Shown here: piece after piece, positions 1 to 64,000 of the stretch
Layout of the letters: each line of letters starts with the position of its first letter
Numbering within the stretch: the first letter of the stretch is position 1
Sequence record: OZ346167.1
From: a phage
Strand: one strand, 5' to 3'
DNA: 64,000 bases
Program-made: the position numbers and the translations under genes
The notes under the pieces: model-generated
Told to the model about the DNA's origin: nothing
What the model saw: only the letters and a program-made list of their open reading frames with translations
The model's database searches: none

Positions 1-1602
1 ATGGACTTAAATGCTGTTAAGCAGAAGCGAGTGGAAGATGTTAGGAAAGTCCTAGCTGGAGAGTTGGGGCTTTCTGATGAAGTAAAAGAAATTATTAAAT
101 CATTCGGTAAAGACCCCTCTAAATTCCTTCCAACTCAAATTCTGACTTTATTAAGATACACACCAGACCAAGTTCGCCTTATCTTTAAATTGATGACTGA
201 TAAGAACTATGTAGCCCCTCAGCCGGGTTCTCAAGAGGTCTTTTTAAATACTAATGCTGACTTGGTTCTCTATGGTGGTGCTGCTGGTGCTGGTAAGACT
301 GCCGCATTGTTAATGGACTCTTTAAGATTTATTGAAGACCCTAACTATAATGCTGTATATTTCCGTCGAAATACAACACAGTTACAAGGTGGTTTATGGC
401 CTGCTGCAAAGAAACTATTTGGTAAGTTTGGTGGGATTCCTCACGAGCAGAAAATGACTATCACATTCCCTTCTGGGGCAACTATCAAGTTTACCTACCT
501 AGAACTTGAAAAGCACGCTGAAGGTCATCAGGGTATTGAATACTCAGCTATTTACTTTGACGAAGGTACACACTTCTCTGCTTCACAGATTTCATACCTA
601 CAAACCCGTCTACGTTCTGGTGCTGAAGGCGATTCATACATGAAGATTTCCATGAACCCAGACAGAGACCACTTTATTTACGATTGGGTAGAGCCATTCT
701 TAGATGAAGAAGGCTACCCAGACCCTGAAAAATGTGGTCGTATTCGTTGGTATGTAATGAACGATGGCGTGATGGTTTCTGATTGGGAGAGAGACAAGAT
801 TCTTGAAATGTTCCCCCTTGAGATTCCTCAAACATACACCTTTATTTCTGGTACGATTGATGATAACCCAATCCTTGACTTCTTAGAGCCTAAGTACCGT
901 GGTAAGTTGGAAAACAACACTCCTGTAAACGTTGCAAGACTTCGTTTCGGTAACTGGAAGGCTCGTGCAGAAGGTTCAAACTATTGGCAAAGACAATGGT
1001 GTGAAATTGTTGATTCACTCCCAGAAGATGTATTTGATGTTAGAGCATGGGACTTAGCAGCAACTTTACCATCTGAGATTAACCCTAATCCAGACTGGAC
1101 AGCAGGTGTTAAGATGGGTAAATCTAAAAAAGACGGTTGCTATTATATCATTGATGTAGTAAGATTTAGAGATAGACCCTCTGGAGTCGAAACACAAATT
1201 AATTTGACTGCTGAAAGTGACGGTAAGCGAACTGGTATTTTTATCCCTCAAGACCCAGGCGCTGCTGGTAAATCCTACGCAACATCCCTCATCAGGAAAC
1301 TTGCCGAGAAAGGTTATCGAGCAAGAGCCAAACCAACAAATAAAGATAAAGTTACCCGCTTTGCGGGATTTTCTGCTGCTTCTGAAGCTGGACTTGTAAA
1401 AGTCTTGAGAGGTAGTTGGAATGAAGCTTACTTTCAAGAACTTGAAGGCTTTTGTGGTGACGGTAAAACTAAAGATGACCAAGTGGATGCTACCAGTGAT
1501 GCTTTCAACAGTCTTAACGAAGTTAAATTATTCAAGCCACCATCAATGGGTGCTCACACAGATTTAGTGAGAGGAAACCCATATGAGGGGCTTAGACGTT
1601 GA
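1..1602 (+). CDS. terL: terminase large subunit (ATPase + nuclease); N-terminus may extend beyond window edge
   Basis: 533-aa ORF; Walker A-like LYGGAAGAGKT; immediately upstream of portal-sized gene; acidic residues in C-terminal half consistent with nuclease domain. Confidence 0.75.
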   Translation: MDLNAVKQKRVEDVRKVLAGELGLSDEVKEIIKSFGKDPSKFLPTQILTLLRYTPDQVRLIFKLMTDKNYVAPQPGSQEVFLNTNADLVLYGGAAGAGKTAALLMDSLRFIEDPNYNAVYFRRNTTQLQGGLWPAAKKLFGKFGGIPHEQKMTITFPSGATIKFTYLELEKHAEGHQGIEYSAIYFDEGTHFSASQISYLQTRLRSGAEGDSYMKISMNPDRDHFIYDWVEPFLDEEGYPDPEKCGRIRWYVMNDGVMVSDWERDKILEMFPLEIPQTYTFISGTIDDNPILDFLEPKYRGKLENNTPVNVARLRFGNWKARAEGSNYWQRQWCEIVDSLPEDVFDVRAWDLAATLPSEINPNPDWTAGVKMGKSKKDGCYYIIDVVRFRDRPSGVETQINLTAESDGKRTGIFIPQDPGAAGKSYATSLIRKLAEKGYRARAKPTNKDKVTRFAGFSAASEAGLVKVLRGSWNEAYFQELEGFCGDGKTKDDQVDATSDAFNSLNEVKLFKPPSMGAHTDLVRGNPYEGLRR

Positions 1603-1609
1603 TAGCTAG

Positions 1610-3085
1610 GTGAGAAGAATGGCAGATATTACAGAAACACAAGAAAGCTTACCACCATTTAGAATGGGTGAAGTAGGTTCTTTGGGTCTGAAGGTTAAGA
1701 ATGGAAGAATCTATGAAGAACCTCGTCAGGCACTAAGGTTCCCTGAAAGTATTAAAACTTTCCAATTAATGATGCGTGACCCTGCTGTAGCAGCATCTGT
1801 AAATATTATTAAGATGTTTGTCAGAAAAGTCAACTGGAGATTCGTACCTCCAAAGGGAAAAGAGCAAGACCCTAAAATGCTTGAAAGAGCAGACTTCTTT
1901 AATTCTTTAATGGATGACATGGAGCATGATTGGGCAGATTTTATTAATTCTGTAATGTCATTCTGCACTTATGGGTTCTGTGTTAACGAGAAAGTTTATA
2001 AGAAGCGACAGGGTAAAAAAGGAAAGTACCAGTCAAAATTTGATGATGGTCTAATTGGATGGGCTAAATTACCAATCAGAAACCAATCAACACTTGATAA
2101 GTGGTATTTTGACGAAGACTTTAGAAAAGTTACTGGTGTTAGACAGAATCTGAGAAATGTTTCACATATTGCTGGAGCAATTAATCTCGGAGAAAGGCCA
2201 CTAACAAGAAAACTTCCACGAGCTAAATTCATGCTGTTTAAGTATGATGATGAATATGGAAACCCAGAAGGTCGTTCACCATTACTTAATGCCTATGTAC
2301 CGTGGAAGTATAAAGTTCAGATTGAAGAGTACGAAGCCGTTGGTGTTTCAAGAGACTTGGTAGGTATGCCAAAGATTGGTTTACCACCAGATTATCTGGA
2401 TGAAAATGCAGAACCTGAAAAAAAAGCTTTCGTACAATACTGCAAAACTGTTGTTAACGATATGATTGCTAATGATAGAGCAGGTTTAATCTGGCCTAGA
2501 TATATCGACCCAGATACTAAAGAGGATATTTTCGAGTTCTCATTAGTTTCTAGACAGGGTGCTAAAGCATACGATACAGGTTCTATTATTGACAGATATT
2601 CCAAGCAGATTATGATGGCATTTATGTCAGATGTTCTTGCTATGGGTCAGTCAAAATATGGTTCATTCTCTCTTGCAGATTCTAAGACAAGCTTACTAGC
2701 AATGTCGGTAGATATCCTGCTGAAGCAAATTAAGAATGTAATTAACCGTGATTTAGTTGCACAGACTTATGCTCTTAATATGTGGGACGATGAAGAACAT
2801 GTACAAATCACTTATGATGATATCGAAACTCCAGACCTTGAAGCAATTGGTTCTTATATCCAGAAGACTGTTGCAGTAGGTGCTTTGGAAGTTGACAAAG
2901 AGCTATCTAACAAACTTAGAGAGCATATTGGTCTTCCTCCTGCTGATGAGTCTCAGCCAGTATCTGAAAAGCTTTCTCCAAATAGCCAAAGCCGTTCAGG
3001 AGATGGTTATAAGACCGCTGGAGAAGGTACTGCAAAGACACCTTCAGCGAAAGACCCAAGCACAGCAAATAAGGCAAATAAATAA
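1610..3085 (+). CDS. portal protein
   Basis: 491-aa ORF directly after terminase and before protease/capsid genes; call by gene order and size only. Confidence 0.6.
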   Translation: MRRMADITETQESLPPFRMGEVGSLGLKVKNGRIYEEPRQALRFPESIKTFQLMMRDPAVAASVNIIKMFVRKVNWRFVPPKGKEQDPKMLERADFFNSLMDDMEHDWADFINSVMSFCTYGFCVNEKVYKKRQGKKGKYQSKFDDGLIGWAKLPIRNQSTLDKWYFDEDFRKVTGVRQNLRNVSHIAGAINLGERPLTRKLPRAKFMLFKYDDEYGNPEGRSPLLNAYVPWKYKVQIEEYEAVGVSRDLVGMPKIGLPPDYLDENAEPEKKAFVQYCKTVVNDMIANDRAGLIWPRYIDPDTKEDIFEFSLVSRQGAKAYDTGSIIDRYSKQIMMAFMSDVLAMGQSKYGSFSLADSKTSLLAMSVDILLKQIKNVINRDLVAQTYALNMWDDEEHVQITYDDIETPDLEAIGSYIQKTVAVGALEVDKELSNKLREHIGLPPADESQPVSEKLSPNSQSRSGDGYKTAGEGTAKTPSAKDPSTANKANK

Positions 3086-3585
3086 TGGCTGAAGTTATCT
3101 CTATTTCAAATGCTACACGAGTGCATTCGTATAGGGGTGTTCTTATCATTACTGACAAATTATCTGTAGAGGTTGGCTCAAGGGTCAGCCTTTCAGGTTA
3201 TGTTAGTGATGGTGGAATCTCTGACGTTTTCACTATTTGCAGGTTACTTGATGCACCAATGAGTGGAAAACCGTTTATTTCAGGAAATTGTAGTGAAATT
3301 GTTAAAATTCCATTTGACAGTTCATGCCTTTTGGGTGTAAAGTTATATAACTGCGAGAATAAACGTATCAATGTTAATAGCATTGAAGCCGCTTTCATTA
3401 CCCTCGATACTGCATTTCAATCTCCAATGACAGTTAATAAAGAAACAAACAGACTTGAATACATTTTTTCACAAAATGATTACAAAGTACTTGTCAAAGG
3501 TAAAGTATATGATATGATTGTAAATGTGGTAGATGAATCTGGTAACCATTCAACAGTCCTTAAACAAAAAGTAAGGTTTAATTAA
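3085..3585 (+). CDS. hypothetical head-module protein
   Basis: 166-aa ORF, start overlaps portal stop (translational coupling); no recognisable motif. Confidence 0.4.
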   Translation: MAEVISISNATRVHSYRGVLIITDKLSVEVGSRVSLSGYVSDGGISDVFTICRLLDAPMSGKPFISGNCSEIVKIPFDSSCLLGVKLYNCENKRINVNSIEAAFITLDTAFQSPMTVNKETNRLEYIFSQNDYKVLVKGKVYDMIVNVVDESGNHSTVLKQKVRFN

Positions 3586-3917
3586 TGGGAACATTAACTA
3601 TTGATGGTAAGAATAAAATCCTCGCCACGCTAACCCCAACGACTATTATTTTACACAATGTAGACCCAACGGCAGACCCTACAGCAAATAAGGTTACTCA
3701 GCCAGTGGCTATTTATTTTTCTGAACCGGATAATGGCTTAATTGCCTCAGAAGACACAGTTAATATTACTGTCCCAGCTTCTGCAACGGTCTCACACTAT
3801 AGCTTGTGGGATGCTAACGATAAATGCGTGGCAACTGGTGCTCTTAGCAAACCTCAATTCTTTGCTGAAGAAGGTATCTATGTTATCTCTTCAGTCTCTG
3901 TAGATTTAAACAAATAG
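3585..3917 (+). CDS. hypothetical protein
   Basis: 110-aa ORF tightly packed in head module. Confidence 0.4.
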   Translation: MGTLTIDGKNKILATLTPTTIILHNVDPTADPTANKVTQPVAIYFSEPDNGLIASEDTVNITVPASATVSHYSLWDANDKCVATGALSKPQFFAEEGIYVISSVSVDLNK

Positions 3918-3928
3918 GGTGAGTAAAA

Positions 3929-5275
3929 ATGAGTTCGAATATCTTCAGACTTGCTGATAGATTATTCAACCAACCTTTACTAGCCACTGAATCATTAGCT
4001 CACTCAGCAGCAACTTATGTGAATAACAGATTGCTGGGTGATGTCCAAGCAGCAGTAAACTTTGATAAACCTAAAGGTGAAGCAAGAAGTCTTTTAAAAG
4101 TAAAAGATGATATTGCTATTATCCCTATTATGGGTGGCTTAACCCATCGTATGACATTCATTGATGCAATGTGCACAGGTGGTTTAAGTTCTTATGAAGG
4201 TTTACGCAGAGTCTTTGACGAAGCTTTAGCAGATGAGTCAATTAAGACTATTGTTCTGCACATTGATTCTGGTGGTGGTGAAGCTTCAGGTTGCTTTGAA
4301 TTAGCACGTCACATTATGGCTTCAAGAGGCCAAAAGAAAATTATTGCTTATGTAGATGAGTTCGCTTGTTCCGCTGCATATGCTCTTGCATCTTCTGCTG
4401 AAGAAATTATTGCATCACCAGATGCAGATGTTGGTTCTATTGGTGTAATCATGGTTCATCAGGAATTAACTAAGGCATTTGAAAAGAATGGCGTAACAAT
4501 TAACGTCATCAAAGCTGGTGAGTTTAAAGGTATGGGTTCACCATTCCAAGCACTTTCAGAAGAAAGCAAAGAAAGACTTCAAAAGAGAATTAATGATACC
4601 TACGCAACCTTTACAGGTTTTGTAGCTGAATCTCGTAATCTCTCTGAAGAAGCTGTAAAGAATACTGAGGCGAATGTTTATTCTGCTCAGGAAGCTCTTG
4701 AACTTGGTTTAATTAACTCAATCATGTCTCAAGATGATTTCTTAAATTACTTACAAGGTTCTGAAGAGGCTCCTGTAAGTTTAAACGTTAACAATTCAGG
4801 TGAAGAAATGACTGAACAAGAAAAGCAAGAACTAGAAGCTTTGCGTCTTCAGGTTGCTCAAATGAAAGCTAAAGAACAGGAAGCTGCTTTGTCAGATTTG
4901 ACTAATAAGATTTCTGCTTCTGCTGAAGCTTTTGGATTTGATGCAAAAGAAGCTGCAACGACTATTTTAGGTGCTGGTCTTGATAACCCTCTGAGTGTTC
5001 TGTTTATGAATGCTATGGAAGGTGCTAACCAGAAACTTAATGAAACTATCGCGTCCCATGCTTCTGCAATGGAAGAAAAAGAATCAGAAATTACCAAGCT
5101 GAAAGAAACTGCTGGTGCTGTTCTTGAACATTCCAACGCTATGGAAGAAATGGGTAATGACGGCGAAGCTGATTTGGTTGAAGAAGAAAAAGAACCAGCT
5201 AAGAATGCTTCCGAAGACACCGCTGAACAACGCAAACTGGCTCTCCAGAATGCTCTAAAATCTCTTATCAAATAA
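3929..5275 (+). CDS. prohead protease (S49/ClpP-like) fused to scaffold-like coiled-coil region
   Basis: motif IHIDSGGGEASG typical of S49/ClpP-type serine peptidases; C-terminal third is charged, alanine/glutamate-rich (scaffold-like); lies between portal and capsid genes. Confidence 0.6.
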   Translation: MSSNIFRLADRLFNQPLLATESLAHSAATYVNNRLLGDVQAAVNFDKPKGEARSLLKVKDDIAIIPIMGGLTHRMTFIDAMCTGGLSSYEGLRRVFDEALADESIKTIVLHIDSGGGEASGCFELARHIMASRGQKKIIAYVDEFACSAAYALASSAEEIIASPDADVGSIGVIMVHQELTKAFEKNGVTINVIKAGEFKGMGSPFQALSEESKERLQKRINDTYATFTGFVAESRNLSEEAVKNTEANVYSAQEALELGLINSIMSQDDFLNYLQGSEEAPVSLNVNNSGEEMTEQEKQELEALRLQVAQMKAKEQEAALSDLTNKISASAEAFGFDAKEAATTILGAGLDNPLSVLFMNAMEGANQKLNETIASHASAMEEKESEITKLKETAGAVLEHSNAMEEMGNDGEADLVEEEKEPAKNASEDTAEQRKLALQNALKSLIK

Positions 5276-5286
5276 GGAACACAATA

Positions 5287-5664
5287 ATGGCATATCAAGG
5301 TTTTACTAAGTTAGGTAAAAGAGAACCTCTGAATGATATCATTCTTTGGGAACAGGTTACCCCAACAGGCCACTCTCGTAAAGAGTACACTCCACAGGCA
5401 TCTACAGAATATCGTGTAGGTGAAGTTCTGAAGGAAGACGGTACTAAAGTCGCAGCAGGGGAAGAAGCTCAGGCTGATTCTGTATGTATCGTTAACTTTT
5501 ATTCAGACCTGCAACCGTCTTACCACGGTCAGTTGAAAGTTGTTGGTATTTACCGTGACGCAGAACTGAAAGACATGCTTACTCTTGAGTCTAGTGTTAA
5601 TGCTGAGAACGTCAAGAAAGCTCTGGCTGCTAAAGGTATTGATTTCGTATCAACTGGCCTGTAA
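5287..5664 (+). CDS. hypothetical head protein (possible decoration protein)
   Basis: 125-aa ORF immediately upstream of major capsid gene. Confidence 0.35.
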   Translation: MAYQGFTKLGKREPLNDIILWEQVTPTGHSRKEYTPQASTEYRVGEVLKEDGTKVAAGEEAQADSVCIVNFYSDLQPSYHGQLKVVGIYRDAELKDMLTLESSVNAENVKKALAAKGIDFVSTGL

Positions 5665-5697
5665 TAACAATAATAAGACATTCTGGAGAATTTTACA

Positions 5698-6801
5698 ATG
5701 TTGACTAATTCTGAAAAAAGCAGATTTTTCCTTGCTGACCTGACTGGTGAAGTCCAGTCTATCCCAAATACTTATGGGTATATTTCCAACTTAGGTCTGT
5801 TCCGTTCAGCACCAATCACCCAAACTACTTTCCTTATGGACTTGACTGATTGGGATGTTAGCTTGCTTGATGCGGTAGACCGTGATAGCCGTAAAGCAGA
5901 GACTAGCGCACCTGAGCGTGTTCGTCAAATCAGCTTCCCAATGATGTACTTCAAAGAAGTTGAAAGCATCACTCCTGATGAAATTCAGGGTGTACGTCAG
6001 CCAGGCACTGCAAACGAACTGACTACTGAAGCTGTAGTACGTGCTAAGAAGCTGATGAAGATTCGTACCAAGTTCGATATTACTCGTGAGTTCCTGTTTA
6101 TGCAAGCTCTGAAGGGTAAAGTTGTTGATGCTCGTGGTACTCTGTATGCTGACCTGTACAAGCAGTTCGACGTTGAGAAGAAAACTGTTTACTTCGACCT
6201 TGACAACCCTAATGCTGACATCGATGCTGCTATTGAAGAACTGCGTATGCACATGGAAGACGAAGCTAAGACTGGCACTGTAATCAACGGTGAAGAAATT
6301 CACGTAGTTGTTGACCGTGTATTCTTCAGCAAACTGGTTAAGCACCCTAAGATTCGTGACGCTTATCTTGCACAGCAGACTCCACTGGCTTGGCAACAGA
6401 TTACTGGTTCTCTGAGAACTGGTGGTACTGACGGCGTTCAGGCTCACATGAACACCTTCTACTACGGTGGTGTTAAGTTTGTCCAGTACAACGGTAAGTT
6501 CAAAGACAAGCGTGGTAAGGTTCATACTCTGGTGAGCATTGATGGTGCTGGTGCAGAGGTTGGTGTAGGACACGCTTTCCCTAACGTTTCTATGCTTGGT
6601 GAAGCAAACAACATCTTCGAAGTGGCTTATGGTCCATGTCCTAAGATGGGTTACGCAAATACACTTGGTCAGGAACTGTACGTATTCGAATATGAAAAAG
6701 ACCGTGACGAAGGTATTGACTTCGAAGCTCACTCTTACATGCTGCCATACTGTACTCGTCCTCAGTTGCTGGTAGATGTTCGTGCTGACGCTAAAGACTA
6801 A
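5698..6801 (+). CDS. major capsid protein
   Basis: 367-aa ORF after protease/scaffold; strong RBS (GGAG) upstream; gene order. Confidence 0.55.
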   Translation: MLTNSEKSRFFLADLTGEVQSIPNTYGYISNLGLFRSAPITQTTFLMDLTDWDVSLLDAVDRDSRKAETSAPERVRQISFPMMYFKEVESITPDEIQGVRQPGTANELTTEAVVRAKKLMKIRTKFDITREFLFMQALKGKVVDARGTLYADLYKQFDVEKKTVYFDLDNPNADIDAAIEELRMHMEDEAKTGTVINGEEIHVVVDRVFFSKLVKHPKIRDAYLAQQTPLAWQQITGSLRTGGTDGVQAHMNTFYYGGVKFVQYNGKFKDKRGKVHTLVSIDGAGAEVGVGHAFPNVSMLGEANNIFEVAYGPCPKMGYANTLGQELYVFEYEKDRDEGIDFEAHSYMLPYCTRPQLLVDVRADAKD

Positions 6802-6822
6802 TATTCTTAAGGAGGGTTATGA

Positions 6823-7272
6823 ATGTGTTATACAGGCGACCCAGCCAATAACCCTCTTGATAGAGTAAGAATCCTCTGCACAGACACCAATAATGATGAA
6901 ATTCTTATTGAACAGTCTGTGCTAGAGTGGTTCTATCTAGAATCTGGAAAGGATGAAAAGAAAGCAGCCATCAAAGCTCTTAAATATTTACTCTTTCAAG
7001 TAGCCAAGATGGGAGATGAGAAGGTTGGTGGTGTTTATTTACGTAACTCTTCCAGATTCAAATCTCTGAAAGCTGTTTATGACGACCTTGTTAAAAGCTC
7101 TGTTTCAGGACTACCCTATGCAGGTGGTATTAATCAGTGTGACATTGATATGCGTCGTCAGAATCCTTGCTCTGTCAAGAAATACACAGAATATGGTGAT
7201 GCTGCCAGATACGAAGGCAGAGATTACTGCAACCGTGTTAATGGCGTATTTATTATCGAGCGAGATGAATAA
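6823..7272 (+). CDS. head-tail connector/adaptor candidate
   Basis: 149-aa ORF between capsid and tail genes; position only. Confidence 0.35.
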   Translation: MCYTGDPANNPLDRVRILCTDTNNDEILIEQSVLEWFYLESGKDEKKAAIKALKYLLFQVAKMGDEKVGGVYLRNSSRFKSLKAVYDDLVKSSVSGLPYAGGINQCDIDMRRQNPCSVKKYTEYGDAARYEGRDYCNRVNGVFIIERDE

Positions 7273-7754
7273 TGGTTAAAAGGGTTATTCACCCCGCTAG
7301 AGCAAAATTAGTCGGGGCTATGAAGAACTTGCAAACGGCTAATGCTCAAGTTGGGTATTTTCAAGAACAAGGTCAACATAGCTCTGGTTTTTCTTATCCT
7401 GCTTTAATGTATTTACAAGAAGTTATTGGGGTTCCTTCAGCTTCTGGTAAAGTATATCGTAGGTTGTTTGAAATCACTATGATGCTAAACAGACAGACCT
7501 TGTTAGAGCAGACTAAGAAGAATCTATATAAGCAACTTAGCAGTCTCAACGTAGACCCCTCAGATACCTTAGAAGCATTTGCAAAGAATGCTCAAAAGGC
7601 AATTAAAAGAGGTTTTGGTAATTCTGCTATCCTCCCTCCTAACGCACCTTCCACAGTCAAGAAAAAAGGCTTTAATGCACCTCTTGTTGAGACAGGTGAC
7701 TTAAGGGATAACCTTGCTTATAAAATTTCTACTAAGAAGGGTATTAAGAAATGA
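7272..7754 (+). CDS. head closure / neck protein candidate
   Basis: 160-aa ORF, overlapping start/stop with neighbours; position only. Confidence 0.35.
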   Translation: MVKRVIHPARAKLVGAMKNLQTANAQVGYFQEQGQHSSGFSYPALMYLQEVIGVPSASGKVYRRLFEITMMLNRQTLLEQTKKNLYKQLSSLNVDPSDTLEAFAKNAQKAIKRGFGNSAILPPNAPSTVKKKGFNAPLVETGDLRDNLAYKISTKKGIKK

Positions 7755-8152
7755 GACTCTTAAACAGACACAGCTTTGTAGTAAAGCGTAAAGTCTCTGA
7801 AGACGGTTATTATAATGATGATGGTGATTGGGTAGCTTCACAAGATATTGTAGAGGTTAACTGTAAAGGTAATATCCAGCCATATATCAAAGGTTCTGTA
7901 AAGAATGGTACACAGATTGCTTTACCGGAAGGTATCAGGCTTACCGATACAAGAATCCTGTATACCACATATAGACTTAGAACTTCAGATGATGTAGAGT
8001 GGAATGAGTCTGATATTGTTATGATTGATGGTCATGAGTATGAAGTATTTATGACTATGGATTGGTCACAGCAATTAGCCCATACATCCCATTATGAATA
8101 TATCATTATTAGAAGGGATAAAATGAATGCAGTTAGAAACAGCAGAACTTGA
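7751..8152 (+). CDS. neck / tail completion protein candidate
   Basis: 133-aa ORF; position only. Confidence 0.35.
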   Translation: MRLLNRHSFVVKRKVSEDGYYNDDGDWVASQDIVEVNCKGNIQPYIKGSVKNGTQIALPEGIRLTDTRILYTTYRLRTSDDVEWNESDIVMIDGHEYEVFMTMDWSQQLAHTSHYEYIIIRRDKMNAVRNSRT

Positions 8153-8726
8153 AAAAGGTCTAGTTAGAACCTTAGTGGGTGTTATTGGTCACAGACTAGC
8201 TCGTGATAAAAATAATAGACCAAATGTAATTAGAGCTTACCCTTCTGATAACTCAAATGACAAAGGTTTAAAACCTGACCAGCCATTTATTACCGTATAT
8301 TGTCAAGATGCTGCAACACCTTATGGTTGGGTTCTTGATAAGTTTGTTGAGGATGATGTAGTTTGCTACAGAATTGCTTTTCAGATTCCAGTATTAATTA
8401 CGGTGAATGGTAAAGGTGCTCACAGTATTATGCTTGAGCTTAAACAACGATTAGAGATGAGTTCAGTCAGAGATTTAATCCTTGAAGAAACAGGAGCTAC
8501 AGTACTAGACACTGGAGCTATCCCGAATGACTATACTTATCTCAATACAGATTTCGAAAATTCTGCACCTCTTGTTGTAACTCTTGTAAAAAACTCAGTC
8601 CTGAAGGATGAACGTGGAAGTATTATTGAGCGTGTCATTGTTGATGGTGAGTTGGTTTATGAAGAAGGGCAAGAGCCACCAGAATATACTATCCATCTAG
8701 AAGTAGACTCCAAAGGGGTAAAATAA
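8127..8726 (+). CDS. tail terminator / neck protein candidate
   Basis: 199-aa ORF immediately upstream of sheath-sized gene. Confidence 0.35.
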   Translation: MQLETAELEKGLVRTLVGVIGHRLARDKNNRPNVIRAYPSDNSNDKGLKPDQPFITVYCQDAATPYGWVLDKFVEDDVVCYRIAFQIPVLITVNGKGAHSIMLELKQRLEMSSVRDLILEETGATVLDTGAIPNDYTYLNTDFENSAPLVVTLVKNSVLKDERGSIIERVIVDGELVYEEGQEPPEYTIHLEVDSKGVK

Positions 8727-10079
8727 ATGTGGAATCCAATTGTTAATGTAGATATTACATTGAACACCGCAGGAACTACAAGAGAAGGTTTTGGTTTGCC
8801 ACTATTCTTAGCTTCAACAGATAACTTTGAAGAAAGAGTACGTGGTTACACTTCCTTAACTGAAGTTGCTGAAGATTTCGATGAGAATACTGCTGCATAT
8901 AAGGCTGCTAAACAACTTTGGAGTCAGACTCCTAAAGTAACTCAGCTTTATATCGGTAGACGCGCTATGCAGTACACTGTATCAATTCCTGATGCCGTTA
9001 CCGAAAGTACAGACTACTCAATTACTGTAGCTGTTGGCGGTGGAATTTCTCAACCATACCAGTACACAGCACAAGATTCAGACACTGCTGAGGTAGTGTT
9101 GCAACAGTTTAAAACACAGATTGAAGCTGACCCAACAATCAAAGATAAGGTTTCTGTGAATGTAACTGGTAGCAATGGCTCTGCCACAATGATTATTACC
9201 AAAGCTGGTGATAATGACTTTGTGAAAGTAACAACCACAGCACAGACTGTATATATTGCAAGTACAACTGCTGATACAGCAGCAACTGCTCTGGCAGCTA
9301 TCGAAGCTTACTCTACTGACTGGTATTTCATTGCAGCAGAAGACAGAACTCAACAGTTTGTCTTAGCAATGGCTTCTGAGATTCAGGCTCGTAAGAAAAT
9401 CTTCTTTACGGCTAACTCCGATGTAACAGCCCTACAAGGTACAGAATTAGCCAGTGCAAATGATGTTCCAGCACAGCTTGCTAAGAATATGTACACTCGC
9501 ACAGTTTGCTTGTGGCATCACGCAGCAGCAGAAGATTATCCAGAGATGGCATACATTGCTTATGGTGCTCCATATGATGCAGGCTCAATTGCTTGGGGTA
9601 ATGCTCAGCTAACTGGCGTAGTAGCTTCTCTACAACCATCTAATCAGAGACCTCTGACAAGTATTCAGAAGTCTGCTTTAGATGTTCGTCACTGTAACTT
9701 TATTGACCTTGATGGTGGTGTTCCAGTGGTTCGTAGAGGGATTACTTCTGGTGGGGAATGGATTGATATCGTCCGTGGTGTTGACTGGTTAGAATCAGAC
9801 CTGAAAACTTCTCTGAGAGACTTGCTAATTAACCAGAAGGGTGGTAAGATTACTTATGATGATACTGGTATTACCCGTATTCGTCAAGTCATTGAAACCT
9901 CTCTGCAAAGAGCAGTCAACAGAAACTTCCTGTCATCTTACACAGTTAATGTTCCTAAAGCCTCTCAAGTTGCTTTAGCAGACAAGAAAGCACGTATCCT
10001 GAAAGATGTTACCTTCGCAGGTATCTTAGCAGGGGCTATCTTGGATGTTGACTTGAAAGGTACAGTGGCTTACGAATAA
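8727..10079 (+). CDS. tail sheath protein
   Basis: 450-aa ORF followed by 148-aa tube-sized ORF and a strong terminator; contractile tail inferred from gp25-like and J-like baseplate genes downstream. Confidence 0.5.
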   Translation: MWNPIVNVDITLNTAGTTREGFGLPLFLASTDNFEERVRGYTSLTEVAEDFDENTAAYKAAKQLWSQTPKVTQLYIGRRAMQYTVSIPDAVTESTDYSITVAVGGGISQPYQYTAQDSDTAEVVLQQFKTQIEADPTIKDKVSVNVTGSNGSATMIITKAGDNDFVKVTTTAQTVYIASTTADTAATALAAIEAYSTDWYFIAAEDRTQQFVLAMASEIQARKKIFFTANSDVTALQGTELASANDVPAQLAKNMYTRTVCLWHHAAAEDYPEMAYIAYGAPYDAGSIAWGNAQLTGVVASLQPSNQRPLTSIQKSALDVRHCNFIDLDGGVPVVRRGITSGGEWIDIVRGVDWLESDLKTSLRDLLINQKGGKITYDDTGITRIRQVIETSLQRAVNRNFLSSYTVNVPKASQVALADKKARILKDVTFAGILAGAILDVDLKGTVAYE

Positions 10080-10094
10080 TAGAGGTAAATTGGA

Positions 10095-10541
10095 ATGGCT
10101 ATGTATCAGCAATATTCCCCTAAAGACGTTGTATGTAGCTGGAACGGCATTGCTATTGAAGGCTTTGCTCCAGACTCATTCTTGCGTCTACAGAGAACAT
10201 CACCACTTGTGACACCAGTTGTTGGTGCAGGTGGTCAGGTTGCTCTGACACGAAATGCAGACAAGACAGGTACTATTGAGATTGAGCTAATGCAGACTTC
10301 TCTCTCTAACCAGATGCTTTCTGCAATTCAAGCTAAACAAGACAATATGGAACTTGAAGAAGATATCTCTTCTAACTTCGTAATCTACGACCCATCAGGC
10401 TCTGTTCTGGCAACTGGTATTAACGCTTGGTTGCAGGAGTTACCACAGATTGAACTTGGTCGTGACCAGAACTCTAAAACTTGGATTTTTGGTTGTGAGA
10501 AGTTAGACTACACTTCTACAATTCCAGCGTCAAGTGTTTAA
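10095..10541 (+). CDS. tail tube protein
   Basis: 148-aa ORF after sheath gene, followed by intrinsic terminator. Confidence 0.5.
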   Translation: MAMYQQYSPKDVVCSWNGIAIEGFAPDSFLRLQRTSPLVTPVVGAGGQVALTRNADKTGTIEIELMQTSLSNQMLSAIQAKQDNMELEEDISSNFVIYDPSGSVLATGINAWLQELPQIELGRDQNSKTWIFGCEKLDYTSTIPASSV

Positions 10542-10553
10542 TAAATCCTATAA

Positions 10554-10590
10554 GGGGGAGACTTTAAAAGGTCTTCCCCTTTTTTGTTTC
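10554..10590 (+). terminator. rho-independent terminator after tail tube gene
   Basis: GGGGGAGAC-loop-GTCTTCCCC stem followed by TTTTTTG. Confidence 0.6.
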
Positions 10591-10613
10591 TTTTAAAGTA
10601 TTAAGGAATCACA

Positions 10614-11012
10614 ATGAAAACAGAATCTAGAGTAATTAATGGTAAGAAAGTAAATATCGTTCTGCTTGGGGCAAGAGATGGTATTAAGATGTCTATGAAG
10701 TTGGGTAAGATTGTTGTCCCGACCTTTGCACAGATGCTATCAAGTCTGACTGACAAGGGTAAGAAAGAAGCTCCAATGGTTCCATTTAAAGAACTTGTTG
10801 AAGCTTGTTTTGACAGAATTGAAGAAATTAACCTTGAAGAGATGGCTACCCTGCTGTTTCAAGGGGCAACTGTTGATGACTTCCCACTTAATATTGATAC
10901 GTACTTCCAAGCAAACTACGGTGAGTTTATTGATTACTTAGCATTTGCGCTGGAGGCAAACTTCGGAAGTTTTTTCGAAGCAAGCATTTTCAAAAGCCTA
11001 ACTTCTCAGTAA
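10614..11012 (+). CDS. tail assembly chaperone candidate
   Basis: 132-aa ORF between tube and tape measure genes. Confidence 0.4.
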   Translation: MKTESRVINGKKVNIVLLGARDGIKMSMKLGKIVVPTFAQMLSSLTDKGKKEAPMVPFKELVEACFDRIEEINLEEMATLLFQGATVDDFPLNIDTYFQANYGEFIDYLAFALEANFGSFFEASIFKSLTSQ

Positions 11013-11014
11013 AC

Positions 11015-11253
11015 ATGGGTAACACTCTACAGACACCACTAACTGATGCTGCTGTAGAGGCAACCTATGAAGAAGCAGACGAGATGAAATTTGTGCTTGC
11101 TATTTATGGTATGGAAGGGTGTAAAGAAACACTTGACCAACTCTTTGCTATGACATTCTCTGATTTATTATCATTGAGACAATTTCTTGAGATTCAGAGG
11201 TCGTATAAAGAGGAAATTGCTTACAACGAACTTAGAAGAGCAGGAAAAATGTA

Positions 11254-11254
<1 letters not shown>
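11015..11254 (+). CDS. tail assembly protein candidate
   Basis: 79-aa acidic ORF immediately upstream of tape measure gene. Confidence 0.35.
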
Positions 11255-19270
<8,016 letters not shown>

Positions 19271-19272
19271 TA

Positions 19273-20421
19273 ATGGCAGTAGGTGAAATTCAAATTAGTG
19301 CCTTGCCTCAAGCAGCCTTACCAATTGACCTTAGTGATATCTTCCATCTTAAACAGGGTATCGAGGATAAGAGATGCACTCTTGAGCAATTACTTGCTCC
19401 ACACTCAAGCCTAAGAAATAACCCTCATGGTGTTACTAAGACACAAATTGGTTTAGATAACGTTATTAATGCTCTCCAGTTAGTTGCTGAAAATAACTTA
19501 TCAGACATTGTTAATGTAGCTGAGGCAAGAGCAAATCTACAGATTATGTCTTCAGAAGAGGTTAATAATCTTATTCAACAACATATTGATGATAAGAGCA
19601 ACCCACACAATACCACTAAGGCACAGGTTGGGTTAAGTAATGTTCAGAACTGGGTGACATCTAACCTTTATAACGAGGATGCAGATAAGTATGCTACAGC
19701 AAGAGCAGTAAATAACTTGTACAAGGCTGTTCAGGCTTCTTATCCAGTAGGTACTATCCATCTCTCTATGAATCCTGCAAACCCTTCTACATATTTAATT
19801 TGTGGAGGTACTTGGGAGTTAGTTTCAAAAGGAAGAGCACTTGTAGGTTATGATAGTGCTTCTAGGCCAGTTGGCTCAACGTTTGGTTCGCAGACTACTG
19901 CACTGACAGTTAACAACATTCCTGCACATACTCACTCAGTATACGTCACTGGTGGTGGTCACACACACGGTGCAACGGCCTCTGTCAGTGCTTTTGACTA
20001 CGGTACTAAAGGGACTACAACGTTTGACTATGGAACAAAGACTGTATCTACTTATGACTATGGTAACAGAACAACCAGTGCTGCTGGTTTAACACAAACA
20101 ACATTCATTAATCGTGGTTATGCTGATGGTGGTTGGAGAGGTTTATCAGTTGAGGGGGCAAGCTATGACCCAAGAGCTACGCTGACAACAGCTAACAACC
20201 ACACTCACTCTGTAGCAATTGGTGCGCATAATCACACAGTTGTTATTGGTGCTCACAGTCATTCTGTTGCAATTGGCTCCCACAACCACTCAGCAACAGT
20301 AACAGTAACCGGAGCAGGTGAGCATTCGCACTCTGGCACAACTGGCACAACTGGTTCTGGTCAAGCATTTAGCGTTGAACAGCCATCCTTCGTATTGTAT
20401 GTATGGCAGAGAACAGCTTAA
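19273..20421 (+). CDS. tail fibre protein (short) with C-terminal His-box repeats
   Basis: 382 aa; C-terminal repeats of HTHS/GAHNHT/GAHSHSV type and a C-terminal tail (SGQAFSVEQP...WQRTA) shared with the next gene. Confidence 0.6.
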   Translation: MAVGEIQISALPQAALPIDLSDIFHLKQGIEDKRCTLEQLLAPHSSLRNNPHGVTKTQIGLDNVINALQLVAENNLSDIVNVAEARANLQIMSSEEVNNLIQQHIDDKSNPHNTTKAQVGLSNVQNWVTSNLYNEDADKYATARAVNNLYKAVQASYPVGTIHLSMNPANPSTYLICGGTWELVSKGRALVGYDSASRPVGSTFGSQTTALTVNNIPAHTHSVYVTGGGHTHGATASVSAFDYGTKGTTTFDYGTKTVSTYDYGNRTTSAAGLTQTTFINRGYADGGWRGLSVEGASYDPRATLTTANNHTHSVAIGAHNHTVVIGAHSHSVAIGSHNHSATVTVTGAGEHSHSGTTGTTGSGQAFSVEQPSFVLYVWQRTA

Positions 20422-20424
20422 TTT

Positions 20425-20452
20425 CTTTACAGGGGCTGTATAGCCCCTTTTA
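20425..20452 (+). promoter_or_regulatory. terminator-like hairpin embedded in TTTACA promoter-like context
   Basis: TTTACA then GGGGCTGTATAGCCCC hairpin then TTTTAAG; same TTTACA-GGGGC...GCCCC architecture as the cassettes at 61525-63011. Confidence 0.45.
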
Positions 20453-20467
20453 AGAGGAAAATTTATA

Positions 20468-22819
20468 ATGGCAGATTACAAGTTGAGTGAATTAAACTCA
20501 ATTGATACAATTCGTTCAGACGACCTCCTTCATATCAGGGTTAAAAAGAGACCTGAAATGCTGGGTGATGAAGACCGTCGAATGACCTATCAAGACTTCT
20601 TAGCGTCTTTTAAACTAGAAAGATTTGTCCAGATTGCTGGTAGCAGCATGACGGGTGACTTAGGAATTGTCAAGTTACTTTATGGTGGTAAGGCAGTATT
20701 TGACCCTACAGGTTCTTCTGAGATTACTATGGGGGATGTTTTAAAGGCTTTTAAAATCAATGCAAATGGTCTTAAACTAACTATTGCAGATGCTTCAAGG
20801 TCTGCAACTGTTTATCATACTCTTAATAAGCCAAGTCCTAATGAACTTGGGATGAGAACTAATGAAGAGAATGATGCAAGATATGCAAGACTTGCTGTTA
20901 CAAACTCATTCCAAGCTAAACAGAGTGTCGTAGCAAATGGTGAGCAGTTGACACTGAAGACCCCTGCGGGTGCAAGTGAGGCATACTCTGCTATTGTAGG
21001 TCGAAATGCCAATAATGATAAAACTTGGGCTGTTGGGAATCTAACTCAAGGAAGTCTTGATGTTCATCTCGAAAACAGCAGAGGTTCAAGAATCACTCTA
21101 GGTGCAATTGTGTCTGTTAATAAGGCTCTTGCTATTACTGGACAGGTTCAACCTTCTGACTTCTCTAACTTAGATGCTAGATACTTTACTCAGACAGCAG
21201 CTAATCAGAGATTTGCGCAGCTAGTTGGTAATAACACATTCAGTGGTTTAAACACATTCAACCAACTAAGTGTTTTCAAAAAAGATGGTGAAGCAATTAG
21301 GCTACAGAATGCCAATGCTGCACAACCATTGTACATTAAGGCGATTGATAGCACAGGTGTCAACAGATGGTACATTGGTAATAGTAACGAAGGTGATAAC
21401 GTAGCTCTAGAAAACTACAAAACTAGTGGCAAGATTACTGTAGGGACAAGTGTTAATATCAATAAAACACTAACTGTAACTGGTCAAGTTCAACCTTCTG
21501 ACTGGACTAACATTGACTCTCGTTATGTTCTTATCGGTTCATACGCAAATCTTGCTAAGAAGAATGAAGCTAACACATTCACTTTACAGCAGAATATTCA
21601 ATCTGATGGTGAAGCATTAAGAATCTACAGCAAGGCTCAGAATAATTCTTCTTACATTGTTGGTAAGAATACTGATAACACAAATAAGTGGTTTATCGGT
21701 TGTGGTACTAATGGTTCTGGTACGGCATCATTCCATAACTACTTGACTGGTGCAAGACTCGATTTAGCTGACGAAATTCTTCTGTCTAAATCTCTACAGA
21801 TTACTGGACAGGTAAAACCTTCTGATTGGTCTAACTTAGATGCTAGATACTTCACTCAGTCAGCAGCTAATCAGAGATTCATGGTTGCAGGTTCTACAGG
21901 AGAAGCTACAGAGCAGAATGCAGATGGTGTGGCATGGAACGCTAAAACAGGCTTATATAATGTAACATCACCAAATGGTGATTACACATCACTTGTATTT
22001 CAAATGTATCAGGGAGTGTCCTCTTCTACTGCCTGTGCGCAACTAAAGTTCCAGTATAAAAATGGTGGGATGTGGTACAGAACATCTGTAGACAGTAAAG
22101 GTTTTGAGGCTAAGTGGTCTAAGGTTTACACAGAGGCTCAGAAACCAACCCCTTCAGAGCTTGGTGCATACACTAAAGCTGAAACTGACCAGAAGATTGC
22201 ACAGGCAGTAAGTGACTCTACAGACCTTAACAAAATCTACCCAGTAGGCATTGTAACGTGGTTTAACAGTAATGTTGACCCTAATACAGCACTGCCTGGC
22301 CTAACTTGGACGTATCTGAAGAATGGTGTTGGTAGGACTATTAGAATTGCAGCAGCAAATGGTTCAGATGTTGCTACAACTGGTGGTTCAGATTCTGTAA
22401 CGTTAGCTGTTGGGAACTTGCCTTCACACACTCACAGTTTTTCTGCTACCACTTCATCTTTTGACTACGGAACAAAAAACACTAACACGACTGGTGCTCA
22501 CACTCACTCTGTAAGTGGCTCTACTTCATCTGCTGGTAACCACAACCATTCCATTTCGTGGATTGGTCAGAACTCTACACACTACTCTGGTGGTGGTGGT
22601 GGTAGTATTGGTGTAGGACCGGGTTACACCGATGCTAACGGTGCTCACACCCACTCCGTAAGTGGTACTGCCGCTTCTGCTGGTAACCATGCTCACAGTG
22701 TTGGTATTGGTGCTCACAGTCATACAGTAAGTGGTAACACTGGTGGTACAGGTTCTGGTTCAGCATTTAGTGTTACTAACCAGTTCTACAAGTTAATGGC
22801 TTGGGTGAGAACTGCTTAA
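20468..22819 (+). CDS. tail fibre protein (long) with internal repeats and C-terminal His-box repeats
   Basis: 783 aa; three internal ITGQVQPSD(W/F)(S/T)N(L/I)D(A/S)RY repeats; C-terminal GAHTHSVSG / GNHNHS / GAHSHTVSG repeats; C-terminus GSGSAFSV...WVRTA parallels previous gene. Confidence 0.65.
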   Translation: MADYKLSELNSIDTIRSDDLLHIRVKKRPEMLGDEDRRMTYQDFLASFKLERFVQIAGSSMTGDLGIVKLLYGGKAVFDPTGSSEITMGDVLKAFKINANGLKLTIADASRSATVYHTLNKPSPNELGMRTNEENDARYARLAVTNSFQAKQSVVANGEQLTLKTPAGASEAYSAIVGRNANNDKTWAVGNLTQGSLDVHLENSRGSRITLGAIVSVNKALAITGQVQPSDFSNLDARYFTQTAANQRFAQLVGNNTFSGLNTFNQLSVFKKDGEAIRLQNANAAQPLYIKAIDSTGVNRWYIGNSNEGDNVALENYKTSGKITVGTSVNINKTLTVTGQVQPSDWTNIDSRYVLIGSYANLAKKNEANTFTLQQNIQSDGEALRIYSKAQNNSSYIVGKNTDNTNKWFIGCGTNGSGTASFHNYLTGARLDLADEILLSKSLQITGQVKPSDWSNLDARYFTQSAANQRFMVAGSTGEATEQNADGVAWNAKTGLYNVTSPNGDYTSLVFQMYQGVSSSTACAQLKFQYKNGGMWYRTSVDSKGFEAKWSKVYTEAQKPTPSELGAYTKAETDQKIAQAVSDSTDLNKIYPVGIVTWFNSNVDPNTALPGLTWTYLKNGVGRTIRIAAANGSDVATTGGSDSVTLAVGNLPSHTHSFSATTSSFDYGTKNTNTTGAHTHSVSGSTSSAGNHNHSISWIGQNSTHYSGGGGGSIGVGPGYTDANGAHTHSVSGTAASAGNHAHSVGIGAHSHTVSGNTGGTGSGSAFSVTNQFYKLMAWVRTA

Positions 22820-22826
22820 TCCCTTG

Positions 22827-22855
22827 TTGACTGATTGTTAAGATGGTGTTAATAT
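22827..22855 (+). promoter_or_regulatory. sigma70-like promoter with overlapping inverted repeat
   Basis: TTGACT-17 nt-TAATAT; 9-bp inverted repeat AAGATGGTG (22840-22848) / CACCATCTT (22873-22881) brackets the -10. Confidence 0.5.
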
Positions 22856-22898
22856 TCTTTATGGGTATTCTCACCATCTTGGCTGATGAGGTGATTAA

Positions 22899-23093
22899 AT
22901 GCCTACAATCCTAGCAATTCTTCTAAAAAATCTAGGTAGCTTCTTCTGGAAACTCATTTTATCCCTTCTAAGTGAATACATGATTGAGAAAGTGTTCTTT
23001 AAGCTTGCAAGATACCTTGCGAGTAAGACAGACACACCTATTGATGATGAGTTCGTAGATAACTTAGAAAAAGCTTTTAAGGGGGAGAAATAA
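22899..23093 (+). CDS. small membrane protein (holin-like candidate)
   Basis: 64 aa with one hydrophobic helix (FFWKLILSLL) and charged C-terminus. Confidence 0.3.
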   Translation: MPTILAILLKNLGSFFWKLILSLLSEYMIEKVFFKLARYLASKTDTPIDDEFVDNLEKAFKGEK

Positions 23094-23465
23094 ATGAAGT
23101 GGCTAGAGGAAGCTTTTAAAAATAATATTGGTGCAATTGTAGTTGGTATTTTTAGTGTTATTGGGATGTATACCACTATGCAAGTTTCAAGTGGTAAGCA
23201 AGAAGTGTCTGTCACAACAAAGTTACAGCAGCTAGATAATTATTCCAAAAGTAACTATTCAGCTATTCGTGAATTACAGTCTGACATGAGACTGATTCAG
23301 CTAGGGATGGAGAACCAGAAAGTTCAGTTAGAGAATGTTAAGGGTGAAAACGCAAAACTTACCAAAACTCTTGATAAATTCTCTGACAGTGTGAATAATC
23401 TGGCTCAATCAGTATCAGCCCTCCAAGCTATTACTGAGAAGAACACAAAGAATACTGAAAAATAA
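23094..23465 (+). CDS. membrane-anchored coiled-coil protein
   Basis: 123 aa; N-terminal hydrophobic segment IGAIVVGIFSVIGMY then coiled-coil-like region. Confidence 0.3.
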   Translation: MKWLEEAFKNNIGAIVVGIFSVIGMYTTMQVSSGKQEVSVTTKLQQLDNYSKSNYSAIRELQSDMRLIQLGMENQKVQLENVKGENAKLTKTLDKFSDSVNNLAQSVSALQAITEKNTKNTEK

Positions 23466-23473
23466 AATTTTAA

Positions 23474-23500
23474 GGCTCCTTTTGACGGGAGCCTTTTTTG
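23474..23500. terminator. bidirectional rho-independent terminator between convergent gene blocks
   Basis: GGCTCC-TTTGAC-GGGAGCC hairpin with A-run before and T-run after. Confidence 0.6.
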
Positions 23501-23503
23501 TTT

Positions 23504-24403
23504 TTACTTACCTACTGACAAAGGTGCTTCAATCTTTCCTGCATGTTTGTAGTTGTTGATGCCACCAATAAAGTCACTTGCAGTAAGATGTTTTAAGTCA
23601 CTTAAAGTGTTAAGTGGTACACCAATCTCAAAAGTAGGTGCATGGAACTCTTCGTTGTTCATCAGTTCATAAACCTGCTTCATATGATTCTGATAAACCT
23701 GAGTATCCCCAAAGACACCTATCAAGTATCGTGGAGTGTATCCAGTCATCTTACAAAGAACTTCCAGAATAAAACCGTAAGATGCAATATTAAACGGAAG
23801 TCCTAAAAAGGTGTCTACAGAACGCTGATACCATTGCAAATCTACTTCACCTTCGTTAGTGATATAAATCTGAAACAGAACATGACAAGGTGCTAAAGCC
23901 ATCGAGTTTGCTGCAATATCTGCTGCATTCCAAGCATTAACAATCATGTAGCGGTCTGTGATATCACCCTTCATCTTCGTTACTAAGGTCTCTAACTGGT
24001 CTACAACACAACCATTATGACCTTCAAAGTTTCTCCACTGAACCCCGTAGATTCTCCCACCTGCATCTTCTAACCAATCTTGTTCAGAGGAATAGTTAGA
24101 GCTTAACCAGCGTTTAAAATCATCTGACCAGATAGTCCAGCGTTCTCCATCATTTTCACCCCAAGTACGGTAACGGAGTTCACCAAGTTTATTTTCACCA
24201 TTCAGGAACCATAAAGCTTCCCCGATAACTTGCCGTGTAAACACCTGTTTAGATGTTAAGAGTGGGAAACCAGTTCGCATATCAAAACGAAACTGAGGTG
24301 GAGCAAATGCAGAGATAACATCTCCAGTTCGTGTAGTACGCAGTTCACCAACGGATAAAACATGGTTCAGGATATTTTTGTAACTTGAATCTGCTTGTGA
24401 CAT
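23504..24403 (-). CDS. thyA: thymidylate synthase (ThyA family)
   Basis: LWFLNGENK, MALAPCH (catalytic Cys), QWYQRSVDTFLGLPFNIASY motifs; Asn retained in PFNIASY indicates a dUMP substrate; adjacent DHFR. Confidence 0.85.
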   Translation of the reverse strand: MSQADSSYKNILNHVLSVGELRTTRTGDVISAFAPPQFRFDMRTGFPLLTSKQVFTRQVIGEALWFLNGENKLGELRYRTWGENDGERWTIWSDDFKRWLSSNYSSEQDWLEDAGGRIYGVQWRNFEGHNGCVVDQLETLVTKMKGDITDRYMIVNAWNAADIAANSMALAPCHVLFQIYITNEGEVDLQWYQRSVDTFLGLPFNIASYGFILEVLCKMTGYTPRYLIGVFGDTQVYQNHMKQVYELMNNEEFHAPTFEIGVPLNTLSDLKHLTASDFIGGINNYKHAGKIEAPLSVGK

Positions 24404-24404
24404 A

Positions 24405-24950
24405 TCAAAAGTGTCCTTTTACTTGTGGAACATAAATTTCAAAAGTTGCTTTACCATCCTCTGATGGTTTTGACTGTACCTTTGTAAATACACGGTTATC
24501 ATACAGCTTCTCAAAGAAGTTTTCAAAAGGTAAATACACAGTGGCCTCTTCAGTAACTTTATGGAAAACTGTATGGAAAACTACACCAGCATATGGTAAA
24601 GCATTGACAAGGACACCTGCACCACCAATTACAAAGACATCTTCATCAATAGAGCTATCAAGATACTTCAAAAATGCTCCAAAGGATTCTTTGCTGGCCT
24701 TAGCATACATTACATCATCTTTGCCAAAATCTATGCCTAAATATGGTACAGAATTTGTTAAGATTAGGTTTGCACGTTCTGGTAGAGGTTTACTACCCAG
24801 AGTCTTAAAAGTCTCATTACCCATGACTACTAAGTTATTTTTAGTGAGTCTCTTAAACTCTTGCATGTCCTGTTTATGTCGAGGCCACGGCATACCAGTC
24901 GGTGTACCAAATTCACCGTTTTCACCACTTGCAAATATTAGTTTAATCAT
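24405..24950 (-). CDS. frd: dihydrofolate reductase
   Basis: MPWP, LVVMGNETFKTLG, PLPERANLIL, VIGGAGV motifs matching DHFR; immediately upstream of thyA. Confidence 0.8.
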   Translation of the reverse strand: MIKLIFASGENGEFGTPTGMPWPRHKQDMQEFKRLTKNNLVVMGNETFKTLGSKPLPERANLILTNSVPYLGIDFGKDDVMYAKASKESFGAFLKYLDSSIDEDVFVIGGAGVLVNALPYAGVVFHTVFHKVTEEATVYLPFENFFEKLYDNRVFTKVQSKPSEDGKATFEIYVPQVKGHF

Positions 24951-25207
24951 TTTGTAAACCCTTTCTTAATGAACCAGTTGATGACACTCTTCACAAATTT
25001 ACTACGATGGTAGATAAAATGTGGAGAGGGTTGGTATGAACCATAAGCCCAGAAAGCGATAATTTCATTACACCCTGTGCATCGGGTACTTTCTTCAGCA
25101 ATATGACCATTGACTATTTCACTTACCTCACCTTGTAAGTCTGTACACCCACAATGTGGACAACGGATAGGTGTTCCATCAGACTCATAGCAGTGTTCAA
25201 TTTTCAT
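24947..25207 (-). CDS. zinc-ribbon protein
   Basis: 86 aa with CPHCGC...CTGC cysteine pairs. Confidence 0.4.
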   Translation of the reverse strand: MKIEHCYESDGTPIRCPHCGCTDLQGEVSEIVNGHIAEESTRCTGCNEIIAFWAYGSYQPSPHFIYHRSKFVKSVINWFIKKGFTK

Positions 25208-25723
25208 CTATTTAACCTCAAAAACTGGCTCAAGAACCAATATAAAGTCTACACAGTCATCTTCTTCATCCAGAATACCATCAAAGTTCTTAGGAACGAA
25301 GTCGAAGAGGCTCATAACAAAACAGTCAGAAGTGACCCTGATAGTTCCTCCCATGTTCTCTACAGTTAACACTGTACGACTTTCTTTTACCTCCCTCAGA
25401 AGATTACTCACAAAGTCATCTAAGAAGTACTTCATCAATGACTTGAAACCTTTAGGGTAATCTGTACCAGAGTATGTTTCAATCTGTGGTACAAGCTTAA
25501 CATTTATACTAGTCTTTGTTAAGAACGTTTTAGAGAACATACTATCAGGTAACTTACAAATAGTCTTTCCAGTACCTTCATGTTCAATCTCAACAAAACC
25601 AGCTTCATCGCCACACGTAACTATTTTAAAAGATGCTTCATTTTCATACTGTGAAGCCATAAACTTTTTAAGCATCTCTTTAAGGAAGTCTGCATGAGCA
25701 TCTTGTAAGAAGATATCAATCAT
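25208..25723 (-). CDS. hypothetical protein
   Basis: 171-aa ORF in tightly packed minus-strand cluster. Confidence 0.4.
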   Translation of the reverse strand: MIDIFLQDAHADFLKEMLKKFMASQYENEASFKIVTCGDEAGFVEIEHEGTGKTICKLPDSMFSKTFLTKTSINVKLVPQIETYSGTDYPKGFKSLMKYFLDDFVSNLLREVKESRTVLTVENMGGTIRVTSDCFVMSLFDFVPKNFDGILDEEDDCVDFILVLEPVFEVK

Positions 25724-25736
25724 AGTTAATCACCTA

Positions 25737-26096
25737 TTATGGGAACAAGCACTTAATGTCGTCGTTTTTGAAAACAAAGCTTGTGTAGTTATGACCGTCA
25801 ACATCCAGCCAAACAGCCTGAACATCTACACCATCAAGATTCTGGTAAAGCTCTTTGATGAAGTAGTCTTTCACAATCTGACTGCTAGTTGTTTCCAGCT
25901 TAATGTTCGAGATTGCTGAACCTACAGCCATATAGCCCATGACACGTTTCTTCTCAGTATGCTTAATCTTACCATCTTTGTAAGCCATAATGAGATTGGA
26001 AAGAATCTTTACACCATAATACTTTTCAAGGTGAGTAGGTACACCATAAAAGCCTAATGCGAAGTTTTCAGAGTGGATAATGTTTTCACGTTTCAT
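25737..26096 (-). CDS. hypothetical protein
   Basis: 119-aa ORF. Confidence 0.4.
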   Translation of the reverse strand: MKRENIIHSENFALGFYGVPTHLEKYYGVKILSNLIMAYKDGKIKHTEKKRVMGYMAVGSAISNIKLETTSSQIVKDYFIKELYQNLDGVDVQAVWLDVDGHNYTSFVFKNDDIKCLFP

Positions 26097-26097
26097 A

Positions 26098-26427
26098 TTA
26101 GTCTGCCAACCTTAAATTGAAATTAACACCAAATTTTTCACATACTTCCAACATATACTCAAGTGAAACATTCCCAGTGAGGTGGATTATGTTGGATACA
26201 CGAGCTTGAGAGATACCACAAATTTTAGCAACTTGCTCTTGAGAAAGACCTCTGGATTTAATCTCTCTCTTAAAACGATGTGCAACGAAGTCTCTCATTT
26301 CGTCTACATCCATTGGACAAATATAACTCTCCATTTCAGCCTCTCTATCAGCCTCCCAATCATCTTGTGGAGCATAAGGGTCAAAAACCTCATTCATCTT
26401 TCTTCTTCCGTTTGCGTGAAGTGTCAA
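26098..26427 (-). CDS. XRE-family helix-turn-helix transcriptional regulator
   Basis: C-terminal GLSQEQVAKICGISQARVSNI helix-turn-helix. Confidence 0.55.
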   Translation of the reverse strand: MTLHANGRRKMNEVFDPYAPQDDWEADREAEMESYICPMDVDEMRDFVAHRFKREIKSRGLSQEQVAKICGISQARVSNIIHLTGNVSLEYMLEVCEKFGVNFNLRLAD

Positions 26428-26602
26428 TCAATGAATCTATGTTTGTAGCCCTAACCTTTTCGCGTTCATCGTTAAAATAATCGTCAAGAGCCTTTTCAAT
26501 CTGTGAATCATCTTGACAGATAACTGTAAAGACTGTAAAGCCGTCTGTATCATCAATTATCTTACCATAGCCGCTTCTGGGATGTAACTTTTTAAGAGCC
26601 AT
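26390..26602 (-). CDS. hypothetical protein
   Basis: 70-aa ORF overlapping start of regulator gene. Confidence 0.3.
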   Translation of the reverse strand: MALKKLHPRSGYGKIIDDTDGFTVFTVICQDDSQIEKALDDYFNDEREKVRATNIDSLIDTSRKRKKKDE

Positions 26603-26603
26603 A

Positions 26604-26987
26604 TCAAATACCTGTGCAGCTTCTGTTTTCTAAGAAATACTCAACACCATACATAGCTTTTTGCATCAAATCCTCTTTAAACTGGATACGATGATTTAGC
26701 ATAGCCTGTACATCAATATTATCAGGGTGCTTCTCTTTAATGTTTGCAGATTGCAAGAAGTACTCTGCAAGAACACGATACTGATAGTCAGTTACTTTAT
26801 CAGTCATCTCTGTCAAAGACTCTTCAGAGATTGGTTTAAGTAGCTCACCATTAGCTAGAGCAACACCTTTTACAATCTGGCAAGTATCCTCTGGAACACC
26901 TGATAAGTCCACATTTGGAAGTTCTGTTGCATTGACTGGTAAATTCATTGCCATAACCATTGCAGCAGCTAATAAAATCTTTTTCAT
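26604..26987 (-). CDS. secreted/periplasmic protein (signal peptide)
   Basis: N-terminus MKKILLAAAMVMAMNLPVNA is signal-peptide-like. Confidence 0.45.
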   Translation of the reverse strand: MKKILLAAAMVMAMNLPVNATELPNVDLSGVPEDTCQIVKGVALANGELLKPISEESLTEMTDKVTDYQYRVLAEYFLQSANIKEKHPDNIDVQAMLNHRIQFKEDLMQKAMYGVEYFLENRSCTGI

Positions 26988-27031
26988 AATGACCTCAAAG
27001 TTATATTAAATTTTGTATTACATTGAGTATA

Positions 27032-27060
27032 AAAATAAGCTATAACACCTGACTTGTCAA
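27032..27060 (-). promoter_or_regulatory. sigma70-like promoter for secreted-protein gene
   Basis: on minus strand TTGACA-17 nt-TATTTT about 45 nt upstream of start at 26987. Confidence 0.4.
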
Positions 27061-27099
27061 CAGATTTTATAGCTTATTTGGCAGATTTTTTATAAGGCT

Positions 27100-27530
27100 A
27101 CTGCCATCCTTCCATACATTACCTTACCTCACCTGACCTGACCCTACCTAACATTACCGTGCCACACCTCACTTAAAAACCCTCTTAAAAGACTCTTAAG
27201 TGATGTAATCGAATTTTAATGTAGCTCCGATTAACTACCCATACCTTGCATTACTTCACCAAACCGTACATTACTTCACCAAACCATACATTACCAGACC
27301 ATGCCACACCTGTCCAAACTCAACCTCATTAAAAGACCCTGTTTAAAGACCTTTTAAAAAGGTAAGTCTCATTTTAATGTAGCTGAGACTAACTACCCAT
27401 ACCATACCTTACACCGCCGTACCACACCGAACATCACCAAACCATACCAAGCCAGAGCCTACTGTACCATACCGAACATCACTTAAAAACCCTTTTCAAA
27501 GACTCTTAAGTGATGCTGGTGAGTACCCGT
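27100..27530. repeat. non-coding G-depleted (A/C/T-rich) repeat region with conserved hairpin elements
   Basis: three A/C-rich tracts; inverted-repeat element TCACTTAA...TTAAGTGA at 27169-27204 and 27479-27514; two hairpins (27207-27232, 27365-27390) with identical loop ATTTTAATGTAGCT and different but complementary stems, each followed by TAACTACCCATACC. Confidence 0.6.
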
Positions 27531-27729
27531 TGGTTTATGATGCTCAGTATACTCACCAAATTTTCTATGTCAACAACTTTTATAAAAAAGTTCTGATAGC
27601 TATATGCGTCACGAAACAAAAGATTGTAAACAAGACACCCATTGCAAAAGATGTGTCCAAAAGCTTACTTGCAACGTATGACAATACAAAGACAACCAGT
27701 ATAAACAAAATGACTGTACTGAACATAGT

Positions 27730-28866
27730 TTACTCATAATCCCTAATAACTAGCCCAACAGGGAACTGTAAAGAACCCTTACGAGTCATCTTCTGGAACT
27801 GAACCGTTAAAGGTTTCCCGATAAACTCTTCAGGATGTTCAGCAAGATACTGTTTCTTCTCGTGTGTAGTTTTCCATGAAACATCTACAAAGACGTTAGG
27901 AAGAGTCTCTACAACGAACTTACCATGACCACGTTTATCAGTCTTTACACCAGTCACTTTAAACTCTTCAGTGTGCATCTTCTTGTGCTTAATCAAGAAG
28001 TATGAACGGTGACAACACTCATAGAAGGAGTCTTCAGAGATTGAGCGGTACATTGCACCTTCAAACTTAGTTTCAACCCACTTATCATGAGCTTCATCAA
28101 ACTCTTCCCAAGAATTTACACGGATAGTCTGCACAGGAACAACTCTACAGGTATCCCCAAGCTCAACAATAGGTGAGTTATCAATAACTTCACGACGCTC
28201 AGGCCAAGATTTTGAATTGTCACAGATATCATACCAGTAGAATTTAAGAAGGTGACGGTCTGGATTGTCAGCATTCTTAATCATAGATACAATATCTTCT
28301 AAGTCCCAACCATGAGCATAAATCTCACCATCAAAGTCTTCAACTTGTGGATGTAATTTAAGCAACAAAAGCAAATCTGGGATTAGTTCTGTTGGAACGT
28401 TGTAAACAGTATTCTCACGAGAATAAGCTGTGAAACTGACTGAATCAGCATCTCTTGAAATTCTACAACGGACACCATCAAGTTTTGGTTGAGCATCAGC
28501 AGGGAACTTCAGATACTTTGCATGACTAACCTTTGCAGCATCATGAGCAAGCTGTACACCTACCTTCTCAGTATTCTGTGCAGATTCTTTTGTGTAAGCA
28601 TAACCTTTACGGTCAACTTGCTTTTTATACTTAGCAGCAACTTCAAAGAGAGCTTGCTGTTCAGCGTTACGCTCATTCTTTTTACCGATGTTTTTAGGTT
28701 CTGCTGTATACTCTTCAAACATCATCTTGCCATTTTCTTTACCATAGGTTGTAATAACTTTGTCACCTACAGCAACGCATGACCAGACGTTGAAAGAGCC
28801 ATCTTTATTTTGTTTGTATAGGATTGTCATTTTATTCCTCTGAGTGATACCAAGTGTTGCAAGCAT
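27730..28866 (-). CDS. ATP-dependent DNA ligase
   Basis: adenylation motif KLDGVR plus DGEIY and EGAMYR motifs. Confidence 0.75.
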   Translation of the reverse strand: MLATLGITQRNKMTILYKQNKDGSFNVWSCVAVGDKVITTYGKENGKMMFEEYTAEPKNIGKKNERNAEQQALFEVAAKYKKQVDRKGYAYTKESAQNTEKVGVQLAHDAAKVSHAKYLKFPADAQPKLDGVRCRISRDADSVSFTAYSRENTVYNVPTELIPDLLLLLKLHPQVEDFDGEIYAHGWDLEDIVSMIKNADNPDRHLLKFYWYDICDNSKSWPERREVIDNSPIVELGDTCRVVPVQTIRVNSWEEFDEAHDKWVETKFEGAMYRSISEDSFYECCHRSYFLIKHKKMHTEEFKVTGVKTDKRGHGKFVVETLPNVFVDVSWKTTHEKKQYLAEHPEEFIGKPLTVQFQKMTRKGSLQFPVGLVIRDYE

Positions 28867-29023
28867 TACATGCGTAAAGCTCTAAGTCATTTTTATCCGG
28901 TTTATGAAAACAGTTTGCTCCGCAGTGGCAACGAAATGGCTTTCCACCAACTGTCAGGACGAAGGACTGAATCTTTCCATCAGGAGTTCGTACAGCATTT
29001 TTATGCTTATCTTCTTTGTTCAT
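28832..29023 (-). CDS. small zinc-binding protein
   Basis: 63 aa with CHC...C...CNAC cysteines. Confidence 0.35.
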   Translation of the reverse strand: MNKEDKHKNAVRTPDGKIQSFVLTVGGKPFRCHCGANCFHKPDKNDLELYACNACNTWYHSEE

Positions 29024-29325
29024 TTCCTCTTGCCACCAATTTCTACGTCAATAACTTGAACATCACCAGCAACATCAAACTTATGAATGATGCTTTCCAC
29101 AGTGTAAGTCCAACCATCAATGCGAACCAACTCACCTTCTCGTGGGACGATTGGATTACGTTGAGCTACCGTTGTAGTGGAGTGAACAACATCATAACAA
29201 TAGATATAGTTTACTAGGACTTCCATCGTGAAAACCTTACTCAATAACCGTAGTGTGTGATTGACCATTTTTGCCATAGCTATAAGATGTTGTTGTTTGG
29301 GAGTTTGGACATCTGACAACAACAA
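29020..29325 (-). CDS. hypothetical protein
   Basis: 101-aa ORF. Confidence 0.35.
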   Translation of the reverse strand: MLLSDVQTPKQQHLIAMAKMVNHTLRLLSKVFTMEVLVNYIYCYDVVHSTTTVAQRNPIVPREGELVRIDGWTYTVESIIHKFDVAGDVQVIDVEIGGKRK

Positions 29326-29506
29326 TATCTCTGCTTATAGCATCACCATGTAACTTGTATACTCTGCAATCTTGCATCTCTGGTGGGAGGCTGTAAGAAG
29401 CATTTTTATCTTCATAAGAAGGGTTGCAGCCAGATAGAAAAATAACACCAAGCGCAATTACTGATTTCCACATAATACTTCCCCAGAGACTGTACATTTT
29501 CTTCAT
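29237..29506 (-). CDS. putative lipoprotein
   Basis: signal peptide with lipobox-like LSGC. Confidence 0.4.
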   Translation of the reverse strand: MKKMYSLWGSIMWKSVIALGVIFLSGCNPSYEDKNASYSLPPEMQDCRVYKLHGDAISRDIVVVRCPNSQTTTSYSYGKNGQSHTTVIE

Positions 29507-29736
29507 AGCAACTCCAGAATATCAATACGCTCACCTTTGAGTACTCCAGTGCGGTCTTTTGCAATCTTACCGTCAACGATAAGGATGTGTGTAGACCTTA
29601 AAGCATCGTTGTTAAAGGTTTTTACGAACTTGCTAGGCATGACTACAATGGACATCTCCTGAATTAACTCTGGAGTGTAGCAGTTATCATGAAGTTGCTG
29701 AATAACGTCTGCAAGTGTCATTTTTGGTGTCTCCAA
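29503..29736 (-). CDS. hypothetical protein
   Basis: 77-aa ORF. Confidence 0.3.
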   Translation of the reverse strand: METPKMTLADVIQQLHDNCYTPELIQEMSIVVMPSKFVKTFNNDALRSTHILIVDGKIAKDRTGVLKGERIDILELL

Positions 29737-29927
29737 TACTCAATATCAATAAGTTCTTGTGCAATACTTTTCAGATTACCTTTCAAGAAAACCTTCTCAG
29801 AACCTGAAAGAGATGAATTGTCAATTAACCTGCTCATTCTCTCAAACAACTTCTGTTTACGGTTCTTGATAGTTTCCTTTGAAGCACCTTTCATCATCGC
29901 TGCATGGGTTCTTCCACGGTGGCTCAT
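29718..29927 (-). CDS. hypothetical protein
   Basis: 69-aa basic ORF. Confidence 0.3.
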   Translation of the reverse strand: MSHRGRTHAAMMKGASKETIKNRKQKLFERMSRLIDNSSLSGSEKVFLKGNLKSIAQELIDIEYWRHQK

Positions 29928-29978
29928 AATCCCTCCTATATAAGATATTGTATAAGGTACTCTTCCATGAGCACCTTG

Positions 29979-30545
29979 TCAAGATAGTTTTGCAAACTCT
30001 CCGTGGAGTTTAATAGCAGCTTCACAGTAAGCTTTATGGGCTTCTTCAGGTGTGTCATGGTAACCTAAAAACATCTTCTTACCTTTATAACTTATCTGTG
30101 CGACCCACTTACCAGACTTCTTCTTCAGGCTTACACCCTTATAGCCTGATTTATTGGTGGATAGTTTGCTTTTATTCCAAGCACTTTGGTAGTCATATGC
30201 TTCTCTTAAGTTTACAATCCTGTTATCAAGGGAGTCTCCATTAATATGGTCAATAACACCTTTCGGCAACCTACCATACATGTACAGCCATGCGAGTCTG
30301 TGTGCTTTATGTGCTTTCTTGTCAAAATAGATAGTAATCTGCTTATGACCAGTTGAGTCAATCTGGATGCTCCCCGCTACCTGTCCTGCGTACTGACTAT
30401 TAAAAACTTTAACAGCCTTTGAGTCGCCCTCTCTACGAAGCCAAGTAAAGACCCCTGTTTCGGGGTCATAGTGTAGTAGTTCCTTTAAACGTTCTTTTGT
30501 AATCATTTTGTCACCATTAATGCACTTCCAACCACGATTTACCAA
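29979..30545 (-). CDS. HNH homing endonuclease with AP2-type DNA-binding domain (free-standing)
   Basis: HNH core HRLAWLYMYG...IDHINGDSLDNRIVNLR; AP2-like GYKGVSLKKKSGKWVAQISYKGKKMFLGYHDTPEEAHKAY; overlaps 3' end of polymerase exon 2; paralog of 40353-40868. Confidence 0.8.
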   Translation of the reverse strand: MVNRGWKCINGDKMITKERLKELLHYDPETGVFTWLRREGDSKAVKVFNSQYAGQVAGSIQIDSTGHKQITIYFDKKAHKAHRLAWLYMYGRLPKGVIDHINGDSLDNRIVNLREAYDYQSAWNKSKLSTNKSGYKGVSLKKKSGKWVAQISYKGKKMFLGYHDTPEEAHKAYCEAAIKLHGEFAKLS

Positions 30546-31076
30546 CCTTTGCTGTACCAGTTACAAGTGTTTCTTTCCTCAAACCTAAGTTTTTTGAAGC
30601 TTGTCCATACATCCAGTCAGCAATTGCTTTCATATCATGTGTCATACCCTCTGGACATTCCCAACTATTTTCATCGTGATATGCCAGAAGTAACCTTGCT
30701 CCGATAGCTGGTTTTCGAGCATTCAGTTTTGTCAGGCCATCTTCACAGGCTTTTCTTGCTGCTAGGTTGATGGCCTCATTCTGAATCTGTGCTTCCGAAC
30801 TCATCAGGAGGTAGTTCAGTAGTTTATGTGGAGATTTGCACCATATCCATGCTCCAGCGACCCTGATATAACCACCTTTAGCAATTGAAGAATTCTTCCC
30901 AAAAACCTCTTCCAGAGCCTTTTTAGACGCCTTAAAATCGGCTTCTAAGCTATCAAGTAACTTCTTAATCTTTGGCAGACGCATATAGTAAGTTTGTTTA
31001 GTTAATGCACCTTCCTCTGTAGAAGCTGCCTTAATGGTTTTGGCAAACTTCTCATCACCTGCACCGAACAATACAT
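30517..31076 (-). CDS. DNA polymerase (family A, T7 gp5-like), exon 2 (C-terminal part)
   Basis: FGAGDEKF, SPHKLLNYLL, AYHDE (motif C) align with T7 DNA polymerase C-terminus; in-frame stop immediately upstream at 31081-31083; exact 5' boundary uncertain by a few nt. Confidence 0.8.
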
Positions 31077-31347
31077 CTGGTCAATACACTCGCAAGGTGT
31101 ACCAGTTCTCTTATGAACTTCTCCGCATTTCTACGGAGTGTCGGACTATATCACGTAGTAGTAATACTACCGTTGCACTTGGGAATGGTCATTGGCTTAC
31201 CACCCTACTCTACTCAGTTCATACGTTAAGTATGCTTTTCGATAGTCTCTGAACGTTCCTCTTAAGAGGCTTCGCTGCTGATTACCATATCTTTACAGAC
31301 TTAGGCTTCCAGCAATTCACAACGTTTTACATGCGCCACTGACGCAT
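31077..31347 (-). mobile_element. group I intron (ORF-less) in DNA polymerase motif B
   Basis: on the transcribed strand the conserved core elements P (AAUUGCUGGAAG), Q (AAUCAGCAGCG), R (GUUCAGAGACUA; + coords 31243-31252) and S (GAUAUAGUCC; 31143-31151) occur in canonical order; ends in G; splits polymerase motif B. Confidence 0.75.
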
Positions 31348-33514
31348 AAATGCCATTTTTGGCTTTCTTACGACCTTTTGTAATCTCGTGGAGAAGTTCC
31401 TCATCCTGTGTCTCCCTACAACGAACAATATCTTCTTCCTTGTTCAGACCAAAGTAAATACTGTTCAGTGTATGCGCATCAGTCCCTGTGTAGACTTCAT
31501 AGAGGTCGTTCTCAGCATCATAACGAAGATACTTGTCAGTTTCTGGATTAAGGTGCTTATCAAGATGTTTGCAATAATATCTCCCATCTTCTTGCTTGGT
31601 AAATTCTACTGACTCTTTACCTTCAGTTACTGCTTTAGTGAACTCTTTATCACCCATAAAGTTACACAGTAAAACAAGCTGTGCAGAGTTCTGGTCAACA
31701 GAAACAATGTTAGTCCCCTCTTCACAAATCCACACTGCCCTCATAGGTGCTCCATAGACAGCAGCACCAGACGGTACGTTTACAATACCATATTGTGTCA
31801 TACGTCCAGTTGAAGTACCAAACACCATTGCACCAGCACTAAGGCGACCATCAGGACGAATCTGGTTCAACCAACCTTTTTCATCATCCTTTGAGTTCTC
31901 AATAGTTCTGCGTCGGTGCATCAAAGTATAGTACTTAGCAATCTTCTGTCCAAGCTCACCTTCAATCGTATCATAAGATGATTCAGTAAGTTTTGGTGAA
32001 GTACGGATTAAGCAAGGCTCAAGCAAGTCTGTGTATTTCTTCACAGACCAGTTATGCTCAATGTACTGTACACCTTCATGTTCAACATAACTCAAACCAC
32101 ACCGCTCAACCATTTCCTGCCACTTAGGATGCTTTGTAATCATCTTTTTATTGTCTTTGAAACGACAAACTTTGACAGGGCGACCATCTGAGTCTTTCTT
32201 GTAATTCCAGTCATCTGGAATCCAACCAACTGATTTCAAGTAGTCTTTAACAACTGCTACCTGAGTCATACGAGAAACTTCAAACTCAATTGGTGTATAT
32301 GGTGCATCAATCAAACCTGTGTAGCGACTTGACTCAAGTTCAAAGTGATTAACAACGTGGCTGTTATAGTACTTCACAGTTTTGACTGTTTTTACTGGCT
32401 TCCAGTCTTTGCATTTCTTACCAATCTTTGCGTTCAACTCATTGCAAATTGCACGAGCATCCTTCATTGCTACAAATCCCTCTTTGTACTCTTCACCAGT
32501 TACAGAGTTGGTTGGTGTATAGCAATTTCTCTTTTCAATGTTAAAAATCTTTGTAGTTGGCTTACCAAATGGCTTGATTTCATATGTCTGCATCTCACCG
32601 TTACGTACCTGCTGACGATACTTTGTCTTAGGGTACTTGGTAATCCTCTTCAGCCCATCTGCATGACCGAATGCTTCAACATATTCATTCCAAGCTTTTG
32701 CAAACTCTTCTCCAGTAACTTTACCTTTGGTCTTAATAGTTGGAGGAAGATGTGGTTCAACCTCTGAAGCAAGCTCATTAGTCAACTTGTCAAGTTCCTT
32801 TACATGGAACTCCATAAGCTCTTTATCAGCTTTCCAACCATTGATAGCTTGCTGGCTCATCCAGAAAGATGTTTCTTTAGCTCGCATGTAGGTTTCATAA
32901 GTGTCTATGCCACACTTCTTAAGCTTGAGATACTCGTTATCAAGTGCCCGTTTAGTTTTGGCGTTAATACGGATATCTTCTACGACACGAGTGAAGATTT
33001 CTGCATTCCACACACCCCAATGCTCAATCTCTGGCTTACGAACACCAACACGAGCACCCCATGCAGCCAAACCATGAGCACCTTTATAACCCTTTGGAGT
33101 TGGCCTATCCATCCACTGAACACGAGACTGGATAAGAGAATCCTGAAAGAAATTACCCCACGGCTTACATTTTGGATTATCAAAGTTCCATAAATCAGGT
33201 GCAATGTGATTGAAAACCCACCAGTCATAACCGAGACCATTATGGATGCAAAGACGTTTTGCCTTTAACGCAAATTCAACACCTTCACGTAAACCACCTT
33301 TGATGTACTTAGTGTACTTGTGACCGAGGATAGGCTCATCTGTAAAGACCCATACAGGTGGCTCTTCATCGTCAGATTTATAGTCTGCAAAGGCCATTAC
33401 GTGAACTTTAGTGAACTCAAGGAGTAAACCATCAGTTTCTGTATCACCAACCAAATGTAAGTTTTTAAAATCTACGTTTTCCATTTTTACTCCCTCTAAA
33501 ATCATTAACCTCAT
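31348..33514 (-). CDS. DNA polymerase (family A, T7 gp5-like), exon 1 (3'-5' exonuclease and most of polymerase domain)
   Basis: motif A-like IVSVDQNSAQL and start of motif B RKKAKNGIY; continuous ORF ends in a stop 16 codons into the intron. Confidence 0.8.
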
Positions 33515-33741
33515 ACATTACTGCAAAAAATTATAAAAAGCAAGTTGACAATGTACTTGACAAGGTGTTAATCTTTGCGAAGTGGGTTTTTACTTAAAAG
33601 GTTACTTAACAGTTTAACTATACAGATACTTTAAAACTCTTAAAAGATTATTTAATAGCTTTTAAAAAGCTTTAAAGTATAACGTATAGAATACGTTAAG
33701 ATAAAAGATTAAAACTTAATAGTTACTTAAAAGAGGCTTAC

Positions 33742-34164
33742 ATGCAGAAAATGTTTGTTCACCCAGACATAGCTGACTTTGTTAGAGCTTTGCAGAAGTT
33801 GGAAGAACTTGACATTGCTGCTCAACGGGAATATGCTCACCATCACAGGAGAATGGTTGATATACAACATGAAATAGAGTTATCTGAAAACTATGAAGAT
33901 GACTTAAAATGCTCTGTATTTGAGCATATGAAAGATGTTGCTACAGCGAGACGTAAAGCTAAAGACACAGTTGCTTTACTAGATTCTCTTAAAAAGAGGT
34001 TGCAAAGTGGTACAGACCTGTGTAATCTAGCGTCACTGATTAACGATGTTGAAACTTCTTGGGATAGGCACTATTATCCACGTTCTGAAAAGACACTTGA
34101 CTTTTCTTCATCCGAAAACTTAAAATGTTCTAGAAAGAAACTTAACCAACTGAGAGAGAAATAA
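33742..34164 (+). CDS. hypothetical protein
   Basis: 140-aa ORF, first gene of plus-strand replication block, divergent from polymerase. Confidence 0.4.
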   Translation: MQKMFVHPDIADFVRALQKLEELDIAAQREYAHHHRRMVDIQHEIELSENYEDDLKCSVFEHMKDVATARRKAKDTVALLDSLKKRLQSGTDLCNLASLINDVETSWDRHYYPRSEKTLDFSSSENLKCSRKKLNQLREK

Positions 34165-34165
34165 T

Positions 34166-34966
34166 ATGAATATCGATGTAGAAAAGATGCTTGAAGAAAA
34201 AGGTATTGACGAAGCATTTTTAATCAATGCCGTAGAAAGCATGGCTATGATTCTTCGTGGGAACAACTACACAGAACAGTTTATGCCTTCAAGCTATAAC
34301 TTGCCTGAAGACAAGTCTGATAACGGTGCTTTTGCAGAACAGGTTAACATGATGTTGACAGACACTACACTTGCTTTAGCATCTATAGTCGTAGGTGTTG
34401 ATGCTCTTGCAGAGTTCATTTTTAAGGAGATGCAGAAAAATGACTATATCTCCCTTAACTCTGAAGAAAAGGACTTATTACTGTCATTAGGTAATAATGA
34501 GTTAATTTCCATGATAATTTCATCAACAAGTGCTGTTATGGCTGCTCTTGAGAAGCGAATGGAAGAGAAGCTGTCACGATATGAAAAACTTGATTGGGGG
34601 GTAGAAGAACTAAACCCACGAATCCAAGAAATTATCCAGCAAACTAAAGAGTCTTTGGAAGAAGCTGTTGAAAATGACTCTGTAGCTGATATAGAACCAC
34701 TTCAGGTGAAAGTTGCACTGATGATTCCAGCTATCTCTACGATGATGAATATCGTTGCACTAATCCAACTTTCACAGATGATGGGTATGAGTATTGAGTT
34801 CATTGAGGAGATGACTGGTGGTGTCAGTCTGCAAGCAATCAATGATGTTTTGGTGAACATTGGTGCTTCAATCATTGAAGAAAAACTACGCATTAACTTC
34901 GGTGATGATTTTGTGAAGCAAATCTCAGCTATGGCTGAAAAAGAGTCTGCTGAGCAACTGCACTAA
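34166..34966 (+). CDS. hypothetical protein
   Basis: 266-aa ORF followed by terminator. Confidence 0.4.
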   Translation: MNIDVEKMLEEKGIDEAFLINAVESMAMILRGNNYTEQFMPSSYNLPEDKSDNGAFAEQVNMMLTDTTLALASIVVGVDALAEFIFKEMQKNDYISLNSEEKDLLLSLGNNELISMIISSTSAVMAALEKRMEEKLSRYEKLDWGVEELNPRIQEIIQQTKESLEEAVENDSVADIEPLQVKVALMIPAISTMMNIVALIQLSQMMGMSIEFIEEMTGGVSLQAINDVLVNIGASIIEEKLRINFGDDFVKQISAMAEKESAEQLH

Positions 34967-34984
34967 ATCTTTATAAATCTTAAA

Positions 34985-35010
34985 AGCCTCCTTAGTTGGG
35001 GGCTTTTTAG
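34985..35010 (+). terminator. rho-independent terminator
   Basis: AAGCCTCC-TTAGTT-GGGGGCTT followed by TTTT. Confidence 0.55.
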
Positions 35011-35027
35011 TAATTAAGGGAGATAAA

Positions 35028-35771
35028 ATGAGTAATATTATCGCATTTACTGGAAAGGCACGTTCTGGAAAAGACACCTCATGTTCTATTGTGAAGAACA
35101 TCTTAGAGGATGAGTATGGCTACAATGTTGCTGTAATGGCCTTTGCAGACAACCTTAAACTATCTGCATCAAAGATATTTGACTTGACTTGGAATGACCT
35201 GTACGGTGAAACTAAAGAGACTCCACAGGTTTTTGACTTATCATACTCTGAACTGATGTTTAAAGTTACGGAAGCTATGGAGTTCACCTTCAGAGATGAA
35301 CGTTACCATATGGACTTCAAGCTTATGTCAGAGTTAACCGGACGATTAATCATGGAGCTTAAGAAGGTTGCTAAACCGACTCTATTGACACGTCTGGGGT
35401 TTAGTAAAAAGTATAAATTCTCATCAAGACAAATTCAACAGGTTTGGGGTACTGAAGTTGTCCGTAAAGTAATGGGCGACAAGTTCTGGTCTAAAGACCT
35501 TGAAAAAAGAATGGTTAGATTCCATGAAATGTGCTCACTTAGAAATCAATATGGTTTTGTATTAATCAGTGATTTAAGATTTGACTCTGAAGCTGAATGG
35601 CTGAGTAGATTTGCACACCAAACTATTGAAGTAAAAAGAGACAATGTGGACAAAGTTTCATCACATGTTTCAGAAAATGGGATTTCTACAAAATATGAGC
35701 GTGACATTATTCATAATAATGGTACTCTTGCAGACCTTGAGAACAAGCTAAGAGCCATCATTAAAGTTTAA
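35028..35771 (+). CDS. deoxynucleoside monophosphate kinase (T4 gp1-like)
   Basis: N-terminal P-loop IAFTGKARSGKDT closely resembles T4 gp1 N-terminus. Confidence 0.65.
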   Translation: MSNIIAFTGKARSGKDTSCSIVKNILEDEYGYNVAVMAFADNLKLSASKIFDLTWNDLYGETKETPQVFDLSYSELMFKVTEAMEFTFRDERYHMDFKLMSELTGRLIMELKKVAKPTLLTRLGFSKKYKFSSRQIQQVWGTEVVRKVMGDKFWSKDLEKRMVRFHEMCSLRNQYGFVLISDLRFDSEAEWLSRFAHQTIEVKRDNVDKVSSHVSENGISTKYERDIIHNNGTLADLENKLRAIIKV

Positions 35772-35779
35772 AAGAGAGA

Positions 35780-35980
35780 ATGAAGATGAGAGTAAAAGAC
35801 AATTTTAAAGTTATTGACCACCGTTTAGTGGAACTCTCATCTCTTTCCAATGAGGTAATGATTGAACGTCTTAAGAGAGTTGAATCACGAAGGAAAGAGA
35901 TTGCAGATGAAATTCATGAACTGGACAAGATTGAAAATGGATTGAAGGCAGAACTACAACGAAGAGGTGCTAATGTCTAA
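35780..35980 (+). CDS. hypothetical coiled-coil protein
   Basis: 66-aa ORF. Confidence 0.3.
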   Translation: MKMRVKDNFKVIDHRLVELSSLSNEVMIERLKRVESRRKEIADEIHELDKIENGLKAELQRRGANV

Positions 35981-37958
35981 AGGTCGTAAATTGAAAGAGG
36001 CTGGTCAGTTTGTTGGTCATTGTGCATGTCCACGTTGTGGTTCATCAGATGCTGGTTCAATCTATCATCATGACGATGATTCTTATTCGATGACTTGCTT
36101 TAGTTGTAAGAAAGGTTTCCCAGAGTGGGATTTTGATAAAGGACAAATCGTGAGCACTTATTCTACTGGTTCAGACAATAAAAACCGTACTTTCCGTGGA
36201 ATGGATTTAGACGATGTAAAAGAAAACCTAGAAGCAATGGACTTGAAAGACAGGAAGATTCCTGCAAAAGTTCTTGAGCGTTTGGGTATTAAGGTTGACA
36301 TTGACAGTGATGGTGAAATTGACGCACATTTCTACCCAACTTACAAACGTAATGAAGATGGTAAGCTAGAACATGTTGGCTACCGTGTTCGTCACCGTTA
36401 CCCAGAAGACCATCCAAAAGAGCACCTACGTGGTAAGCTAAAAGACTTCTCAGGTGGTGTTGGAGACATTAAAGGTGAACTGGCAATGTTCGGTTCATGG
36501 ATTGCTCCAGAAGGTGGTAACCGTCTATTCATCTGGGAAGGTGAGATGGAATGTGCGACCGCAATCTATATGACTTCTCTTGCGATTAAGGACAAGTCTC
36601 GTCGTAAGAATTACTGTCACGTATCTGTCCCATCAGGTGCAAACATTAAGTCTATCAAAGACAACTATCAGTACATTACATCATTTGATGAGATTTACTT
36701 GTGCTTTGATAATGATGAAGCAGGTGCTAAAGCTACCAAAGAGGCTGCTGGCATTCTCCCTATCGAGAAGGTTCGTTTATTTCAGTATCCAGAGGGTGTA
36801 AAAGACCTTAACGAATGGTGGACAAAGTTCTATAAAGAGAAAGACACAGTTCTGGAAGGATTTAAGCAGCGTATCTACAATGCACCTCGTTACTGTCCTG
36901 CTGGTATCAAGAACTTTGCAGATGGTTTTGAGGCAATGAAGAATCGTGGTCAGATTCCATTGATTCCTTTCCCAGAATCTTTCGGAGATTTGAACAGGCT
37001 GACTTATGGTGGTTACGGTTTAGGTGAGATTACAACTATTGCAGCACCATCTTCAGTAGGTAAGTCAGCTTACACTCGTGAGATGATTTATTCAGCTTGG
37101 AAAGAAACTGATTATAATATCGGTGTAATTCCTGTAGAAGATACTTACGAAGAACTTATGGAAATGCTCTGTGCAATCCACCTGAGCAAGCAGATTTCTG
37201 AGATTCCTTATGATGAACGGGATTGGGATGAATTAAAAGGAGCACACGCAGAACTATCTAAAGGCCGTCGTATCCATATCGTTGACCATCAAGGGGCAAT
37301 TGACCAAGATAACCTGCTAGAGTTTGTTGACTATCTTGTTAACAGTTTAGACTGTAAGATTATCATTCTTGACCCTATCACGTTGGCTCTGTCACGTTCT
37401 GATACGGATGAAGAGGAAGTATTGTCTGAACTATTGCGTCGTTGCAAACGCTACCAGTATGCACAGGTAAACGTCTGTCACGTTCGTAAGAGTGCAGGTG
37501 GTCAGAAGGCTAACTCTGAAGGTGGGGATATCTCTGAAGAGGATATTAAAGGCTCTGGTGCGTATTTCCAGATTTCTATGAACAACATTCTGTTAATGCG
37601 TAACAAGGTTGACCCAGACCCTGTTAAGAAAAACTTGACAAAAATCAAGCTAACTAAATGTCGTCGTCACGGTAAGTCAACGGGTATTGCTGGTCATACT
37701 TGGTACAATCCAGATACAGGACGCCTCATTAAAGCATCTGGTTGTGGAGTTGACATTGATGGTGCAGCAGAAAATATTCGCCAACAGTTTGGTATTGGTG
37801 AAGCTGAAGACCATTACGATGATTCTTTGCCACATTATGAGGATGAAGTGTTTGACCGTGAGACTGGTGAAGTCTATACTGAAGAGCAGCGTCAAAGCTC
37901 AACGATTCCACCTGTATTAAGTGAGGATGCAGATGACTGCCCATTCGAAACTGAGTGA
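35967..37958 (+). CDS. bifunctional primase-helicase (T7 gp4-like)
   Basis: N-terminal zinc ribbon CPRCGSSD...CFSCKKG; TOPRIM-like IWEGEMECATA; DnaB-type Walker A APSSVGKSAYT. Confidence 0.85.
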   Translation: MLMSKGRKLKEAGQFVGHCACPRCGSSDAGSIYHHDDDSYSMTCFSCKKGFPEWDFDKGQIVSTYSTGSDNKNRTFRGMDLDDVKENLEAMDLKDRKIPAKVLERLGIKVDIDSDGEIDAHFYPTYKRNEDGKLEHVGYRVRHRYPEDHPKEHLRGKLKDFSGGVGDIKGELAMFGSWIAPEGGNRLFIWEGEMECATAIYMTSLAIKDKSRRKNYCHVSVPSGANIKSIKDNYQYITSFDEIYLCFDNDEAGAKATKEAAGILPIEKVRLFQYPEGVKDLNEWWTKFYKEKDTVLEGFKQRIYNAPRYCPAGIKNFADGFEAMKNRGQIPLIPFPESFGDLNRLTYGGYGLGEITTIAAPSSVGKSAYTREMIYSAWKETDYNIGVIPVEDTYEELMEMLCAIHLSKQISEIPYDERDWDELKGAHAELSKGRRIHIVDHQGAIDQDNLLEFVDYLVNSLDCKIIILDPITLALSRSDTDEEEVLSELLRRCKRYQYAQVNVCHVRKSAGGQKANSEGGDISEEDIKGSGAYFQISMNNILLMRNKVDPDPVKKNLTKIKLTKCRRHGKSTGIAGHTWYNPDTGRLIKASGCGVDIDGAAENIRQQFGIGEAEDHYDDSLPHYEDEVFDRETGEVYTEEQRQSSTIPPVLSEDADDCPFETE

Positions 37959-38214
37959 TAGTTATAAAAGAGAGGGGTTCACACCCTTCTTTGAAGAAAA
38001 AAGTTTAAATAAATTTCAGGAAGAGTGTTTGACAAAGATTGATAGGTTCTATAGAATGCTCTACATGAAATGTGATGGCGGTGTTGAGGTAGAAGAAAAG
38101 TTCCATCACAGTATTATCACAGTCACTATTACTATACCTGAACATAATATTGGTTGGCTGTTTATAATGAAAGAAAATGTGTTTGAATATCAAGTATATC
38201 GGAGAATATCATGA
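37921..38214 (+). CDS. hypothetical protein
   Basis: 97-aa ORF. Confidence 0.3.
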   Translation: MRMQMTAHSKLSDSYKREGFTPFFEEKSLNKFQEECLTKIDRFYRMLYMKCDGGVEVEEKFHHSIITVTITIPEHNIGWLFIMKENVFEYQVYRRIS

Positions 38215-38367
38215 AACACTCTAAAGCATTTGAAAAAGTTTTTGGGGATTCCTTAAAAGCCACTGCTGGAAAACCAGCAAAGTACTATGAAGAGAAACGT
38301 GTAAGAACTGGAAAAACTGCACGTAAAGCAGCTTCTAAAGATAAGCACAACTTCCAGTAATTAGTAT

Positions 38368-38396
38368 TTGACAATAGAGTATCAACAAATTAGAAT
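38368..38396 (+). promoter_or_regulatory. sigma70-like promoter upstream of SSB-like gene
   Basis: TTGACA-17 nt-TAGAAT. Confidence 0.55.
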
Positions 38397-38432
38397 TGGT
38401 ACTCTTCATAAATTGAGATAGAGGTTTAAATA

Positions 38433-39290
38433 ATGTCTAAAGTTGTTAAAATGAAAGCTCCGGTAGAGAAGTACAACGGTACTGAACGTCAAACTCTGCG
38501 TTACCTACTGAAAGATGTCTGGTTTTATTACCTGAACACTTCACCACGTCCGGGAAAAGGTAAGTCTATTGATAAGAAATTCCCAGGAAAAGATTGTAAC
38601 TACAGCGTATCAATTCTGGCAGAAGACGGTAACAAACTGTTTAAAGAGTTTACTAAGTCTAAGAAAAATCCAGAAGGCTGGGATAAAGTTACTACTGAAG
38701 CAGTTGATGCAGATGACTTCGAAGAGAAGTTTGGTTGTAAACCACCTTTTGAAGCAGACACTTACTACATCTTGAAAGTAAGTCGTGCAGCAGCTTATAA
38801 AGATGGTGCTGTATGGACAGCTAAACAGTCATTCCCTGTAATGCTGATTGAAGAAGTAAATGGTAAGCGTGTAGCTGTTAAGCAGCCGATGAAGAAAATC
38901 AAAGCTCAAGCATCTGATAAACATGAAGATGACAAGAACTATGATGTAATTCATCCAGATATTGCAGTTGGCAACGGTTCTTTTGGTAGTGTGATTCTTT
39001 CTACTCACTTCTACACTTTTGAGAACAATGTTCTGACAAAACCTATTCAGGAACAGTTTATCATTGACACTCTTGTACCTTACACTGGTGGTAACGGTGC
39101 TAATGGTGAGCCTGAACTGGATGAAGATGAACTGGCTATGCTTGGTCTTGACGGTGTTGAAGATAACGGTGAAATCACTGAAGAAGACGCAACAGACCAT
39201 AAATCTTCGAATGATTCTGATGATGGTGATGATGAAGATTTGCCAGACCCAGATGACGAAGAAGATGAAGACTTCGATACAGAAGATTAA
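38433..39290 (+). CDS. single-stranded DNA-binding protein candidate (acidic C-terminal tail)
   Basis: 285 aa, strongly acidic C-terminus (DDGDDEDLPDPDDEEDEDFDTED) as in T7 gp2.5/T4 gp32; sits between primase-helicase and exonuclease. Confidence 0.5.
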   Translation: MSKVVKMKAPVEKYNGTERQTLRYLLKDVWFYYLNTSPRPGKGKSIDKKFPGKDCNYSVSILAEDGNKLFKEFTKSKKNPEGWDKVTTEAVDADDFEEKFGCKPPFEADTYYILKVSRAAAYKDGAVWTAKQSFPVMLIEEVNGKRVAVKQPMKKIKAQASDKHEDDKNYDVIHPDIAVGNGSFGSVILSTHFYTFENNVLTKPIQEQFIIDTLVPYTGGNGANGEPELDEDELAMLGLDGVEDNGEITEEDATDHKSSNDSDDGDDEDLPDPDDEEDEDFDTED

Positions 39291-39317
39291 TCTCTAAAAG
39301 TTACTTTAAAGCCCTGT

Positions 39318-39350
39318 ACTCAGTATGGGGCTTTTTCATATGGAGAGCCA
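39318..39350 (+). terminator. rho-independent terminator candidate
   Basis: imperfect GCCCTGTACT/AGTATGGGGC stem followed by TTTTTC. Confidence 0.4.
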
Positions 39351-39352
39351 TA

Positions 39353-40399
39353 ATGGAGAAGTACACATTAACAAAACTTCCCGATTCAGTTACACATGTC
39401 TTTATTGACTCTGACAGTATTGCCTATAAAGGTGCTTGTGTAGTTGAGAAAGCAAAGTATAAATATGTCAATAAACTCACAGCAGAAGAGTCTGAGCCAT
39501 TTGATAATGCGAAAGATGCCGCAAGATGGTTAGCAGACCAGAGAATCTTTGTGGAAGAGCTTGGTCTGACATTTGATGAAGATGAATGGGAAAGACAGAC
39601 TTGGAAAGAAGCTAAGAGTGAAAAAGAAGCTATCATGGCTACTCAACAGGTTCTTCAGGAATGGCTTAAGTTTGTTGGTAAAGATAGAACTTGGGTGGGT
39701 TATTTAACAGAGAAAGGTGTGCATAAACATAAAGACATTAAAGGTCTTGAGCACCAATATCAAGGTAACCGCAAAGATGCTGTCACACCAACACACTTAG
39801 TTGCTTGTCGTGAATATCTTTTATCCAGACCAGAGTTCAAACTCTTAAGGGGTGGCTTCGAAGCCGATTCAATCGTAATTGCTAAAGCTGAAAAGATGGG
39901 TAAGAAAGCTGCTCTTATGAGTATTGACAAAGACCTTCGACAAGCTGAAGGTACTTACTGCATTGATATGACCTATGAAAAATCACCTTTAATTTTTATT
40001 GCTGATAACAACGTTGGTGAAATTTGGGATTGCCCAATAAAATCAACACCGAAAGCTAAGAAGACAGTTGGGGTAGGTTTTAAATTTCTTTGTTATCAAG
40101 CTGTGGCTGGTGATAATGCAGATAACTATTTTGGTTTAAAGGGCGTTGGTAAGGTTGCTGTAATGAAAGCCCTTGAAGGTAAAACTACTTACAAAGAGTG
40201 TCTTGATGCAATCTATGAACTTTATGCTAAGAAAGAGTCCTACACTTATGTCTCGTGGGATGGTCAAACAATTACCAGAACACCTTTAGAACTAATGCAG
40301 CAACACTTCTTCTTAGCTTATCAGGAAAGAAATAAGAAAGACGATTTTACTTTTGATAAGTATGGGTGGACACCAAATGTTAACTCAACAAACTCTTAA
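39353..40399 (+). CDS. 5'-3' exonuclease / flap endonuclease
   Basis: helix-3-turn-helix signature AVAGDNADNYFGLKGVGKVAV matching the GDxxDNxxG-GxG FEN family motif. Confidence 0.7.
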   Translation: MEKYTLTKLPDSVTHVFIDSDSIAYKGACVVEKAKYKYVNKLTAEESEPFDNAKDAARWLADQRIFVEELGLTFDEDEWERQTWKEAKSEKEAIMATQQVLQEWLKFVGKDRTWVGYLTEKGVHKHKDIKGLEHQYQGNRKDAVTPTHLVACREYLLSRPEFKLLRGGFEADSIVIAKAEKMGKKAALMSIDKDLRQAEGTYCIDMTYEKSPLIFIADNNVGEIWDCPIKSTPKAKKTVGVGFKFLCYQAVAGDNADNYFGLKGVGKVAVMKALEGKTTYKECLDAIYELYAKKESYTYVSWDGQTITRTPLELMQQHFFLAYQERNKKDDFTFDKYGWTPNVNSTNS

Positions 40400-40868
40400 A
40401 GAGTACCTACATTATGACCCCGAAACAGGGGTCTTTACTTGGATTAAGAAATCTGCTAGACACACAAAAATTGGCTCTGTTGCAGGTACAAACTTAAGAG
40501 GGTATACCAGAATTTATTTGTTTGGTAAGGGCTATTATGCACATACCCTAGCCGTTCTGTATATGGATGGATACCTACCTGAGTGTGTTGACCATAAAAA
40601 TCATGTAACACTAGACAATCGCTGGGTAAATCTTAGGGCATGTACGTTATCAGAGAACCAATGTAATAGGTTGCTCAATAAGAACAATAAATCAGGTGTT
40701 AAAGGTGTGTACTACAAAAAACAGTATGGTAAGTGGTCTACACAGATAACTTTTAAGAAAAGGGTCTACTTCTTCGGCAACTATGACACTATTGATGAAG
40801 CAGCAGAGGTTGTAAATAGGGAACGTCAACGTTTACACAAAGAGTTTGCTAATAAAGGTGATGAATGA
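40353..40868 (+). CDS. HNH homing endonuclease with AP2-type domain (free-standing)
   Basis: shares LHYDPETGVFTW, HNH core and AP2-like GVKGVYYKKQYGKWSTQITFKKRVYFFGNY with the 29979-30545 protein; overlaps exonuclease 3' end. Confidence 0.8.
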   Translation: MISMGGHQMLTQQTLKEYLHYDPETGVFTWIKKSARHTKIGSVAGTNLRGYTRIYLFGKGYYAHTLAVLYMDGYLPECVDHKNHVTLDNRWVNLRACTLSENQCNRLLNKNNKSGVKGVYYKKQYGKWSTQITFKKRVYFFGNYDTIDEAAEVVNRERQRLHKEFANKGDE

Positions 40869-41365
40869 GAAAAATAAAAGGTTTTGGCAATTGCCCTGAA
40901 TATGGACATTGGGTTTCACTATGTGGTGAAGTTGACCCAGCAAAGCACTTTGGTTTTGTCTACCTAGTGTACTGCAAAAAGACTGGACAGTACTATTTGG
41001 GTAAGAAACAGCTTAACAGTGTGACCAAAAGAAAAGTTGCTGGGAAGACTCGGAAGAAGATAGTCACTAAGGAAAGTGATTGGATGACTTATGAGACTTC
41101 TTCTGAGTATATTAAAAAAGATATTGAGAGTTTTGGAAAAGAATTTTTTGACTTTTACATTATTCAGACCTACTACACAAAAGGTGGCCTAGTCTATGGT
41201 GAAGCAAACCTTCAACATAAATTCGATGTAATGACAAAAAGGATTGACTCTAAGCTCAGACTCTTCTACAATGCCAATATTGCAGCAATTAAGTTTATCA
41301 CTAAAGAAACTTATGAAGATGCTGAAAAAAGAATCCATAAGGTAATGAAAGCAAATTATGCTTGA
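40865..41365 (+). CDS. GIY-YIG-like endonuclease candidate
   Basis: FGFVYLVYCKKTGQYYLGKKQ resembles the GIY-(9-11 aa)-YIG motif; immediately downstream of the HNH gene. Confidence 0.4.
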   Translation: MRKIKGFGNCPEYGHWVSLCGEVDPAKHFGFVYLVYCKKTGQYYLGKKQLNSVTKRKVAGKTRKKIVTKESDWMTYETSSEYIKKDIESFGKEFFDFYIIQTYYTKGGLVYGEANLQHKFDVMTKRIDSKLRLFYNANIAAIKFITKETYEDAEKRIHKVMKANYA

Positions 41366-41371
41366 TAACTA

Positions 41372-41635
41372 TTGAGAGAGAATAAAATGTTTAACAAAAG
41401 TAAAGCTGTGAGTCATGTAGCAAAAGTTGACAGCAAGATTGAAGAACTTGAGCGCATCCTTGCAAATGCTAGAGAGTCAATAATTAAAGAAGTTGAAGCT
41501 GTTGAGTCTCAAATGCAGCACCTAATGCTTAAACGTCAAGAGCTACGTGAACATCTAGAATATATTGAAACACGAGAGCTAAAGGTTAACAAATATTTTA
41601 AGGAGTCCGAATGTTTAACTCAAGAGAATCAGTAA
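41372..41635 (+). CDS. hypothetical coiled-coil protein
   Basis: 87-aa ORF. Confidence 0.3.
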   Translation: MRENKMFNKSKAVSHVAKVDSKIEELERILANARESIIKEVEAVESQMQHLMLKRQELREHLEYIETRELKVNKYFKESECLTQENQ

Positions 41636-42366
41636 AAAACTGGAACCTTCGTTGTGGAAACACTCAAAAGCAACCTTACAGTGATGAGTATTGGGAATCT
41701 TTAAAATCTCAATCTCTGTGTATGCTTGAAGAAGCAAAAGAGCTTGTAAAAGCAATTGAAGAGAAAGACCCCATTGAGACACTGGATGCTCAGGCAGATT
41801 TGCAATATGTTCTTGACGGCTTGATTTATCTGTCACAACATGACCATAACGGTGCTATGAAAGCTGTTTGCCGTAATAATGACCTGAAGTACACAGATGA
41901 CTATGAAGAAGCTTTAAAACGTCTTGCAGACATTGAAAAGCGTACTGGTCAAGAGTGTATTATCAGAATGTCAGTAGTTGATGGTAAAGAGTGGTATGCG
42001 ATTGTTCGTGCAGCCGATGGGAAGATTATGAAGCAATCAAATCTCCCTAAAGTACAGCTTGGTGAATACATTGTAGAACTTGAAAGCCAAGAACTTTTTG
42101 TGGTAGTATCTGAGACATGCGTTATCTGCAAAGGTATTGTAGGTAGCTTAAAGGATTTGGGTGTAGATGGTTTTGTAGAAGTTAATCCAATTACCTCTAA
42201 AGCAGATAAAGACTTCTGTAAAGAGAATGGACTATGGATTGCAGATATTGTCTATTATGATGGTGAGCAGTTCCATGTAACCTCATACCCGAAACTGAAT
42301 TATGATGCTAATAACCTGAAGTGCTGGTTAAAAGGGGTTGGTTATAATGGATTCACAGAACATTAA
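41611..42366 (+). CDS. hypothetical protein
   Basis: 251-aa ORF. Confidence 0.35.
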   Translation: MFNSRESVKNWNLRCGNTQKQPYSDEYWESLKSQSLCMLEEAKELVKAIEEKDPIETLDAQADLQYVLDGLIYLSQHDHNGAMKAVCRNNDLKYTDDYEEALKRLADIEKRTGQECIIRMSVVDGKEWYAIVRAADGKIMKQSNLPKVQLGEYIVELESQELFVVVSETCVICKGIVGSLKDLGVDGFVEVNPITSKADKDFCKENGLWIADIVYYDGEQFHVTSYPKLNYDANNLKCWLKGVGYNGFTEH

Positions 42367-42670
42367 TAAAGAGGGTGTGGCTCAGAAGAGCCACTTCTCA
42401 AACTACAACATTTCTATGACGGTGTTTATGAATGACCCGTTACTTGAAAAGTATGGTGAGACTCCAGATACACTTCTGGATAATGAACAAGTTTTAAAAG
42501 CAGTCCTGTACAAATATGGGATTGATATTGAGAAAGAGTATTCCTTTGAAATCTGCCAACACAGGAACACTTTCGGTAAAGTTGTGATGGCTCCACTCTT
42601 TATGGGTGTAGAAAGGACTGACTATGGTTGGTTGTATCTAAAAAGAAACTTGGAGAAATACCGTGTCTAA
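42338..42670 (+). CDS. hypothetical protein
   Basis: 110-aa ORF. Confidence 0.3.
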   Translation: MVIMDSQNINKEGVAQKSHFSNYNISMTVFMNDPLLEKYGETPDTLLDNEQVLKAVLYKYGIDIEKEYSFEICQHRNTFGKVVMAPLFMGVERTDYGWLYLKRNLEKYRV

Positions 42671-42998
42671 AGCAAAAAAGCTATCTTATGATGACATCAT
42701 CTCAGGTGCTAAGTTAGGTGTTGACAGTATCGGACAAGATATCAAGCACGGAGACACAGTTATGTACTGTGATGACCGAAGAGGCAGAAGTGCAATCTTG
42801 TTTGGAAGAATTGTTTGCAAGATGAGAGGTAATTACGTTGTTGCAGACATGGATGTGAACGTTACACAAAAACTTGAAACGATTATGGGTGATAATACAC
42901 CGTCATGGCTCCTGAATTGTATGCACACTTCTTCAGTCACAAAAGTAAGTGATAAGTTTTACGATATGTGGCAGAATGAGCAAATTTTCAAGATTTAA
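42663..42998 (+). CDS. hypothetical protein
   Basis: 111-aa ORF followed by terminator. Confidence 0.3.
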   Translation: MSKAKKLSYDDIISGAKLGVDSIGQDIKHGDTVMYCDDRRGRSAILFGRIVCKMRGNYVVADMDVNVTQKLETIMGDNTPSWLLNCMHTSSVTKVSDKFYDMWQNEQIFKI

Positions 42999-43003
42999 AC
43001 TAT

Positions 43004-43027
43004 GGAGCCTCTTCGGAGGCTCTTTTC
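43004..43027 (+). terminator. rho-independent terminator (UUCG tetraloop)
   Basis: GGAGCCTC-TTCG-GAGGCTC followed by TTTTC. Confidence 0.6.
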
Positions 43028-43044
43028 ATCTGTAGGATTCAAAA

Positions 43045-45279
43045 ATGATTAAGACAATTAAAAAATCAAACGGTACAGTAGTAAGCTTTGACCCAGAAAG
43101 ACTGAACAAGTGGGCATCATGGGCAGATAAGCGTGGAATTATCTGGTCAGAAGTCACTATGGAAGCCATGAAACGTGTCTATGAAGGATGCACTACAAAA
43201 GAGATGCACCAAGCCATGATTGATGTTTGTGTTGATAAACAAACTCAAGAGTACTCAGACATGGCTGGACGGCTACTTTTGGGTATTATCTACAAAGAAG
43301 CCTTTGGAGGCTTTACTAAGGTTCCTACACTGATTACCTTCGTTAAAAATATGGAGAGAGCAGGACTTTGGGAGAAGATGGACTATTCACAGGAAGAGCT
43401 TGAATACCTGCAAGGTTACATCGTACACTCAAAAGATATCTCTTACGGTTATGCAGTCTTGAAACAGTTCAGAGACAAGTACGGTATCCGTGATATTAAA
43501 ACTGGAAGACTTTTTGAGTCACCACAGTTTATGTTTATGGGTATGGCTATGAAAGCCTTTGAGAAGCAACCAAAGCACCGTAGACTGCAAGATGTTATCA
43601 AGCTGTACACTTACCTGTCTGACCTGAAGATTAATGCTCCTACACCTTATTTAAACGGTTTAAGAGCCACCAAGTCAGGCTATGCGTCATGCTGTTTGAT
43701 TAAGGCAAATGATACTGCTGAATCACTTGGTATTGCTGCAAAGGTTGCTTATGATATGACTACAAAGCAAGCTGGTATTGGGATGCTGATGGAGACTCGC
43801 ACTATTGGTGATGGTATCCGTCAAAACACGATTGAACACATGGGTAAGCTACCTTATTACAAGCTTGTACGTTCATCTGTAGAGGCAAACAAACAGAAGA
43901 GTCGTGGTGGTTCAGCTAATAACTTCTACACTGCTCTAGACCCGCAGATTGAAGATTTACTGCGTTTGAAGCACCCTACAACGGTTCCTTCGAAACGTAT
44001 TAATGAGATGGACTACTCATTTGGTACAAATGATTATTTCTGGCAGTGTGTTCAATATGATACAGACTGGTTGCTATTCTCTTACAAGGATGCGCCAAAA
44101 CTCTATGACATGTTTTACACAGCATCTGCTGATGAGTTTGCTATGGCAGTTGGTCATGCAGTGCATTCAGGTGTTAAGCACAGACGGGTGAAGGCTCGTG
44201 AAATTGCTAAACTATTTATCCAGCAGCGTTATGCAACAGGACGTGTGTATCCATTCTTCACTAACAATGCGAACACACATACACCATTTAAAGAACCATT
44301 GAAGATGTCAAATCTTTGTATGGAAATTGTGTTGCCAGTGTATGGTTTTGAGAAAGAGACAGACCTTTACAGAGACGATGCTGTGAAAGAGGATGGTGAG
44401 GTGGCTCTTTGCTTCCTAGCTAGTTTGGTTGCAGGGAGAATTTCAGAAGATGAATACGCTGACGTTGCTTATTATGCTCTTGCAATGGTTGACTCCGTTA
44501 TTGACCTTATGGATTATCCGTATCCGTCGATGCGTAACCATGTTCAGAAGCGTCGTTCTGTTGGGATTGGCCTTACAAATGTGGCTCATTACCTTGCGAA
44601 GAACTACGTGAACTACTCTTCACGAGCAGGTAAAACGAAACTTCATGAACTGGCAGAGATGCACTCTTACTATCTGCATGAAGCCTCTCTGAGACTTGCT
44701 AAAGAGCGTGGCGTTCCAGAGTATATGCAGTTCACTAAGTATCCTGAAGGGTGGGTTCCTCCAAAGACAGCTAACAAGAAGATTGATGAGAAGCATGATG
44801 CAAAACTAAGATATGATTGGGATGACTTAGCACAACGTATCAAAGAAAATGGTGGAATCCGTAACTCTGTATTAGAAGCTTACATGCCTAACGAGAGTTC
44901 TTCACTAGCGACTAATACAACAAATGGCTTGTACCCAATTCGTGACTTTATTTTAACTAAAAAGTCTGCAACTGGTAACGTACTGTTTATTGTTCCAGAT
45001 TATGAAGAGTTGAAGTATGTCTATGAAATTGCTTGGGATATTGACACCTTTGATATGATTGATTGTTATGCAATTGTTCAAAAGTTCACTGGTCAAGCTA
45101 TCTCTTCAGATTTCTATGTTGACTATGCAAAGTCTAAGAAGGTATCATTGGCTCAAGCTTTGAAGTACATGATTTATGCCAACTCGGTAGGTATGAAAAC
45201 CATGTACTACCTTAACAGTCGCATTGGTGTAGGTAAATCTGCACTGCAAGATGCTTATTGCGAGGGTTGTGGTGTTTAG
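43045..45279 (+). CDS. nrdA: ribonucleotide reductase class Ia large subunit
   Basis: 744 aa; ATP-cone-like N-terminus; active-site SNLCMEI motif. Confidence 0.85.
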   Translation: MIKTIKKSNGTVVSFDPERLNKWASWADKRGIIWSEVTMEAMKRVYEGCTTKEMHQAMIDVCVDKQTQEYSDMAGRLLLGIIYKEAFGGFTKVPTLITFVKNMERAGLWEKMDYSQEELEYLQGYIVHSKDISYGYAVLKQFRDKYGIRDIKTGRLFESPQFMFMGMAMKAFEKQPKHRRLQDVIKLYTYLSDLKINAPTPYLNGLRATKSGYASCCLIKANDTAESLGIAAKVAYDMTTKQAGIGMLMETRTIGDGIRQNTIEHMGKLPYYKLVRSSVEANKQKSRGGSANNFYTALDPQIEDLLRLKHPTTVPSKRINEMDYSFGTNDYFWQCVQYDTDWLLFSYKDAPKLYDMFYTASADEFAMAVGHAVHSGVKHRRVKAREIAKLFIQQRYATGRVYPFFTNNANTHTPFKEPLKMSNLCMEIVLPVYGFEKETDLYRDDAVKEDGEVALCFLASLVAGRISEDEYADVAYYALAMVDSVIDLMDYPYPSMRNHVQKRRSVGIGLTNVAHYLAKNYVNYSSRAGKTKLHELAEMHSYYLHEASLRLAKERGVPEYMQFTKYPEGWVPPKTANKKIDEKHDAKLRYDWDDLAQRIKENGGIRNSVLEAYMPNESSSLATNTTNGLYPIRDFILTKKSATGNVLFIVPDYEELKYVYEIAWDIDTFDMIDCYAIVQKFTGQAISSDFYVDYAKSKKVSLAQALKYMIYANSVGMKTMYYLNSRIGVGKSALQDAYCEGCGV

Positions 45280-45592
45280 TTTTAACAACTATGAGGGTCG
45301 TAAAAGACCCTCTAAAAATAACTTTGGAGAGACCATGAAAGACTTAATAGAAAAACATGAGCGGCCTATATACTTGCTCCACAAGCCTCGGAAAACGATG
45401 TACTATGTGAGTAGCACAGATATGATGATAAAACAAAATGATGACTCATGGGTTGCTGGTATCTCTTACATCTCTACAGCAGATGGTAAAATCTACGCAA
45501 GACCTTATGAGATGTTTAACAAAGAAAACTGGGAAGTTTTAGACAGAAAACAAGCCCGAGAAATGATAAAGAAAGGAGAAATCACGCTATGA
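45251..45592 (+). CDS. hypothetical protein
   Basis: 113-aa ORF between nrdA and nrdB. Confidence 0.35.
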   Translation: MLIARVVVFSFNNYEGRKRPSKNNFGETMKDLIEKHERPIYLLHKPRKTMYYVSSTDMMIKQNDDSWVAGISYISTADGKIYARPYEMFNKENWEVLDRKQAREMIKKGEITL

Positions 45593-46662
45593 TTAACCAG
45601 CACCCAATCTTTTTAGGTGGTGAGAGAAAAACTTTTGACTCACTTAATAAACACTACCCAAAAATCTTTGAACTTTATAAACAACAAAAAGCACAAGACT
45701 GGTCAGAAGATGAGTTCCCTTTTGAACAATCACGTCTTGATTTTGAGAGTGTCCCAGCATCAATGTCAGGTGTAATGCTTGAGATTCTTAAGTGGCAATG
45801 GGAAGCAGACACTCAAGTTGCTAAGAGCTTGGCATTTGCCTTTGCACCTTTTATCTCTGATGACATCTATGCAACTGCAATTATGAAGCAGTCTGAGATT
45901 GAAAACCTACATGCTCTTACTTACTCAGAGATTGTAAGGCAATGTATTAAAAACCCTGAAACAATCTTAGATGAGATTAACCAGAATGTTGCTGTGCAAG
46001 ACCGATTAAAAACTGTGAATCGTGTTCTTGAAGAATTACTGGATGAAGGTATAAACTATCGTCTGAGTTATGTTCGTGATTCACTTCTGGACAAAGACCC
46101 TTTACACTTCCATAAAGTGATTCTGAAAGGGCTGTTTGCAGTGACTGCACTTGAAGGTATATCTTTTATGGCATCATTTGCATGTACTTTTGCACTTGAT
46201 GCTCAAGATAAATTTCAGGGTATTGCTCAAGCGGTACAGAAAATTATGCTTGACGAAATCCTTCACACTAAAATTGATATTGAAGTTTTAAAAGAAACTT
46301 TAAGAGATGATGAGTGGCAGAAAGCTTTTCAACAAATTCTTCCAGAGATTAAAGTAATCTTAGATGAAGTAGTTGAAAGTGAAGAGAAATGGTCGTATTA
46401 TATCTTCTCCGAAGGACGTGCTGTAGTTGGCCTAAATACAAAGCTTCTTCATGAGTGGGTTTACTATAATGCTGCCCCATTGTATGATATGTTTGGCATT
46501 CCCAGAGATTTTGTAGCTCCTAAAGAACCACCTTTGAAGTATATGATTAAGAAGATGGAAATTGATAAAGAGCAGAATGCTAATCAGGAGCAACAGAACG
46601 GTGCGTACCTATTGAATACTGTTGTAGATGATTTGAATAGTGGATTTTTAGAGGTTCCTTAA
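45589..46662 (+). CDS. nrdB: ribonucleotide reductase class Ia small subunit
   Basis: 357 aa ferritin-like protein immediately after nrdA; E/H-containing helices consistent with di-iron site. Confidence 0.75.
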   Translation: MINQHPIFLGGERKTFDSLNKHYPKIFELYKQQKAQDWSEDEFPFEQSRLDFESVPASMSGVMLEILKWQWEADTQVAKSLAFAFAPFISDDIYATAIMKQSEIENLHALTYSEIVRQCIKNPETILDEINQNVAVQDRLKTVNRVLEELLDEGINYRLSYVRDSLLDKDPLHFHKVILKGLFAVTALEGISFMASFACTFALDAQDKFQGIAQAVQKIMLDEILHTKIDIEVLKETLRDDEWQKAFQQILPEIKVILDEVVESEEKWSYYIFSEGRAVVGLNTKLLHEWVYYNAAPLYDMFGIPRDFVAPKEPPLKYMIKKMEIDKEQNANQEQQNGAYLLNTVVDDLNSGFLEVP

Positions 46663-46904
46663 TGACTTATGTAATTTACTCCAAAACTGGATGCCCTCAG
46701 TGTGAGACTGCAAAGAATTTTGCAAAAGCTCGTGGTATTGACCACGTTGTGAGAATGTTAGGGCAGGATTATGAGCTATCAGACCTGATGGATATTGCAC
46801 AGATGCCAGTTCGTCAGATGCCATTCATCATGAAAACTGATGGACAAAACCTAAAACCTGTTGGTACGCTACAGAATTTTATGGCAGAGGTGAATAATGC
46901 TTAA
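46662..46904 (+). CDS. glutaredoxin / NrdH-like redoxin
   Basis: 80 aa with CPQC active site near N-terminus; coupled to nrdB. Confidence 0.65.
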   Translation: MTYVIYSKTGCPQCETAKNFAKARGIDHVVRMLGQDYELSDLMDIAQMPVRQMPFIMKTDGQNLKPVGTLQNFMAEVNNA

Positions 46905-47103
46905 ACGCCTTTGGGAAGGTTTGGTTGTTGATGCACCAGCTATTGTGATTGGTATGCTTATTGTTAACCTATTTACTGACTTTGAACAAGGTTCATTGTT
47001 TGGAGCTATGTTACTATGGGTTATCTTTGAAATATTAGAGATACAGTTAGGTATAACTGAAAAACTAAGAGAACTCTTTTCGAAGTTTTCTAAAAAGATT
47101 TAA
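46897..47103 (+). CDS. small membrane protein
   Basis: 68 aa with two hydrophobic segments. Confidence 0.3.
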   Translation: MLKRLWEGLVVDAPAIVIGMLIVNLFTDFEQGSLFGAMLLWVIFEILEIQLGITEKLRELFSKFSKKI

Positions 47104-47111
47104 AATGAAAG

Positions 47112-47132
47112 GGTCTCTTCGGAGACCTTTTT
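47112..47132 (+). terminator. rho-independent terminator (UUCG tetraloop)
   Basis: GGTCTC-TTCG-GAGACC followed by TTTTT. Confidence 0.6.
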
Positions 47133-47151
47133 AGCATGTAAAGGGGCAATA

Positions 47152-48348
47152 ATGAACAAAGTACAGATTATTAAAAAGAACGGCTCACTTGAAGAACCTG
47201 ATATCAAAAAAGTTTTAGCAGCAGTCACAAAGTCAGCTAATAGGGTTGGGTATAAAGAACTCCCACCAGATGTTACCCAAGCTCTTGAGTCAGCATTTAT
47301 GAGGATTCTGGTAAAATCCACTAAGCAGAATAATTTACTCATTTCAGTAAATGATATTCACAGTATTGTTGAGGGTGCTTTGGCAGAAGTCAATCACGAG
47401 ATTTATGAGTCTTACTCAACATATAGAAATTACCGTAAAGAAGTTGCTCAAAATTGGGATGAACTCTACCAGAAGACCAAAGATACACTCTTCTTAGGTG
47501 ACAGAGAGAATGCTAACTTTGACAGCAGTTTAATTTCTACAAAAGGTTCAATTATTCGTGGTTATCTGACTAAAGAAATCTTTAAACAGTACCATTTAAC
47601 ACCAGAGGAACTTGAAGCCATTGAAAAAGGGTTTATCTATATCCATGATTTAAGAGACCTAATTTTTGGTGGTATCAACTGTTGCCTGTTTGACATTGGT
47701 AAAGTCCTGAAAGGCGGCTTTGAAATGTCTGGCATCGAATATTGTGAACCAAAGTCTGTACTGTCGGCCTTACAGGTTATTGGTGACGTAGTTCTTTCAG
47801 CAACTGCACAGCAATTTGGTGGTTTTACTTTAGCAGAGATTGATAAGGTACTTGTACCGTATGCTAAGAAGTCTCTACGCTATCATGCTGAGAAAGCAGC
47901 ATCTTATGGTATTCCTAAAGAACATTACCACAATTATGTCATGGAGCAGCTACAGATTGAACTGACTCAAGGTTTCCAGTCACTTGAAATGAAGCTAAAT
48001 ACTGTACCTTGTAGTCGTGGGGATTTTGCATTCACAACTTTGACATTCGGGTTACTTGACTCAGATATGTCCAATGAAGATAACCGACTGCAATATATGA
48101 TTGCAAGTACTCTCCTAGATGTTCGTATGAATGGACAAGGTAAGAGCAAGAAGCCTGTTGTATTCCCTAAACTGGTTTATATCTATGACCAGAAGAGACA
48201 CGATGAGAATATCTGTCAAGGACACCTGTACAGTAAAGCCATTGAGTGTTGCTCTAAAGCAATGTATCCAGATTTCTTAAGTGTATCTGGTCATGGTGCT
48301 GTAGCAGAAGCTTTTGAGCGTTCTGGCAAGGTAATTTCGCCGATGGGT
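47152..48348 (+). CDS. nrdD: anaerobic ribonucleotide reductase (class III), exon 1
   Basis: ATP-cone-like N-terminus; ORF ends ...KVISPMG then stop at 48349-48351, exactly where exon 2 resumes with CRAFLSPY. Confidence 0.8.
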
Positions 48349-49090
48349 TAACAGGCTCTATAGCTCATCTAAAACGTGCCTAAACAGGGAAACTCTACAG
48401 GTGTAGACAATCCTGTGCTAAATGATGTACGATGTAAGAAACTATACAATATAGGAGTCTTACATGCCAAACTATCACGTCACTGAAGATGGAAAAGTCT
48501 TTAGGGAAAATGGTGTAGAGCTTACGCAGTGGAAATCCAACACTGGGTATATGAAAGTGAGGTTTTACGGTAAGAAGAATCGTGACATGTATGTCCACAG
48601 GTTAGTTGCTGAGAAATATGTACCTAACCCGAATAATCTTCCAATTGTAAAACATAAGGACGATAACAAACTAAATAACCACGCATCTAACTTAGAATGG
48701 GGTACTCATTCTGAGAATGCTAAAGAGGGTTATGAGAACGGATGTTACAAGTTCCACAAGCGTTCATATGCCGTGAAAGCCACACACAAAGTGACAAAGG
48801 AAGTTATTGTTACTAAGTCAATACGAGAGTTGTCCAATATACTTGGACACAATCGCAAGACCATCTCTTCAATATTGAAGGGTGTAAAAGAGCATAATAA
48901 CTTCGAATATGAGTTTGAATACATCTAAATGCCGAACGACTAACCGTGATGAATGTAGCGGTGTAGGGTCAAGCGACTCGAAATGGTACGCTACTTAGAA
49001 ATAAGTAGAAGATATAGTCTGGACTTACTGGCGACAGTAAGCAGCTTGAATAAAGCGGGGTAAGCTTAGCGAACTTACCTGAACAACAAG
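48349..49090 (+). mobile_element. group I intron in nrdD carrying an HNH endonuclease ORF
   Basis: follows exon-terminal U, ends in G; P4-like pairing CCUAAACAGGG / AAUCCUGUG; R-like GAACGACUAA (48934-48943) and S-like AAGAUAUAGUC (49010-49019); internal ORF 48464-48928. Confidence 0.75.
48464..48928 (+). CDS. intron-encoded HNH homing endonuclease
   Basis: HNH core HRLVAEKYVPNPNNLPIVKHKDDNKLNNHASNLEW; located inside the nrdD intron. Confidence 0.75.
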   Translation: MPNYHVTEDGKVFRENGVELTQWKSNTGYMKVRFYGKKNRDMYVHRLVAEKYVPNPNNLPIVKHKDDNKLNNHASNLEWGTHSENAKEGYENGCYKFHKRSYAVKATHKVTKEVIVTKSIRELSNILGHNRKTISSILKGVKEHNNFEYEFEYI

Positions 49091-50038
49091 TGTAGAGCGT
49101 TTTTATCACCATACCATAACGAATATGGTGAAGAGTTTTATGTAGGTCGTGCTAACATTGGTGCTGTATCTTTGAACTTACCAATGATTTACCAGTATTC
49201 TAAAGAGAATGGCTTAGATTTCTGGAAAGAGCTTGATAAGTACCTAGAAATGATTCGCAGCTTCCACAAGAAACGTTACGAAATGATTGCTAATATGCCA
49301 GCAAGTTCTAACCCTCTTGCATTCACACAGGGTGGTCTGTACAAAGGGAATAAGAAACCTACTGACAAGGTTGGCTGGGATATCGTGAAGTCCTTCACAG
49401 CTTCTTTTGGGGTTACTGCGCTTGATGAGCTATCTGTTCTTGCTGAAGGTAAACGACTTCATGAAGTTGGAAGCTGTAGTTTTGCATATGATGTTCTGGA
49501 ATATATCAACATGAAGACTGAAGAGTTTAAAAATGAAGATGGCTTCTTATATGCAGTCTATGGCACTCCAGCAGAATCACTTTGTGGAACTCAGCTAAAA
49601 CAGTTCAGAGATATGTTTGGCGTTATCAAAGGCGTTTCTGACAAGGAATACTTTACAAACAGTTTCCATATGAATGTTGCAGCAGATATTACACCATTTG
49701 AGAAGCAGGACTTAGAAGAACCCTTCTTCCATATCTGTAGAGGCGGCAGAATCCAGTATGTAAGAGTGGCTAACCCAGAAAACTTATCAGCACTTAAGAG
49801 TTGTATTACAAGAGGGATGTTGAAAGGTTTCTATCAGGGACTTAACTTTGACTTAGCAATCTGTGAACATTGTGGTAACAGACCAAAGGCTGATGTTGAA
49901 GAATGTGAGGTTTGTCATTCACACGATATCTCTGTGATTAACAGGGTGTGCGGATATTTGGGATGGACTAAGATTAAAGGTGAATCCCGAATGAATGATG
50001 CAAAAATCGCTGAGATTCGTGACAGAATTTCTATGTAA
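49091..50038 (+). CDS. nrdD: anaerobic ribonucleotide reductase (class III), exon 2
   Basis: begins CRAFLSPY... and ends with glycyl-radical motif RVCGYLG; in-frame stop just upstream at 49088-49090. Confidence 0.8.
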   Translation, partial: CRAFLSPYHNEYGEEFYVGRANIGAVSLNLPMIYQYSKENGLDFWKELDKYLEMIRSFHKKRYEMIANMPASSNPLAFTQGGLYKGNKKPTDKVGWDIVKSFTASFGVTALDELSVLAEGKRLHEVGSCSFAYDVLEYINMKTEEFKNEDGFLYAVYGTPAESLCGTQLKQFRDMFGVIKGVSDKEYFTNSFHMNVAADITPFEKQDLEEPFFHICRGGRIQYVRVANPENLSALKSCITRGMLKGFYQGLNFDLAICEHCGNRPKADVEECEVCHSHDISVINRVCGYLGWTKIKGESRMNDAKIAEIRDRISM

Positions 50039-50049
50039 AACTTGACAAG

Positions 50050-50436
50050 GTGATGTGGGTCTTGATAGGCTTACATCACCTTTTTATTTGGAGTTACATT
50101 ATGGACTTGTGGCTTTATGTAGCAGTTTGTGGGATTGTATGTCTGATAATCTTATTTATTCTTGGAATAATGCGATTTAGAGACATCATACAGTCAGATT
50201 TTTTGCCTGAGTTTACCATGATGGTTGGAGTTATTGCACTTTGTGTCTTGGCGGTGTTCTATTCATACAAAACTGTGATATGGATGAAGGCAAACAATTG
50301 TGTAAAAACTCATCAACATCGTGAGGTTACTTATTTTGTGAGTGTACTTAGTGGGAATACCACTGTACTTGTCCCACAAACTTCTGTAGAGTATCTTTAC
50401 ACATGTGATAATGGTAAAACTATATGGTGGAATTAA
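50050..50436 (+). CDS. integral membrane protein
   Basis: 128 aa with 2-3 hydrophobic helices. Confidence 0.35.
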   Translation: MMWVLIGLHHLFIWSYIMDLWLYVAVCGIVCLIILFILGIMRFRDIIQSDFLPEFTMMVGVIALCVLAVFYSYKTVIWMKANNCVKTHQHREVTYFVSVLSGNTTVLVPQTSVEYLYTCDNGKTIWWN

Positions 50437-50639
50437 CAATGACAACAATCTTAAAGGTATTGACACCCATACTACACATAGTAATCTTCTTCTTTGGTGT
50501 TAGTGTTATGGTATGGGGTTTTTCAGACCCACAATGGAATTTCTCATATCATGGTAAGATGGATTTATGGTCATGCTTCAAACCATTTTTAGGGTTAGCT
50601 ATAGCATTCAGTGCATTACCAACTAAGGTGAGTTTATGA
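50424..50639 (+). CDS. small membrane protein
   Basis: 71 aa, two hydrophobic segments. Confidence 0.3.
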   Translation: MVELTMTTILKVLTPILHIVIFFFGVSVMVWGFSDPQWNFSYHGKMDLWSCFKPFLGLAIAFSALPTKVSL

Positions 50640-51031
50640 TTAAGTTGAACCAAAAACAGTTAGAGTGGATTAAAGATTACGCCTCAGAGTGTGGCTCTTG
50701 CGAAAAGAATCACGTAAGATACTCAACATTCCATACAACCTTCACATTGTATATTGGTGACAATGTTCTAAGTGATTCTGTAGAAGATGGTGTAGTATTG
50801 CCTAATGAATTACTTGATAAACTAGCTGTAGTCTCTGGAACTTGGTCTGAAGAAGATGGTCACGAGCTGTCTGATGATGTTGTCTTCTACACCCTTGAAA
50901 ACATCATGAACCCAGAGTACATTATGCTAATGACTTGCGCACAAGATTGTGTACCATTACAAAACTTCATTAAAGAGCACTGTGAAGAATTTATTACTAA
51001 ACAGGTTCCTTGTCAGGTGGTATTTGAATGA
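50636..51031 (+). CDS. hypothetical protein
   Basis: 131-aa cysteine-containing ORF. Confidence 0.35.
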   Translation: MIKLNQKQLEWIKDYASECGSCEKNHVRYSTFHTTFTLYIGDNVLSDSVEDGVVLPNELLDKLAVVSGTWSEEDGHELSDDVVFYTLENIMNPEYIMLMTCAQDCVPLQNFIKEHCEEFITKQVPCQVVFE

Positions 51032-51327
51032 GTAAAACAATTCGAAGAAAAGGTTTAAAGAACGTTCATGGACTTTATGAGTGGAGAAATGAGGTACGTA
51101 ACAGAGAAAATGCTTCAGAGGTCTACTACCACTCTGATATGATGTCTAGAAAAGGTGGCTCTTACGACTTCACAAGCCAGCCTTGTAGAGAGATTAAGAA
51201 GGCTACTAAACGTCTTACAAGAACACAAATAAGGCAGCTTTCTAAGACATCCTACTTAGATGAAGACTTTGACATTGATAGCAAGTCTCCAAAGAAAGCT
51301 GCTCAGAGCACTTATATGTATTGGTGA
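51028..51327 (+). CDS. hypothetical protein
   Basis: 99-aa basic ORF. Confidence 0.3.
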   Translation: MSKTIRRKGLKNVHGLYEWRNEVRNRENASEVYYHSDMMSRKGGSYDFTSQPCREIKKATKRLTRTQIRQLSKTSYLDEDFDIDSKSPKKAAQSTYMYW

Positions 51328-51336
51328 GGTAACTAG

Positions 51337-51822
51337 ATGAATTACATGGAGATTCGACCATTTGATACAGCTAATGGTGAAGGGGTTCGTGTAAGCCTCT
51401 TCGTAGCTGGCTGTAAACATCACTGTGAAGGCTGCTTTAACAGGGAGTCTTGGAAGTTTAATGCTGGTAAAGTGTTCACTTATGCAAACCTCTGCGGCAT
51501 CATTAAGTTAATGGATGATGAGGCCATCGGTGGGTTGTCGATACTTGGTGGAGAACCTCTGGATGATAGAAATATTCAAGAGGTTACCAATATATGTAAA
51601 CGTATTAAAACTGTTTACCCAGAGAAGTCTATCTGGCTCTGGACAGGTTTTCAGTTACACGAAAAAATTCACCTAGATGTGATGAAATATGTTGACGTGG
51701 TGATTGATGGTAAGTATGATTCATCTAAACCAACAGTTAAGCCATATCGTGGTTCTGATAACCAAAACCTATGGAGAAAAGAGTATGGGTGGCAAGGTGA
51801 TTGTCAGTGGAGAGCCGAGTAA
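51337..51822 (+). CDS. nrdG: anaerobic ribonucleotide reductase activating protein (radical SAM)
   Basis: CKHHCEGC fits the CxxxCxxC radical-SAM cluster motif; ~160 aa; same block as nrdD. Confidence 0.7.
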   Translation: MNYMEIRPFDTANGEGVRVSLFVAGCKHHCEGCFNRESWKFNAGKVFTYANLCGIIKLMDDEAIGGLSILGGEPLDDRNIQEVTNICKRIKTVYPEKSIWLWTGFQLHEKIHLDVMKYVDVVIDGKYDSSKPTVKPYRGSDNQNLWRKEYGWQGDCQWRAE

Positions 51823-51859
51823 GTCTCGTCGTAAAGTGGGTTACGGAAAAGGTGAAATA

Positions 51860-52162
51860 ATGGTTCTTTCTTTTAACAGTGCTTTATTAGGTACTTACAA
51901 AGTTAAGACCGAACTCCTTGATGAATGGAGAAAGTATACAAACTCACTTTTCGGTAATGTTGGAATGGAAGCCTTAGCAGAGATTGAGAAGGCTGGAACA
52001 TTTGAAGTTGTCGGTAAAGGTAACTACACAATGTTCTACAAAACAAATTTAAACGTTGGCGACAGTCTTGTTGGTGTCACTGAAGAAGAACTTAAAACAT
52101 TTTGTGAAAAGATTGAGAGAGATACGAAATGGGAATCTGGAACAGTTTTAAATCAAAAGTAA
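51860..52162 (+). CDS. hypothetical protein (start chosen at internal ATG with AAGGTG RBS)
   Basis: track ORF 51704-52162 overlaps nrdG by about 120 nt; internal ATG at 51860 has a good RBS. Confidence 0.35.
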   Translation: MVLSFNSALLGTYKVKTELLDEWRKYTNSLFGNVGMEALAEIEKAGTFEVVGKGNYTMFYKTNLNVGDSLVGVTEEELKTFCEKIERDTKWESGTVLNQK

Positions 52163-52386
52163 AAGCAGCACTAGCCTCATTAGGTATGCTCACTGGGGTT
52201 GATGTGACTCATCTTATGCAGAACTTCAAGATGGATGAGAAGCTGGCTAATGAGATTATGAAAAGTATCTATGTAGGCCGTGGTAAAGGCGGTAAGAAAC
52301 AAGCCCACCGTCCGTCTGGTGCAGCAGCTATTAAACGAGCAGCTAAGAAAGCTCGTAACCGTAAACGTAATAAGAAGGCTAAATAA
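52129..52386 (+). CDS. hypothetical protein with basic C-terminus
   Basis: 85 aa, C-terminal KRAAKKARNRKRNKKAK. Confidence 0.3.
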   Translation: MGIWNSFKSKVKAALASLGMLTGVDVTHLMQNFKMDEKLANEIMKSIYVGRGKGGKKQAHRPSGAAAIKRAAKKARNRKRNKKAK

Positions 52387-52388
52387 TC

Positions 52389-52709
52389 ATGAGCAAAGTT
52401 TATAACACTCGCAAATTACAGATTTTCGTACTGTGCCAGTTTATGGCTAAAGAATACAACTTCTACTATTGTGGCACAGGTTTTATTAGCGATGATGATG
52501 GTTCATACCTACCATTTAAAGAGGCTGTGAAGCTCTTTAATGAAGAGAAAAACTCTAAGAAAGATATTGAAAAGGTCAAGCTAACCTACAGCAAGAAAGA
52601 TAAGAAGATTATCTGCCTAGATAACTTTGTAAAAGTTACAGGAGAAGCAAAAGAGTTTATGGATGAGAGTGAGATTTCATTCACAAGTATCTTGAAAGTA
52701 GCTCAGTAA
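52389..52709 (+). CDS. hypothetical protein
   Basis: 106-aa ORF followed by terminator. Confidence 0.3.
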   Translation: MSKVYNTRKLQIFVLCQFMAKEYNFYYCGTGFISDDDGSYLPFKEAVKLFNEEKNSKKDIEKVKLTYSKKDKKIICLDNFVKVTGEAKEFMDESEISFTSILKVAQ

Positions 52710-52722
52710 ACAGATACTATAA

Positions 52723-52746
52723 GGGAACTGTAAAGGTTCCCTTTTT
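52723..52746 (+). terminator. rho-independent terminator
   Basis: GGGAAC-TGTAAAG-GTTCCC followed by TTTTT. Confidence 0.6.
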
Positions 52747-52760
52747 ATTTTGGAGATGAT

Positions 52761-53276
52761 ATGTATCTATCAAACCTAAAACGTTCGGCTGCAATGTCAG
52801 TTCTAAGACTCAGCTTTGAGGAACGTCAAGAGTTCATTGATTCCCACCAATACGACCCTTCTAACTCCAATCACATGATTCTCTGGAATCGTGAGAGTTC
52901 CCGTGAAAGAGCATTATTCCGGTATTACCCACACTACACCGTAGATAACCTGTATGAATGTTTTGTTGTGAAGAACACCATTACAATACTCAATAAACTT
53001 TGCAGATACACAGGTAGTCAATCCTTCACATTAGGACACCACAAACCTGTTACAAAGGGTGGTGAGCATCACTGTGCAAACTGGTTTATCCAGACTAAAC
53101 TTGATAACCAGAAGCAAGGGGATAGTCTTTTAATTACCCCTAAGATGACCTACGAAGAGCAAGAGAAATATATCAAAAATAATATGCCAGATGTGCTTGA
53201 CAACAACTATACAGATTTGGCAATATCTCTCCTGTTGAAGTTCGAGACAGTTTATAGGGCAACTTATAATGGCTAA
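52761..53276 (+). CDS. HNH-motif nuclease candidate
   Basis: GHHKPVTKGGEHHCANWFIQTKLDN fits the HH..P...GG.....N HNH core. Confidence 0.4.
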   Translation: MYLSNLKRSAAMSVLRLSFEERQEFIDSHQYDPSNSNHMILWNRESSRERALFRYYPHYTVDNLYECFVVKNTITILNKLCRYTGSQSFTLGHHKPVTKGGEHHCANWFIQTKLDNQKQGDSLLITPKMTYEEQEKYIKNNMPDVLDNNYTDLAISLLLKFETVYRATYNG

Positions 53277-53547
53277 AGAAAAGTGGGAGATTTTACCATT
53301 AGTCAGTGAAGGCGGCAATGGTTGTGAAATGTACATGATACGTGGTCATATTCCAGAGCCAATTGCACTTGAGATGGTAAATAATTATACAGATGGTTCC
53401 TGCAAAGACTTAGGAGAACCAACTGTCAAGCAGCAATGGGTAAAGCCTGTGCCAGACAGCACAGGTAACTGTAGTGTACTTTATCACGTTGTAGACCCTG
53501 TAAAATGCAAATCTGCAATGGCAGTAACAAACGTAACTTTTGATTGA
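53269..53547 (+). CDS. hypothetical cysteine-containing protein
   Basis: 92-aa ORF. Confidence 0.3.
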   Translation: MAKEKWEILPLVSEGGNGCEMYMIRGHIPEPIALEMVNNYTDGSCKDLGEPTVKQQWVKPVPDSTGNCSVLYHVVDPVKCKSAMAVTNVTFD

Positions 53548-54440
53548 GAGAGAAAACTATGAAAACATCTATCCGTGTTACAATTCATTCACCAACTAAA
53601 GGAACTCATGAAGAAGAGTTTAACATCATTCAATTCCCTTCTGGTGAGATTGGTGGACACTTTTCACAAGAGCTAGTTGATTTTACTGCTTATGCAGCAT
53701 CCTCCATTAACAATGTGGTTATGATTGTAAAAGGCTACGACAAGGACACATTGTTTGCTGTGGCACTTGCTAAAGAAGCAATTGATGATTTGATTCCTCA
53801 TGATTATGCCTTAAAGACTGTCATCTTTTACTACTTACCAAATGCACGATATGACCGTCACATGTTTAAAGGTGATGCAGCAGCTTTGAAGGTTTTTGCT
53901 AAACAGGTTAATGCAATGGGGTTTGGTGCAGTCTGTGCAGTTGACCCTCACAGCTATGTACCAGATAACCTGTTTAACTGCTTCCAGAGTATTCCTCAAA
54001 AGGAGATTGCAGTCCACTATGCAAATGACCCACTGGTTGATTACTTAGTAGCCCCAGATGCAGGTGCTGCTAAGAAGGTTGCAGAGACCGCTAAAGAGGT
54101 GGATAAACCATATATCACAATGTCTAAGGTGCGTAACCTTAAGACTGGTGAAATTACTGGTATGCGAATCCTTGATGATGTTGATTTGACAGATAAAACC
54201 GTCATGATTCTGGATGATATCTGTGATGGTGGTCGAACCTTCATAGAAGCAGCTAAGCATCTTCGTGAAGCAGGTGCAAAACGTGTGGAACTTTATGTAA
54301 CACATGGTATCTTCTCTAAAGATGTTGAAAACCTTCTTGACAATGGTATCGACCATATTTACACTACAAACTCTTTAGGCGAAGCTAAAGACCGTGGCTT
54401 AACACATTATGGTCAAGTTACTGTAGCAAACCTTGATTGA
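53544..54440 (+). CDS. ribose-phosphate pyrophosphokinase (PRPP synthetase) family protein; candidate ADP-ribose pyrophosphate synthetase of a NARP1-type pathway
   Basis: PRPP-binding loop ILDDICDGGRT and YLPNARYDRH (cf. ARQDR flexible loop); adjacent to NAMPT-like gene. Confidence 0.7.
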   Translation: MREKTMKTSIRVTIHSPTKGTHEEEFNIIQFPSGEIGGHFSQELVDFTAYAASSINNVVMIVKGYDKDTLFAVALAKEAIDDLIPHDYALKTVIFYYLPNARYDRHMFKGDAAALKVFAKQVNAMGFGAVCAVDPHSYVPDNLFNCFQSIPQKEIAVHYANDPLVDYLVAPDAGAAKKVAETAKEVDKPYITMSKVRNLKTGEITGMRILDDVDLTDKTVMILDDICDGGRTFIEAAKHLREAGAKRVELYVTHGIFSKDVENLLDNGIDHIYTTNSLGEAKDRGLTHYGQVTVANLD

Positions 54441-54449
54441 AAGTTTATA

Positions 54450-54470
54450 GGGGCTTGAAAGCCCCATTTT
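54450..54470 (+). terminator. hairpin / weak terminator between the Prs-like and NAMPT-like genes
   Basis: GGGGCTT-GAA-AAGCCCC followed by ATTTTG. Confidence 0.4.
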
Positions 54471-54544
54471 GAGAGAGATTAAAAGATGACTAAATCACTT
54501 TATGCAGTACCAGCAGGTTTAAACGCAGATGCTTACAATATCTT

Positions 54545-55897
54545 ATGTTGAACCTGACACCACGTAGTGACAAATGGTTTAACAGCCCTTTGGCAATTGA
54601 CGGTGTAGTGGCTTTTGGTATTCAACGTTTCGTTAAAGATTACTTGATAGACCATTGGAACGCCACTTTCTTTGAACGTGACAAAAAAGAAGCAATTGAC
54701 GAAATCTTAGAAGTCATGAACGGCGTTATGGGTAAAGATGCTATTGGTCGAGAGCATTGGGAAGCACTTCACGACTTAGGTTATCTACCAGTTGAAGTAT
54801 ACGCTGTAGAAGAAGGCACAGTTGTCCCGATGCGTGTCCCAATGATTGTCTTCCAGAACACTGTTTCAGGTTTCCATTGGGTAGCAGGTTATCTGGAAGA
54901 TGCTTTCTCTGCTGAGATTTGGAAGGCTTGCACCATTGCAACTATTGCATTGCATTATAAACGCATCTGTAAGAAGTGGGCTGACCTTACTTGTGACAAC
55001 GACTTACATTTACCTTATCAGTGTCATGACTTTGCTATGCGTGGTATGTCAGGCTTTACTGATGACGCATTTAACGCTGTAGGTCACTTAACCAGCTTTA
55101 AAGGAACTGATAGCTTCCCTACTGTGTATACGGCTAAACGAATCTATGGACAGTCCTACCCAATCTCTGATATTGGTAGCTCTGTACCAGCCACTGAACA
55201 CTCTGTAATGTGTGCAAACATTGCTTGGGAAGGTGGTAATGAATTGATTGAAGAAGAAAGACGCTTTAAAGGTGAGTTACAAACCTTCCGTCGCTTCTTA
55301 ACAGAAACTTACCCAACTGGTATTGCAAGTATTGTTTCAGATACTTATAACTTCTGGAGAACTGTGTCAGAAATCTTACCAGCACTCCGTAAAGAGATTA
55401 TGGAACGTGATGGCAAACTGGTAATTCGGCCTGACTCTGGAGACCCTGTACATATTGTCACAGGATATAAAGCAATCCACTTAGAGTGTGCTAAGAAGGC
55501 TTATTACGAACACTTAAGCAAGCTTGAAGCCAGCGACACAATGTTGAATGCTGTTCTGAACATGAAGCTTGAAAACATCAATTATGGTATTGCTGGATGG
55601 CTACTGTCAGAAGGCTACGAAATGGTTGTTGACAGAGAAGACTTTGAAGTTGCTGATACAGTGCTGTTGAAAAACGCTTATATGGTTGGTTCTGCAAACG
55701 TTGTAACACGTCCTGTAGCTGAGATTGATGGAGCTATTAAGACACTGTACAACATCTTTGGGGCTTTGTATCTCACCTTGATGTTGAAATTGATGAAGAA
55801 GGTTACATCATTGGTTGGAAGAAAGTATCTACTCGTGAAGGCAAGCTGGTTGACTCCCACACCTACAGAGTACCTAATGATTTGGGTAACATTGTAG
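54545..55897 (+). CDS. nicotinamide phosphoribosyltransferase (NAMPT/NadV) family protein; candidate nicotinamide ADP-ribose transferase; reading frame probably continues in +2 frame to 56208
   Basis: matches NAMPT blocks: HDFAMRGMS, SFKGTDS, SVPATEHS, VSDTYN, IRPDSGDP; last ~50 codons are atypical and an overlapping +2-frame ORF runs on to 56208. Confidence 0.7.
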   Translation: MLNLTPRSDKWFNSPLAIDGVVAFGIQRFVKDYLIDHWNATFFERDKKEAIDEILEVMNGVMGKDAIGREHWEALHDLGYLPVEVYAVEEGTVVPMRVPMIVFQNTVSGFHWVAGYLEDAFSAEIWKACTIATIALHYKRICKKWADLTCDNDLHLPYQCHDFAMRGMSGFTDDAFNAVGHLTSFKGTDSFPTVYTAKRIYGQSYPISDIGSSVPATEHSVMCANIAWEGGNELIEEERRFKGELQTFRRFLTETYPTGIASIVSDTYNFWRTVSEILPALRKEIMERDGKLVIRPDSGDPVHIVTGYKAIHLECAKKAYYEHLSKLEASDTMLNAVLNMKLENINYGIAGWLLSEGYEMVVDREDFEVADTVLLKNAYMVGSANVVTRPVAEIDGAIKTLYNIFGALYLTLMLKLMKKVTSLVGRKYLLVKASWLTPTPTEYLMIWVTL

Positions 55898-56208
55898 AAA
55901 TGCCACGTTGGATGGTTGATAATAACCGTAACGTGACTTGCTCTCAAGGTCTTCATGTTGGTGCTTGGGATTATGTTCGTTGCTTCTCAGGTGATACAAT
56001 TCTGAAGGTTCGTGTCCATCCACGAGACGTTGTATCCGTACCAACTGATTACAACGATATGAAGATGCGCTCGTCTCGTTATGAAGTTGCAGCAATCGTT
56101 GATAATCAACGTAAAGTGCTGAAAGCATGGGATGGCAAGACTGAAGCTTTGCATGTCATCGTTGGCACTGCTGGGGAACTCATCTCTCAGCGTAAACGTG
56201 AAATCTAA
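55741..56208 (+). CDS. probable C-terminal continuation of NAMPT-like protein in alternative frame (or separate small protein from 55882)
   Basis: +2 frame is open from 55741; inserting one G at the GGGG run 55761-55764 fuses both frames into one ~554-codon ORF. Confidence 0.4.
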   Translation, partial: DTVQHLWGFVSHLDVEIDEEGYIIGWKKVSTREGKLVDSHTYRVPNDLGNIVEMPRWMVDNNRNVTCSQGLHVGAWDYVRCFSGDTILKVRVHPRDVVSVPTDYNDMKMRSSRYEVAAIVDNQRKVLKAWDGKTEALHVIVGTAGELISQRKREI

Positions 56209-56224
56209 TAAGTAATTTCTTAAA

Positions 56225-56248
56225 AGGCTGCTTCGGCGGCCTTTTTTA
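56225..56248 (+). terminator. rho-independent terminator (UUCG tetraloop)
   Basis: AGGCTGC-TTCG-GCGGCCT followed by TTTTTT. Confidence 0.6.
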
Positions 56249-56308
56249 TTTGTATTTTGTGCAGAGTACTGTATAATTGTTGTCACGATAAACTAAACAG
56301 GAGAACCA

Positions 56309-56857
56309 ATGAAGAAATTGATTCTAGGTTTGTGCTTAATGTTTACAGCACACTTAGCTTATGCAGTTGACTGCCCAGAGCTATCAATTAGCCAAAAAGT
56401 AAACATGTTAAAAGCTTACCAGTATGGTGAGAATAACATGGGTAAAGGTTGGGGTATCACTCTAGCTGCTATAGCCTTACAAGAGTCAGAGTTAGGTCTG
56501 AAGGTAGAGAATAAAAAGACACACGATTATGGTATTTTCCAGAATCACTTGAAGACTGTTGTAAAGCGTAACAAAATTAGTCCTAATGTGGCTAAAAAGA
56601 AACTCTTAAAAGACTTTGACTATGCTGCAAAGGAAACGCACAAAGAACTTGAGTTTTGGACAAAGGTGCATGGTCAGCCAAAGTCAAAGAAGACTTTACA
56701 AAAAGTTTTAGCATCATATAATGCTGGGTATTCGTACAGAATCCCTAAAGCTAAGAAGTATTCTCAAGATGTCTATAACAACATGAAAGTTATTGCCCAA
56801 TGTGAATTTGCAACAAACATTTCTAAGGTAAACCATGAAAAAATTAAGAAAGTCTGA
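56309..56857 (+). CDS. secreted lytic-transglycosylase-like protein (endolysin candidate)
   Basis: signal peptide MKKLILGLCLMFTAHLAYA; AIALQESELG and DYGIFQNH resemble the SLT-domain catalytic ES and GLMQ motifs. Confidence 0.45.
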   Translation: MKKLILGLCLMFTAHLAYAVDCPELSISQKVNMLKAYQYGENNMGKGWGITLAAIALQESELGLKVENKKTHDYGIFQNHLKTVVKRNKISPNVAKKKLLKDFDYAAKETHKELEFWTKVHGQPKSKKTLQKVLASYNAGYSYRIPKAKKYSQDVYNNMKVIAQCEFATNISKVNHEKIKKV

Positions 56858-57530
56858 TGAAGTCCTGTGCCATGCTTATGACTTGCATCCTCATGAGTTA
56901 GGTCTTGATTCCTGTGTATGGACTCCAGAACAGTATAGGGATTTTGAAGACACTGCAAGAGAAGTTGTATGTTCACTTGAAGAGTTCCACACATCAGAAC
57001 CAATCGTGAACGTTGTGGACAAAGAGACTGGACAGACTGTAGGGGTAAGACGTGATAGCTTAGTCATAGTCAATAGAGACCTTGTAGAAAAAGGGAACCT
57101 CATCTTAGCAGATATTGATGGTGTTCTTACAAATTTTAATCCAGAAGATTACTCAACGGAATTGACTGATGGTTCATTTTCACAGTACACTAATCTCCTT
57201 GACTCTGTAAGAGCAAAACCAACGTATGTTTTCAATATCATTGATGCAATTGCTAATCATGCTGCCGTTGGACTCTTGACAGCGAGAGGCGAATCTCAGA
57301 GAATACCTACTGAGATGTTTTTAAGGCATAACACAGAGCATGACTACATGCTTTTTATGCGTGGTTTTGGGACTAACTCTATAAGTGCAGAAAGTTTGAA
57401 AGTGAGGATGATTCAGTCTTGCATTCTGCCTTACTTTAATATAGTATGTTTTATAGAAGACACAGAGAAGAATGTGCAGAAGGTGAACAGAATCCTTCCA
57501 CACATTAAAACCATGTTAGTTAAACATTGA
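56835..57530 (+). CDS. HAD-like hydrolase candidate
   Basis: LADIDGVLTNF resembles HAD motif I (DxDGxL). Confidence 0.3.
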   Translation: MKKLRKSDEVLCHAYDLHPHELGLDSCVWTPEQYRDFEDTAREVVCSLEEFHTSEPIVNVVDKETGQTVGVRRDSLVIVNRDLVEKGNLILADIDGVLTNFNPEDYSTELTDGSFSQYTNLLDSVRAKPTYVFNIIDAIANHAAVGLLTARGESQRIPTEMFLRHNTEHDYMLFMRGFGTNSISAESLKVRMIQSCILPYFNIVCFIEDTEKNVQKVNRILPHIKTMLVKH

Positions 57531-57540
57531 GAGAAAACTT

Positions 57541-58005
57541 ATGAACAATATCATTACGGTAGCACTGGACGTTACGGCAAACAAATCTGAAGTAGTTCGT
57601 AACATTATCAAGAGCAACTTTGAGGGTAAAATCTTCCGTGCTGTCAATGTAAAAGCAGACGGCAACATCCGAGAGTATCGTGCTCTTTTGAATGTTAAGA
57701 AACACGTCAAAGGTTCTGGTTCAACGACTGCACACAAAGAAAACCTGATGACCATCTATGATATGGGGATGGCCTCAGAATTAGGTGCTGAAGGTATCGT
57801 TAAAGAAGGTGCTCCGTATCGCTCTTTCAATCTGGAAACTGCTCTCATGCTTTCCTTTACAAGTGGTTCTAAAACAACTACTTATCTCTTTACTGATGCT
57901 GCAACGGTATCTGCTATCAAGGATAGCACTGTCAAAGCTGGGGTAGCTGCTGCTGCAAAAGCTTCTTCGATGGCTGCAAATGTCCTTGCTAAAGTCCTCG
58001 GTTAA
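57541..58005 (+). CDS. hypothetical protein
   Basis: 154-aa ORF followed by terminator. Confidence 0.35.
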   Translation: MNNIITVALDVTANKSEVVRNIIKSNFEGKIFRAVNVKADGNIREYRALLNVKKHVKGSGSTTAHKENLMTIYDMGMASELGAEGIVKEGAPYRSFNLETALMLSFTSGSKTTTYLFTDAATVSAIKDSTVKAGVAAAAKASSMAANVLAKVLG

Positions 58006-58018
58006 GGTTAAGATACAG

Positions 58019-58039
58019 GCTCCTTCGGGAGCCTTTTTC
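58019..58039 (+). terminator. rho-independent terminator (UUCG tetraloop)
   Basis: GGCTCC-TTCG-GGAGCC followed by TTTTT. Confidence 0.65.
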
Positions 58040-58057
58040 ATTTCAGGAGATTGTTAA

Positions 58058-58405
58058 ATGACATTTAAAGAGTTCTGTCAAGCTACTTTCATAATTGTTT
58101 TCTTAGTTGGGGCAGGTGTCTGGGGAGGATACTCTTACAGAGACTATCAAGTTGCTGAAACTGAGCTAAACAATCAAAAGCTCATAAGTGTTGCTAAAGA
58201 TGCTTATCAGGAAGGATTAGTCACACTGAGCACCAATTACAAAAATGATTTGAAAGATGTGCTTGCTAAGAATAAGCATACAAAAGAGGTACTAACATAT
58301 GAAAAAACTAAGCCAGAGTTTTATAATGTTTGTGTTACTGATAACTATGTCAGGGTGTTCAACGAACAAAGTGAACAGTACATTCAAAAACTTCCAAGTA
58401 AGTGA
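58058..58405 (+). CDS. i-spanin-like protein (N-terminal transmembrane anchor)
   Basis: 115 aa; N-terminal helix FIIVFLVGAGVWGG then soluble charged domain; 3' end overlaps a lipoprotein gene in another frame. Confidence 0.35.
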   Translation: MTFKEFCQATFIIVFLVGAGVWGGYSYRDYQVAETELNNQKLISVAKDAYQEGLVTLSTNYKNDLKDVLAKNKHTKEVLTYEKTKPEFYNVCVTDNYVRVFNEQSEQYIQKLPSK

Positions 58406-58568
58406 GAGTGATAAGTACACTCAAGAAGAATCACGTTATATCATCAAAGGCAACACAGGCAGTGATGTAGCAGCAGCCCTTGAGTTCTATCGTGACGGCT
58501 TTTACCAGTGTACAATCAAAGCTAATAACCTTATTGACATGATTTTATTAGGGAATAAGCAGCAATGA
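58299..58568 (+). CDS. o-spanin-like lipoprotein
   Basis: 89 aa; signal peptide with lipobox LITMSGCS; start embedded in the previous gene (Rz/Rz1-like overlap). Confidence 0.35.
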   Translation: MKKLSQSFIMFVLLITMSGCSTNKVNSTFKNFQVSESDKYTQEESRYIIKGNTGSDVAAALEFYRDGFYQCTIKANNLIDMILLGNKQQ

Positions 58569-58834
58569 CAGAGAATCAAGAGACTTTCTATGTAGAAGGT
58601 TACTTACTGTTACCACGACCAAAAGAAACTTATATGCGAATTGATTTCTCACCAACCATCATGGATAATGTGATGTGCCATATCTTTATGCAAGGTATCA
58701 CAGCACAACTTAAGCATGTTGGCAAAGAGTGCAAAATAAAGGTTGACACTCATCCAGAAATCAAAGAAAATCACTACACATGGTTCTTACCAGACTCTAA
58801 AGAAATCTTAGCAGTTCTTAAAACGAGGAAATGA
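58565..58834 (+). CDS. hypothetical protein
   Basis: 89-aa ORF. Confidence 0.3.
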   Translation: MTENQETFYVEGYLLLPRPKETYMRIDFSPTIMDNVMCHIFMQGITAQLKHVGKECKIKVDTHPEIKENHYTWFLPDSKEILAVLKTRK

Positions 58835-59145
58835 TTATGCAATTCCAGCCAACAAATCGTGGATTTTCTTATGCAGAATTTAAAGATGCTAAAGGGGAAA
58901 TTTGTACTTTACAAGAGAGTTCATCATACGAACCATGTATCTGGTTAGGTGCTAAAGAGGTCTCTGTTCAGTACCTAGACAATGGCTGGAAAACACTTGA
59001 TATCCCAGCATTAGTGGGCAAAGATTTTGTAGGTAACCAAAGAATGAAGCTCAATCAAGAACAGGTAAAAGAGTTGTTGCCGTACCTCCAATACTTTGCT
59101 GAAAATGGTGAATTACCAACAGAGGAACTTACAAATGCAGATTAA
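58831..59145 (+). CDS. hypothetical protein
   Basis: 104-aa ORF. Confidence 0.3.
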   Translation: MIMQFQPTNRGFSYAEFKDAKGEICTLQESSSYEPCIWLGAKEVSVQYLDNGWKTLDIPALVGKDFVGNQRMKLNQEQVKELLPYLQYFAENGELPTEELTNAD

Positions 59146-59461
59146 TGGAAGAGACTTTGTAGCCGTTTACTACGAGAAAGGTAAAGAGGTTGGTGTAGCA
59201 CAAGTAACTTATGGCAACGGTAAGTGGCTATATGGAACAATCGCAGTAGTAGGAACAAGAAGTGACACAAAAACTTTTAAAGATTGTGTTGACCTTCTTG
59301 AAGAATCCATCCAGAATCATTGGTGTCTGATATGGATGACTGATAACGAAGTGATGGAGCGTTTCAAAAAGATTGATATCAACATTGACAGTATTGAGCA
59401 TGTTGATTTATATGAGCTAACTGAGAAGGTAAACTATGAAAGTAATACTAGCCAGAGATAA
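59096..59461 (+). CDS. hypothetical protein
   Basis: 121-aa ORF. Confidence 0.3.
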   Translation: MLKMVNYQQRNLQMQINGRDFVAVYYEKGKEVGVAQVTYGNGKWLYGTIAVVGTRSDTKTFKDCVDLLEESIQNHWCLIWMTDNEVMERFKKIDINIDSIEHVDLYELTEKVNYESNTSQR

Positions 59462-59663
59462 AAAGACACGAAAACTTATCAGGTCAGCAGTGTTCATTGG
59501 ACGAAATGAGGTCATCCCATTTACAGCAAATGATGTGATAGCTTACAGGAAGAACTTAGTATTCACTGACTGCTTACGTGGCTTCATCTCTGAACCATTG
59601 GAAGACTTTAAAAGTCGTTGTGGTAAAGGTATCATCATTCAAGAGGCAATTATTCATGGCTGA
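59436..59663 (+). CDS. hypothetical protein
   Basis: 75-aa ORF. Confidence 0.3.
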   Translation: MKVILARDKKTRKLIRSAVFIGRNEVIPFTANDVIAYRKNLVFTDCLRGFISEPLEDFKSRCGKGIIIQEAIIHG

Positions 59664-59856
59664 CTTCTGTAAAGACTGTTCTATCGAAATGTTCGGACGT
59701 GATACAGGTGACTTAAAAGGTCTTATCACTGAAGAGGACTTTAAAGCTGGCTATGCAATGCCAGTAATCTGTGAAGGATGTGGATGTATCTGGGTAGACC
59801 ATGAAGGGCAACGTGTAAAACCTTCAGAAGATAAAGAATCTTGGGAGAGATGTTAA
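59578..59856 (+). CDS. small zinc-ribbon protein (true start probably at internal Met)
   Basis: CKDC...CEGCGC cysteine pairs. Confidence 0.3.
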   Translation: MASSLNHWKTLKVVVVKVSSFKRQLFMADFCKDCSIEMFGRDTGDLKGLITEEDFKAGYAMPVICEGCGCIWVDHEGQRVKPSEDKESWERC

Positions 59857-60636
59857 ATGGGTATTGTAAAAGTTGTAAAAGGTAACTTACTGGCTGCCTT
59901 CAAAAACACAGATATTGAGTTAATTGCTCATGGTTGCAACTGTCGTAACCTCATGGGTGCTGGAATCGCTCAAAAAATTGCTAAGATTTTCCCAAAAGCT
60001 GAAGAAGCTGACCGGAAATTCCATAAAAAGTTTGGCTACAGTGCTCATGATATCGGATACCAGATGGTGGGTGAGGTGTCACATGCTCGAACGGAGTACG
60101 GTTACATTTTTAACCTGTATACACAGTTGGATGTTGGGAAGTGTGCATCATACCGATACTTAGTGGAGTCACTAGAAAAACTCCGTAAGTTTTGCTGGCT
60201 GCACAACATTCGTAAGATTGGTTTACCCATGATTGGTGCAGGTATCGGTGGTTTAGATGCACAAGCTGTGAAAAGCCTCATTAATAGTGTTATGTACAAC
60301 GTTGATGTGTACCTATATGTCTATGATGAAGCAATGGCAAGTGTAGTTACCCCTAAGTATGCTACCTCAGCACCACAATTCTATGATGGTGTCGTGCTCA
60401 GTGATGGTAAGTCTAACCATGTTACCCTCTATCAGCTTGTTGATGGTGAAGTTGAGGTTAGTTACCCTCTGGTTAGTGAGATGGGTATGTGCAATAGTGA
60501 AATGTTCCCAGTTGACCCGTTTGGAAGATATGAAGGTGTATTCTTTGATAACTACCCAGCAGCGTACATCTACACAACAAATCAGGATGAAGTTCACTAC
60601 TTGCTGTATTCTAAAAAGTTCAAATTCATAAGCTGA
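59857..60636 (+). CDS. macrodomain protein (TARG1/OARD1-like ADP-ribose hydrolase) with C-terminal extension
   Basis: IAHGCNCRNLMGAGIAQKIAKIF and GLPMIGAGIGGLD align with the TARG1-type macrodomain signature blocks; ~100-aa C-terminal extension of unknown function. Confidence 0.65.
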   Translation: MGIVKVVKGNLLAAFKNTDIELIAHGCNCRNLMGAGIAQKIAKIFPKAEEADRKFHKKFGYSAHDIGYQMVGEVSHARTEYGYIFNLYTQLDVGKCASYRYLVESLEKLRKFCWLHNIRKIGLPMIGAGIGGLDAQAVKSLINSVMYNVDVYLYVYDEAMASVVTPKYATSAPQFYDGVVLSDGKSNHVTLYQLVDGEVEVSYPLVSEMGMCNSEMFPVDPFGRYEGVFFDNYPAAYIYTTNQDEVHYLLYSKKFKFIS

Positions 60637-60669
60637 TTAGTACTTCATAGTATCTACAAATCATCTAAG

Positions 60670-60718
60670 AAGGCTGCCTAACCCATTGAAAAATTTAAGG
60701 TAAGGCGGCCTTTTTCAT
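60670..60718 (+). terminator. terminator candidate after macrodomain gene
   Basis: AGGCTGCC ... GGCGGCCT stem with long loop, followed by TTTTTC. Confidence 0.4.
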
Positions 60719-61032
60719 TTTCAATTTGTGCAGGTATCTGTAGGGGTCTGTACAGATATCCCAAAAAATCTCATCGCCGGATAGAAAAATCATTCTCAAA
60801 ACGTGCAGACCCCGCTCAGGTCGGGCAAGAAAAATCATTTTAGAATTGTGCAGGTAGGTTTTTATAGAGAGCCAGCCCAGCCCCTCTCCCCCTCTTACTC
60901 CCCCTCTCCCCAAAAGTCAAGAGAAAAATTTGTAGCGGATTGAAAAATAATTCTTGATTTGCGTTCTGTTTTGTGGTAGTCGTGCGCACCCGTTTCATTA
61001 CAGTTTTGCCAAAAATATTTTTAAAATTTTTA

Positions 61033-61061
61033 TTGACTCTTTGAACGTGGTTACCTAATAT
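61033..61061 (+). promoter_or_regulatory. sigma70-like promoter followed by leader hairpin
   Basis: TTGACT-17 nt-TAATAT; hairpin GGGGAGGGAATGACCTTCCCC at 61072-61092; conserved leader ACTAAATAAAATCCTAAACTGGAGATTCAAAAATG. Confidence 0.6.
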
Positions 61062-61124
61062 TTACATCAACGGGGAGGGAATGACCTTCCCCACTAAATA
61101 AAATCCTAAACTGGAGATTCAAAA

Positions 61125-61313
61125 ATGGCATCAAGAAAAATTAAAGTTGGCGATGAGGTTAACATCAAGCACGAACACTCTTACAAAATGCTAACTATAC
61201 GCTCTTATAAGGTTTATCAGGTGGAAGCTATCCACAAAGATAACACTTTTTCCTTAAAAGGTTATAGCGAACGTTTCCCTGCTGAACTCTTTGAGAAATG
61301 GAGCGCGAAATAA
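61125..61313 (+). CDS. small hypothetical protein
   Basis: 62-aa ORF with conserved leader and GGAG RBS. Confidence 0.45.
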   Translation: MASRKIKVGDEVNIKHEHSYKMLTIRSYKVYQVEAIHKDNTFSLKGYSERFPAELFEKWSAK

Positions 61314-61519
61314 TGCTTTACAGTCGTGAATTGATGGTTACAACTAACGTTAACACAAAGGTAAAACGTTTTTACATGCAAATTTGTGGCGTATGGTCTA
61401 GAATATCAGAGGCTGACTATTGCAACTATGTAGAAACAGCTATAAACTCTAATTGCTATCTTACAAGAAATACAAGAAAGTACATAAGACAGACAGCAAT
61501 TTACTACTACGATAAATAA
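61298..61519 (+). CDS. small hypothetical protein
   Basis: 73-aa ORF overlapping the previous stop. Confidence 0.35.
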   Translation: MEREIMLYSRELMVTTNVNTKVKRFYMQICGVWSRISEADYCNYVETAINSNCYLTRNTRKYIRQTAIYYYDK

Positions 61520-61524
61520 AGTAC

Positions 61525-61560
61525 TTTACAAGGGGCTTATAGTTCGATAAAGTAAGCCCC
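61525..61560 (+). promoter_or_regulatory. promoter/stem-loop cassette (PeSL-like), copy 1
   Basis: TTTACA-17 nt-TAAAGT with hairpin GGGGCTTA...TAAGCCCC spanning spacer and -10; followed by conserved leader AGATAAAGAGCTTTACCACTAAATCCTAAACTGGAGA. Confidence 0.6.
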
Positions 61561-61605
61561 AGATAAAGAGCTTTACCACTAAATCCTAAACTGGAGAACT
61601 TAAAA

Positions 61606-61986
61606 ATGGCATACCGCGCACCGAAATTCATCAATAAAGAAAATTTTCGTAATGTATTAGAGAAGGCGCTTGATGAAAAATTTAACGGCAAAATAATTGT
61701 TGTTCACTCGTTCAATTTCAAGTATGATATCAACGGGAATAAAATCAACCATTACACGGCAACCATGTTAGATGGCAATCTTTCAAGTGAAAAAGCCGTA
61801 CTGAATGCACTTGCTGGACGTGGAAAAAATCTGATAAGATGTGATAAGAGACGTTATCAGGGCGGCGCATATGGTTATGATGATGCTATCTATCATCTTG
61901 AAAATATGGGCTATCAAGTAGAAAAAGCTGGAGTATCACAAATCATCGGGAGCGATGGTTATGTAACAATCTTCAAAATTAACTGA
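61606..61986 (+). CDS. small hypothetical protein
   Basis: 126-aa ORF behind cassette copy 1. Confidence 0.45.
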   Translation: MAYRAPKFINKENFRNVLEKALDEKFNGKIIVVHSFNFKYDINGNKINHYTATMLDGNLSSEKAVLNALAGRGKNLIRCDKRRYQGGAYGYDDAIYHLENMGYQVEKAGVSQIIGSDGYVTIFKIN

Positions 61987-61994
61987 TAAAGTAC

Positions 61995-62030
61995 TTTACA
62001 AGGGGCTTATAGTTCGATAAAGTAAGCCCC
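61995..62030 (+). promoter_or_regulatory. promoter/stem-loop cassette (PeSL-like), copy 2
   Basis: near-identical repeat of 61516-61608 (TTTACA, GGGGCTTATAGTTCGATAAAGTAAGCCCC, conserved leader). Confidence 0.6.
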
Positions 62031-62075
62031 AGATAAAGAGCTTTAACACTAAAATCCTAAATTGGAGATTCTAAA

Positions 62076-62369
62076 ATGGCTATTATCAGAAACGTTGTAA
62101 TTACTGCAAAGACTCGTGATGACGCTCGCGCTATGGCTAAAAAGTTATGCGGGAAAGTGGTTGACAACGGAAAACAATCTGCTGTAAGATGGGGCGTAAA
62201 GGTTGATAAACATTTGAAGTTAAAAAATTCACCGATAAACCTTTTTACATGTGTAAACACTATCGGGAAGACAAATGTATACACGAAAAAGGCATATATT
62301 AGACGCGTAGCATTAACATCCCCCATTCGTACAATGAGAAGTTATGCAAAGCTAAAAATTAACAAATAA
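62076..62369 (+). CDS. small hypothetical protein
   Basis: 97-aa ORF behind cassette copy 2. Confidence 0.45.
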   Translation: MAIIRNVVITAKTRDDARAMAKKLCGKVVDNGKQSAVRWGVKVDKHLKLKNSPINLFTCVNTIGKTNVYTKKAYIRRVALTSPIRTMRSYAKLKINK

Positions 62370-62374
62370 AGTAC

Positions 62375-62410
62375 TTTACAAGGGGCTTAAAAGCTGGTAT
62401 CTTAAGCCCC
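62375..62410 (+). promoter_or_regulatory. promoter/stem-loop cassette (PeSL-like), copy 3
   Basis: TTTACA-17 nt-TATCTT; hairpin GGGGCTTAA...TTAAGCCCC with a different loop; same conserved leader. Confidence 0.6.
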
Positions 62411-62454
62411 AGATAAAGAGCTTTACCACTAAATCCTAAACTGGAGATTCCAAA

Positions 62455-62967
62455 ATGAAAACTGTAGACGCTACCTTTGAAGTTGTAAAAGAAAAATTCA
62501 CCATTATTTATGAAGCTGTTAATTGCTACGAAGCAAGCCATAATCTTGATAATTGGAAGTTTACAGATGACCATCAAGGCGGCGTGACTATTAAAAACCC
62601 TAACTGTCAGCGTAACGATTTTAAATATGCAATCCCTTTAAATTATAGCCTTAAACAGCTTTCTAGTGACTATGCAAAACAAGGCCGGGAAAACCCATCA
62701 AAAGAGGCTTACACCAGCTTACAGAAAGAACTAGAAAGAGATTTAGAGGCTTCAGAATACAACCTTGCCGCGAAAGTTATCGATGCAAATGGCAACACGG
62801 TTTTAGAGAGTTTTTATCTAGGATATGCCTTTGATTGGTGCTATAGTGACGGCGATGATTTAGATGACAGACTAAAAGAGGAAGTGAACAATTCAGACGC
62901 AGAATCTGAAGTATTAGAACGTCTGGAATCATTAAAAGACTCAGTGATGAATATCTTTAAGAACTAA
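62455..62967 (+). CDS. hypothetical protein
   Basis: 170-aa acidic ORF behind cassette copy 3. Confidence 0.45.
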   Translation: MKTVDATFEVVKEKFTIIYEAVNCYEASHNLDNWKFTDDHQGGVTIKNPNCQRNDFKYAIPLNYSLKQLSSDYAKQGRENPSKEAYTSLQKELERDLEASEYNLAAKVIDANGNTVLESFYLGYAFDWCYSDGDDLDDRLKEEVNNSDAESEVLERLESLKDSVMNIFKN

Positions 62968-62976
62968 GTAGATTTC

Positions 62977-63011
62977 TTTACACGGGGCTATCAAGCTGAT
63001 AAGATAGCCCC
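62977..63011 (+). promoter_or_regulatory. promoter/stem-loop cassette (PeSL-like), copy 4
   Basis: TTTACA-17 nt-TAAGAT; hairpin GGGGCTATC...GATAGCCCC (stem sequence changed, pairing kept); same conserved leader. Confidence 0.6.
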
Positions 63012-63054
63012 AGATAAAGAGCTTTACCACTAAATCCTAAACTGGAGATTCAAA

Positions 63055-63351
63055 ATGAAATTATCAAATAAAGTCCGTGAAAATCTAAGCAAGTTACTCA
63101 ACAAAATTGATTTTATCGAGACATCAAGGAATAGCCACGATGTTATGGAATGGTTACACGGAAAAATTAAAGGCCGTCGTGTAGTGATTTGCTTATGGAA
63201 TAGTTGCAGGGAGTATAAAAAACCTGTATTGCAAGTCAATATTTATGATGATACTTTTAAAAGTCCAGTAAAGTCTAAAAGTGATTTATTAGAATCCTAT
63301 GAGATAGCTGTAAGTGGCAAAGTATCACGTAAAGAGGAATCACCATGCTAA
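63055..63351 (+). CDS. small hypothetical protein
   Basis: 98-aa ORF behind cassette copy 4. Confidence 0.45.
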   Translation: MKLSNKVRENLSKLLNKIDFIETSRNSHDVMEWLHGKIKGRRVVICLWNSCREYKKPVLQVNIYDDTFKSPVKSKSDLLESYEIAVSGKVSRKEESPC

Positions 63352-63677
63352 TGACTGGCATCACTGCAATTATAGCCATTTTCGCGCTCTATAAGGCATA
63401 TAAAGCCTATAATCTAGCAAATAAGGCAATCACACAGCAGGTTAGCAACAGCCTTGTAGAGAGCTTTCTAGAGCGTTTGAGTGATGAACAATTAAAACGG
63501 TTAGAAATGAGCTTCAGATTTCAATCAAAAACTTATCAAATCAGCGACATTTTCAAAGATGATTTTCAGCTAGTCGATGATTATAATGCTCTGATAAATG
63601 CTTTAAATATCAGTGACTTAAAAGACTATTACGCTGTAATTGTTCAAGAATTAAGCAAACGAAAACAAAACTGTTGA
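63345..63677 (+). CDS. small membrane-anchored protein
   Basis: 110 aa with N-terminal hydrophobic segment TGITAIIAIFALY. Confidence 0.4.
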   Translation: MLMTGITAIIAIFALYKAYKAYNLANKAITQQVSNSLVESFLERLSDEQLKRLEMSFRFQSKTYQISDIFKDDFQLVDDYNALINALNISDLKDYYAVIVQELSKRKQNC

Positions 63678-63702
63678 CACTGATTTCTAGATAGATTAAA
63701 TT
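63674..63702 (+). promoter_or_regulatory. sigma70-like promoter with downstream leader hairpin
   Basis: TTGACA-17 nt-TAAATT; then GGCGAGGGAATGAACTTCCCC hairpin and leader similar to 61066-61124. Confidence 0.55.
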
Positions 63703-63768
63703 ACACATCAACGGCGAGGGAATGAACTTCCCCACTAAGTAAAGTCCTTAAACTAGGAGATTCAAAAA

Positions 63769-64000
63769 TGTATACTACTAACAACGGTCGCACTTTGAAC
63801 GTAACCCTGCACCACTATGTGAACGGTGTAATGCACTTCGAGGATTTACAAGCCGAACAACATATCTTAGATTGGCAACTTGCAGGACTCCAAAAAACTG
63901 CTACCGGATACGGGAAAAAGATTCCAACTAGCTGGAAAGTATACTACGAAGGACGTTTGCGCAGAATTTATCAGGATGTATATAGCAATAGCACAACAAG
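63769..64000 (+). CDS. hypothetical protein (3' end beyond window)
   Basis: ATG at 63769 after conserved leader AGGAGATTCAAAAATG; open to window end. Confidence 0.4.

Follow-up and report, generated by a model that had tools for sequence, protein, structure and literature searches.

Intact adps beside a namat pseudogene: an apparently decayed NARP1 operon in a Felixounavirus genome

The phage DNA analysed here (a window of 64,000 nucleotides from sequence record OZ346167.1) very probably holds a Felixounavirus NARP1 operon in a decayed state, with an intact adps gene and a namat pseudogene that carries two lesions (Table 1). Judged from the sequence, the NARP1 pathway is most likely dead in the source genome. 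In intact relatives, Adps pyrophosphorylates ADP-ribose (ADPR) stemming from host NADase defences to ADPR-PP with the use of ATP, and Namat replaces the pyrophosphate of ADPR-PP with nicotinamide to yield NAD+. In the source genome, a 37-nt deletion between short imperfect repeats would have severed the first 17 namat codons from the remainder, and a microhomology-mediated deletion of approximately 4.15 kb would have created an out-of-frame namat-rIIB junction. The initial annotation had proposed a gene pair for NAD+ reconstitution as a counter-defence; its assignment to the Adps/Namat family held, whereas a functional counter-defence role is unsupported in the source phage, because namat is broken twice, with N-terminal and C-terminal losses.

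The source phage is a Felixounavirus, i.e. a Felix-O1-like coliphage. The window is collinear with coordinates 223-67232 of Bas63 (JohannRWettstein), in which NARP1 lies in the same genus, genomic position and set of flanking genes, and the neighbours of the locus match Bas63 gp77, gp78, gp86 and gp87 at 95-99% identity. By alignment and gene order the gene pair is the orthologous, syntenic counterpart of Bas63 genes 79-80, the NARP1 operon. NARP1, consisting of Adps and Namat, was discovered and genetically validated in these two genes (bioRxiv 10.1101/2024.02.11.579819; PMC11482910); the system has already been described in the literature, with its structure characterised and its genetics worked out in a sister phage, and there is no new mechanism here.

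Table 1. Positions of the features at the NARP1 locus in the window.
Feature	Position	Strand	Description	Basis
adps	53559..54440	+	ADP-ribose pyrophosphokinase, Prs homologue; intact, 293 aa	Pfam, PHROG, orthologue alignments
Hairpin between adps and namat	54450..54470	+	GGGGCTTGAAAGCCCC then ATTTT	Read directly from the sequence
namat 5' stub, detached	54486..54551	+	21 codons: 17 authentic including Asp15 and Tyr17, then frameshifted NILC and stop	
37-nt deletion junction	54524..54539	+	Inside imperfect direct repeat CAGATGCT(T)AC(GC)AA	
namat remnant	54545..55761	+	Bas63 Namat residues 33-438 of 593; Nampt-like core motifs kept, C-terminal third gone	
Large-deletion crossover	55756..55761	+	CTTTGG, within 19/23 imperfect homology AAGACnCTGTAnAACAnCTTTGG	
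Out-of-frame tail	55762..55897	+	Last 45 codons of the 450-aa ORF; rIIB DNA in the wrong frame	Frame analysis
rIIB 3' remnant	55762..56208	+	About 148 last codons (residues ~222-369); no upstream start, frame open from 55741	
Intrinsic terminator downstream of rIIB	56222..56245	+	10-bp stem and T-run; relatives annotate a terminator there	Terminator scan

The adps gene

The PRPP-synthetase motifs ILDDICDGGRT and ARYDRH, which the initial annotation had noted in the 53544-54440 ORF, are present, and Pfam agrees with matches to Pribosyltran (8e-12) and Pribosyl_synth (4.7e-10); the product moreover belongs to PHROG 619 (1.8e-96). The Prs-like ORF stands as described except for its start, which is most likely not TTG 53544 but the ATG at 53559, preceded by GAGAGAGAAAA and favoured because all relatives are annotated so. 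The protein is 98% identical to wV8 gp136 and 77% identical to Bas63_0079 over the full length, and the Adps sequences of the window, Bas63, wV8 and LinBro align over 293 aa with no gaps. A protein identical to the window Adps was found in MN850603 and a Logan contig, adjoining an intact namat of 593 aa in either case.

Among the NCBIfam models the window Adps reaches only the broad TIGR01251 subfamily and stays below every Prs equivalog cut-off (e.g. 105 bits versus 296), and the best solved Prs structure matches it with only E=3e-17. By these comparisons, and by its identities to the Bas63 and wV8 proteins, the window protein falls in the phage Adps clade and not among canonical Prs. Its loop MSKVRNLKTGE lines up with IEKERDRTTGE, the corresponding loop of Prs structure 4TWB, and the catalytic-loop lysine, which we take from known Prs alignments to be the equivalent of K197 in B. 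subtilis Prs and K162 in SpbetaL1 Adps, is invariant in all four Felixounavirus Adps sequences. Conversion of ADPR and ATP to ADPR-PP has been shown for SpbetaL1 Adps and in vivo for Bas63. In the Adps clade, 97% of the members are encoded adjacent to a Namat gene; here namat does adjoin adps with a 45-nt spacer, but it is a pseudogene. Expression of adps probably continues in the source phage. The hairpin in the spacer is kept in wV8 and Bas63 and was not called in the terminator scan.

Plain PRPP/NMN salvage by Prs and NadV would agree with most GenBank records, in which the products are named 'ribose-phosphate pyrophosphokinase' and 'nicotinamide phosphoribosyl transferase', and with the residual PRPP-to-NMN activity of Namat in vitro (PMC12774641). 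This reading is nevertheless highly improbable, given the Prs equivalog cut-offs that Adps fails to reach, the ability of Bas63 to overcome SIR2-HerA even in a pncC nadR double-deletion host and to make ADPR-PP, and the Namat-specific SCH motif, which the Felixounavirus orthologues carry instead of the Nampt equivalent; the NAMPT-like gene is in any case truncated here. NARP2 or canonical salvage (NadV and Nmnat of KVP40) and cellular Prs and NAMPT draw on the same two protein superfamilies, but the window offers no Nmnat partner and its Prs homologue is of the divergent phage Adps type.

Two deletions in namat

The NAMPT-like gene had been placed at 54545-56208; alignment to relatives sets its authentic ATG at 54486, and base-level alignments reveal a frameshifting deletion of 37 nt between 54538 and 54539. 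The junction was aligned against wV8, Bas63, LinBro, MN850603 and the IMG/VR locus L013. The resulting stub is translated as MTKSLYAVPAGLNADAYNILC followed by a stop, as compared with MTKSLYAVPAGLNADAYKSGHVYQYP... in wV8 and Bas63, and by tblastn Bas63 Namat residues 1-18 match frame 3 of the window and residues 30 onward match frame 2. After the deletion an internal Met opens the 450-aa ORF; its ATG overlaps the stop codon of the stub (ATGTTGA), and reinitiation at this codon could give a truncated Namat product. The divergent N-terminus, formerly taken as a sign of an altered substrate, is a product of the deletion.

In some relatives (LinBro, MN850603) an HNH gene separates adps from namat, and the window allele is of the HNH-less type on the left side of the 37-nt deletion and of the HNH-associated type on its right; therefore, imprecise repair after a homing cut was considered as its origin. 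Such collateral damage by a homing endonuclease is not supported, as L013, which has a wV8-type gene start and no HNH gene, has an undamaged 'HNH-type' allele from the 37-nt segment rightward, so that slippage between the CAGATGCT(T)AC(GC)AA repeats in an L013-like parent suffices.

The second lesion was defined by a three-way alignment of the window, the LinBro/wV8 namat and the LinBro rIIB. Window position 55761 equals L002 position 4868 and window position 55762 equals L002 position 9022; 4153 bp are missing. Codon 438 (of 593) of namat is hereby fused out of frame to the end of rIIB, with loss of namat codons 439-593, two small ORFs, all of rIIA and rIIB codons 1 to ~221 (60%). In Bas63, gp81-83 and rIIA/B lie downstream of namat, whereas tblastn detected none of rIIA, gp81, gp82, gp83 and the Namat C-terminus anywhere in the 64-kb window. 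The namat remnant comprises 406 codons with no internal stop and is 94.6% identical to Bas63_0080 over residues 33-438, and NAMPT/Namat homology ends at 55761.

The DNA from there to 56208 does not encode NAMPT, as had been supposed, but, in a different reading frame, the 3' end of rIIB. The remnant falls in PHROG 609 RIIB (7.2e-44), which identified it, while a Pfam search of the 155-aa ORF in the rIIB frame gave no match. It shows 98.4% nucleotide identity to LinBro rIIB, with 172 records at 95-99%, and tblastn aligns it with Bas63 rIIB residues 216-367. Neither a complete frame with a start codon for rIIB, a protector of membrane integrity, nor a partner rIIA is present in the window. Translation could in principle pass through the junction by a -1 frameshift and yield a new chimeric protein with a function of its own, given that the rIIB frame, open from 55741, shares 157 nt with the namat-frame ORF. 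This is extremely improbable: the junction was born from a deletion and is unique to the window, both halves lack essential parts of their parent folds, and the 157-nt overlap contains no canonical -1 slippery heptamer.

Both junctions lie inside short imperfect direct repeats, which is the pattern expected for slippage or illegitimate recombination. Both events look recent and real, in view of these repeats, the identity of the Adps protein to copies beside intact namat, the stop-free remnant and the full-length state of other genes in the window. A contrasting view is that adps was kept without namat as a functional one-enzyme variant and not by recent accident, with a stand-alone Adps that drains ADP-ribose or ADPR-derived molecules into ADPR-PP/ADPR-cP and blunts ADPR-dependent host responses; this is quite unlikely.

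Assembly or sequencing artefacts, or a deletion subpopulation, could also mimic decay in a phage that truly has intact namat and rIIA/B and a functional NARP1. The sequence stems from a single assembly, for which an erroneous join, or a deletion variant carried by a minority of the stock, is conceivable, and neither junction was found elsewhere by megablast against 50,697 phage records or by exact scans of IMG/VR and JGI metagenomes. An exact-protein look-up of the 450-aa ORF likewise returned no match. The locus region was matched by 260 Felixounavirus-type records, none of which extends past window position 55761 (query position 2562), and of the 236 phage records that match namat, 215 contain at least 80% of the gene. 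An artefact is still unlikely: the perfect overlap at the large junction amounts to only 6 bp, too short for an assembler mis-join, a 37-nt loss is atypical for a read error, and no other broken genes occur in the window. All other Bas63 ORFs of at least 80 aa with a high-identity window match are full length except the intron-split DNA polymerase. A second namat copy may conceivably sit in the roughly 22 kb of the source genome beyond the window; the relatives carry exactly one each (236 places, 236 records). Natural deletions of the NARP1 operon exist, which also counts against an artefact. The Felixounavirus FM4b of Salmonella (PP068124) has independently lost ~2.45 kb of adps-namat through a deletion that is, as in the window, flanked by microhomology and destroys the operon; FM4b loses adps from about codon 29 through namat codon ~537 and keeps rIIA/B, whereas in the window adps survives and the 3' end of namat is gone together with rIIA/B.

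Residues kept and lost in the Namat remnant

The comparison of both products with Prs and NAMPT that the initial annotation had put forward favoured the Adps/Namat family in each case, with Prs equivalog cut-offs failed by the one and, for the other, the SpbetaL1 Namat structures 9W5X/9W5W as best match (E=4e-80, as against ~1e-27 to 1e-31 for canonical NAMPTs). The NAMPT blocks HDFAMRGMS, SFKGTDS, SVPATEHS, VSDTYN and IRPDSGDP are indeed encoded in the 54545-55897 ORF, in agreement with a Pfam NAPRTase match that is confined to profile positions 1-132 of 239. The remnant aligns to 9W5X residues 43-333, with HDFAMRGMS, GTDS, PATEHS and IRPDSGDP at its core motifs, and the Nampt-like core is kept, namely the equivalents of SpbetaL1 F189, R192, D215, the catalytic His, R306 and D308. 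The window copy shares these core residues with SpbetaL1 Namat (9W5X, 9W5W; PMC12774641) but ends at the equivalent of its residue ~345 and lacks G360-A362, G390-F392, Y396 and T398-D400, which make up the selectivity clamp helix. Full-length Felixounavirus Namats differ from SpbetaL1 Namat by an insertion of ~83 aa (residues 344-426).

SpbetaL1 Namat requires Asp13'/Tyr15', which stack nicotinamide, as well as Gly360-Asp361-Ala362, Gly390-Ser391-Phe392, Tyr396 and Thr398'-Arg399'-Asp400' (PMC12774641). The equivalents in Bas63 and wV8 Namat (D15/Y17, GDS and GSYTYQYMTRD) all lie in parts that are detached or deleted in the window. D15/Y17 remain in the stub, separated from the Namat core by the frameshift and not on the same polypeptide. 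The ribose/phosphate-binding equivalents (IYGDS and GVGS, corresponding to SpbetaL1 G360-D361-A362 and G390-S391) follow residue 438 in Bas63/wV8 and are deleted, as is the region of the selectivity clamp helix for adenine recognition, which reads GSYTYQYMTRD in wV8 and Bas63 and for which the motif GS-x-Phi-x-Phi-x-Phi-TRD has been defined (PMC12774641). Compared with Bas63, the window Namat has no in-frame residues 1-32 and has lost residues 439-593 altogether. No full-length match to the family profile was obtained for the window copy: with NF006629, for which the cut-off is 405 bits, the 450-aa ORF reaches 276.6 bits and covers positions 32-315 of 465, and the full-length Bas63 protein reaches 468.2 bits (positions 9-462).

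A functional NARP1 module, with both enzymes active and the odd N-terminus conferring ADPR-PP specificity, is very unlikely in light of these losses. The family identity is correct and the core motifs HDF.MRG, GTD, PATEHS and RPDSGD are kept, but the N-terminal Asp/Tyr pair is frameshifted off, the 155 C-terminal residues with GDS and the GSxxxxxxTRD clamp are deleted, the profile score is below the cut-off, and clamp and core mutations abolish the activity of SpbetaL1 Namat (PMC12774641).

Predicted consequences for the source phage

A decayed NARP1 operon would leave the source phage with no NAD+ from this pathway and with at most ADPR-PP, decaying to ADPR-cyclic phosphate. Bas63 without genes 79-80 loses protection against SIR2-HerA and no longer makes ADPR-PP; loss of either g79 or g80 alone lowers plating on Sir2-HerA 10^4-10^6-fold, and loss of g84 or g85 (rIIA/B) lowers that on QatABCD 10^4-10^5-fold (PMC11482910). 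As the g80 deletion alone cuts plating on Sir2-HerA, the source phage is predicted to be devoid of NARP1 and rII counter-defence, with loss of protection against Sir2-HerA, Thoeris I, DSR and retron Ec86 and loss of rIIA/B-dependent protection, e.g. against QatABCD. Clonal single-gene deletion mutants of Bas63 plate on the wild-type host (PMC11482910), so the genes are dispensable there, and the source phage should be viable on defence-free hosts.

Annotation by motifs or Pfam would call the source phage NARP1-positive, whereas from its sequence it is predicted to be negative for NARP1 and rII and should be vulnerable to NAD+-depleting systems, retron Ec86 and QatABCD. Provided that the deletion is real, the source phage is a natural knockout with adps but no functional namat, rIIA or rIIB, and studies of host range or phage therapy could set it against intact Felixounaviruses. 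In a weaker version of the one-enzyme idea, the anti-defence island from gp77 to rIIB may be shed recurrently by microhomology deletions in Felixounaviruses on defence-poor hosts (cf. FM4b).

A literature search for spontaneous rII deletions in Ounavirinae returned nothing relevant beyond the BASEL and PhageMaP papers. In T4, rII deletion mutants such as r1589, a rIIA-rIIB fusion, are viable, and in them rII function is removed and two neighbouring genes are fused. The window differs in that it comes from another phage family and its fusion is out of frame and reaches into an anti-defence operon.

The NARP1 locus and its adps gene

The 3.2-kb region round the locus matched 260 phage records, nearly all from Felixounavirus (Felix O1 / wV8 / HY02 type), at 90-97% identity. 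The entire 64-kb window, which is the genome without its last ~22 kb, was collinear with Escherichia phage JohannRWettstein (Bas63, MZ501086) from the terL start (Bas63 coordinate 223) to coordinate 67232. Position 1 is the exact terL start codon, which suggests re-orientation to terL by an annotation pipeline. Bas63 is the discovery phage of NARP1, the operon of adps and namat; without genes 79-80 it is SIR2-HerA-sensitive, no ADPR-PP is formed and NAD+ is lower in infected cells, and the SpbetaL1 homologues convert ADPR to ADPR-PP and then, with nicotinamide, to NAD+ (bioRxiv 10.1101/2024.02.11.579819).

The initial annotation had described an adjacent Prs-like/NAMPT-like gene pair and read it as an NAD+-reconstitution module. 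The motifs are real and the family is right, the locus being a NARP1 homologue of Bas63 genes 79-80; the gene model was wrong, as namat carries 5′ and 3′ lesions and the 3′ end of rIIB follows, and the module is predicted to be non-functional here. By descent and as a kind of system the locus is NARP1 and works like it; this kind is already known and the sole new element is the decayed copy. Plain Prs/NadV salvage is contradicted by the genetics of Bas63 in a host lacking both pncC and nadR (bioRxiv 10.1101/2024.02.11.579819). From NARP2 the locus differs in having no Nmnat.

The motifs quoted for the first gene were found in ORF 53544-54440, which matched Pfam Pribosyltran and Pribosyl_synth. 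Adps aligned without gaps at 98% identity to wV8, 77% to Bas63_0079 and 78% to LinBro, and the identical protein is encoded by MN850603 and a Logan contig, each time adjoining an intact 593-aa namat. It reached only the broad TIGR01251 subfamily, below every Prs equivalog cut-off, and its closest solved structure was an archaeal Prs (E=3e-17); these low Prs-profile and Prs-structure scores fit the divergent phage Adps clade. The NARP1 membership tests of fold, clade and catalytic-loop lysine were positive for adps, with a broken namat as its neighbour, and on sequence grounds the gene was concluded to be intact. That Adps is useful by itself, without namat, is very unlikely.

Two allelic types of Adps occur in the genus (the window type and that of Bas63, L007 14747-15628), with 77% identity overall; the N-terminal ~180 residues are markedly unlike and the C-terminal ~110 almost the same, a contrast that suggests intragenic recombination. 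Between adps and namat, a conserved GC-rich hairpin (GGGGCTTGAAAGCCCC, then ATTTT; 54450-54470) could act as an attenuator of read-through into namat; it was not among the calls of the terminator scan.

Coordinates of features in the window
Feature	Position	Strand	Details
Group I intron	31121-31404	-	Rfam RF00028, 64.2 bits, E=5.8e-14; no internal ORF
gp77 homologue	52761-53276	+	171-aa ORF, 96% identical to Bas63 gp77
adps	53559-54440	+	293 aa from the ATG annotated in relatives (MKTSIRV...); preceded by GAGAGAGAAAA
Crossover CTTTGG	55756-55761		within 19/23 imperfect homology between namat and rIIB

Two lesions in namat

In wV8, Bas63 and LinBro the NAMPT-like gene has 1782 bp (593 aa) and opens with MTKSLYAVPAGLNADAYKSGHVYQYPSATEYLMFNL. 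The window has the same ATG at 54486, but reading from it gives MTKSLYAVPAGLNADAYNILC, then a stop; alignment to relatives revealed 37 nt absent between 54538 and 54539. In the nearest undeleted allele (L013, IMG/VR) the lost segment is bounded by an imperfect direct repeat, CAGATGCT(T)AC(GC)AA. The 450-aa ORF from 54545 begins at internal Met33, its ATG overlaps the stop of the detached 5′ stub, and no Shine-Dalgarno sequence was found before its start. The main Namat polypeptide is thereby deprived of Asp15/Tyr17 (Bas63 numbering), equivalents of Asp13/Tyr15 of SpbetaL1 Namat, a pair that stacks against the nicotinamide ring across the dimer (PMC12774641). The 'divergent N-terminus' taken as fitting an altered substrate is actually this 37-nt deletion.

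At the other end, the match of every relative stops at 55761. From 55739 on, the window matches the 3′ end of LinBro rIIB at 98.5% identity, and the translated frame after the junction matched PHROG 609 'RIIB' at 7e-44. Missing are about 4.5 kb versus Bas63 and 4153 bp versus LinBro, the latter comprising codons 439-593 of namat, two small ORFs of 111 and 58 aa, the 788-aa rIIA and the first ~221 codons of rIIB; tblastn over the 64-kb window found none of the missing genes elsewhere. The namat and rIIB frames are one apart at the junction, and therefore the ORF in the namat frame continues through 45 codons of rIIB DNA before its stop at 55897; a slippery heptamer for a frameshift was looked for there and not found.

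Full-length Bas63 Namat aligned to SpbetaL1 Namat (PDB 9W5W) as two blocks, residues 5-343 and 427-586, and the window protein retains only the first plus a lineage-specific insertion. Absent are the equivalents of Gly360-Asp361-Ala362, Gly390-Ser391-Phe392, Tyr396 and Thr398-Arg399-Asp400 and the selectivity clamp helix, whose consensus GSxΦxΦxΦTRD sets Namat apart from Nampt (PMC12774641); in wV8 and Bas63 the motif is GSYTYQYMTRD. Pfam NAPRTase gave 49.7 bits, covering profile positions 1-132 of 239 (Bas63, 121.7 bits in two stretches), and NCBIfam NF006629 276.6 bits (Bas63, 468.2; cut-off 405), scores that agree with the truncation. Four NARP1 Namat tests were negative: N-terminal Asp/Tyr, GDS, clamp helix and full-length profile. 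Because catalytic-core and double clamp mutations deprive SpbetaL1 Namat of both NAD+ synthesis and anti-defence activity (PMC12774641), and deletion of Bas63 g80 alone lowers plating on Sir2-HerA by 10^4-10^6 (PMC11482910), the window copy should be non-functional. The gene's proper label is namat pseudogene rather than Namat.

The insertion, ~83 aa in Felixounavirus Namats (residues 344-426 in the Bas63 protein, whose gene is L007 15674-17455) and absent from SpbetaL1 Namat, separates the RPDSGDP block from the C-terminal block and is kept in the window remnant (about 55574-55720).

Age of the lesions and the surrounding island

The lesion events appear recent: Adps matches its counterparts from intact operons exactly, the namat remnant has no internal stops, and the only other broken gene in the window is the DNA polymerase, split by a bona fide group I intron. 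Because neither junction was found in a second sequence (phage records, IMG/VR, JGI metagenomes, exact-protein look-up of the 450-aa ORF), an assembly artefact or minority variant keeps a small probability; such an origin is improbable, and a perfect overlap of only 6 bp at the large junction and a small lesion of 37 nt are not typical of artefacts.

The polymerase is split into ORF 31301-33514 (Bas63 residues 1-724) and ORF 30517-31071 (residues 726-909); in Bas63 this site is without an insert. In nrdD (about 47000-50100) an intervening sequence with a homing-endonuclease ORF was expected from collinearity with Bas63_0067/0068, and Rfam at gathering threshold returned no intron there.

The corresponding Bas63 stretch is an anti-defence island, in which gp77 works against retron Ec67, g79/g80 against Sir2-HerA, retron Ec86 and hhe, and g84/g85 (rIIA/B) against QatABCD; clonal mutants lacking single island genes were obtained and plated on a defence-free host (PMC11482910). 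The window retains the gp77 homologue and adps and has lost rIIA/B and, by prediction, namat function; thus the deletion should be viable, yet costly on defended hosts. For the gp77 homologue, Pfam yielded weak DUF7167 and HNH-like signals only.

Loss of NARP1 by deletion has been seen at least once elsewhere, in Salmonella phage FM4b (PP068124), in which ~2.45 kb were lost independently, fusing adps at codon ~28 with the final ~56 namat codons across a 9-bp microhomology (L011 3924-4171). Otherwise namat is well conserved, with at least 80% of the gene, in single copy, in 215 of 236 records. The FM4b genome has only 82,003 bp. In some Felixounaviruses a 163-aa HNH homing-endonuclease gene lies between adps and namat (LinBro, L002 3050-3541; MN850603 and a Logan contig, L009 and L010 8891-9382); the window, wV8 and Bas63 are without it. 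Two strongly diverged alleles exist for the first ~35 namat codons, mostly but not always following HNH presence, L013 being a mosaic.

Follow-up and report, generated by a model that had tools for sequence, protein, structure and literature searches.

Phage macrodomains have been recognized as counterdefense enzymes only in 2025-2026, with AdfM acting against DarTG2 and Adpp acting against aRES. Tk.4 of phage T4 is such an AdfM, an anti-DarT factor; knockout of tk.4 sensitizes T4 to DarTG2, evidence that is genetic only and comes from a preprint (10.1101/2025.11.20.689424). The chimallivirus AdfM, gp104 of PhiKZ, is an orphan macrodomain that clears DNA of the thymidine-ADP-ribose produced by DarT2 (PMC13309987). 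Among bacterial proteins, SCO6735 of Streptomyces coelicolor hydrolyzes DarT-made thymidine-ADP-ribose on DNA and protects against DarT; its essential Gln85, without which the enzyme is dead (Q85A), corresponds to Lys80 of the Thermus aquaticus (Taq) DarG and to Lys84 of TARG1, and TARG1, DarG, Poa1p, SCO6735, and ALC1 have all been assigned to the ALC1-like class of macrodomains (PMC9411070). Macrodomains also occur alongside NARP1, a system first described in the Felixounavirus Bas63 that consumes ADP-ribose by means of the pair Adps (Prs-like) and Namat (Nampt-like). Some phages add to NARP1 a Poa1p-like macrodomain phosphatase, Adpp (10.64898/2026.01.28.702374).

We analyzed a macrodomain gene (here, the macro gene) in a 64,000-nucleotide stretch of phage DNA (OZ346167.1; the window), the source of which is a Felixounavirus, a lytic phage. 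The features of the gene and of the NARP1 pair upstream of it are as follows.

53544-54440, + strand: Adps, Prs-like ORF, member of the NARP1 pair
from 54545, + strand: Namat, Nampt-like ORF, member of the NARP1 pair, truncated in the window
59843..59849, + strand: Shine-Dalgarno-like GGGAGAG, 7 nt 5' of the ATG, read from the sequence
59857..60636, + strand: macro gene ORF, ATG to stop, 259 aa, encoding the macrodomain and a C-terminal domain (CTD)
59857..60327, + strand: macrodomain, residues 1-157, ALC1-like class, phage Tk.4/AdfM "NLYTQ" clade
59880..60790, + strand: divergent allele cassette, delimited by blastn and sliding-window identity to Felix O1
59929..59940, + strand: active-site H-x-x-N, His25-Gly-Cys-Asn28, invariant in 31/31 homologues
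59953..59970, + strand: first glycine-rich loop, Met33-Gly-Ala-Gly-Ile-Ala38, nearly invariant in the family alignment
60112..60126, + strand: "NLYTQ" motif, Asn86-Leu-Tyr-Thr-Gln90, invariant in 30/31 homologues and also present in T4 Tk.4
60235..60258, + strand: second glycine-rich loop, Gly127-Ala-Gly-Ile-Gly-Gly-Leu-Asp134, from alignments to TARG1 and the family
60328..60369, + strand: linker, residues 158-171, with a helix at 158-164; lowest model confidence, block mean pLDDT 76
60370..60633, + strand: CTD, residues 172-259, modeled by AF2 as six beta strands plus a helix at the C terminus
60667..60724, + strand: hairpin followed by a T-rich run, 30-80 nt past the stop codon of the macro gene

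The first-pass annotation of this ORF as a macrodomain protein was confirmed, and every peptide string that it quoted is present in the 259-aa product. The ATG directly adjoins the TAA stop of the preceding gene. The hairpin past the 3' end has a dG of -25 kcal/mol (z = -5.26; 0/200 shuffles fold as well) and is likely an intrinsic terminator ending a codirectional gene cluster; a terminator consensus scan missed it, presumably because it is branched and has a long loop. The adjoining ORFs are small phage ORFs, and a PADLOC scan of the five ORFs on each side of the macro gene matched no family, DarT included. An upstream 66-aa zinc-ribbon ORF was rejected as a conserved partner, since it occurs only in Felixounavirus and Mooglevirus and is absent in Wc4 and Zyzzx. 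The macro gene is not mentioned in the PhageMaP preprint on gene essentiality in Bas63, and its homologues are mostly named "hypothetical" or "phosphatase" in the databases.

Residues 1-157 form an ALC1-like macrodomain. Pfam Macro (PF01661) matched residues 25-140 at 28.9 bits (cutoff, 22) over model positions 2-116 of 118. Among PDB sequences, the top phmmer match was TARG1/OARD1 (E = 5e-8, residues 54-156); the Taq DarG macrodomain (E = 6e-7, residues 2-157) and Poa1p (E = 9e-5) also matched, and the full set with an E of <0.03 comprised TARG1, DarG, Poa1p, SCO6735, and BT1257. A Foldseek search with the AF2 model of the protein (pLDDT 93.3, pTM 0.88) returned the Taq DarG macrodomain as the best match (E = 1e-10, TM 0.82-0.84), with TM values of 0.85-0.88 for TARG1 and 0.76-0.78 for Poa1p. 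The structural comparison with TARG1 and DarG that had been proposed at first reading thus bore out the fold, the best solved-structure matches being Taq DarG, TARG1, and Mycobacterium tuberculosis (Mtb) DarG (TM 0.82-0.88). DarG was also the only PADLOC HMM to match the protein (E = 3e-16, model positions 2-150 of 329) and headed the NCBIfam matches (NF048014 equivalog, 56.7 bits against a cutoff of 250, HMM positions 2-152 of 338). PHROG 335 ("phosphatase") matched along nearly the whole protein (residues 1-258, E = 5.9e-85).

The likeness to TARG1, originally described as running block for block through residues 1-155, stands as regards the macrodomain; the HMMER alignment, however, covers residues 54-156 only, and the catalytic residues are not conserved. 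At the catalytic level the protein is not TARG1-like. In both HMMER pairwise and MAFFT multiple alignments the Lys84-Asp125 dyad of TARG1 is absent: Gly131 occupies the place of Asp125, and Gln90, according to the HMMER alignment to TARG1 and the alignments to SCO6735, sits at the position of TARG1 Lys84, Taq DarG Lys80, and SCO6735 Gln85, so that the catalytic Lys of DarG is missing as well. Because the dyad is missing, the Schiff-base mechanism of TARG1 cannot operate here. The first-pass annotation had taken absence of the catalytic residues as grounds for rejecting its proposal; what falls is the TARG1 mechanism and not activity, given that the corresponding Gln is essential in SCO6735. 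His25, Asn28, and Gln90 align with His24, Asn27, and Gln85 of SCO6735 and are invariant in the family (for the motif of Gln90, in 30/31); counterparts of the first two are also found in Taq DarG (Asn22) and in Adpp of Vibrio phage Gary (His24). These alignments show an active site of the SCO6735 type, with Gln for the Lys of TARG1 and DarG, and conservation of both glycine-rich loops, which in macrodomains bind ADP-ribose. By comparison with macrodomain structures, Met33-Ala38 would be the first of these ADP-ribose-binding loops. From these features we consider it very probable that the protein is a catalytically competent, ADP-ribose-processing macrodomain directed against ADP-ribose- or NAD+-based immunity.

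Which substrate it would process is not told by the triad, because the NARP1-associated Adpp phosphatases carry H/N/Q too (in the contexts NVYGQ and NLHAQ); being common to both, it was discarded as a means of telling AdfM from Adpp. Homology to T4 Tk.4 extends over the whole macrodomain (33% identity over 159 residues, E = 9e-23); H-G-C-N, NLYTQ, and the IGAGIG loop are all common to the two proteins, both are encoded by orphan phage genes with no adjacent toxin, and both fall in the same neighbor-joining clade. Tk.4 differs in being a macrodomain only, of 155 aa, in which the loop reads GKGNW with its conserved Trp and residue 95 is Pro, whereas the protein in the window has GGLD without the Trp, Lys95, and an extra domain of ~90 residues. 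In a rough neighbor-joining tree, T4 Tk.4 was nearer to the macrodomain than Gary Adpp was in 174/200 bootstraps, and the clade uniting the macrodomain with T4 received only 51-72% support. Its bit score was slightly higher for a macrodomain that accompanies NARP1 in Pseudomonas phage JG004 (87) than for T4 Tk.4 (78.6), a point against an AdfM-type role; the scores for Gary and SCO6735 were 53.5 and 35. Taken together, the sequence relationships indicate, with moderate confidence, that the macrodomain groups with Tk.4 (AdfM).

The other described systems are related in part. Gary Adpp is likewise a Poa1p-like macrodomain, in which His24 equals His25 of the protein in the window and the Asn and Gln positions are equal, but it is a single domain of another clade, 28% identical (53.5 bits), with NVYGQ and IGCGLAGGDW, and its gene is flanked by Adps and Namat; the macro gene stands apart from the operon. 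DarG provides the best HMM match and the best solved-structure match (5M31/5M3E, Taq; 5M3I, M. tuberculosis) and has the same two-part layout, with another domain after the macrodomain; it differs in that its DarT-binding C-terminal domain of ~180 aa has no match in our protein and in that no darT adjoins the macro gene. In SCO6735 (5E3B) and BT1257, N-[LM]-x-x-Q matches NLYTQ, but SCO6735 is a bacterial housekeeping/repair protein of a single domain, ~28% identical, which keeps the Trp and in which extra residues, Lys89 among them, are inserted behind the Gln. Human TARG1/OARD1 (4J5Q/R/S) shares the macrodomain class and the two glycine-rich loops; it has no C-terminal domain, and its Lys84/Asp125 dyad is without a counterpart in our protein. 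In PhiKZ gp104, the catalytic Asn23 equals Asn28, yet the active site is DarG2-like and of the Lys type (Lys78), the protein enters the phage nucleus, and its lineage is independent of the Gln-type Tk.4/Ounavirinae clade.

The CTD is a real, functional, subfamily-wide domain without a relative in known families. It begins with a conserved P-x-x-[FY]-D-G motif (Pro173 to Gly178) and is modeled with high confidence (pLDDT 87-97). Its dN/dS of 0.03-0.12 is the same as that of the macrodomain and denotes purifying selection, with no signal of positive selection or of an arms race in that range; at depth it diverges about twice as fast, with ~25% identity against ~50% for the macrodomain. The first-pass annotation had described the C-terminal ~100 aa as having no recognizable counterpart, and we found none in Pfam, NCBIfam, PADLOC, PDB sequences, or PDB folds. 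The region is nevertheless not unique: as a domain it is conserved, and it falls within PHROG 335, which matched the CTD alone with an E of 1.6e-15. A CTD profile had no match among PDB sequences, one CTD member reached only a nonsignificant E of 0.11 against Pfam PH, and a search of the BFVD viral library yielded nothing beyond its own homologue, from phage SUSP2. A DarG-like CTD was rejected, since the DarG HMMs cover the macrodomain only and leave the CTD alone unmatched. Among 1.84 billion representative proteins, the CTD profile matched only fusions to NLYTQ macrodomains or fragments of these; the remaining matches were multirepeat proteins and were judged spurious. The CTD is thus found only fused to a macrodomain of the NLYTQ type, in Ounavirinae, where the protein is kept in one syntenic slot.

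Presence of the CTD covaries with residue changes in two loops, those that in TARG1 contain the catalytic residues. In each of 20 CTD-bearing proteins, residue 133 is Leu and Trp135 is missing, and in 19 of them residue 95 is Lys, Arg, or His; the GG-L-D form of the second loop, without Trp135, was seen only in CTD-bearing proteins, and 9 of 11 macrodomain-only relatives have GG-G-x-W. This covariation is confounded by phylogeny, as the CTD-bearing proteins form a single clade (monophyletic in 197/200 neighbor-joining bootstraps). Charge was discarded as a clue to DNA binding: the isoelectric point ranges from 4.6 to 9.7 independently of context, and AdfM of T4 is itself an acidic protein.

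Our tentatively preferred reading, to which we give a little less than an even chance, is that the protein is a two-domain antidefense enzyme typical of Ounavirinae that acts on DarT2-modified DNA. The anti-DarT idea dates from the first-pass annotation and has gained from the report of its homologue Tk.4 as AdfM; hydrolysis on DNA by the protein in the window is putative. During infection, the enzyme would hydrolyze the ADP-ribose-thymidine bond set by host DarT2-type toxins on single-stranded phage DNA, which would restore phage replication and release free ADP-ribose. It may be regarded as an orphan antitoxin-like factor because no darT gene lies nearby. The CTD would be noncatalytic, a subfamily-specific module for partner binding or substrate targeting that might, for example, tether the enzyme to its DNA substrate, to a protein of the replisome, or to the toxin.

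The strongest competing explanation, which we regard as possible but distinctly less probable, makes the protein an ADP-ribose-1''-phosphate phosphatase of the Adpp type, serving the phage's own NARP1 against aRES. aRES, a RES-domain defense of the host, cleaves NAD+ to nicotinamide and ADPR-1''-phosphate. The latter is not usable by NARP1; removal of its phosphate by the macrodomain would yield ADP-ribose, from which Adps and Namat would rebuild NAD+. NARP1, which uses ADP-ribose, was found in Bas63, itself a Felixounavirus, and the window holds the Prs-like and Nampt-like pair ~4-9 kb upstream of the macro gene in the same orientation. The order Adps-Namat-rIIA-rIIB-lysin-pnk-...-macro is kept in Felixounavirus and in Hafnia phage Zyzzx, and in the unannotated record of Pectobacterium phage Wc4 the same order can be inferred from gene sizes only. 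Throughout Ounavirinae, NARP1 and the macro gene co-occur in conserved synteny, a pattern that fits the phosphatase equally well. In the Gary study, inactivating any of the three NARP1-AP genes ended the antidefense effect, and the primers include an H24A active-site mutant, His25 being the equivalent residue in the window (10.64898/2026.01.28.702374). The match to Poa1p is significant, in sequence (E = 9e-5) and in fold (TM 0.76-0.78), the NARP1-linked macrodomains of JG004 (87 bits) and Gary (53.5 bits) are clear homologues, and the aRES systems tested came from Escherichia coli, Klebsiella, and Enterobacter, with homologues listed in Salmonella and Citrobacter, which together match the host range of this phage group.

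Several observations weigh against the phosphatase. The macro gene is not in the NARP1 operon but 12 ORFs past Namat in the window and ~9 kb from NARP1 in phage finno, with rIIA, rIIB, and the lysis genes in between. No Escherichia or Salmonella phage appears in Table S1 of NARP1-associated macrodomains (10.64898/2026.01.28.702374). The protein groups with T4 Tk.4 and not with the Gary-type Adpp in the 174/200 bootstraps noted above, and T4 needs Tk.4 against DarTG2; to our knowledge, T4 has no NARP1. Ser30 of Poa1p, mutated in a PDB entry, aligns to Leu32, and it is not obvious why a phosphatase acting on a small molecule would keep an additional conserved domain. Namat is cut short in the window by a deletion of ~4.1 kb and the macro gene is intact, which is a weak point, as the deletion may be recent. 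The broader suggestion made at first reading, that the macrodomain feeds ADP-ribose to the neighboring NAD+ module, now has a precedent in NARP1, which consumes ADP-ribose, and in Adpp, but in the window Namat is truncated and the gene stands outside the operon.

We speculate, at rather long odds, that the CTD could be a second, nonenzymatic antidefense module with a new fold, either binding and neutralizing a host effector (DarT2, another ADP-ribosyltransferase, or an NADase such as aRES) or retargeting the hydrolase to a substrate so far not recognized as ADP-ribosylated. Somewhat less probable still is that the enzyme hydrolyzes another ADP-ribosylated substrate, namely, protein (modified by an ADP-ribosyltransferase of host or phage), RNA (of the CmdTAC type), or O-acetyl-ADP-ribose, with the CTD conferring specificity. 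TARG1 and SCO6735, which are close relatives in structure or sequence, act on proteins too, some homologues are named O-acetyl-ADP-ribose deacetylase in their records, and an extra domain suits the recognition of a macromolecule; a defense that ADP-ribosylates RNA is known, and it has been anticipated that phages counter it (PMC11825919). Nothing positive favors any particular one of these alternatives, however; no ADP-ribosyltransferase or defense-family protein was detected in the ten flanking ORFs, and the known phenotypes of close phage relatives are only anti-DarTG2 activity and ADPR-1''-phosphate phosphatase activity. Least probable is a noncatalytic ADP-ribose binder, a reader or sponge that sequesters molecules derived from ADP-ribose or shields modified sites: TARG1 Lys84/Asp125 and DarG Lys80 are absent, some homologue records carry the annotation "high-affinity ADP-ribose binding module," and the binding-only macrodomain ALC1 also has Gln at the place of Gln90, but the identical Gln is essential in SCO6735, Gary Adpp with the same triad is an active enzyme, and His25/Asn28 are invariant, with equivalents required in Adpp, PhiKZ AdfM, and SCO6735.

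The two-domain protein is widespread, with full-length matches to macrodomain plus CTD in about 257 phage records. The allele of the window is not: at least 90% protein identity was found in only 13 phage records, the other full-length matches being ~40% identical. Within the cassette, DNA identity to Felix O1 falls from about 97-100% to 38-75%, and it regains 90-100% past about 60790; the encoded protein is about 40% identical to the common Felix O1 allele, within flanks that are ~97% identical. Replacement of an allele cassette in this manner is common at antidefense loci, which suggests that the macro gene may be one of them.

On the preferred reading of an enzyme acting on DarT2-modified DNA, the Ounavirinae protein would represent a new architecture within a known antidefense family; if it is merely another AdfM, the gain would be a routine improvement of annotation. 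If its target is a host effector, the CTD would constitute an inhibitor with a new fold, the protein would be a convergent, phage-built analogue of DarG, an antitoxin in two parts that binds the toxin as well as erasing the modification, and the two deeply diverged Felixounavirus alleles would track different variants of the host effector. The large Tk.4/Ounavirinae clade with its SCO6735-type Gln bears on the mechanism of thymidine-ADP-ribose hydrolysis, and the presence of NARP1 and an unlinked macrodomain in one genome type could show whether a single enzyme serves both anti-DarT and anti-aRES functions. The two-domain architecture is kept across a phage subfamily that is used in phage therapy and in Salmonella typing.

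The macrodomain of the protein encoded by the following gene (the macro gene) belongs to a known phage family, Tk.4/AdfM (AdfM, anti-DarT factor, macrodomain; PHROG 335), within the ALC1-like class.

59857..60636, + strand, macro ORF read from the sequence, ATG to TGA, 259 aa

The first-pass annotation had placed the ORF exactly, and all the peptide strings that it quoted are present in the translation. The preceding gene's stop codon adjoins the ATG, which has a ribosome-binding-like GGGAGAG 7 nt upstream; a hairpin and then a T-run lie 30 to 80 nt past the stop codon (dG -25 kcal/mol, z = -5.3, equaled by 0 of 200 shuffles), indicating that the gene ends a long codirectional cluster. With 97.6% identity to Escherichia phage finno and matches to 221 Felix-O1-like records, the region identifies the source as a Felixounavirus of the subfamily Ounavirinae. 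The orthologous slot in Felix O1 is ORF13, annotated long ago as a homolog of the T4 "17.5 kDa protein in tk-vs intergenic region," which is Tk.4. Directly upstream (59656-59856) is a 66-aa zinc-ribbon-like ORF with two Cys pairs (CKDC ... CEGC; PHROG 2210), identical to Felix O1 ORF12. It keeps this position in Felixounavirus and Mooglevirus; unrelated small genes take its place in phages Wc4 and Zyzzx, which rules it out as a conserved partner. No defense-family member was found among the five genes on either side of the locus. Between the small downstream genes, intergenic elements of ~60 to 100 bp are repeated (61064-61129, 61513-61610, 61975-62088, and 62353-62460), each with several matches in the finno locus at 74 to 99% identity; they are probably promoter or terminator units, present in repeated copies across the early region.

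Family searches and structure prediction agreed on the macrodomain. Pfam Macro (PF01661) matched residues 25-140 with 28.9 bits (curated cutoff, 22), and PHROG 335 ("phosphatase") matched residues 1-258 (E = 6e-85; 1.6e-15 for the last 104 residues alone). The best matches among PDB sequences were TARG1/OARD1 (E = 5e-8, residues 54-156) and the Thermus aquaticus (Taq) DarG macrodomain (6e-7, residues 2-157), with Poa1p, the Mycobacterium tuberculosis (Mtb) DarG macrodomain, and SCO6735, a Streptomyces coelicolor macrodomain hydrolase, also among the top matches. DarG was the sole PADLOC match (E = 3e-16) and, as an equivalog, the top NCBIfam match (56.7 against a family cutoff of 250), in both cases over the macrodomain part of the model only. 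An AlphaFold2 model built on 31 homologs was very confident (pLDDT 93.3, pTM 0.88); its best matches among solved structures were Taq DarG (E = 1e-10, TM 0.82-0.84) and TARG1 (TM 0.85-0.88), followed by Mtb DarG and Poa1p, all aligned over ~155 to 175 columns, the macrodomain only.

The description of the protein as TARG1-like thus held for fold and class but failed for mechanism: in an HMMER alignment, Gln90 ("YTQ") stands opposite TARG1 Lys84 ("ITK") and Gly131 opposite TARG1 Asp125 ("GLD"). Lacking this catalytic dyad (Lys84/Asp125), the protein is not TARG1; nor is it a DarG antitoxin, because the catalytic Lys and the DarT-binding domain are missing and no darT lies next to the gene. We aligned it by MAFFT with SCO6735, whose sequence came from a PDB alignment and whose chain numbering was confirmed against the published mutants H24, N27, K34, Q85, and K89. 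SCO6735 His24/Asn27/Gln85 correspond to His25/Asn28/Gln90, and Gln90 again falls on TARG1 Lys84. Structurally, Gln85 takes the place of TARG1 Lys84 and DarG Lys80, and Q85A kills activity; SCO6735 hydrolyzes thymidine-linked ADP-ribose on DNA and confers protection from DarT (PMC9411070). His25, Asn28, Asn86, Leu87, and Gln90 are invariant among aligned homologs, as are most residues, or almost so, of the glycine-rich loops M33-A38 and G127-G132. The predicted active site is of the Gln type; at least two characterized enzymes with an active site of this type are catalytically competent.

CHARACTERISED

Homologs of the macrodomain were found by tblastn in 2,747 phage records, T-even tk.4 genes among them. 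T4 Tk.4 (155 aa) aligns along the full domain with 33% identity (E = 9e-23) and shares the HGCN, NLYTQ (residues 86-90), and IGAGIG motifs. Of all T4 genes, only tk.4, named adfM, was depleted on a host carrying DarTG2, a DNA-ADP-ribosylating toxin-antitoxin pair, and a clean tk.4 knockout made T4 sensitive to DarTG2 (HIDEN-SEQ preprint, 10.1101/2025.11.20.689424). Independently, gp104 of the chimallivirus PhiKZ, a Lys-type macrodomain, was found to strip DarT2-made ADP-ribose off DNA (PMC13309987). The second precedent concerns NARP1 (Adps and Namat), discovered in Felixounavirus Bas63, which uses ADP-ribose and nicotinamide, rather than PRPP, to rebuild NAD+. A Poa1p-like macrodomain, Adpp, accompanies 15% of NARP1 operons and removes the phosphate from ADPR-1''-phosphate, which the RES-domain defense aRES produces, making the molecule usable by NARP1 (2026 preprint, 10.64898/2026.01.28.702374). 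The window carries a NARP1 pair:

53544-54440, Adps, Prs-like ORF, annotated "ribose-phosphate pyrophosphokinase"
54545-55897, Namat, Nampt-like ORF, annotated "nicotinamide phosphoribosyltransferase"

Relative to finno, ~4.1 kb is absent at a junction at 55739-55763, affecting 54545-56208: positions 54294-55763 correspond to 3-1509 of the finno locus and 55739-57000 to 5638-6899, the two segments overlapping by 25 nt. The deletion takes the 3' end of Namat, leaving ~406 aa followed by 44 out-of-frame residues, together with a small ORF, the whole of rIIA, and most of rIIB, whose C terminus is the ORF at 55882-56208. It marks the phage as an rII deletion variant in which NARP1 is probably inactive. 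Elsewhere in the window, nrdD (anaerobic ribonucleotide reductase) is broken into two ORFs, N-terminal (47152-48351) and C-terminal (49172-50038), separated by a free-standing HNH endonuclease ORF (48464-48928); the arrangement resembles an intron or homing-endonuclease insertion.

To weigh the two precedents, we compared the macrodomain with Adpp-type sequences from Table S1 of 10.64898/2026.01.28.702374 and from Vibrio phage K408, whose gene lies between Adps and Namat. The His, Asn, and Gln positions cannot tell AdfM from Adpp, since Adpp-type proteins also have them (NVYGQ, NLHAQ). BLASTP gave 77 to 114 bits against macro-only NLYTQ proteins, 87 against NARP1-linked JG004, and 78.6 against T4 Tk.4, compared with 53.5 against Gary Adpp, the sole biochemically tested Adpp, and 49 against K408. 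A rough BLOSUM62 neighbor-joining tree (24 sequences, 200 bootstraps) made the two-domain proteins monophyletic in 197 replicates and joined them to T4 Tk.4 and the macro-only NLYTQ proteins in 102 (145 counting Acinetobacter phage phiAbaA1 in); T4 Tk.4 was nearer than Gary Adpp to our protein in 174 of 200, which speaks against an Adpp-like role. So do the position of the macro gene outside the NARP1 operon and the lack of any Escherichia or Salmonella phage in the NARP1-macrodomain list of the Adpp study. In favor of that role, the order Adps-Namat-rIIA-rIIB-lysin-pnk-...-macro is kept in finno and Hafnia phage Zyzzx and, as far as gene sizes show, in the unannotated record of Pectobacterium phage Wc4. 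Taken together, these observations lead us to rank an AdfM-like role on DNA first, as a tentative assignment, ahead of a role as an ADPR-1''-phosphate phosphatase, which is somewhat less likely but a strong rival. A single promiscuous enzyme could serve both.

The C-terminal domain (CTD, residues ~172-259) is predicted to fold into six beta strands and a C-terminal helix (pLDDT 92-97 in the full-length model, 87 modeled alone). It had no match in Pfam for any of 16 members, in PADLOC or NCBIfam, or, as a profile, among PDB sequences; against 1.84 billion representative proteins, the profile found only NLYTQ-macrodomain fusions or their fragments. By tblastn, the two-domain form occurs in Felixounavirus, Mooglevirus, Pectobacterium phages Wc4 and Arno, Hafnia phages, Yersinia phage P778, and "Listeria phage LPML1"; carriers have genomes of ~85 to 92 kb and are Ounavirinae wherever taxonomy is given, and the gene occupies the same slot in all four genomes examined (Felix O1, Wc4, Zyzzx, and Mordin). 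Given the 77% identity of the LPML1 protein (OK283618.1, an 87-kb record; 55724-56560) to its counterparts in Hafnia (Ounavirinae) phages, the host label of that record looks doubtful. A metagenomic protein, P0032 (338 aa), joins an NLYTQ-type macrodomain to a different, unrelated extension of ~170 aa, showing that Tk.4-type macrodomains have acquired C-terminal modules of more than one kind.

Only Pro173 and Gly178 are invariant in the CTD (motif P-x-x-[FY]-D-G), which is ~25% identical to Felix-type alleles, against ~50% for the macrodomain. Across ten close alleles, dN/dS was 0-0.07 for the macrodomain and mostly 0.03-0.12 for the CTD, which is therefore constrained rather than decaying; positive selection on the CTD was not detectable in this comparison. 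CTD-bearing macrodomains have GG-L-D for GG-G-x-W (20 of 20) and Lys, Arg, or His at position 95 (19 of 20); the lost Trp is conserved in TARG1, SCO6735, BT1257, and T4 Tk.4. That these changes fall in the two loops holding the TARG1 catalytic residues suggests that the CTD may act at the substrate face, an argument confounded by clade structure. A role of the CTD in binding an effector directly, which would turn the protein into a convergent phage analog of two-part DarG, is in our view improbable.

The macro gene behaves as an allele cassette. DNA identity to Felix O1 is 97% from 57000 to ~59880, falls to 38 to 75% across the gene and ~150 nt past it, and returns to 90 to 100% at ~60790. Just 13 phage records, some from E. 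coli phages and others from Salmonella phages, hold an allele of the window type (>=90% protein identity); for the ~244 remaining full-length matches, identity is around 40%. In Escherichia phage VpaE1_ev035 (407-1186 of its locus), the macrodomain (dS 0.40-0.55) is far more diverged than the CTD (dS 0.02-0.27), which is almost identical to that of phage Si3 (dS 0.02), indicating recombination inside the gene and suggesting a breakpoint between the two domains.

Three features are not described before: the fusion of a macrodomain to an orphan domain across the whole subfamily Ounavirinae, the predicted Gln-type chemistry of the whole phage clade, and the coexistence of the macro gene with an unlinked NARP1.

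Follow-up and report, generated by a model that had tools for sequence, protein, structure and literature searches.

Why is each of a series of small phage genes preceded by a similar cassette of about 100 bp, and what might such a cassette do? The question is raised by the end of the 64,000-nt stretch of DNA analyzed here (OZ346167.1, called the window below), whose source is a Felix O1-like phage (Felixounavirus). Six cassettes lie on the plus strand between position 61020 and the window end, each closed by the ATG that begins a small ORF (starts 61125, 61606, 62076, 62455, 63055 and 63768); the initial annotation had recognized all six, though with the last start at 63769. Four belong to one type (A) and two to another (B), with one SD leader common to all. 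They are probably composite expression cassettes of the PeSL (promoter-early stem-loop) type belonging to the Felix O1 phage subfamily, the Ounavirinae, each unit reading, as we interpret it, as an A/T-rich upstream tract, a putative host sigma70 promoter, a G-run/C-run stem-loop and the leader.

The cassette array and its genes

A repeat search returned a 95-nt family with four copies, at 61516, 61986, 62366 and 62967 (65-100% identity to the reference copy), and a 47-nt family with two, at 61064 and 63705. The leader, 20-45 nt long and A-rich with GGAG 7-9 nt 5' of the ATG, is indeed shared by all six cassettes as first described, except that the sixth carries 1-nt insertions (CCTTAAACTAGGAGA). 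Its 17-mer AAATCCTAAACTGGAGA occurs 5 times against 0.30 expected, a count reached in 0 of 100 shuffles, and CCCCAGATAAAGAGCTTTA occurs 4 times against 0.02 expected; cassette anatomy and copy number exceed chance. The array is found in 21 relatives with 6-13 cassettes, and in relatives it runs on for about 6-8 more cassettes past the point that matches the window end. Sequence searches turned up copies in Ounavirinae only, all of them within the array and on its own strand.

The first module (61125-61519, plus strand, like all that follow) holds ORFs of 62 aa (61125-61313) and 73 aa (61298-61519; 68 aa in the relatives' annotation), which fall in PHROGs 15633 and 5293, both of unknown function; it is missing in humlepung, UAB_Phi87, VpaE1 and EC6. 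Module 2 (61606-61986; 126 aa, PHROG 4495, function unknown) is missing in Felix O1, ASO1B, Moogle and DR094, module 3 (62076-62369; 97 aa, very basic, pI 10.8) in Felix O1, Moogle, EC6, LF82P3 and DR094, and module 4 (62455-62967; 170 aa, acidic, pI 4.5) in VpaE1, LF82P3 and DR094. Module 5 (63055-63677) has overlapping ORFs of 98 aa (63055-63351) and 110 aa (63345-63677), both missing in LF82P3 and DR094, and the 98-aa gene also in EC6. Module 6 (63768-64000; PHROG 3436) is cut by the window end and encodes 90 aa in relatives. Two modules thus have an additional overlapping ORF, at 61298 and 63345, that is not preceded by a separate cassette. Searches of the array proteins, PHROG included, gave no match to a known function, and so no support for the host-takeover or anti-defence role first suggested for them.

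Upstream of the array, a putative intrinsic terminator (60667-60722, plus strand; AAGGCTGCC...GGCGGCCTT followed by TTTTTCATTTT), read from the sequence, would close the preceding unit with its macro-domain gene (59857-60636); a rho-independent terminator is annotated at the equivalent place in ASO1B, KhF2 and Felix O1 (t13), and Rfam gives a weak ctRNA-like match there, below threshold. Between 60714 and 60856, on the plus strand, lie three copies of TTCATTTY-N6-TGTGCAG(G), starting at 60715, 60790 and 60835. A TCATTTT motif had been reported four times in 60690-60960; these three are good copies, but the fourth (about 60941) lacks GTGCAG. The motif is a separate conserved non-coding element outside the cassettes, invariant across Felixounavirus, Mooglevirus and Suspvirus; relatives have four copies, one of which was removed from the window by a deletion of about 40 nt.

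Promoters and hairpins of the two cassette types

In type A, TTTACA, 17 nt and TAnnnT form a promoter interleaved with a three-helix hairpin of about 20 bp. The four promoters originally proposed, TTTACA-17 nt-(TAAAGT/TATCTT/TAAGAT), were recovered by a promoter scan at 61525, 61995, 62375 and 62977, with -10 hexamers TAAAGT, TAAAGT, TATCTT and TAAGAT; the hairpin proved longer than described, its three helices running from TAAAG to CTTTA and enclosing both hexamers. The first cassette (61513-61608) has its -35 at 61525-61530, its -10 at 61548-61553 and its ATG at 61606, with the hairpin at 61517-61575 (inner stem 61532-61560; dG -21.6, z -5.2) and a predicted start at A 61561. The second (61980-62078; -35 61995-62000, -10 62018-62023, ATG 62076) has its hairpin at 61987-62045 (dG -22.4, z -5.35) and its predicted start at 62031. 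Extended -10 elements are present in the third (62360-62457; -35 62375-62380, TGg TATCTT 62398-62403, ATG 62455; hairpin 62367-62425, dG -21.1, z -3.45; predicted start 62411) and the fourth (62964-63057; -35 62977-62982, TGa TAAGAT 63000-63005, ATG 63055; hairpin 62968-63027 with GGGGCTATC/GATAGCCCC, dG -25.2, z -5.58; predicted start 63012). As hexamers, TAAAGT, TATCTT and TAAGAT are weak.

The 22 genomes supply 89 distinct type-A cassettes. In all of these CTTTACA is unchanged, as are the T, A and last T of the -10, whereas variation is seen in the three bases between those positions and in the rest of the loop. The invariance of CTTTA has two possible causes, because it also forms part of the middle helix. 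The spacing is exactly 17 nt in 86 of the 89, TGn stands 5' of the -10 in 45, the 20 nt 5' of the -35 are 65-100% A/T, and an invariant AGATAAAG starts 6-8 nt 3' of the -10.

Type B has a TTGACA-like promoter followed by a G-run/C-run hairpin where the leader begins. The variant TTGACT and TTGACA promoters of the initial annotation were found again by the scan at 61033 and 63674 (17-nt spacers, TAATAT and TAAATT). The first such cassette (61020-61127; plus strand, as is the other; -35 61033-61038, -10 61056-61061, SD GGAG 61113-61116, ATG 61125; nhmmer 86.7 bits) has an upstream tract of 100% A/T, a predicted start at about 61066-61069 and a leader hairpin, GGGGAGGG/CCTTCCCC, at 61072-61092 (dG -17.9, z -2.95). 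In the second (63661-63770; -35 63674-63679, overlapping the stop codon of the 110-aa ORF, -10 63697-63702, predicted start about 63707-63710, ATG 63768; 72.1 bits) the leader hairpin that had been claimed for both is weak (63713-63736, dG -10.4, z -0.27). The 96 distinct type-B copies have TTGACA-like -35 elements, 17-nt spacers and A-rich UP-like tracts, and every one of the 40 distinct hairpins can be folded.

That the type-A stems differ between copies yet stay complementary, and so are selected, had been argued from the window; it holds for the three stem pairs there (GGGGCTTAT/GTAAGCCCC, GGGGCTTAA/TTAAGCCCC and GGGGCTATC/GATAGCCCC; whole hairpins dG -21 to -25 kcal/mol, z -3.5 to -5.6) and in the larger set, where 53 cells show double changes against 16.9 +/- 3.8 expected from shuffling. 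Stem cells are paired in 96.1% of cases, compared with 92.1 +/- 0.3 when shuffled and 34-58% with slid partners, and compensatory switches are seen at stem positions 3, 7, 8 and 9. The pairs comprise 405 Watson-Crick, 38 G·U (26 of them from one column) and 0 A·C, which together with the covariation points to a structure formed in plus-strand RNA; the folding energy of the whole cassette is alike on both strands (-22.7 vs -21.9). A scan of the window found no intrinsic terminator at the cassette hairpins, which are not canonical ones, since they lack a U-tract.

Gene gain and loss among relatives

The suggestion that genes are gained and lost at cassette boundaries was borne out by the relatives, where the genes are not perfectly syntenic and invariant: whole modules are present or absent. 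Order is collinear, with no change of gene order seen in the array among the relatives compared, and the pattern is therefore one of module indel and replacement, not of reordering. The cassettes make up 19% of the array and contain 282 of 334 indel breakpoints (84%). In the shorter genome the alignments on either side of an indel have 60-110 nt in common, and the cassettes at junctions are chimeric, with crossovers falling between hairpin and ATG; one gene may follow type A in some phages and type B in others. Copies evolve in concert by genus, and all those of the Erwinia phages share GGTG...CACC. In-register homologous exchange does not account for at least two events, a tandem cassette in DR094 and a deletion in EC6 that ends at a gene boundary. 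Breakpoints would also be left in intergenic DNA if selection kept genes intact. Earlier reports of cassette-bounded gain and loss of whole genes come from T4-type phages only.

Proposed mechanism and alternative explanations

From their motifs and spacing we infer that the cassettes act as promoters. Type-A transcription is predicted to start immediately 3' of the inner stem, with the A of AGATAAAG; mRNA made from the cassette itself would therefore be free of the hairpin, and its leader would be open. Read-through RNA from the upstream gene, on the other hand, would include the complete hairpin between the two genes, and the most likely role of the structure there is in attenuation or insulation of read-through, in processing or in 3' stabilization. 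In type B a stronger TTGACA-like promoter would lie upstream and the hairpin about 3 nt from the predicted 5' end, where it would be expected to stabilize the mRNA. Each small gene or overlapping pair would thus be an autonomous early unit. The only expression data, from end-point RT-PCR on Felix O1, place ORFs 16, 20, 21 and 22 at 5 min and a peak of ORFs 17, 19 and 23 at 25 min. As direct repeats of about 100 bp, the cassettes should also let homologous recombination between copies move modules in register. The turnover of modules at cassettes is shown by the genome comparison; as to mechanism, such recombination would delete, and probably also insert, whole modules, yield chimeric copies and keep copies alike within a lineage.

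A different arrangement, which we consider unlikely, is a single polycistronic operon transcribed from the type-B promoters only, with the type-A units serving as intercistronic RNA elements plus translation leader; these would be RNase III/E processing sites or 3'-stabilizing hairpins of the T7 kind, and the TTTACA/TAnnnT match a by-product of hairpin and A/T-rich sequence. RNase III substrates are typically long interrupted duplexes like this one of about 20 bp, and both the covariation and the bias towards G·U pairs show selection as plus-strand RNA. In addition, the middle helix pairs CTTTA with TAAAG, the type-A -10 sequences are weak, and the annotators of ASO1B and UAB_Phi87 predicted promoters at type-B sites only. 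The hairpin alone, however, does not require that the -10 T and A, unpaired in the loop, be invariant in 89/89 copies while neighbouring loop bases vary, nor the 17-nt spacing from TTTACA (86/89), nor TGn in half of the copies, nor AGATAAAG at the expected start distance; and a processing role fits PeSL-type cassettes too, and hence is no true alternative to them.

The symmetry of the palindrome would also suit a DNA-level operator, at which a dimeric phage or host protein, binding the TAAAG..CTTTA..GGGGC / GCCCC..TAAAG..CTTTA blocks across the promoter, shuts off or activates all array promoters together. The nearly invariant outer blocks extend over the -35, the -10 and the start site, folding is as good on one strand as on the other, and the lineage-wide GGTG...CACC of the Erwinia-phage copies could reflect co-evolution with a binding protein. 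Nevertheless this seems very improbable: the inner stem keeps its pairing by compensatory changes but not its sequence (positions 7-9), a double-stranded DNA site would not favour plus-strand mismatches that are all G·U (38 vs 0 A·C), type-B cassettes have a similar hairpin without the outer blocks, and no candidate regulator was found. Hardly any credence is given to the idea that the repeats are primarily recombination or selfish elements, either attC-like sites folded as single-stranded DNA or MITE-like repeats spreading between genes, with their promoter and SD likeness secondary. The integron-like layout of gene plus imperfect palindrome in one orientation, the cassette-bounded turnover and the concerted evolution all recall such elements, but no integrase or recombinase gene adjoins the array in any annotated relative, an ATG preceded by a consensus SD marks the exact end of every copy, searches found none elsewhere than in the array, on the opposite strand or beyond the subfamily, and the junctions fit ordinary homologous recombination.

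Relation to known systems

These elements have been seen before. Whichard et al. (2010, PMC3185647), describing the Felix O1 genome, list them only as 57-bp and 39-bp direct repeats, placed between genes 15/16, 19/20, 18/19 and 20/21; the former (CTTTACATGGGGCTTAAAAGTCTGTAAAGTAAGCCCCAGATAAAGAGCTTTACCACT) is a type-A core and the latter (TTGACACTGGTTTTTAGATAGATTAAATTACACATCAAC) a type-B promoter. There they are not called promoters or hairpins, are absent from the promoter and terminator lists and receive no comparative analysis.

PeSLs are known from the T4-type phages RB49/phi1, T4/PST and KVP40/nt-1 (Arbiol et al. 2010, PMC2839356; Comeau et al. 2014, PMC4122927), where experiments have demonstrated mini-circles as well as activity as promoters and terminators; for the Felix O1-type cassettes promoter activity is predicted. 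The resemblance proposed in the initial annotation extends to every feature that can be checked computationally, though no sequence similarity to T4-type phages or their PeSLs was detected. Both kinds measure about 100 bp and consist of AT-rich tract, sigma70-like promoter, stem-loop, SD and ATG; in both the polyG/polyC stem-loop, in which G-T pairs (G·U) occur, lies between or overlaps -35 and -10 (as in type A) or follows the -10 (as in type B). Both form dense clusters around ORFs of unknown function, bound indels between close relatives and have crossovers mapping between -10 and ATG. The Felix O1-type cassettes differ in belonging to Ounavirinae with genomes of about 88 kb, not to T4-type phages, in lying in a single array where PeSLs occupy several hyperplastic regions, in falling into just two clear-cut types that share a nearly identical leader, and in the type-A hairpin, a long three-helix palindrome enclosing the whole promoter.

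The RNase III processing hairpins of T7 are likewise long interrupted stem-loops between early genes of the same strand. Cleavage there gives the upstream mRNA a 3' hairpin and the downstream one a free leader, an outcome that is putative for the cassettes; the T7 sites lack promoters and do not repeat one another. Integron cassettes (attC) likewise form arrays of small genes that all point the same way and are gained and lost cassette by cassette, and there too each gene is accompanied by an imperfect palindrome conserved more in structure than in sequence. The phage array, however, has no integrase, each unit has its own promoter and SD, and its junctions resemble those of general homologous recombination.

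Cassettes in the window and their surroundings

By sequence reading, the ORF list and a repeat search, six cassettes have been identified in the window, each with a small ORF's ATG at its end, as the initial annotation had proposed; the ORF starts it gave at 61125, 61606, 62076, 62455 and 63055 are correct, and the sixth lies at 63768 rather than 63769. Four of the cassettes, on the plus strand at 61516, 61986, 62366 and 62967, form a 95-nt repeat family (type A), with predicted promoters TTTACA-17 nt-TAAAGT, TAAAGT, TATCTT and TAAGAT. The other two (type B; 61020-61127 and 63661-63770, plus strand) have in common a different 5' half, with TTGACT and TTGACA followed after 17 nt by TAATAT and TAAATT. 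The leader from ACTAAAT to the ATG is common to the two types, with AGATAAAGAGCTTTACC as an additional part in type A. A 17-mer of this shared leader occurs 5 times against an expected 0.30, and the block CCCCAGATAAAGAGCTTTA 4 times against 0.02. The 20 nt 5' of the six promoters are 65-100% A/T (100% for the type-B promoter at 61033), and the upstream ORFs' stop codons fall within or just before this tract. Profile HMMs made from the cassettes (the nhmmer profiles cover 101-108 positions) detected no further strong copy on either strand of the 64-kb window.

In all six cassettes GGAG is found 7-9 nt 5' of the ATG. T4 RegB cleaves GGAG, the sequence carried by every cassette, in the ribosome-binding sites of early genes; the same early unit of Erwinia phage Panisse includes an annotated putative T4 RegB-like endoribonuclease (locus L019:3048-3560), and no RegB-like counterpart was identified in the window.

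The segments 60600-64000 and 40000-60000 were used as megablast queries against 50,697 GenBank phage records and matched 256-328 of them, nearly all from Felix O1-like myoviruses that infect Escherichia, Salmonella, Shigella and Citrobacter (Ounavirinae, in Felixounavirus or a sister genus). Identity reached 96.8% in the core and was about 92% in the cassette array. Upstream of the array, all on the plus strand, lie rIIA, rIIB, polynucleotide kinase, the spanins and a "phosphatase" gene at 59857-60636; the 259-aa product of the latter has an N-terminal Macro domain (Pfam), ADP-ribose-binding or -hydrolase, and no family match in its C-terminal ~110 aa. For its Felix O1 orthologue, ORF13, the RT-PCR maximum is at 5 min. 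The same region from 21 further genomes of four genera was used for comparison (loci numbered with L below). These were taken from GenBank phage records, a search of IMG/VR anchored on the macro-domain protein having given only two loci; cassettes were located with the nhmmer profiles, a strict motif search having missed many divergent copies, and the ORFs after them were then clustered.

Promoter elements and hairpin structure

Alignment of 89 distinct type-A cassettes shows no variation in CTTTACA or in the T, A and final T of the -10, whereas the three -10 bases between them are found in at least 12 forms and the remaining loop is variable too. The spacing from TTTACA to TAnnnT is exactly 17 nt in 86 of the 89 and 18 nt in 3, and TGn precedes the -10 in 45. 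Such a pattern is what recognition by sigma70 would be expected to give, and it would not be required by the hairpin alone. The 96 distinct type-B copies have consensus-like -35 elements, 17-nt spacers and A-rich upstream tracts. The cassette promoters would be expected to fire.

The RNA of type A is predicted to form a single long hairpin of about 20 bp in three helices -- TAAAGT/GCTTTA, CTTTA/TAAAG and GGGGCnnnn/nnnnGCCCC -- with a dG of -21 to -25 kcal/mol and z-scores of -3.5 to -5.6 against shuffled sequences. Of the promoter elements, the -35 forms part of the middle helix (5' arm), while the TA of the -10 is in the loop and its last T in the inner stem (3' arm). Since the invariant AGATAAAG begins 6-8 nt 3' of the -10, the predicted start, at 61561, 62031, 62411 and 63012 in the four window copies, lies just 3' of the inner stem; mRNA from the cassette's own promoter would then lack the hairpin, which would be present only in RNA arriving from the upstream gene. 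Its effect on such read-through RNA would presumably be attenuation, processing or stabilisation. The type-B hairpin, GGGGAGGG/CCTTCCCC, has 8 bp and lies after the -10, beginning about 3 nt past the predicted start, which is placed about 5-8 nt 3' of the -10, at about 61066-61069 and 63707-63710; the copy at 63713 is weak (z -0.27), and all 40 of the 40 distinct forms can fold, with a median dG of -11.9.

For 50 distinct type-A hairpins the pairs were also counted starting at the inner stem's base, because MAFFT shifts the register of the GGGGCTATC subfamily at stem positions 7-9 and so inflates the unpaired cells in the three-helix count. Position 3 is G-C in 40 and T-A in 9, position 5 is C-G in 22 and T·G in 26, position 7 is T-A in 39 and A-T in 9, position 8 is A-T in 37 and T-A in 7, and position 9 has six pair types. 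Over the three helices of the alignment 96.1% of cells are paired, against 92.1 +/- 0.3 after shuffling (none of 500 shuffles reaches the observed value), and paired cells fall to 34-58% when the partners are slid; changes on both sides are seen in 53 cells against 16.9 +/- 3.8, including G-C to U-A in the outer helix. This covariation supports selection on the structure of the cassette hairpin.

Such a palindrome might also be maintained for a role as DNA, in the form of a cruciform or of a double-stranded operator. G·U and A·C arise equally often by transition from a Watson-Crick pair, and stem positions 1-9 of type A together hold 405 Watson-Crick pairs, 38 G·U (26 of them from one column), no A·C and 7 other pairs. 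That no A·C is seen, over at least five columns, argues that selection sees the plus-strand RNA, and disfavours both DNA readings. The argument was confined to type A because slippage in the G/C runs confounds the count of A·C in type B (10); the folding energy of the whole cassette is -22.7 on one strand vs -21.9 on the other.

The hairpins do not look like intrinsic terminators. A scan of both strands detected nothing resembling a terminator at any cassette, and the hairpin followed by a U-tract of an intrinsic terminator was not found, the sequence directly 3' of the stems being AGATAAAG or ACTAAAT. In the record of phage KhF2 (L001), type-B leader hairpins at 3283-3303, 5932-5952, 6797-6817 and 8355-8375 are labelled as minus-strand rho-independent terminators; these labels look wrong, because no U-tract follows on either strand. 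No cassette matched Rfam at E <= 1, the sole hit being sub-threshold and at the upstream terminator.

It is a long shot that the long palindrome enclosing the type-A promoter is more than an insulator, and either couples incoming transcription to the cassette's own output or is a recombination hotspot. If the former, RNase III might, for example, cut read-through RNA in the internal loop to give the same AGATAAAG 5' end as initiation, and each gene would get a standard mRNA by either route. If the latter, recombination may be concentrated at the palindrome itself, in a form extruded as DNA or RNA, and the array would be an integrase-free, integron-like platform for gene capture in four phage genera, working via mini-circle intermediates.

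Gene content of the arrays and recombination between cassettes

The arrays run from the terminator that follows the macro-domain gene, across some 350 nt of non-coding sequence and the cassettes, to a second terminator. Complete arrays of Felixounavirus, Mooglevirus and Suspvirus have 6-13 cassettes and that of Erwinia phage M7 has 4 recognisable ones; the window ends after its sixth. Past the array end in relatives, about 1.6 kb without an annotated gene -- unusually long for such compact genomes -- precedes convergent minus-strand genes (L007:14733-16270, L004:7306-8929).

The order of gene families is collinear among the relatives, and entire modules (a small gene or an overlapping gene pair after one cassette) are present or absent, so that the gain and loss at cassette boundaries suggested in the initial annotation is indeed seen. 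Felix O1 is without the 126-aa, 97-aa, 67-aa and 180+77-aa modules and VpaE1 without the 170-aa gene. A run of five to seven modules has been lost from LF82P3 and DR094, and the Mooglevirus, Suspvirus and Erwinia phages have additional, different genes set between cassettes of this kind. The type of cassette before a given gene also varies: the 126-aa gene follows type A in the window and type B in humlepung, UAB_Phi87, VpaE1 and EC6, four phages that are without the first module.

The arrays were chained in pairs by blastn, and the breakpoints of all insertions of 200 bp or more were recorded. Of 334 breakpoints, from events that are not independent of one another, 282 fall inside cassettes (within 5 nt), which make up 19% of the array. 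The flanking alignments usually overlap by 60-110 nt in the shorter genome, a single cassette aligning to both of the flanking ones. Selection for intact genes would likewise favour intergenic breakpoints; in-register chimeric junctions are what recombination between direct repeats would predict. The VpaE1 junction has the promoter and hairpin of the cassette before the 170-aa gene and the leader and coding start of the 98-aa gene, and in humlepung a complete type-B unit is joined to the 126-aa gene within AAAAATGGCAT; both crossovers lie between the hairpin and the first codons. DR094, with a truncated leader fused to a complete cassette, and EC6, in which the deletion ends at a gene boundary, are exceptions to homologous exchange. 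The Salmonella phage DR094 has tandem type-A cassettes with no gene between them (L017:8918-9090), the first being cut in its leader at CCTAAA; the arrangement is the scar of a ~3.2-kb deletion of seven modules by microhomology, not by in-register recombination.

The cassettes also resemble one another by lineage. The pair at stem position 3 is T-A in all 12 cassettes of Kolesnikvirus (Erwinia phages) and G-C in all 98 others; at position 5, 65 of 72 Felixounavirus copies have C-G, and T·G is found in every one of the 38 copies from other genera. Cassette identity is 82% within one genome and 71-77% between genera, except for the closely related Mooglevirus and Suspvirus, also at 82%. This likeness argues that copies exchange sequence within a lineage, and such apparent concerted evolution is independent evidence for recombination between cassettes. 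Cassette recombination would be the mechanism of gene turnover, and not merely its footprint.

The non-coding region 5' of the array

A TCATTTT-like motif had been noticed in this region; it does recur, as TTCATTTY-N6-TGTGCAG(G), in three copies in the window (60714-60965) instead of the four first reported. Most relatives have four, one having been removed from the window by a deletion of about 40 nt. The motif is invariant across Felixounavirus, Mooglevirus and Suspvirus, and no other copy is present in the 64-kb window. The repeats follow the macro-domain gene's terminator and precede the first cassette. They are a separate conserved element that looks iteron-like and may be an origin, a regulator-binding array or a packaging signal.

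A C-rich tract, CCAGCCCAGCCCCTCTCCCCCTCTTACTCCCCCTCTCCCC, at 60873-60911 is conserved in most relatives, with unrelated sequence in its place in VpaE1 and BPS15Q2. At 60737-60765 a perfect 10-bp palindrome, TCTGTACAGA, is found within GGGGTCTGTACAGATATCCC, where relatives have direct repeats of TCTGTAGAGA; a similar motif, TCTGTACAG, is seen in the ORF-free stretch 3' of the array in relatives (L003:17398, L008:14906, L013:14172). The start of the Escherichia virus TH10 record (MT446388.1; L022/L023) inside the C-rich tract raised the question of a physical genome end at 60690-61020. This was rejected: the two ends of that record overlap by only 74 bp, and its start is therefore taken as an assembly artefact. 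Terminal repeats of 608 bp are reported in the UAB_Phi87 paper.

Distribution, encoded proteins and expression

Sensitive blastn with each cassette type against the 50,697 phage records gave 255-289 matching records, at 2-9 places each; these are Ounavirinae-type genomes together with one record each named as a Staphylococcus and a Campylobacter phage, of which the Staphylococcus phage record, SA1, is mislabelled Felix O1-like sequence. Within IMG/VR, a cassette 19-mer was confined to contigs of about 54-94 kb and always lay on a single strand of a given contig. Weak partial hits to the type-A profile (18-20 bits) are seen between rIIA and rIIB in some relatives (L002:5433-5498, L016:2280-2344, L017:2690-2755, L018:2479-2543) and may represent a degenerate promoter-hairpin unit outside the array.

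The eight cassette-flanked proteins of the window all belong to PHROG families of unknown function, and none has a Pfam domain above threshold; PDB sequence searches with the 170-aa and 126-aa proteins found no relative. The flanked proteins are mostly small and basic, the 170-aa protein being acidic. Early expression has partial support from end-point RT-PCR of Felix O1, in which array ORFs 16, 20, 21 and 22 peak at 5 min and ORFs 17, 19 and 23 at 25 min.

Implications

Typing, diagnostics and biocontrol of Salmonella and E. coli make wide use of Felix O1-type phages. Next to none of the transcription signals of these phages have been mapped, and the cassettes offer about 12 predicted early promoters and starts per genome, correct mis-annotations such as the minus-strand "terminators" and explain the main hot spot of gene-content variation in more than 250 sequenced relatives. 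The array marks dispensable, probably early-expressed small proteins as candidates for host-takeover and anti-defence screening, and it may offer natural, standardised insertion sites and expression units for phage engineering.

In the Felix O1 genome paper (Whichard 2010, PMC3185647) the type-A core and the type-B promoter are listed only as "direct repeats" of 57 bp and 39 bp, and the temporal regulation of transcription and the passage past terminators are stated not to be known. GenBank records have promoters annotated at only some type-B sites and label type-B hairpins as terminators. Literature searches found no paper linking PeSLs (the promoter-early stem-loop cassettes of T4-type phages) to Felix O1-type phages, and no transcriptome or transcription-start map of such a phage.

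Comparison with the PeSL cassettes of T4-type phages

A PeSL, as described (Arbiol 2010, PMC2839356; Comeau 2014, PMC4122927), is about 100 bp long and combines an AT-rich tract with a sigma70 promoter, a polyG/polyC stem-loop that includes G-T pairs and takes one of five positions with respect to that promoter, and a Shine-Dalgarno sequence with the ATG. PeSLs lie in clusters around ORFans, and indels between close relatives are bounded by them; promoter activity, terminator activity and mini-circles have been shown experimentally, with the mini-circle crossovers mapped between the -10 and the ATG. The resemblance to PeSLs noted in the initial annotation holds for all of the features that can be tested computationally. 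The Felix O1-type cassettes likewise have about 100 bp of conservation, an AT-rich upstream tract, a predicted sigma70-type early promoter at proper spacing, a polyG-then-polyC stem-loop (GGGGC...GCCCC in the spacer and -10 of type A) and a Shine-Dalgarno sequence with the ATG at the 3' end. They cluster in a variable region around ORFs of unknown function, and their indels and replacements are bounded by cassettes, one chimeric cassette being left, with DR094 and EC6 deviating. In contrast to what common descent would predict, they have no sequence relatedness to the T4-type cassettes, no T4-type phage being among the blastn matches of either type in the 50,697 records, so that the likeness is one of architecture, not of homology.

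Because the testable features are present and common descent is unsupported, the Felix O1-type cassettes are probably the same kind of system as the PeSLs, arisen independently in another subfamily. An architecture in which regulatory repeats double as recombination linkers would then have appeared outside the T4 group as well, and such an independent origin would support the view that virulent phages in general turn over accessory genes by this route.
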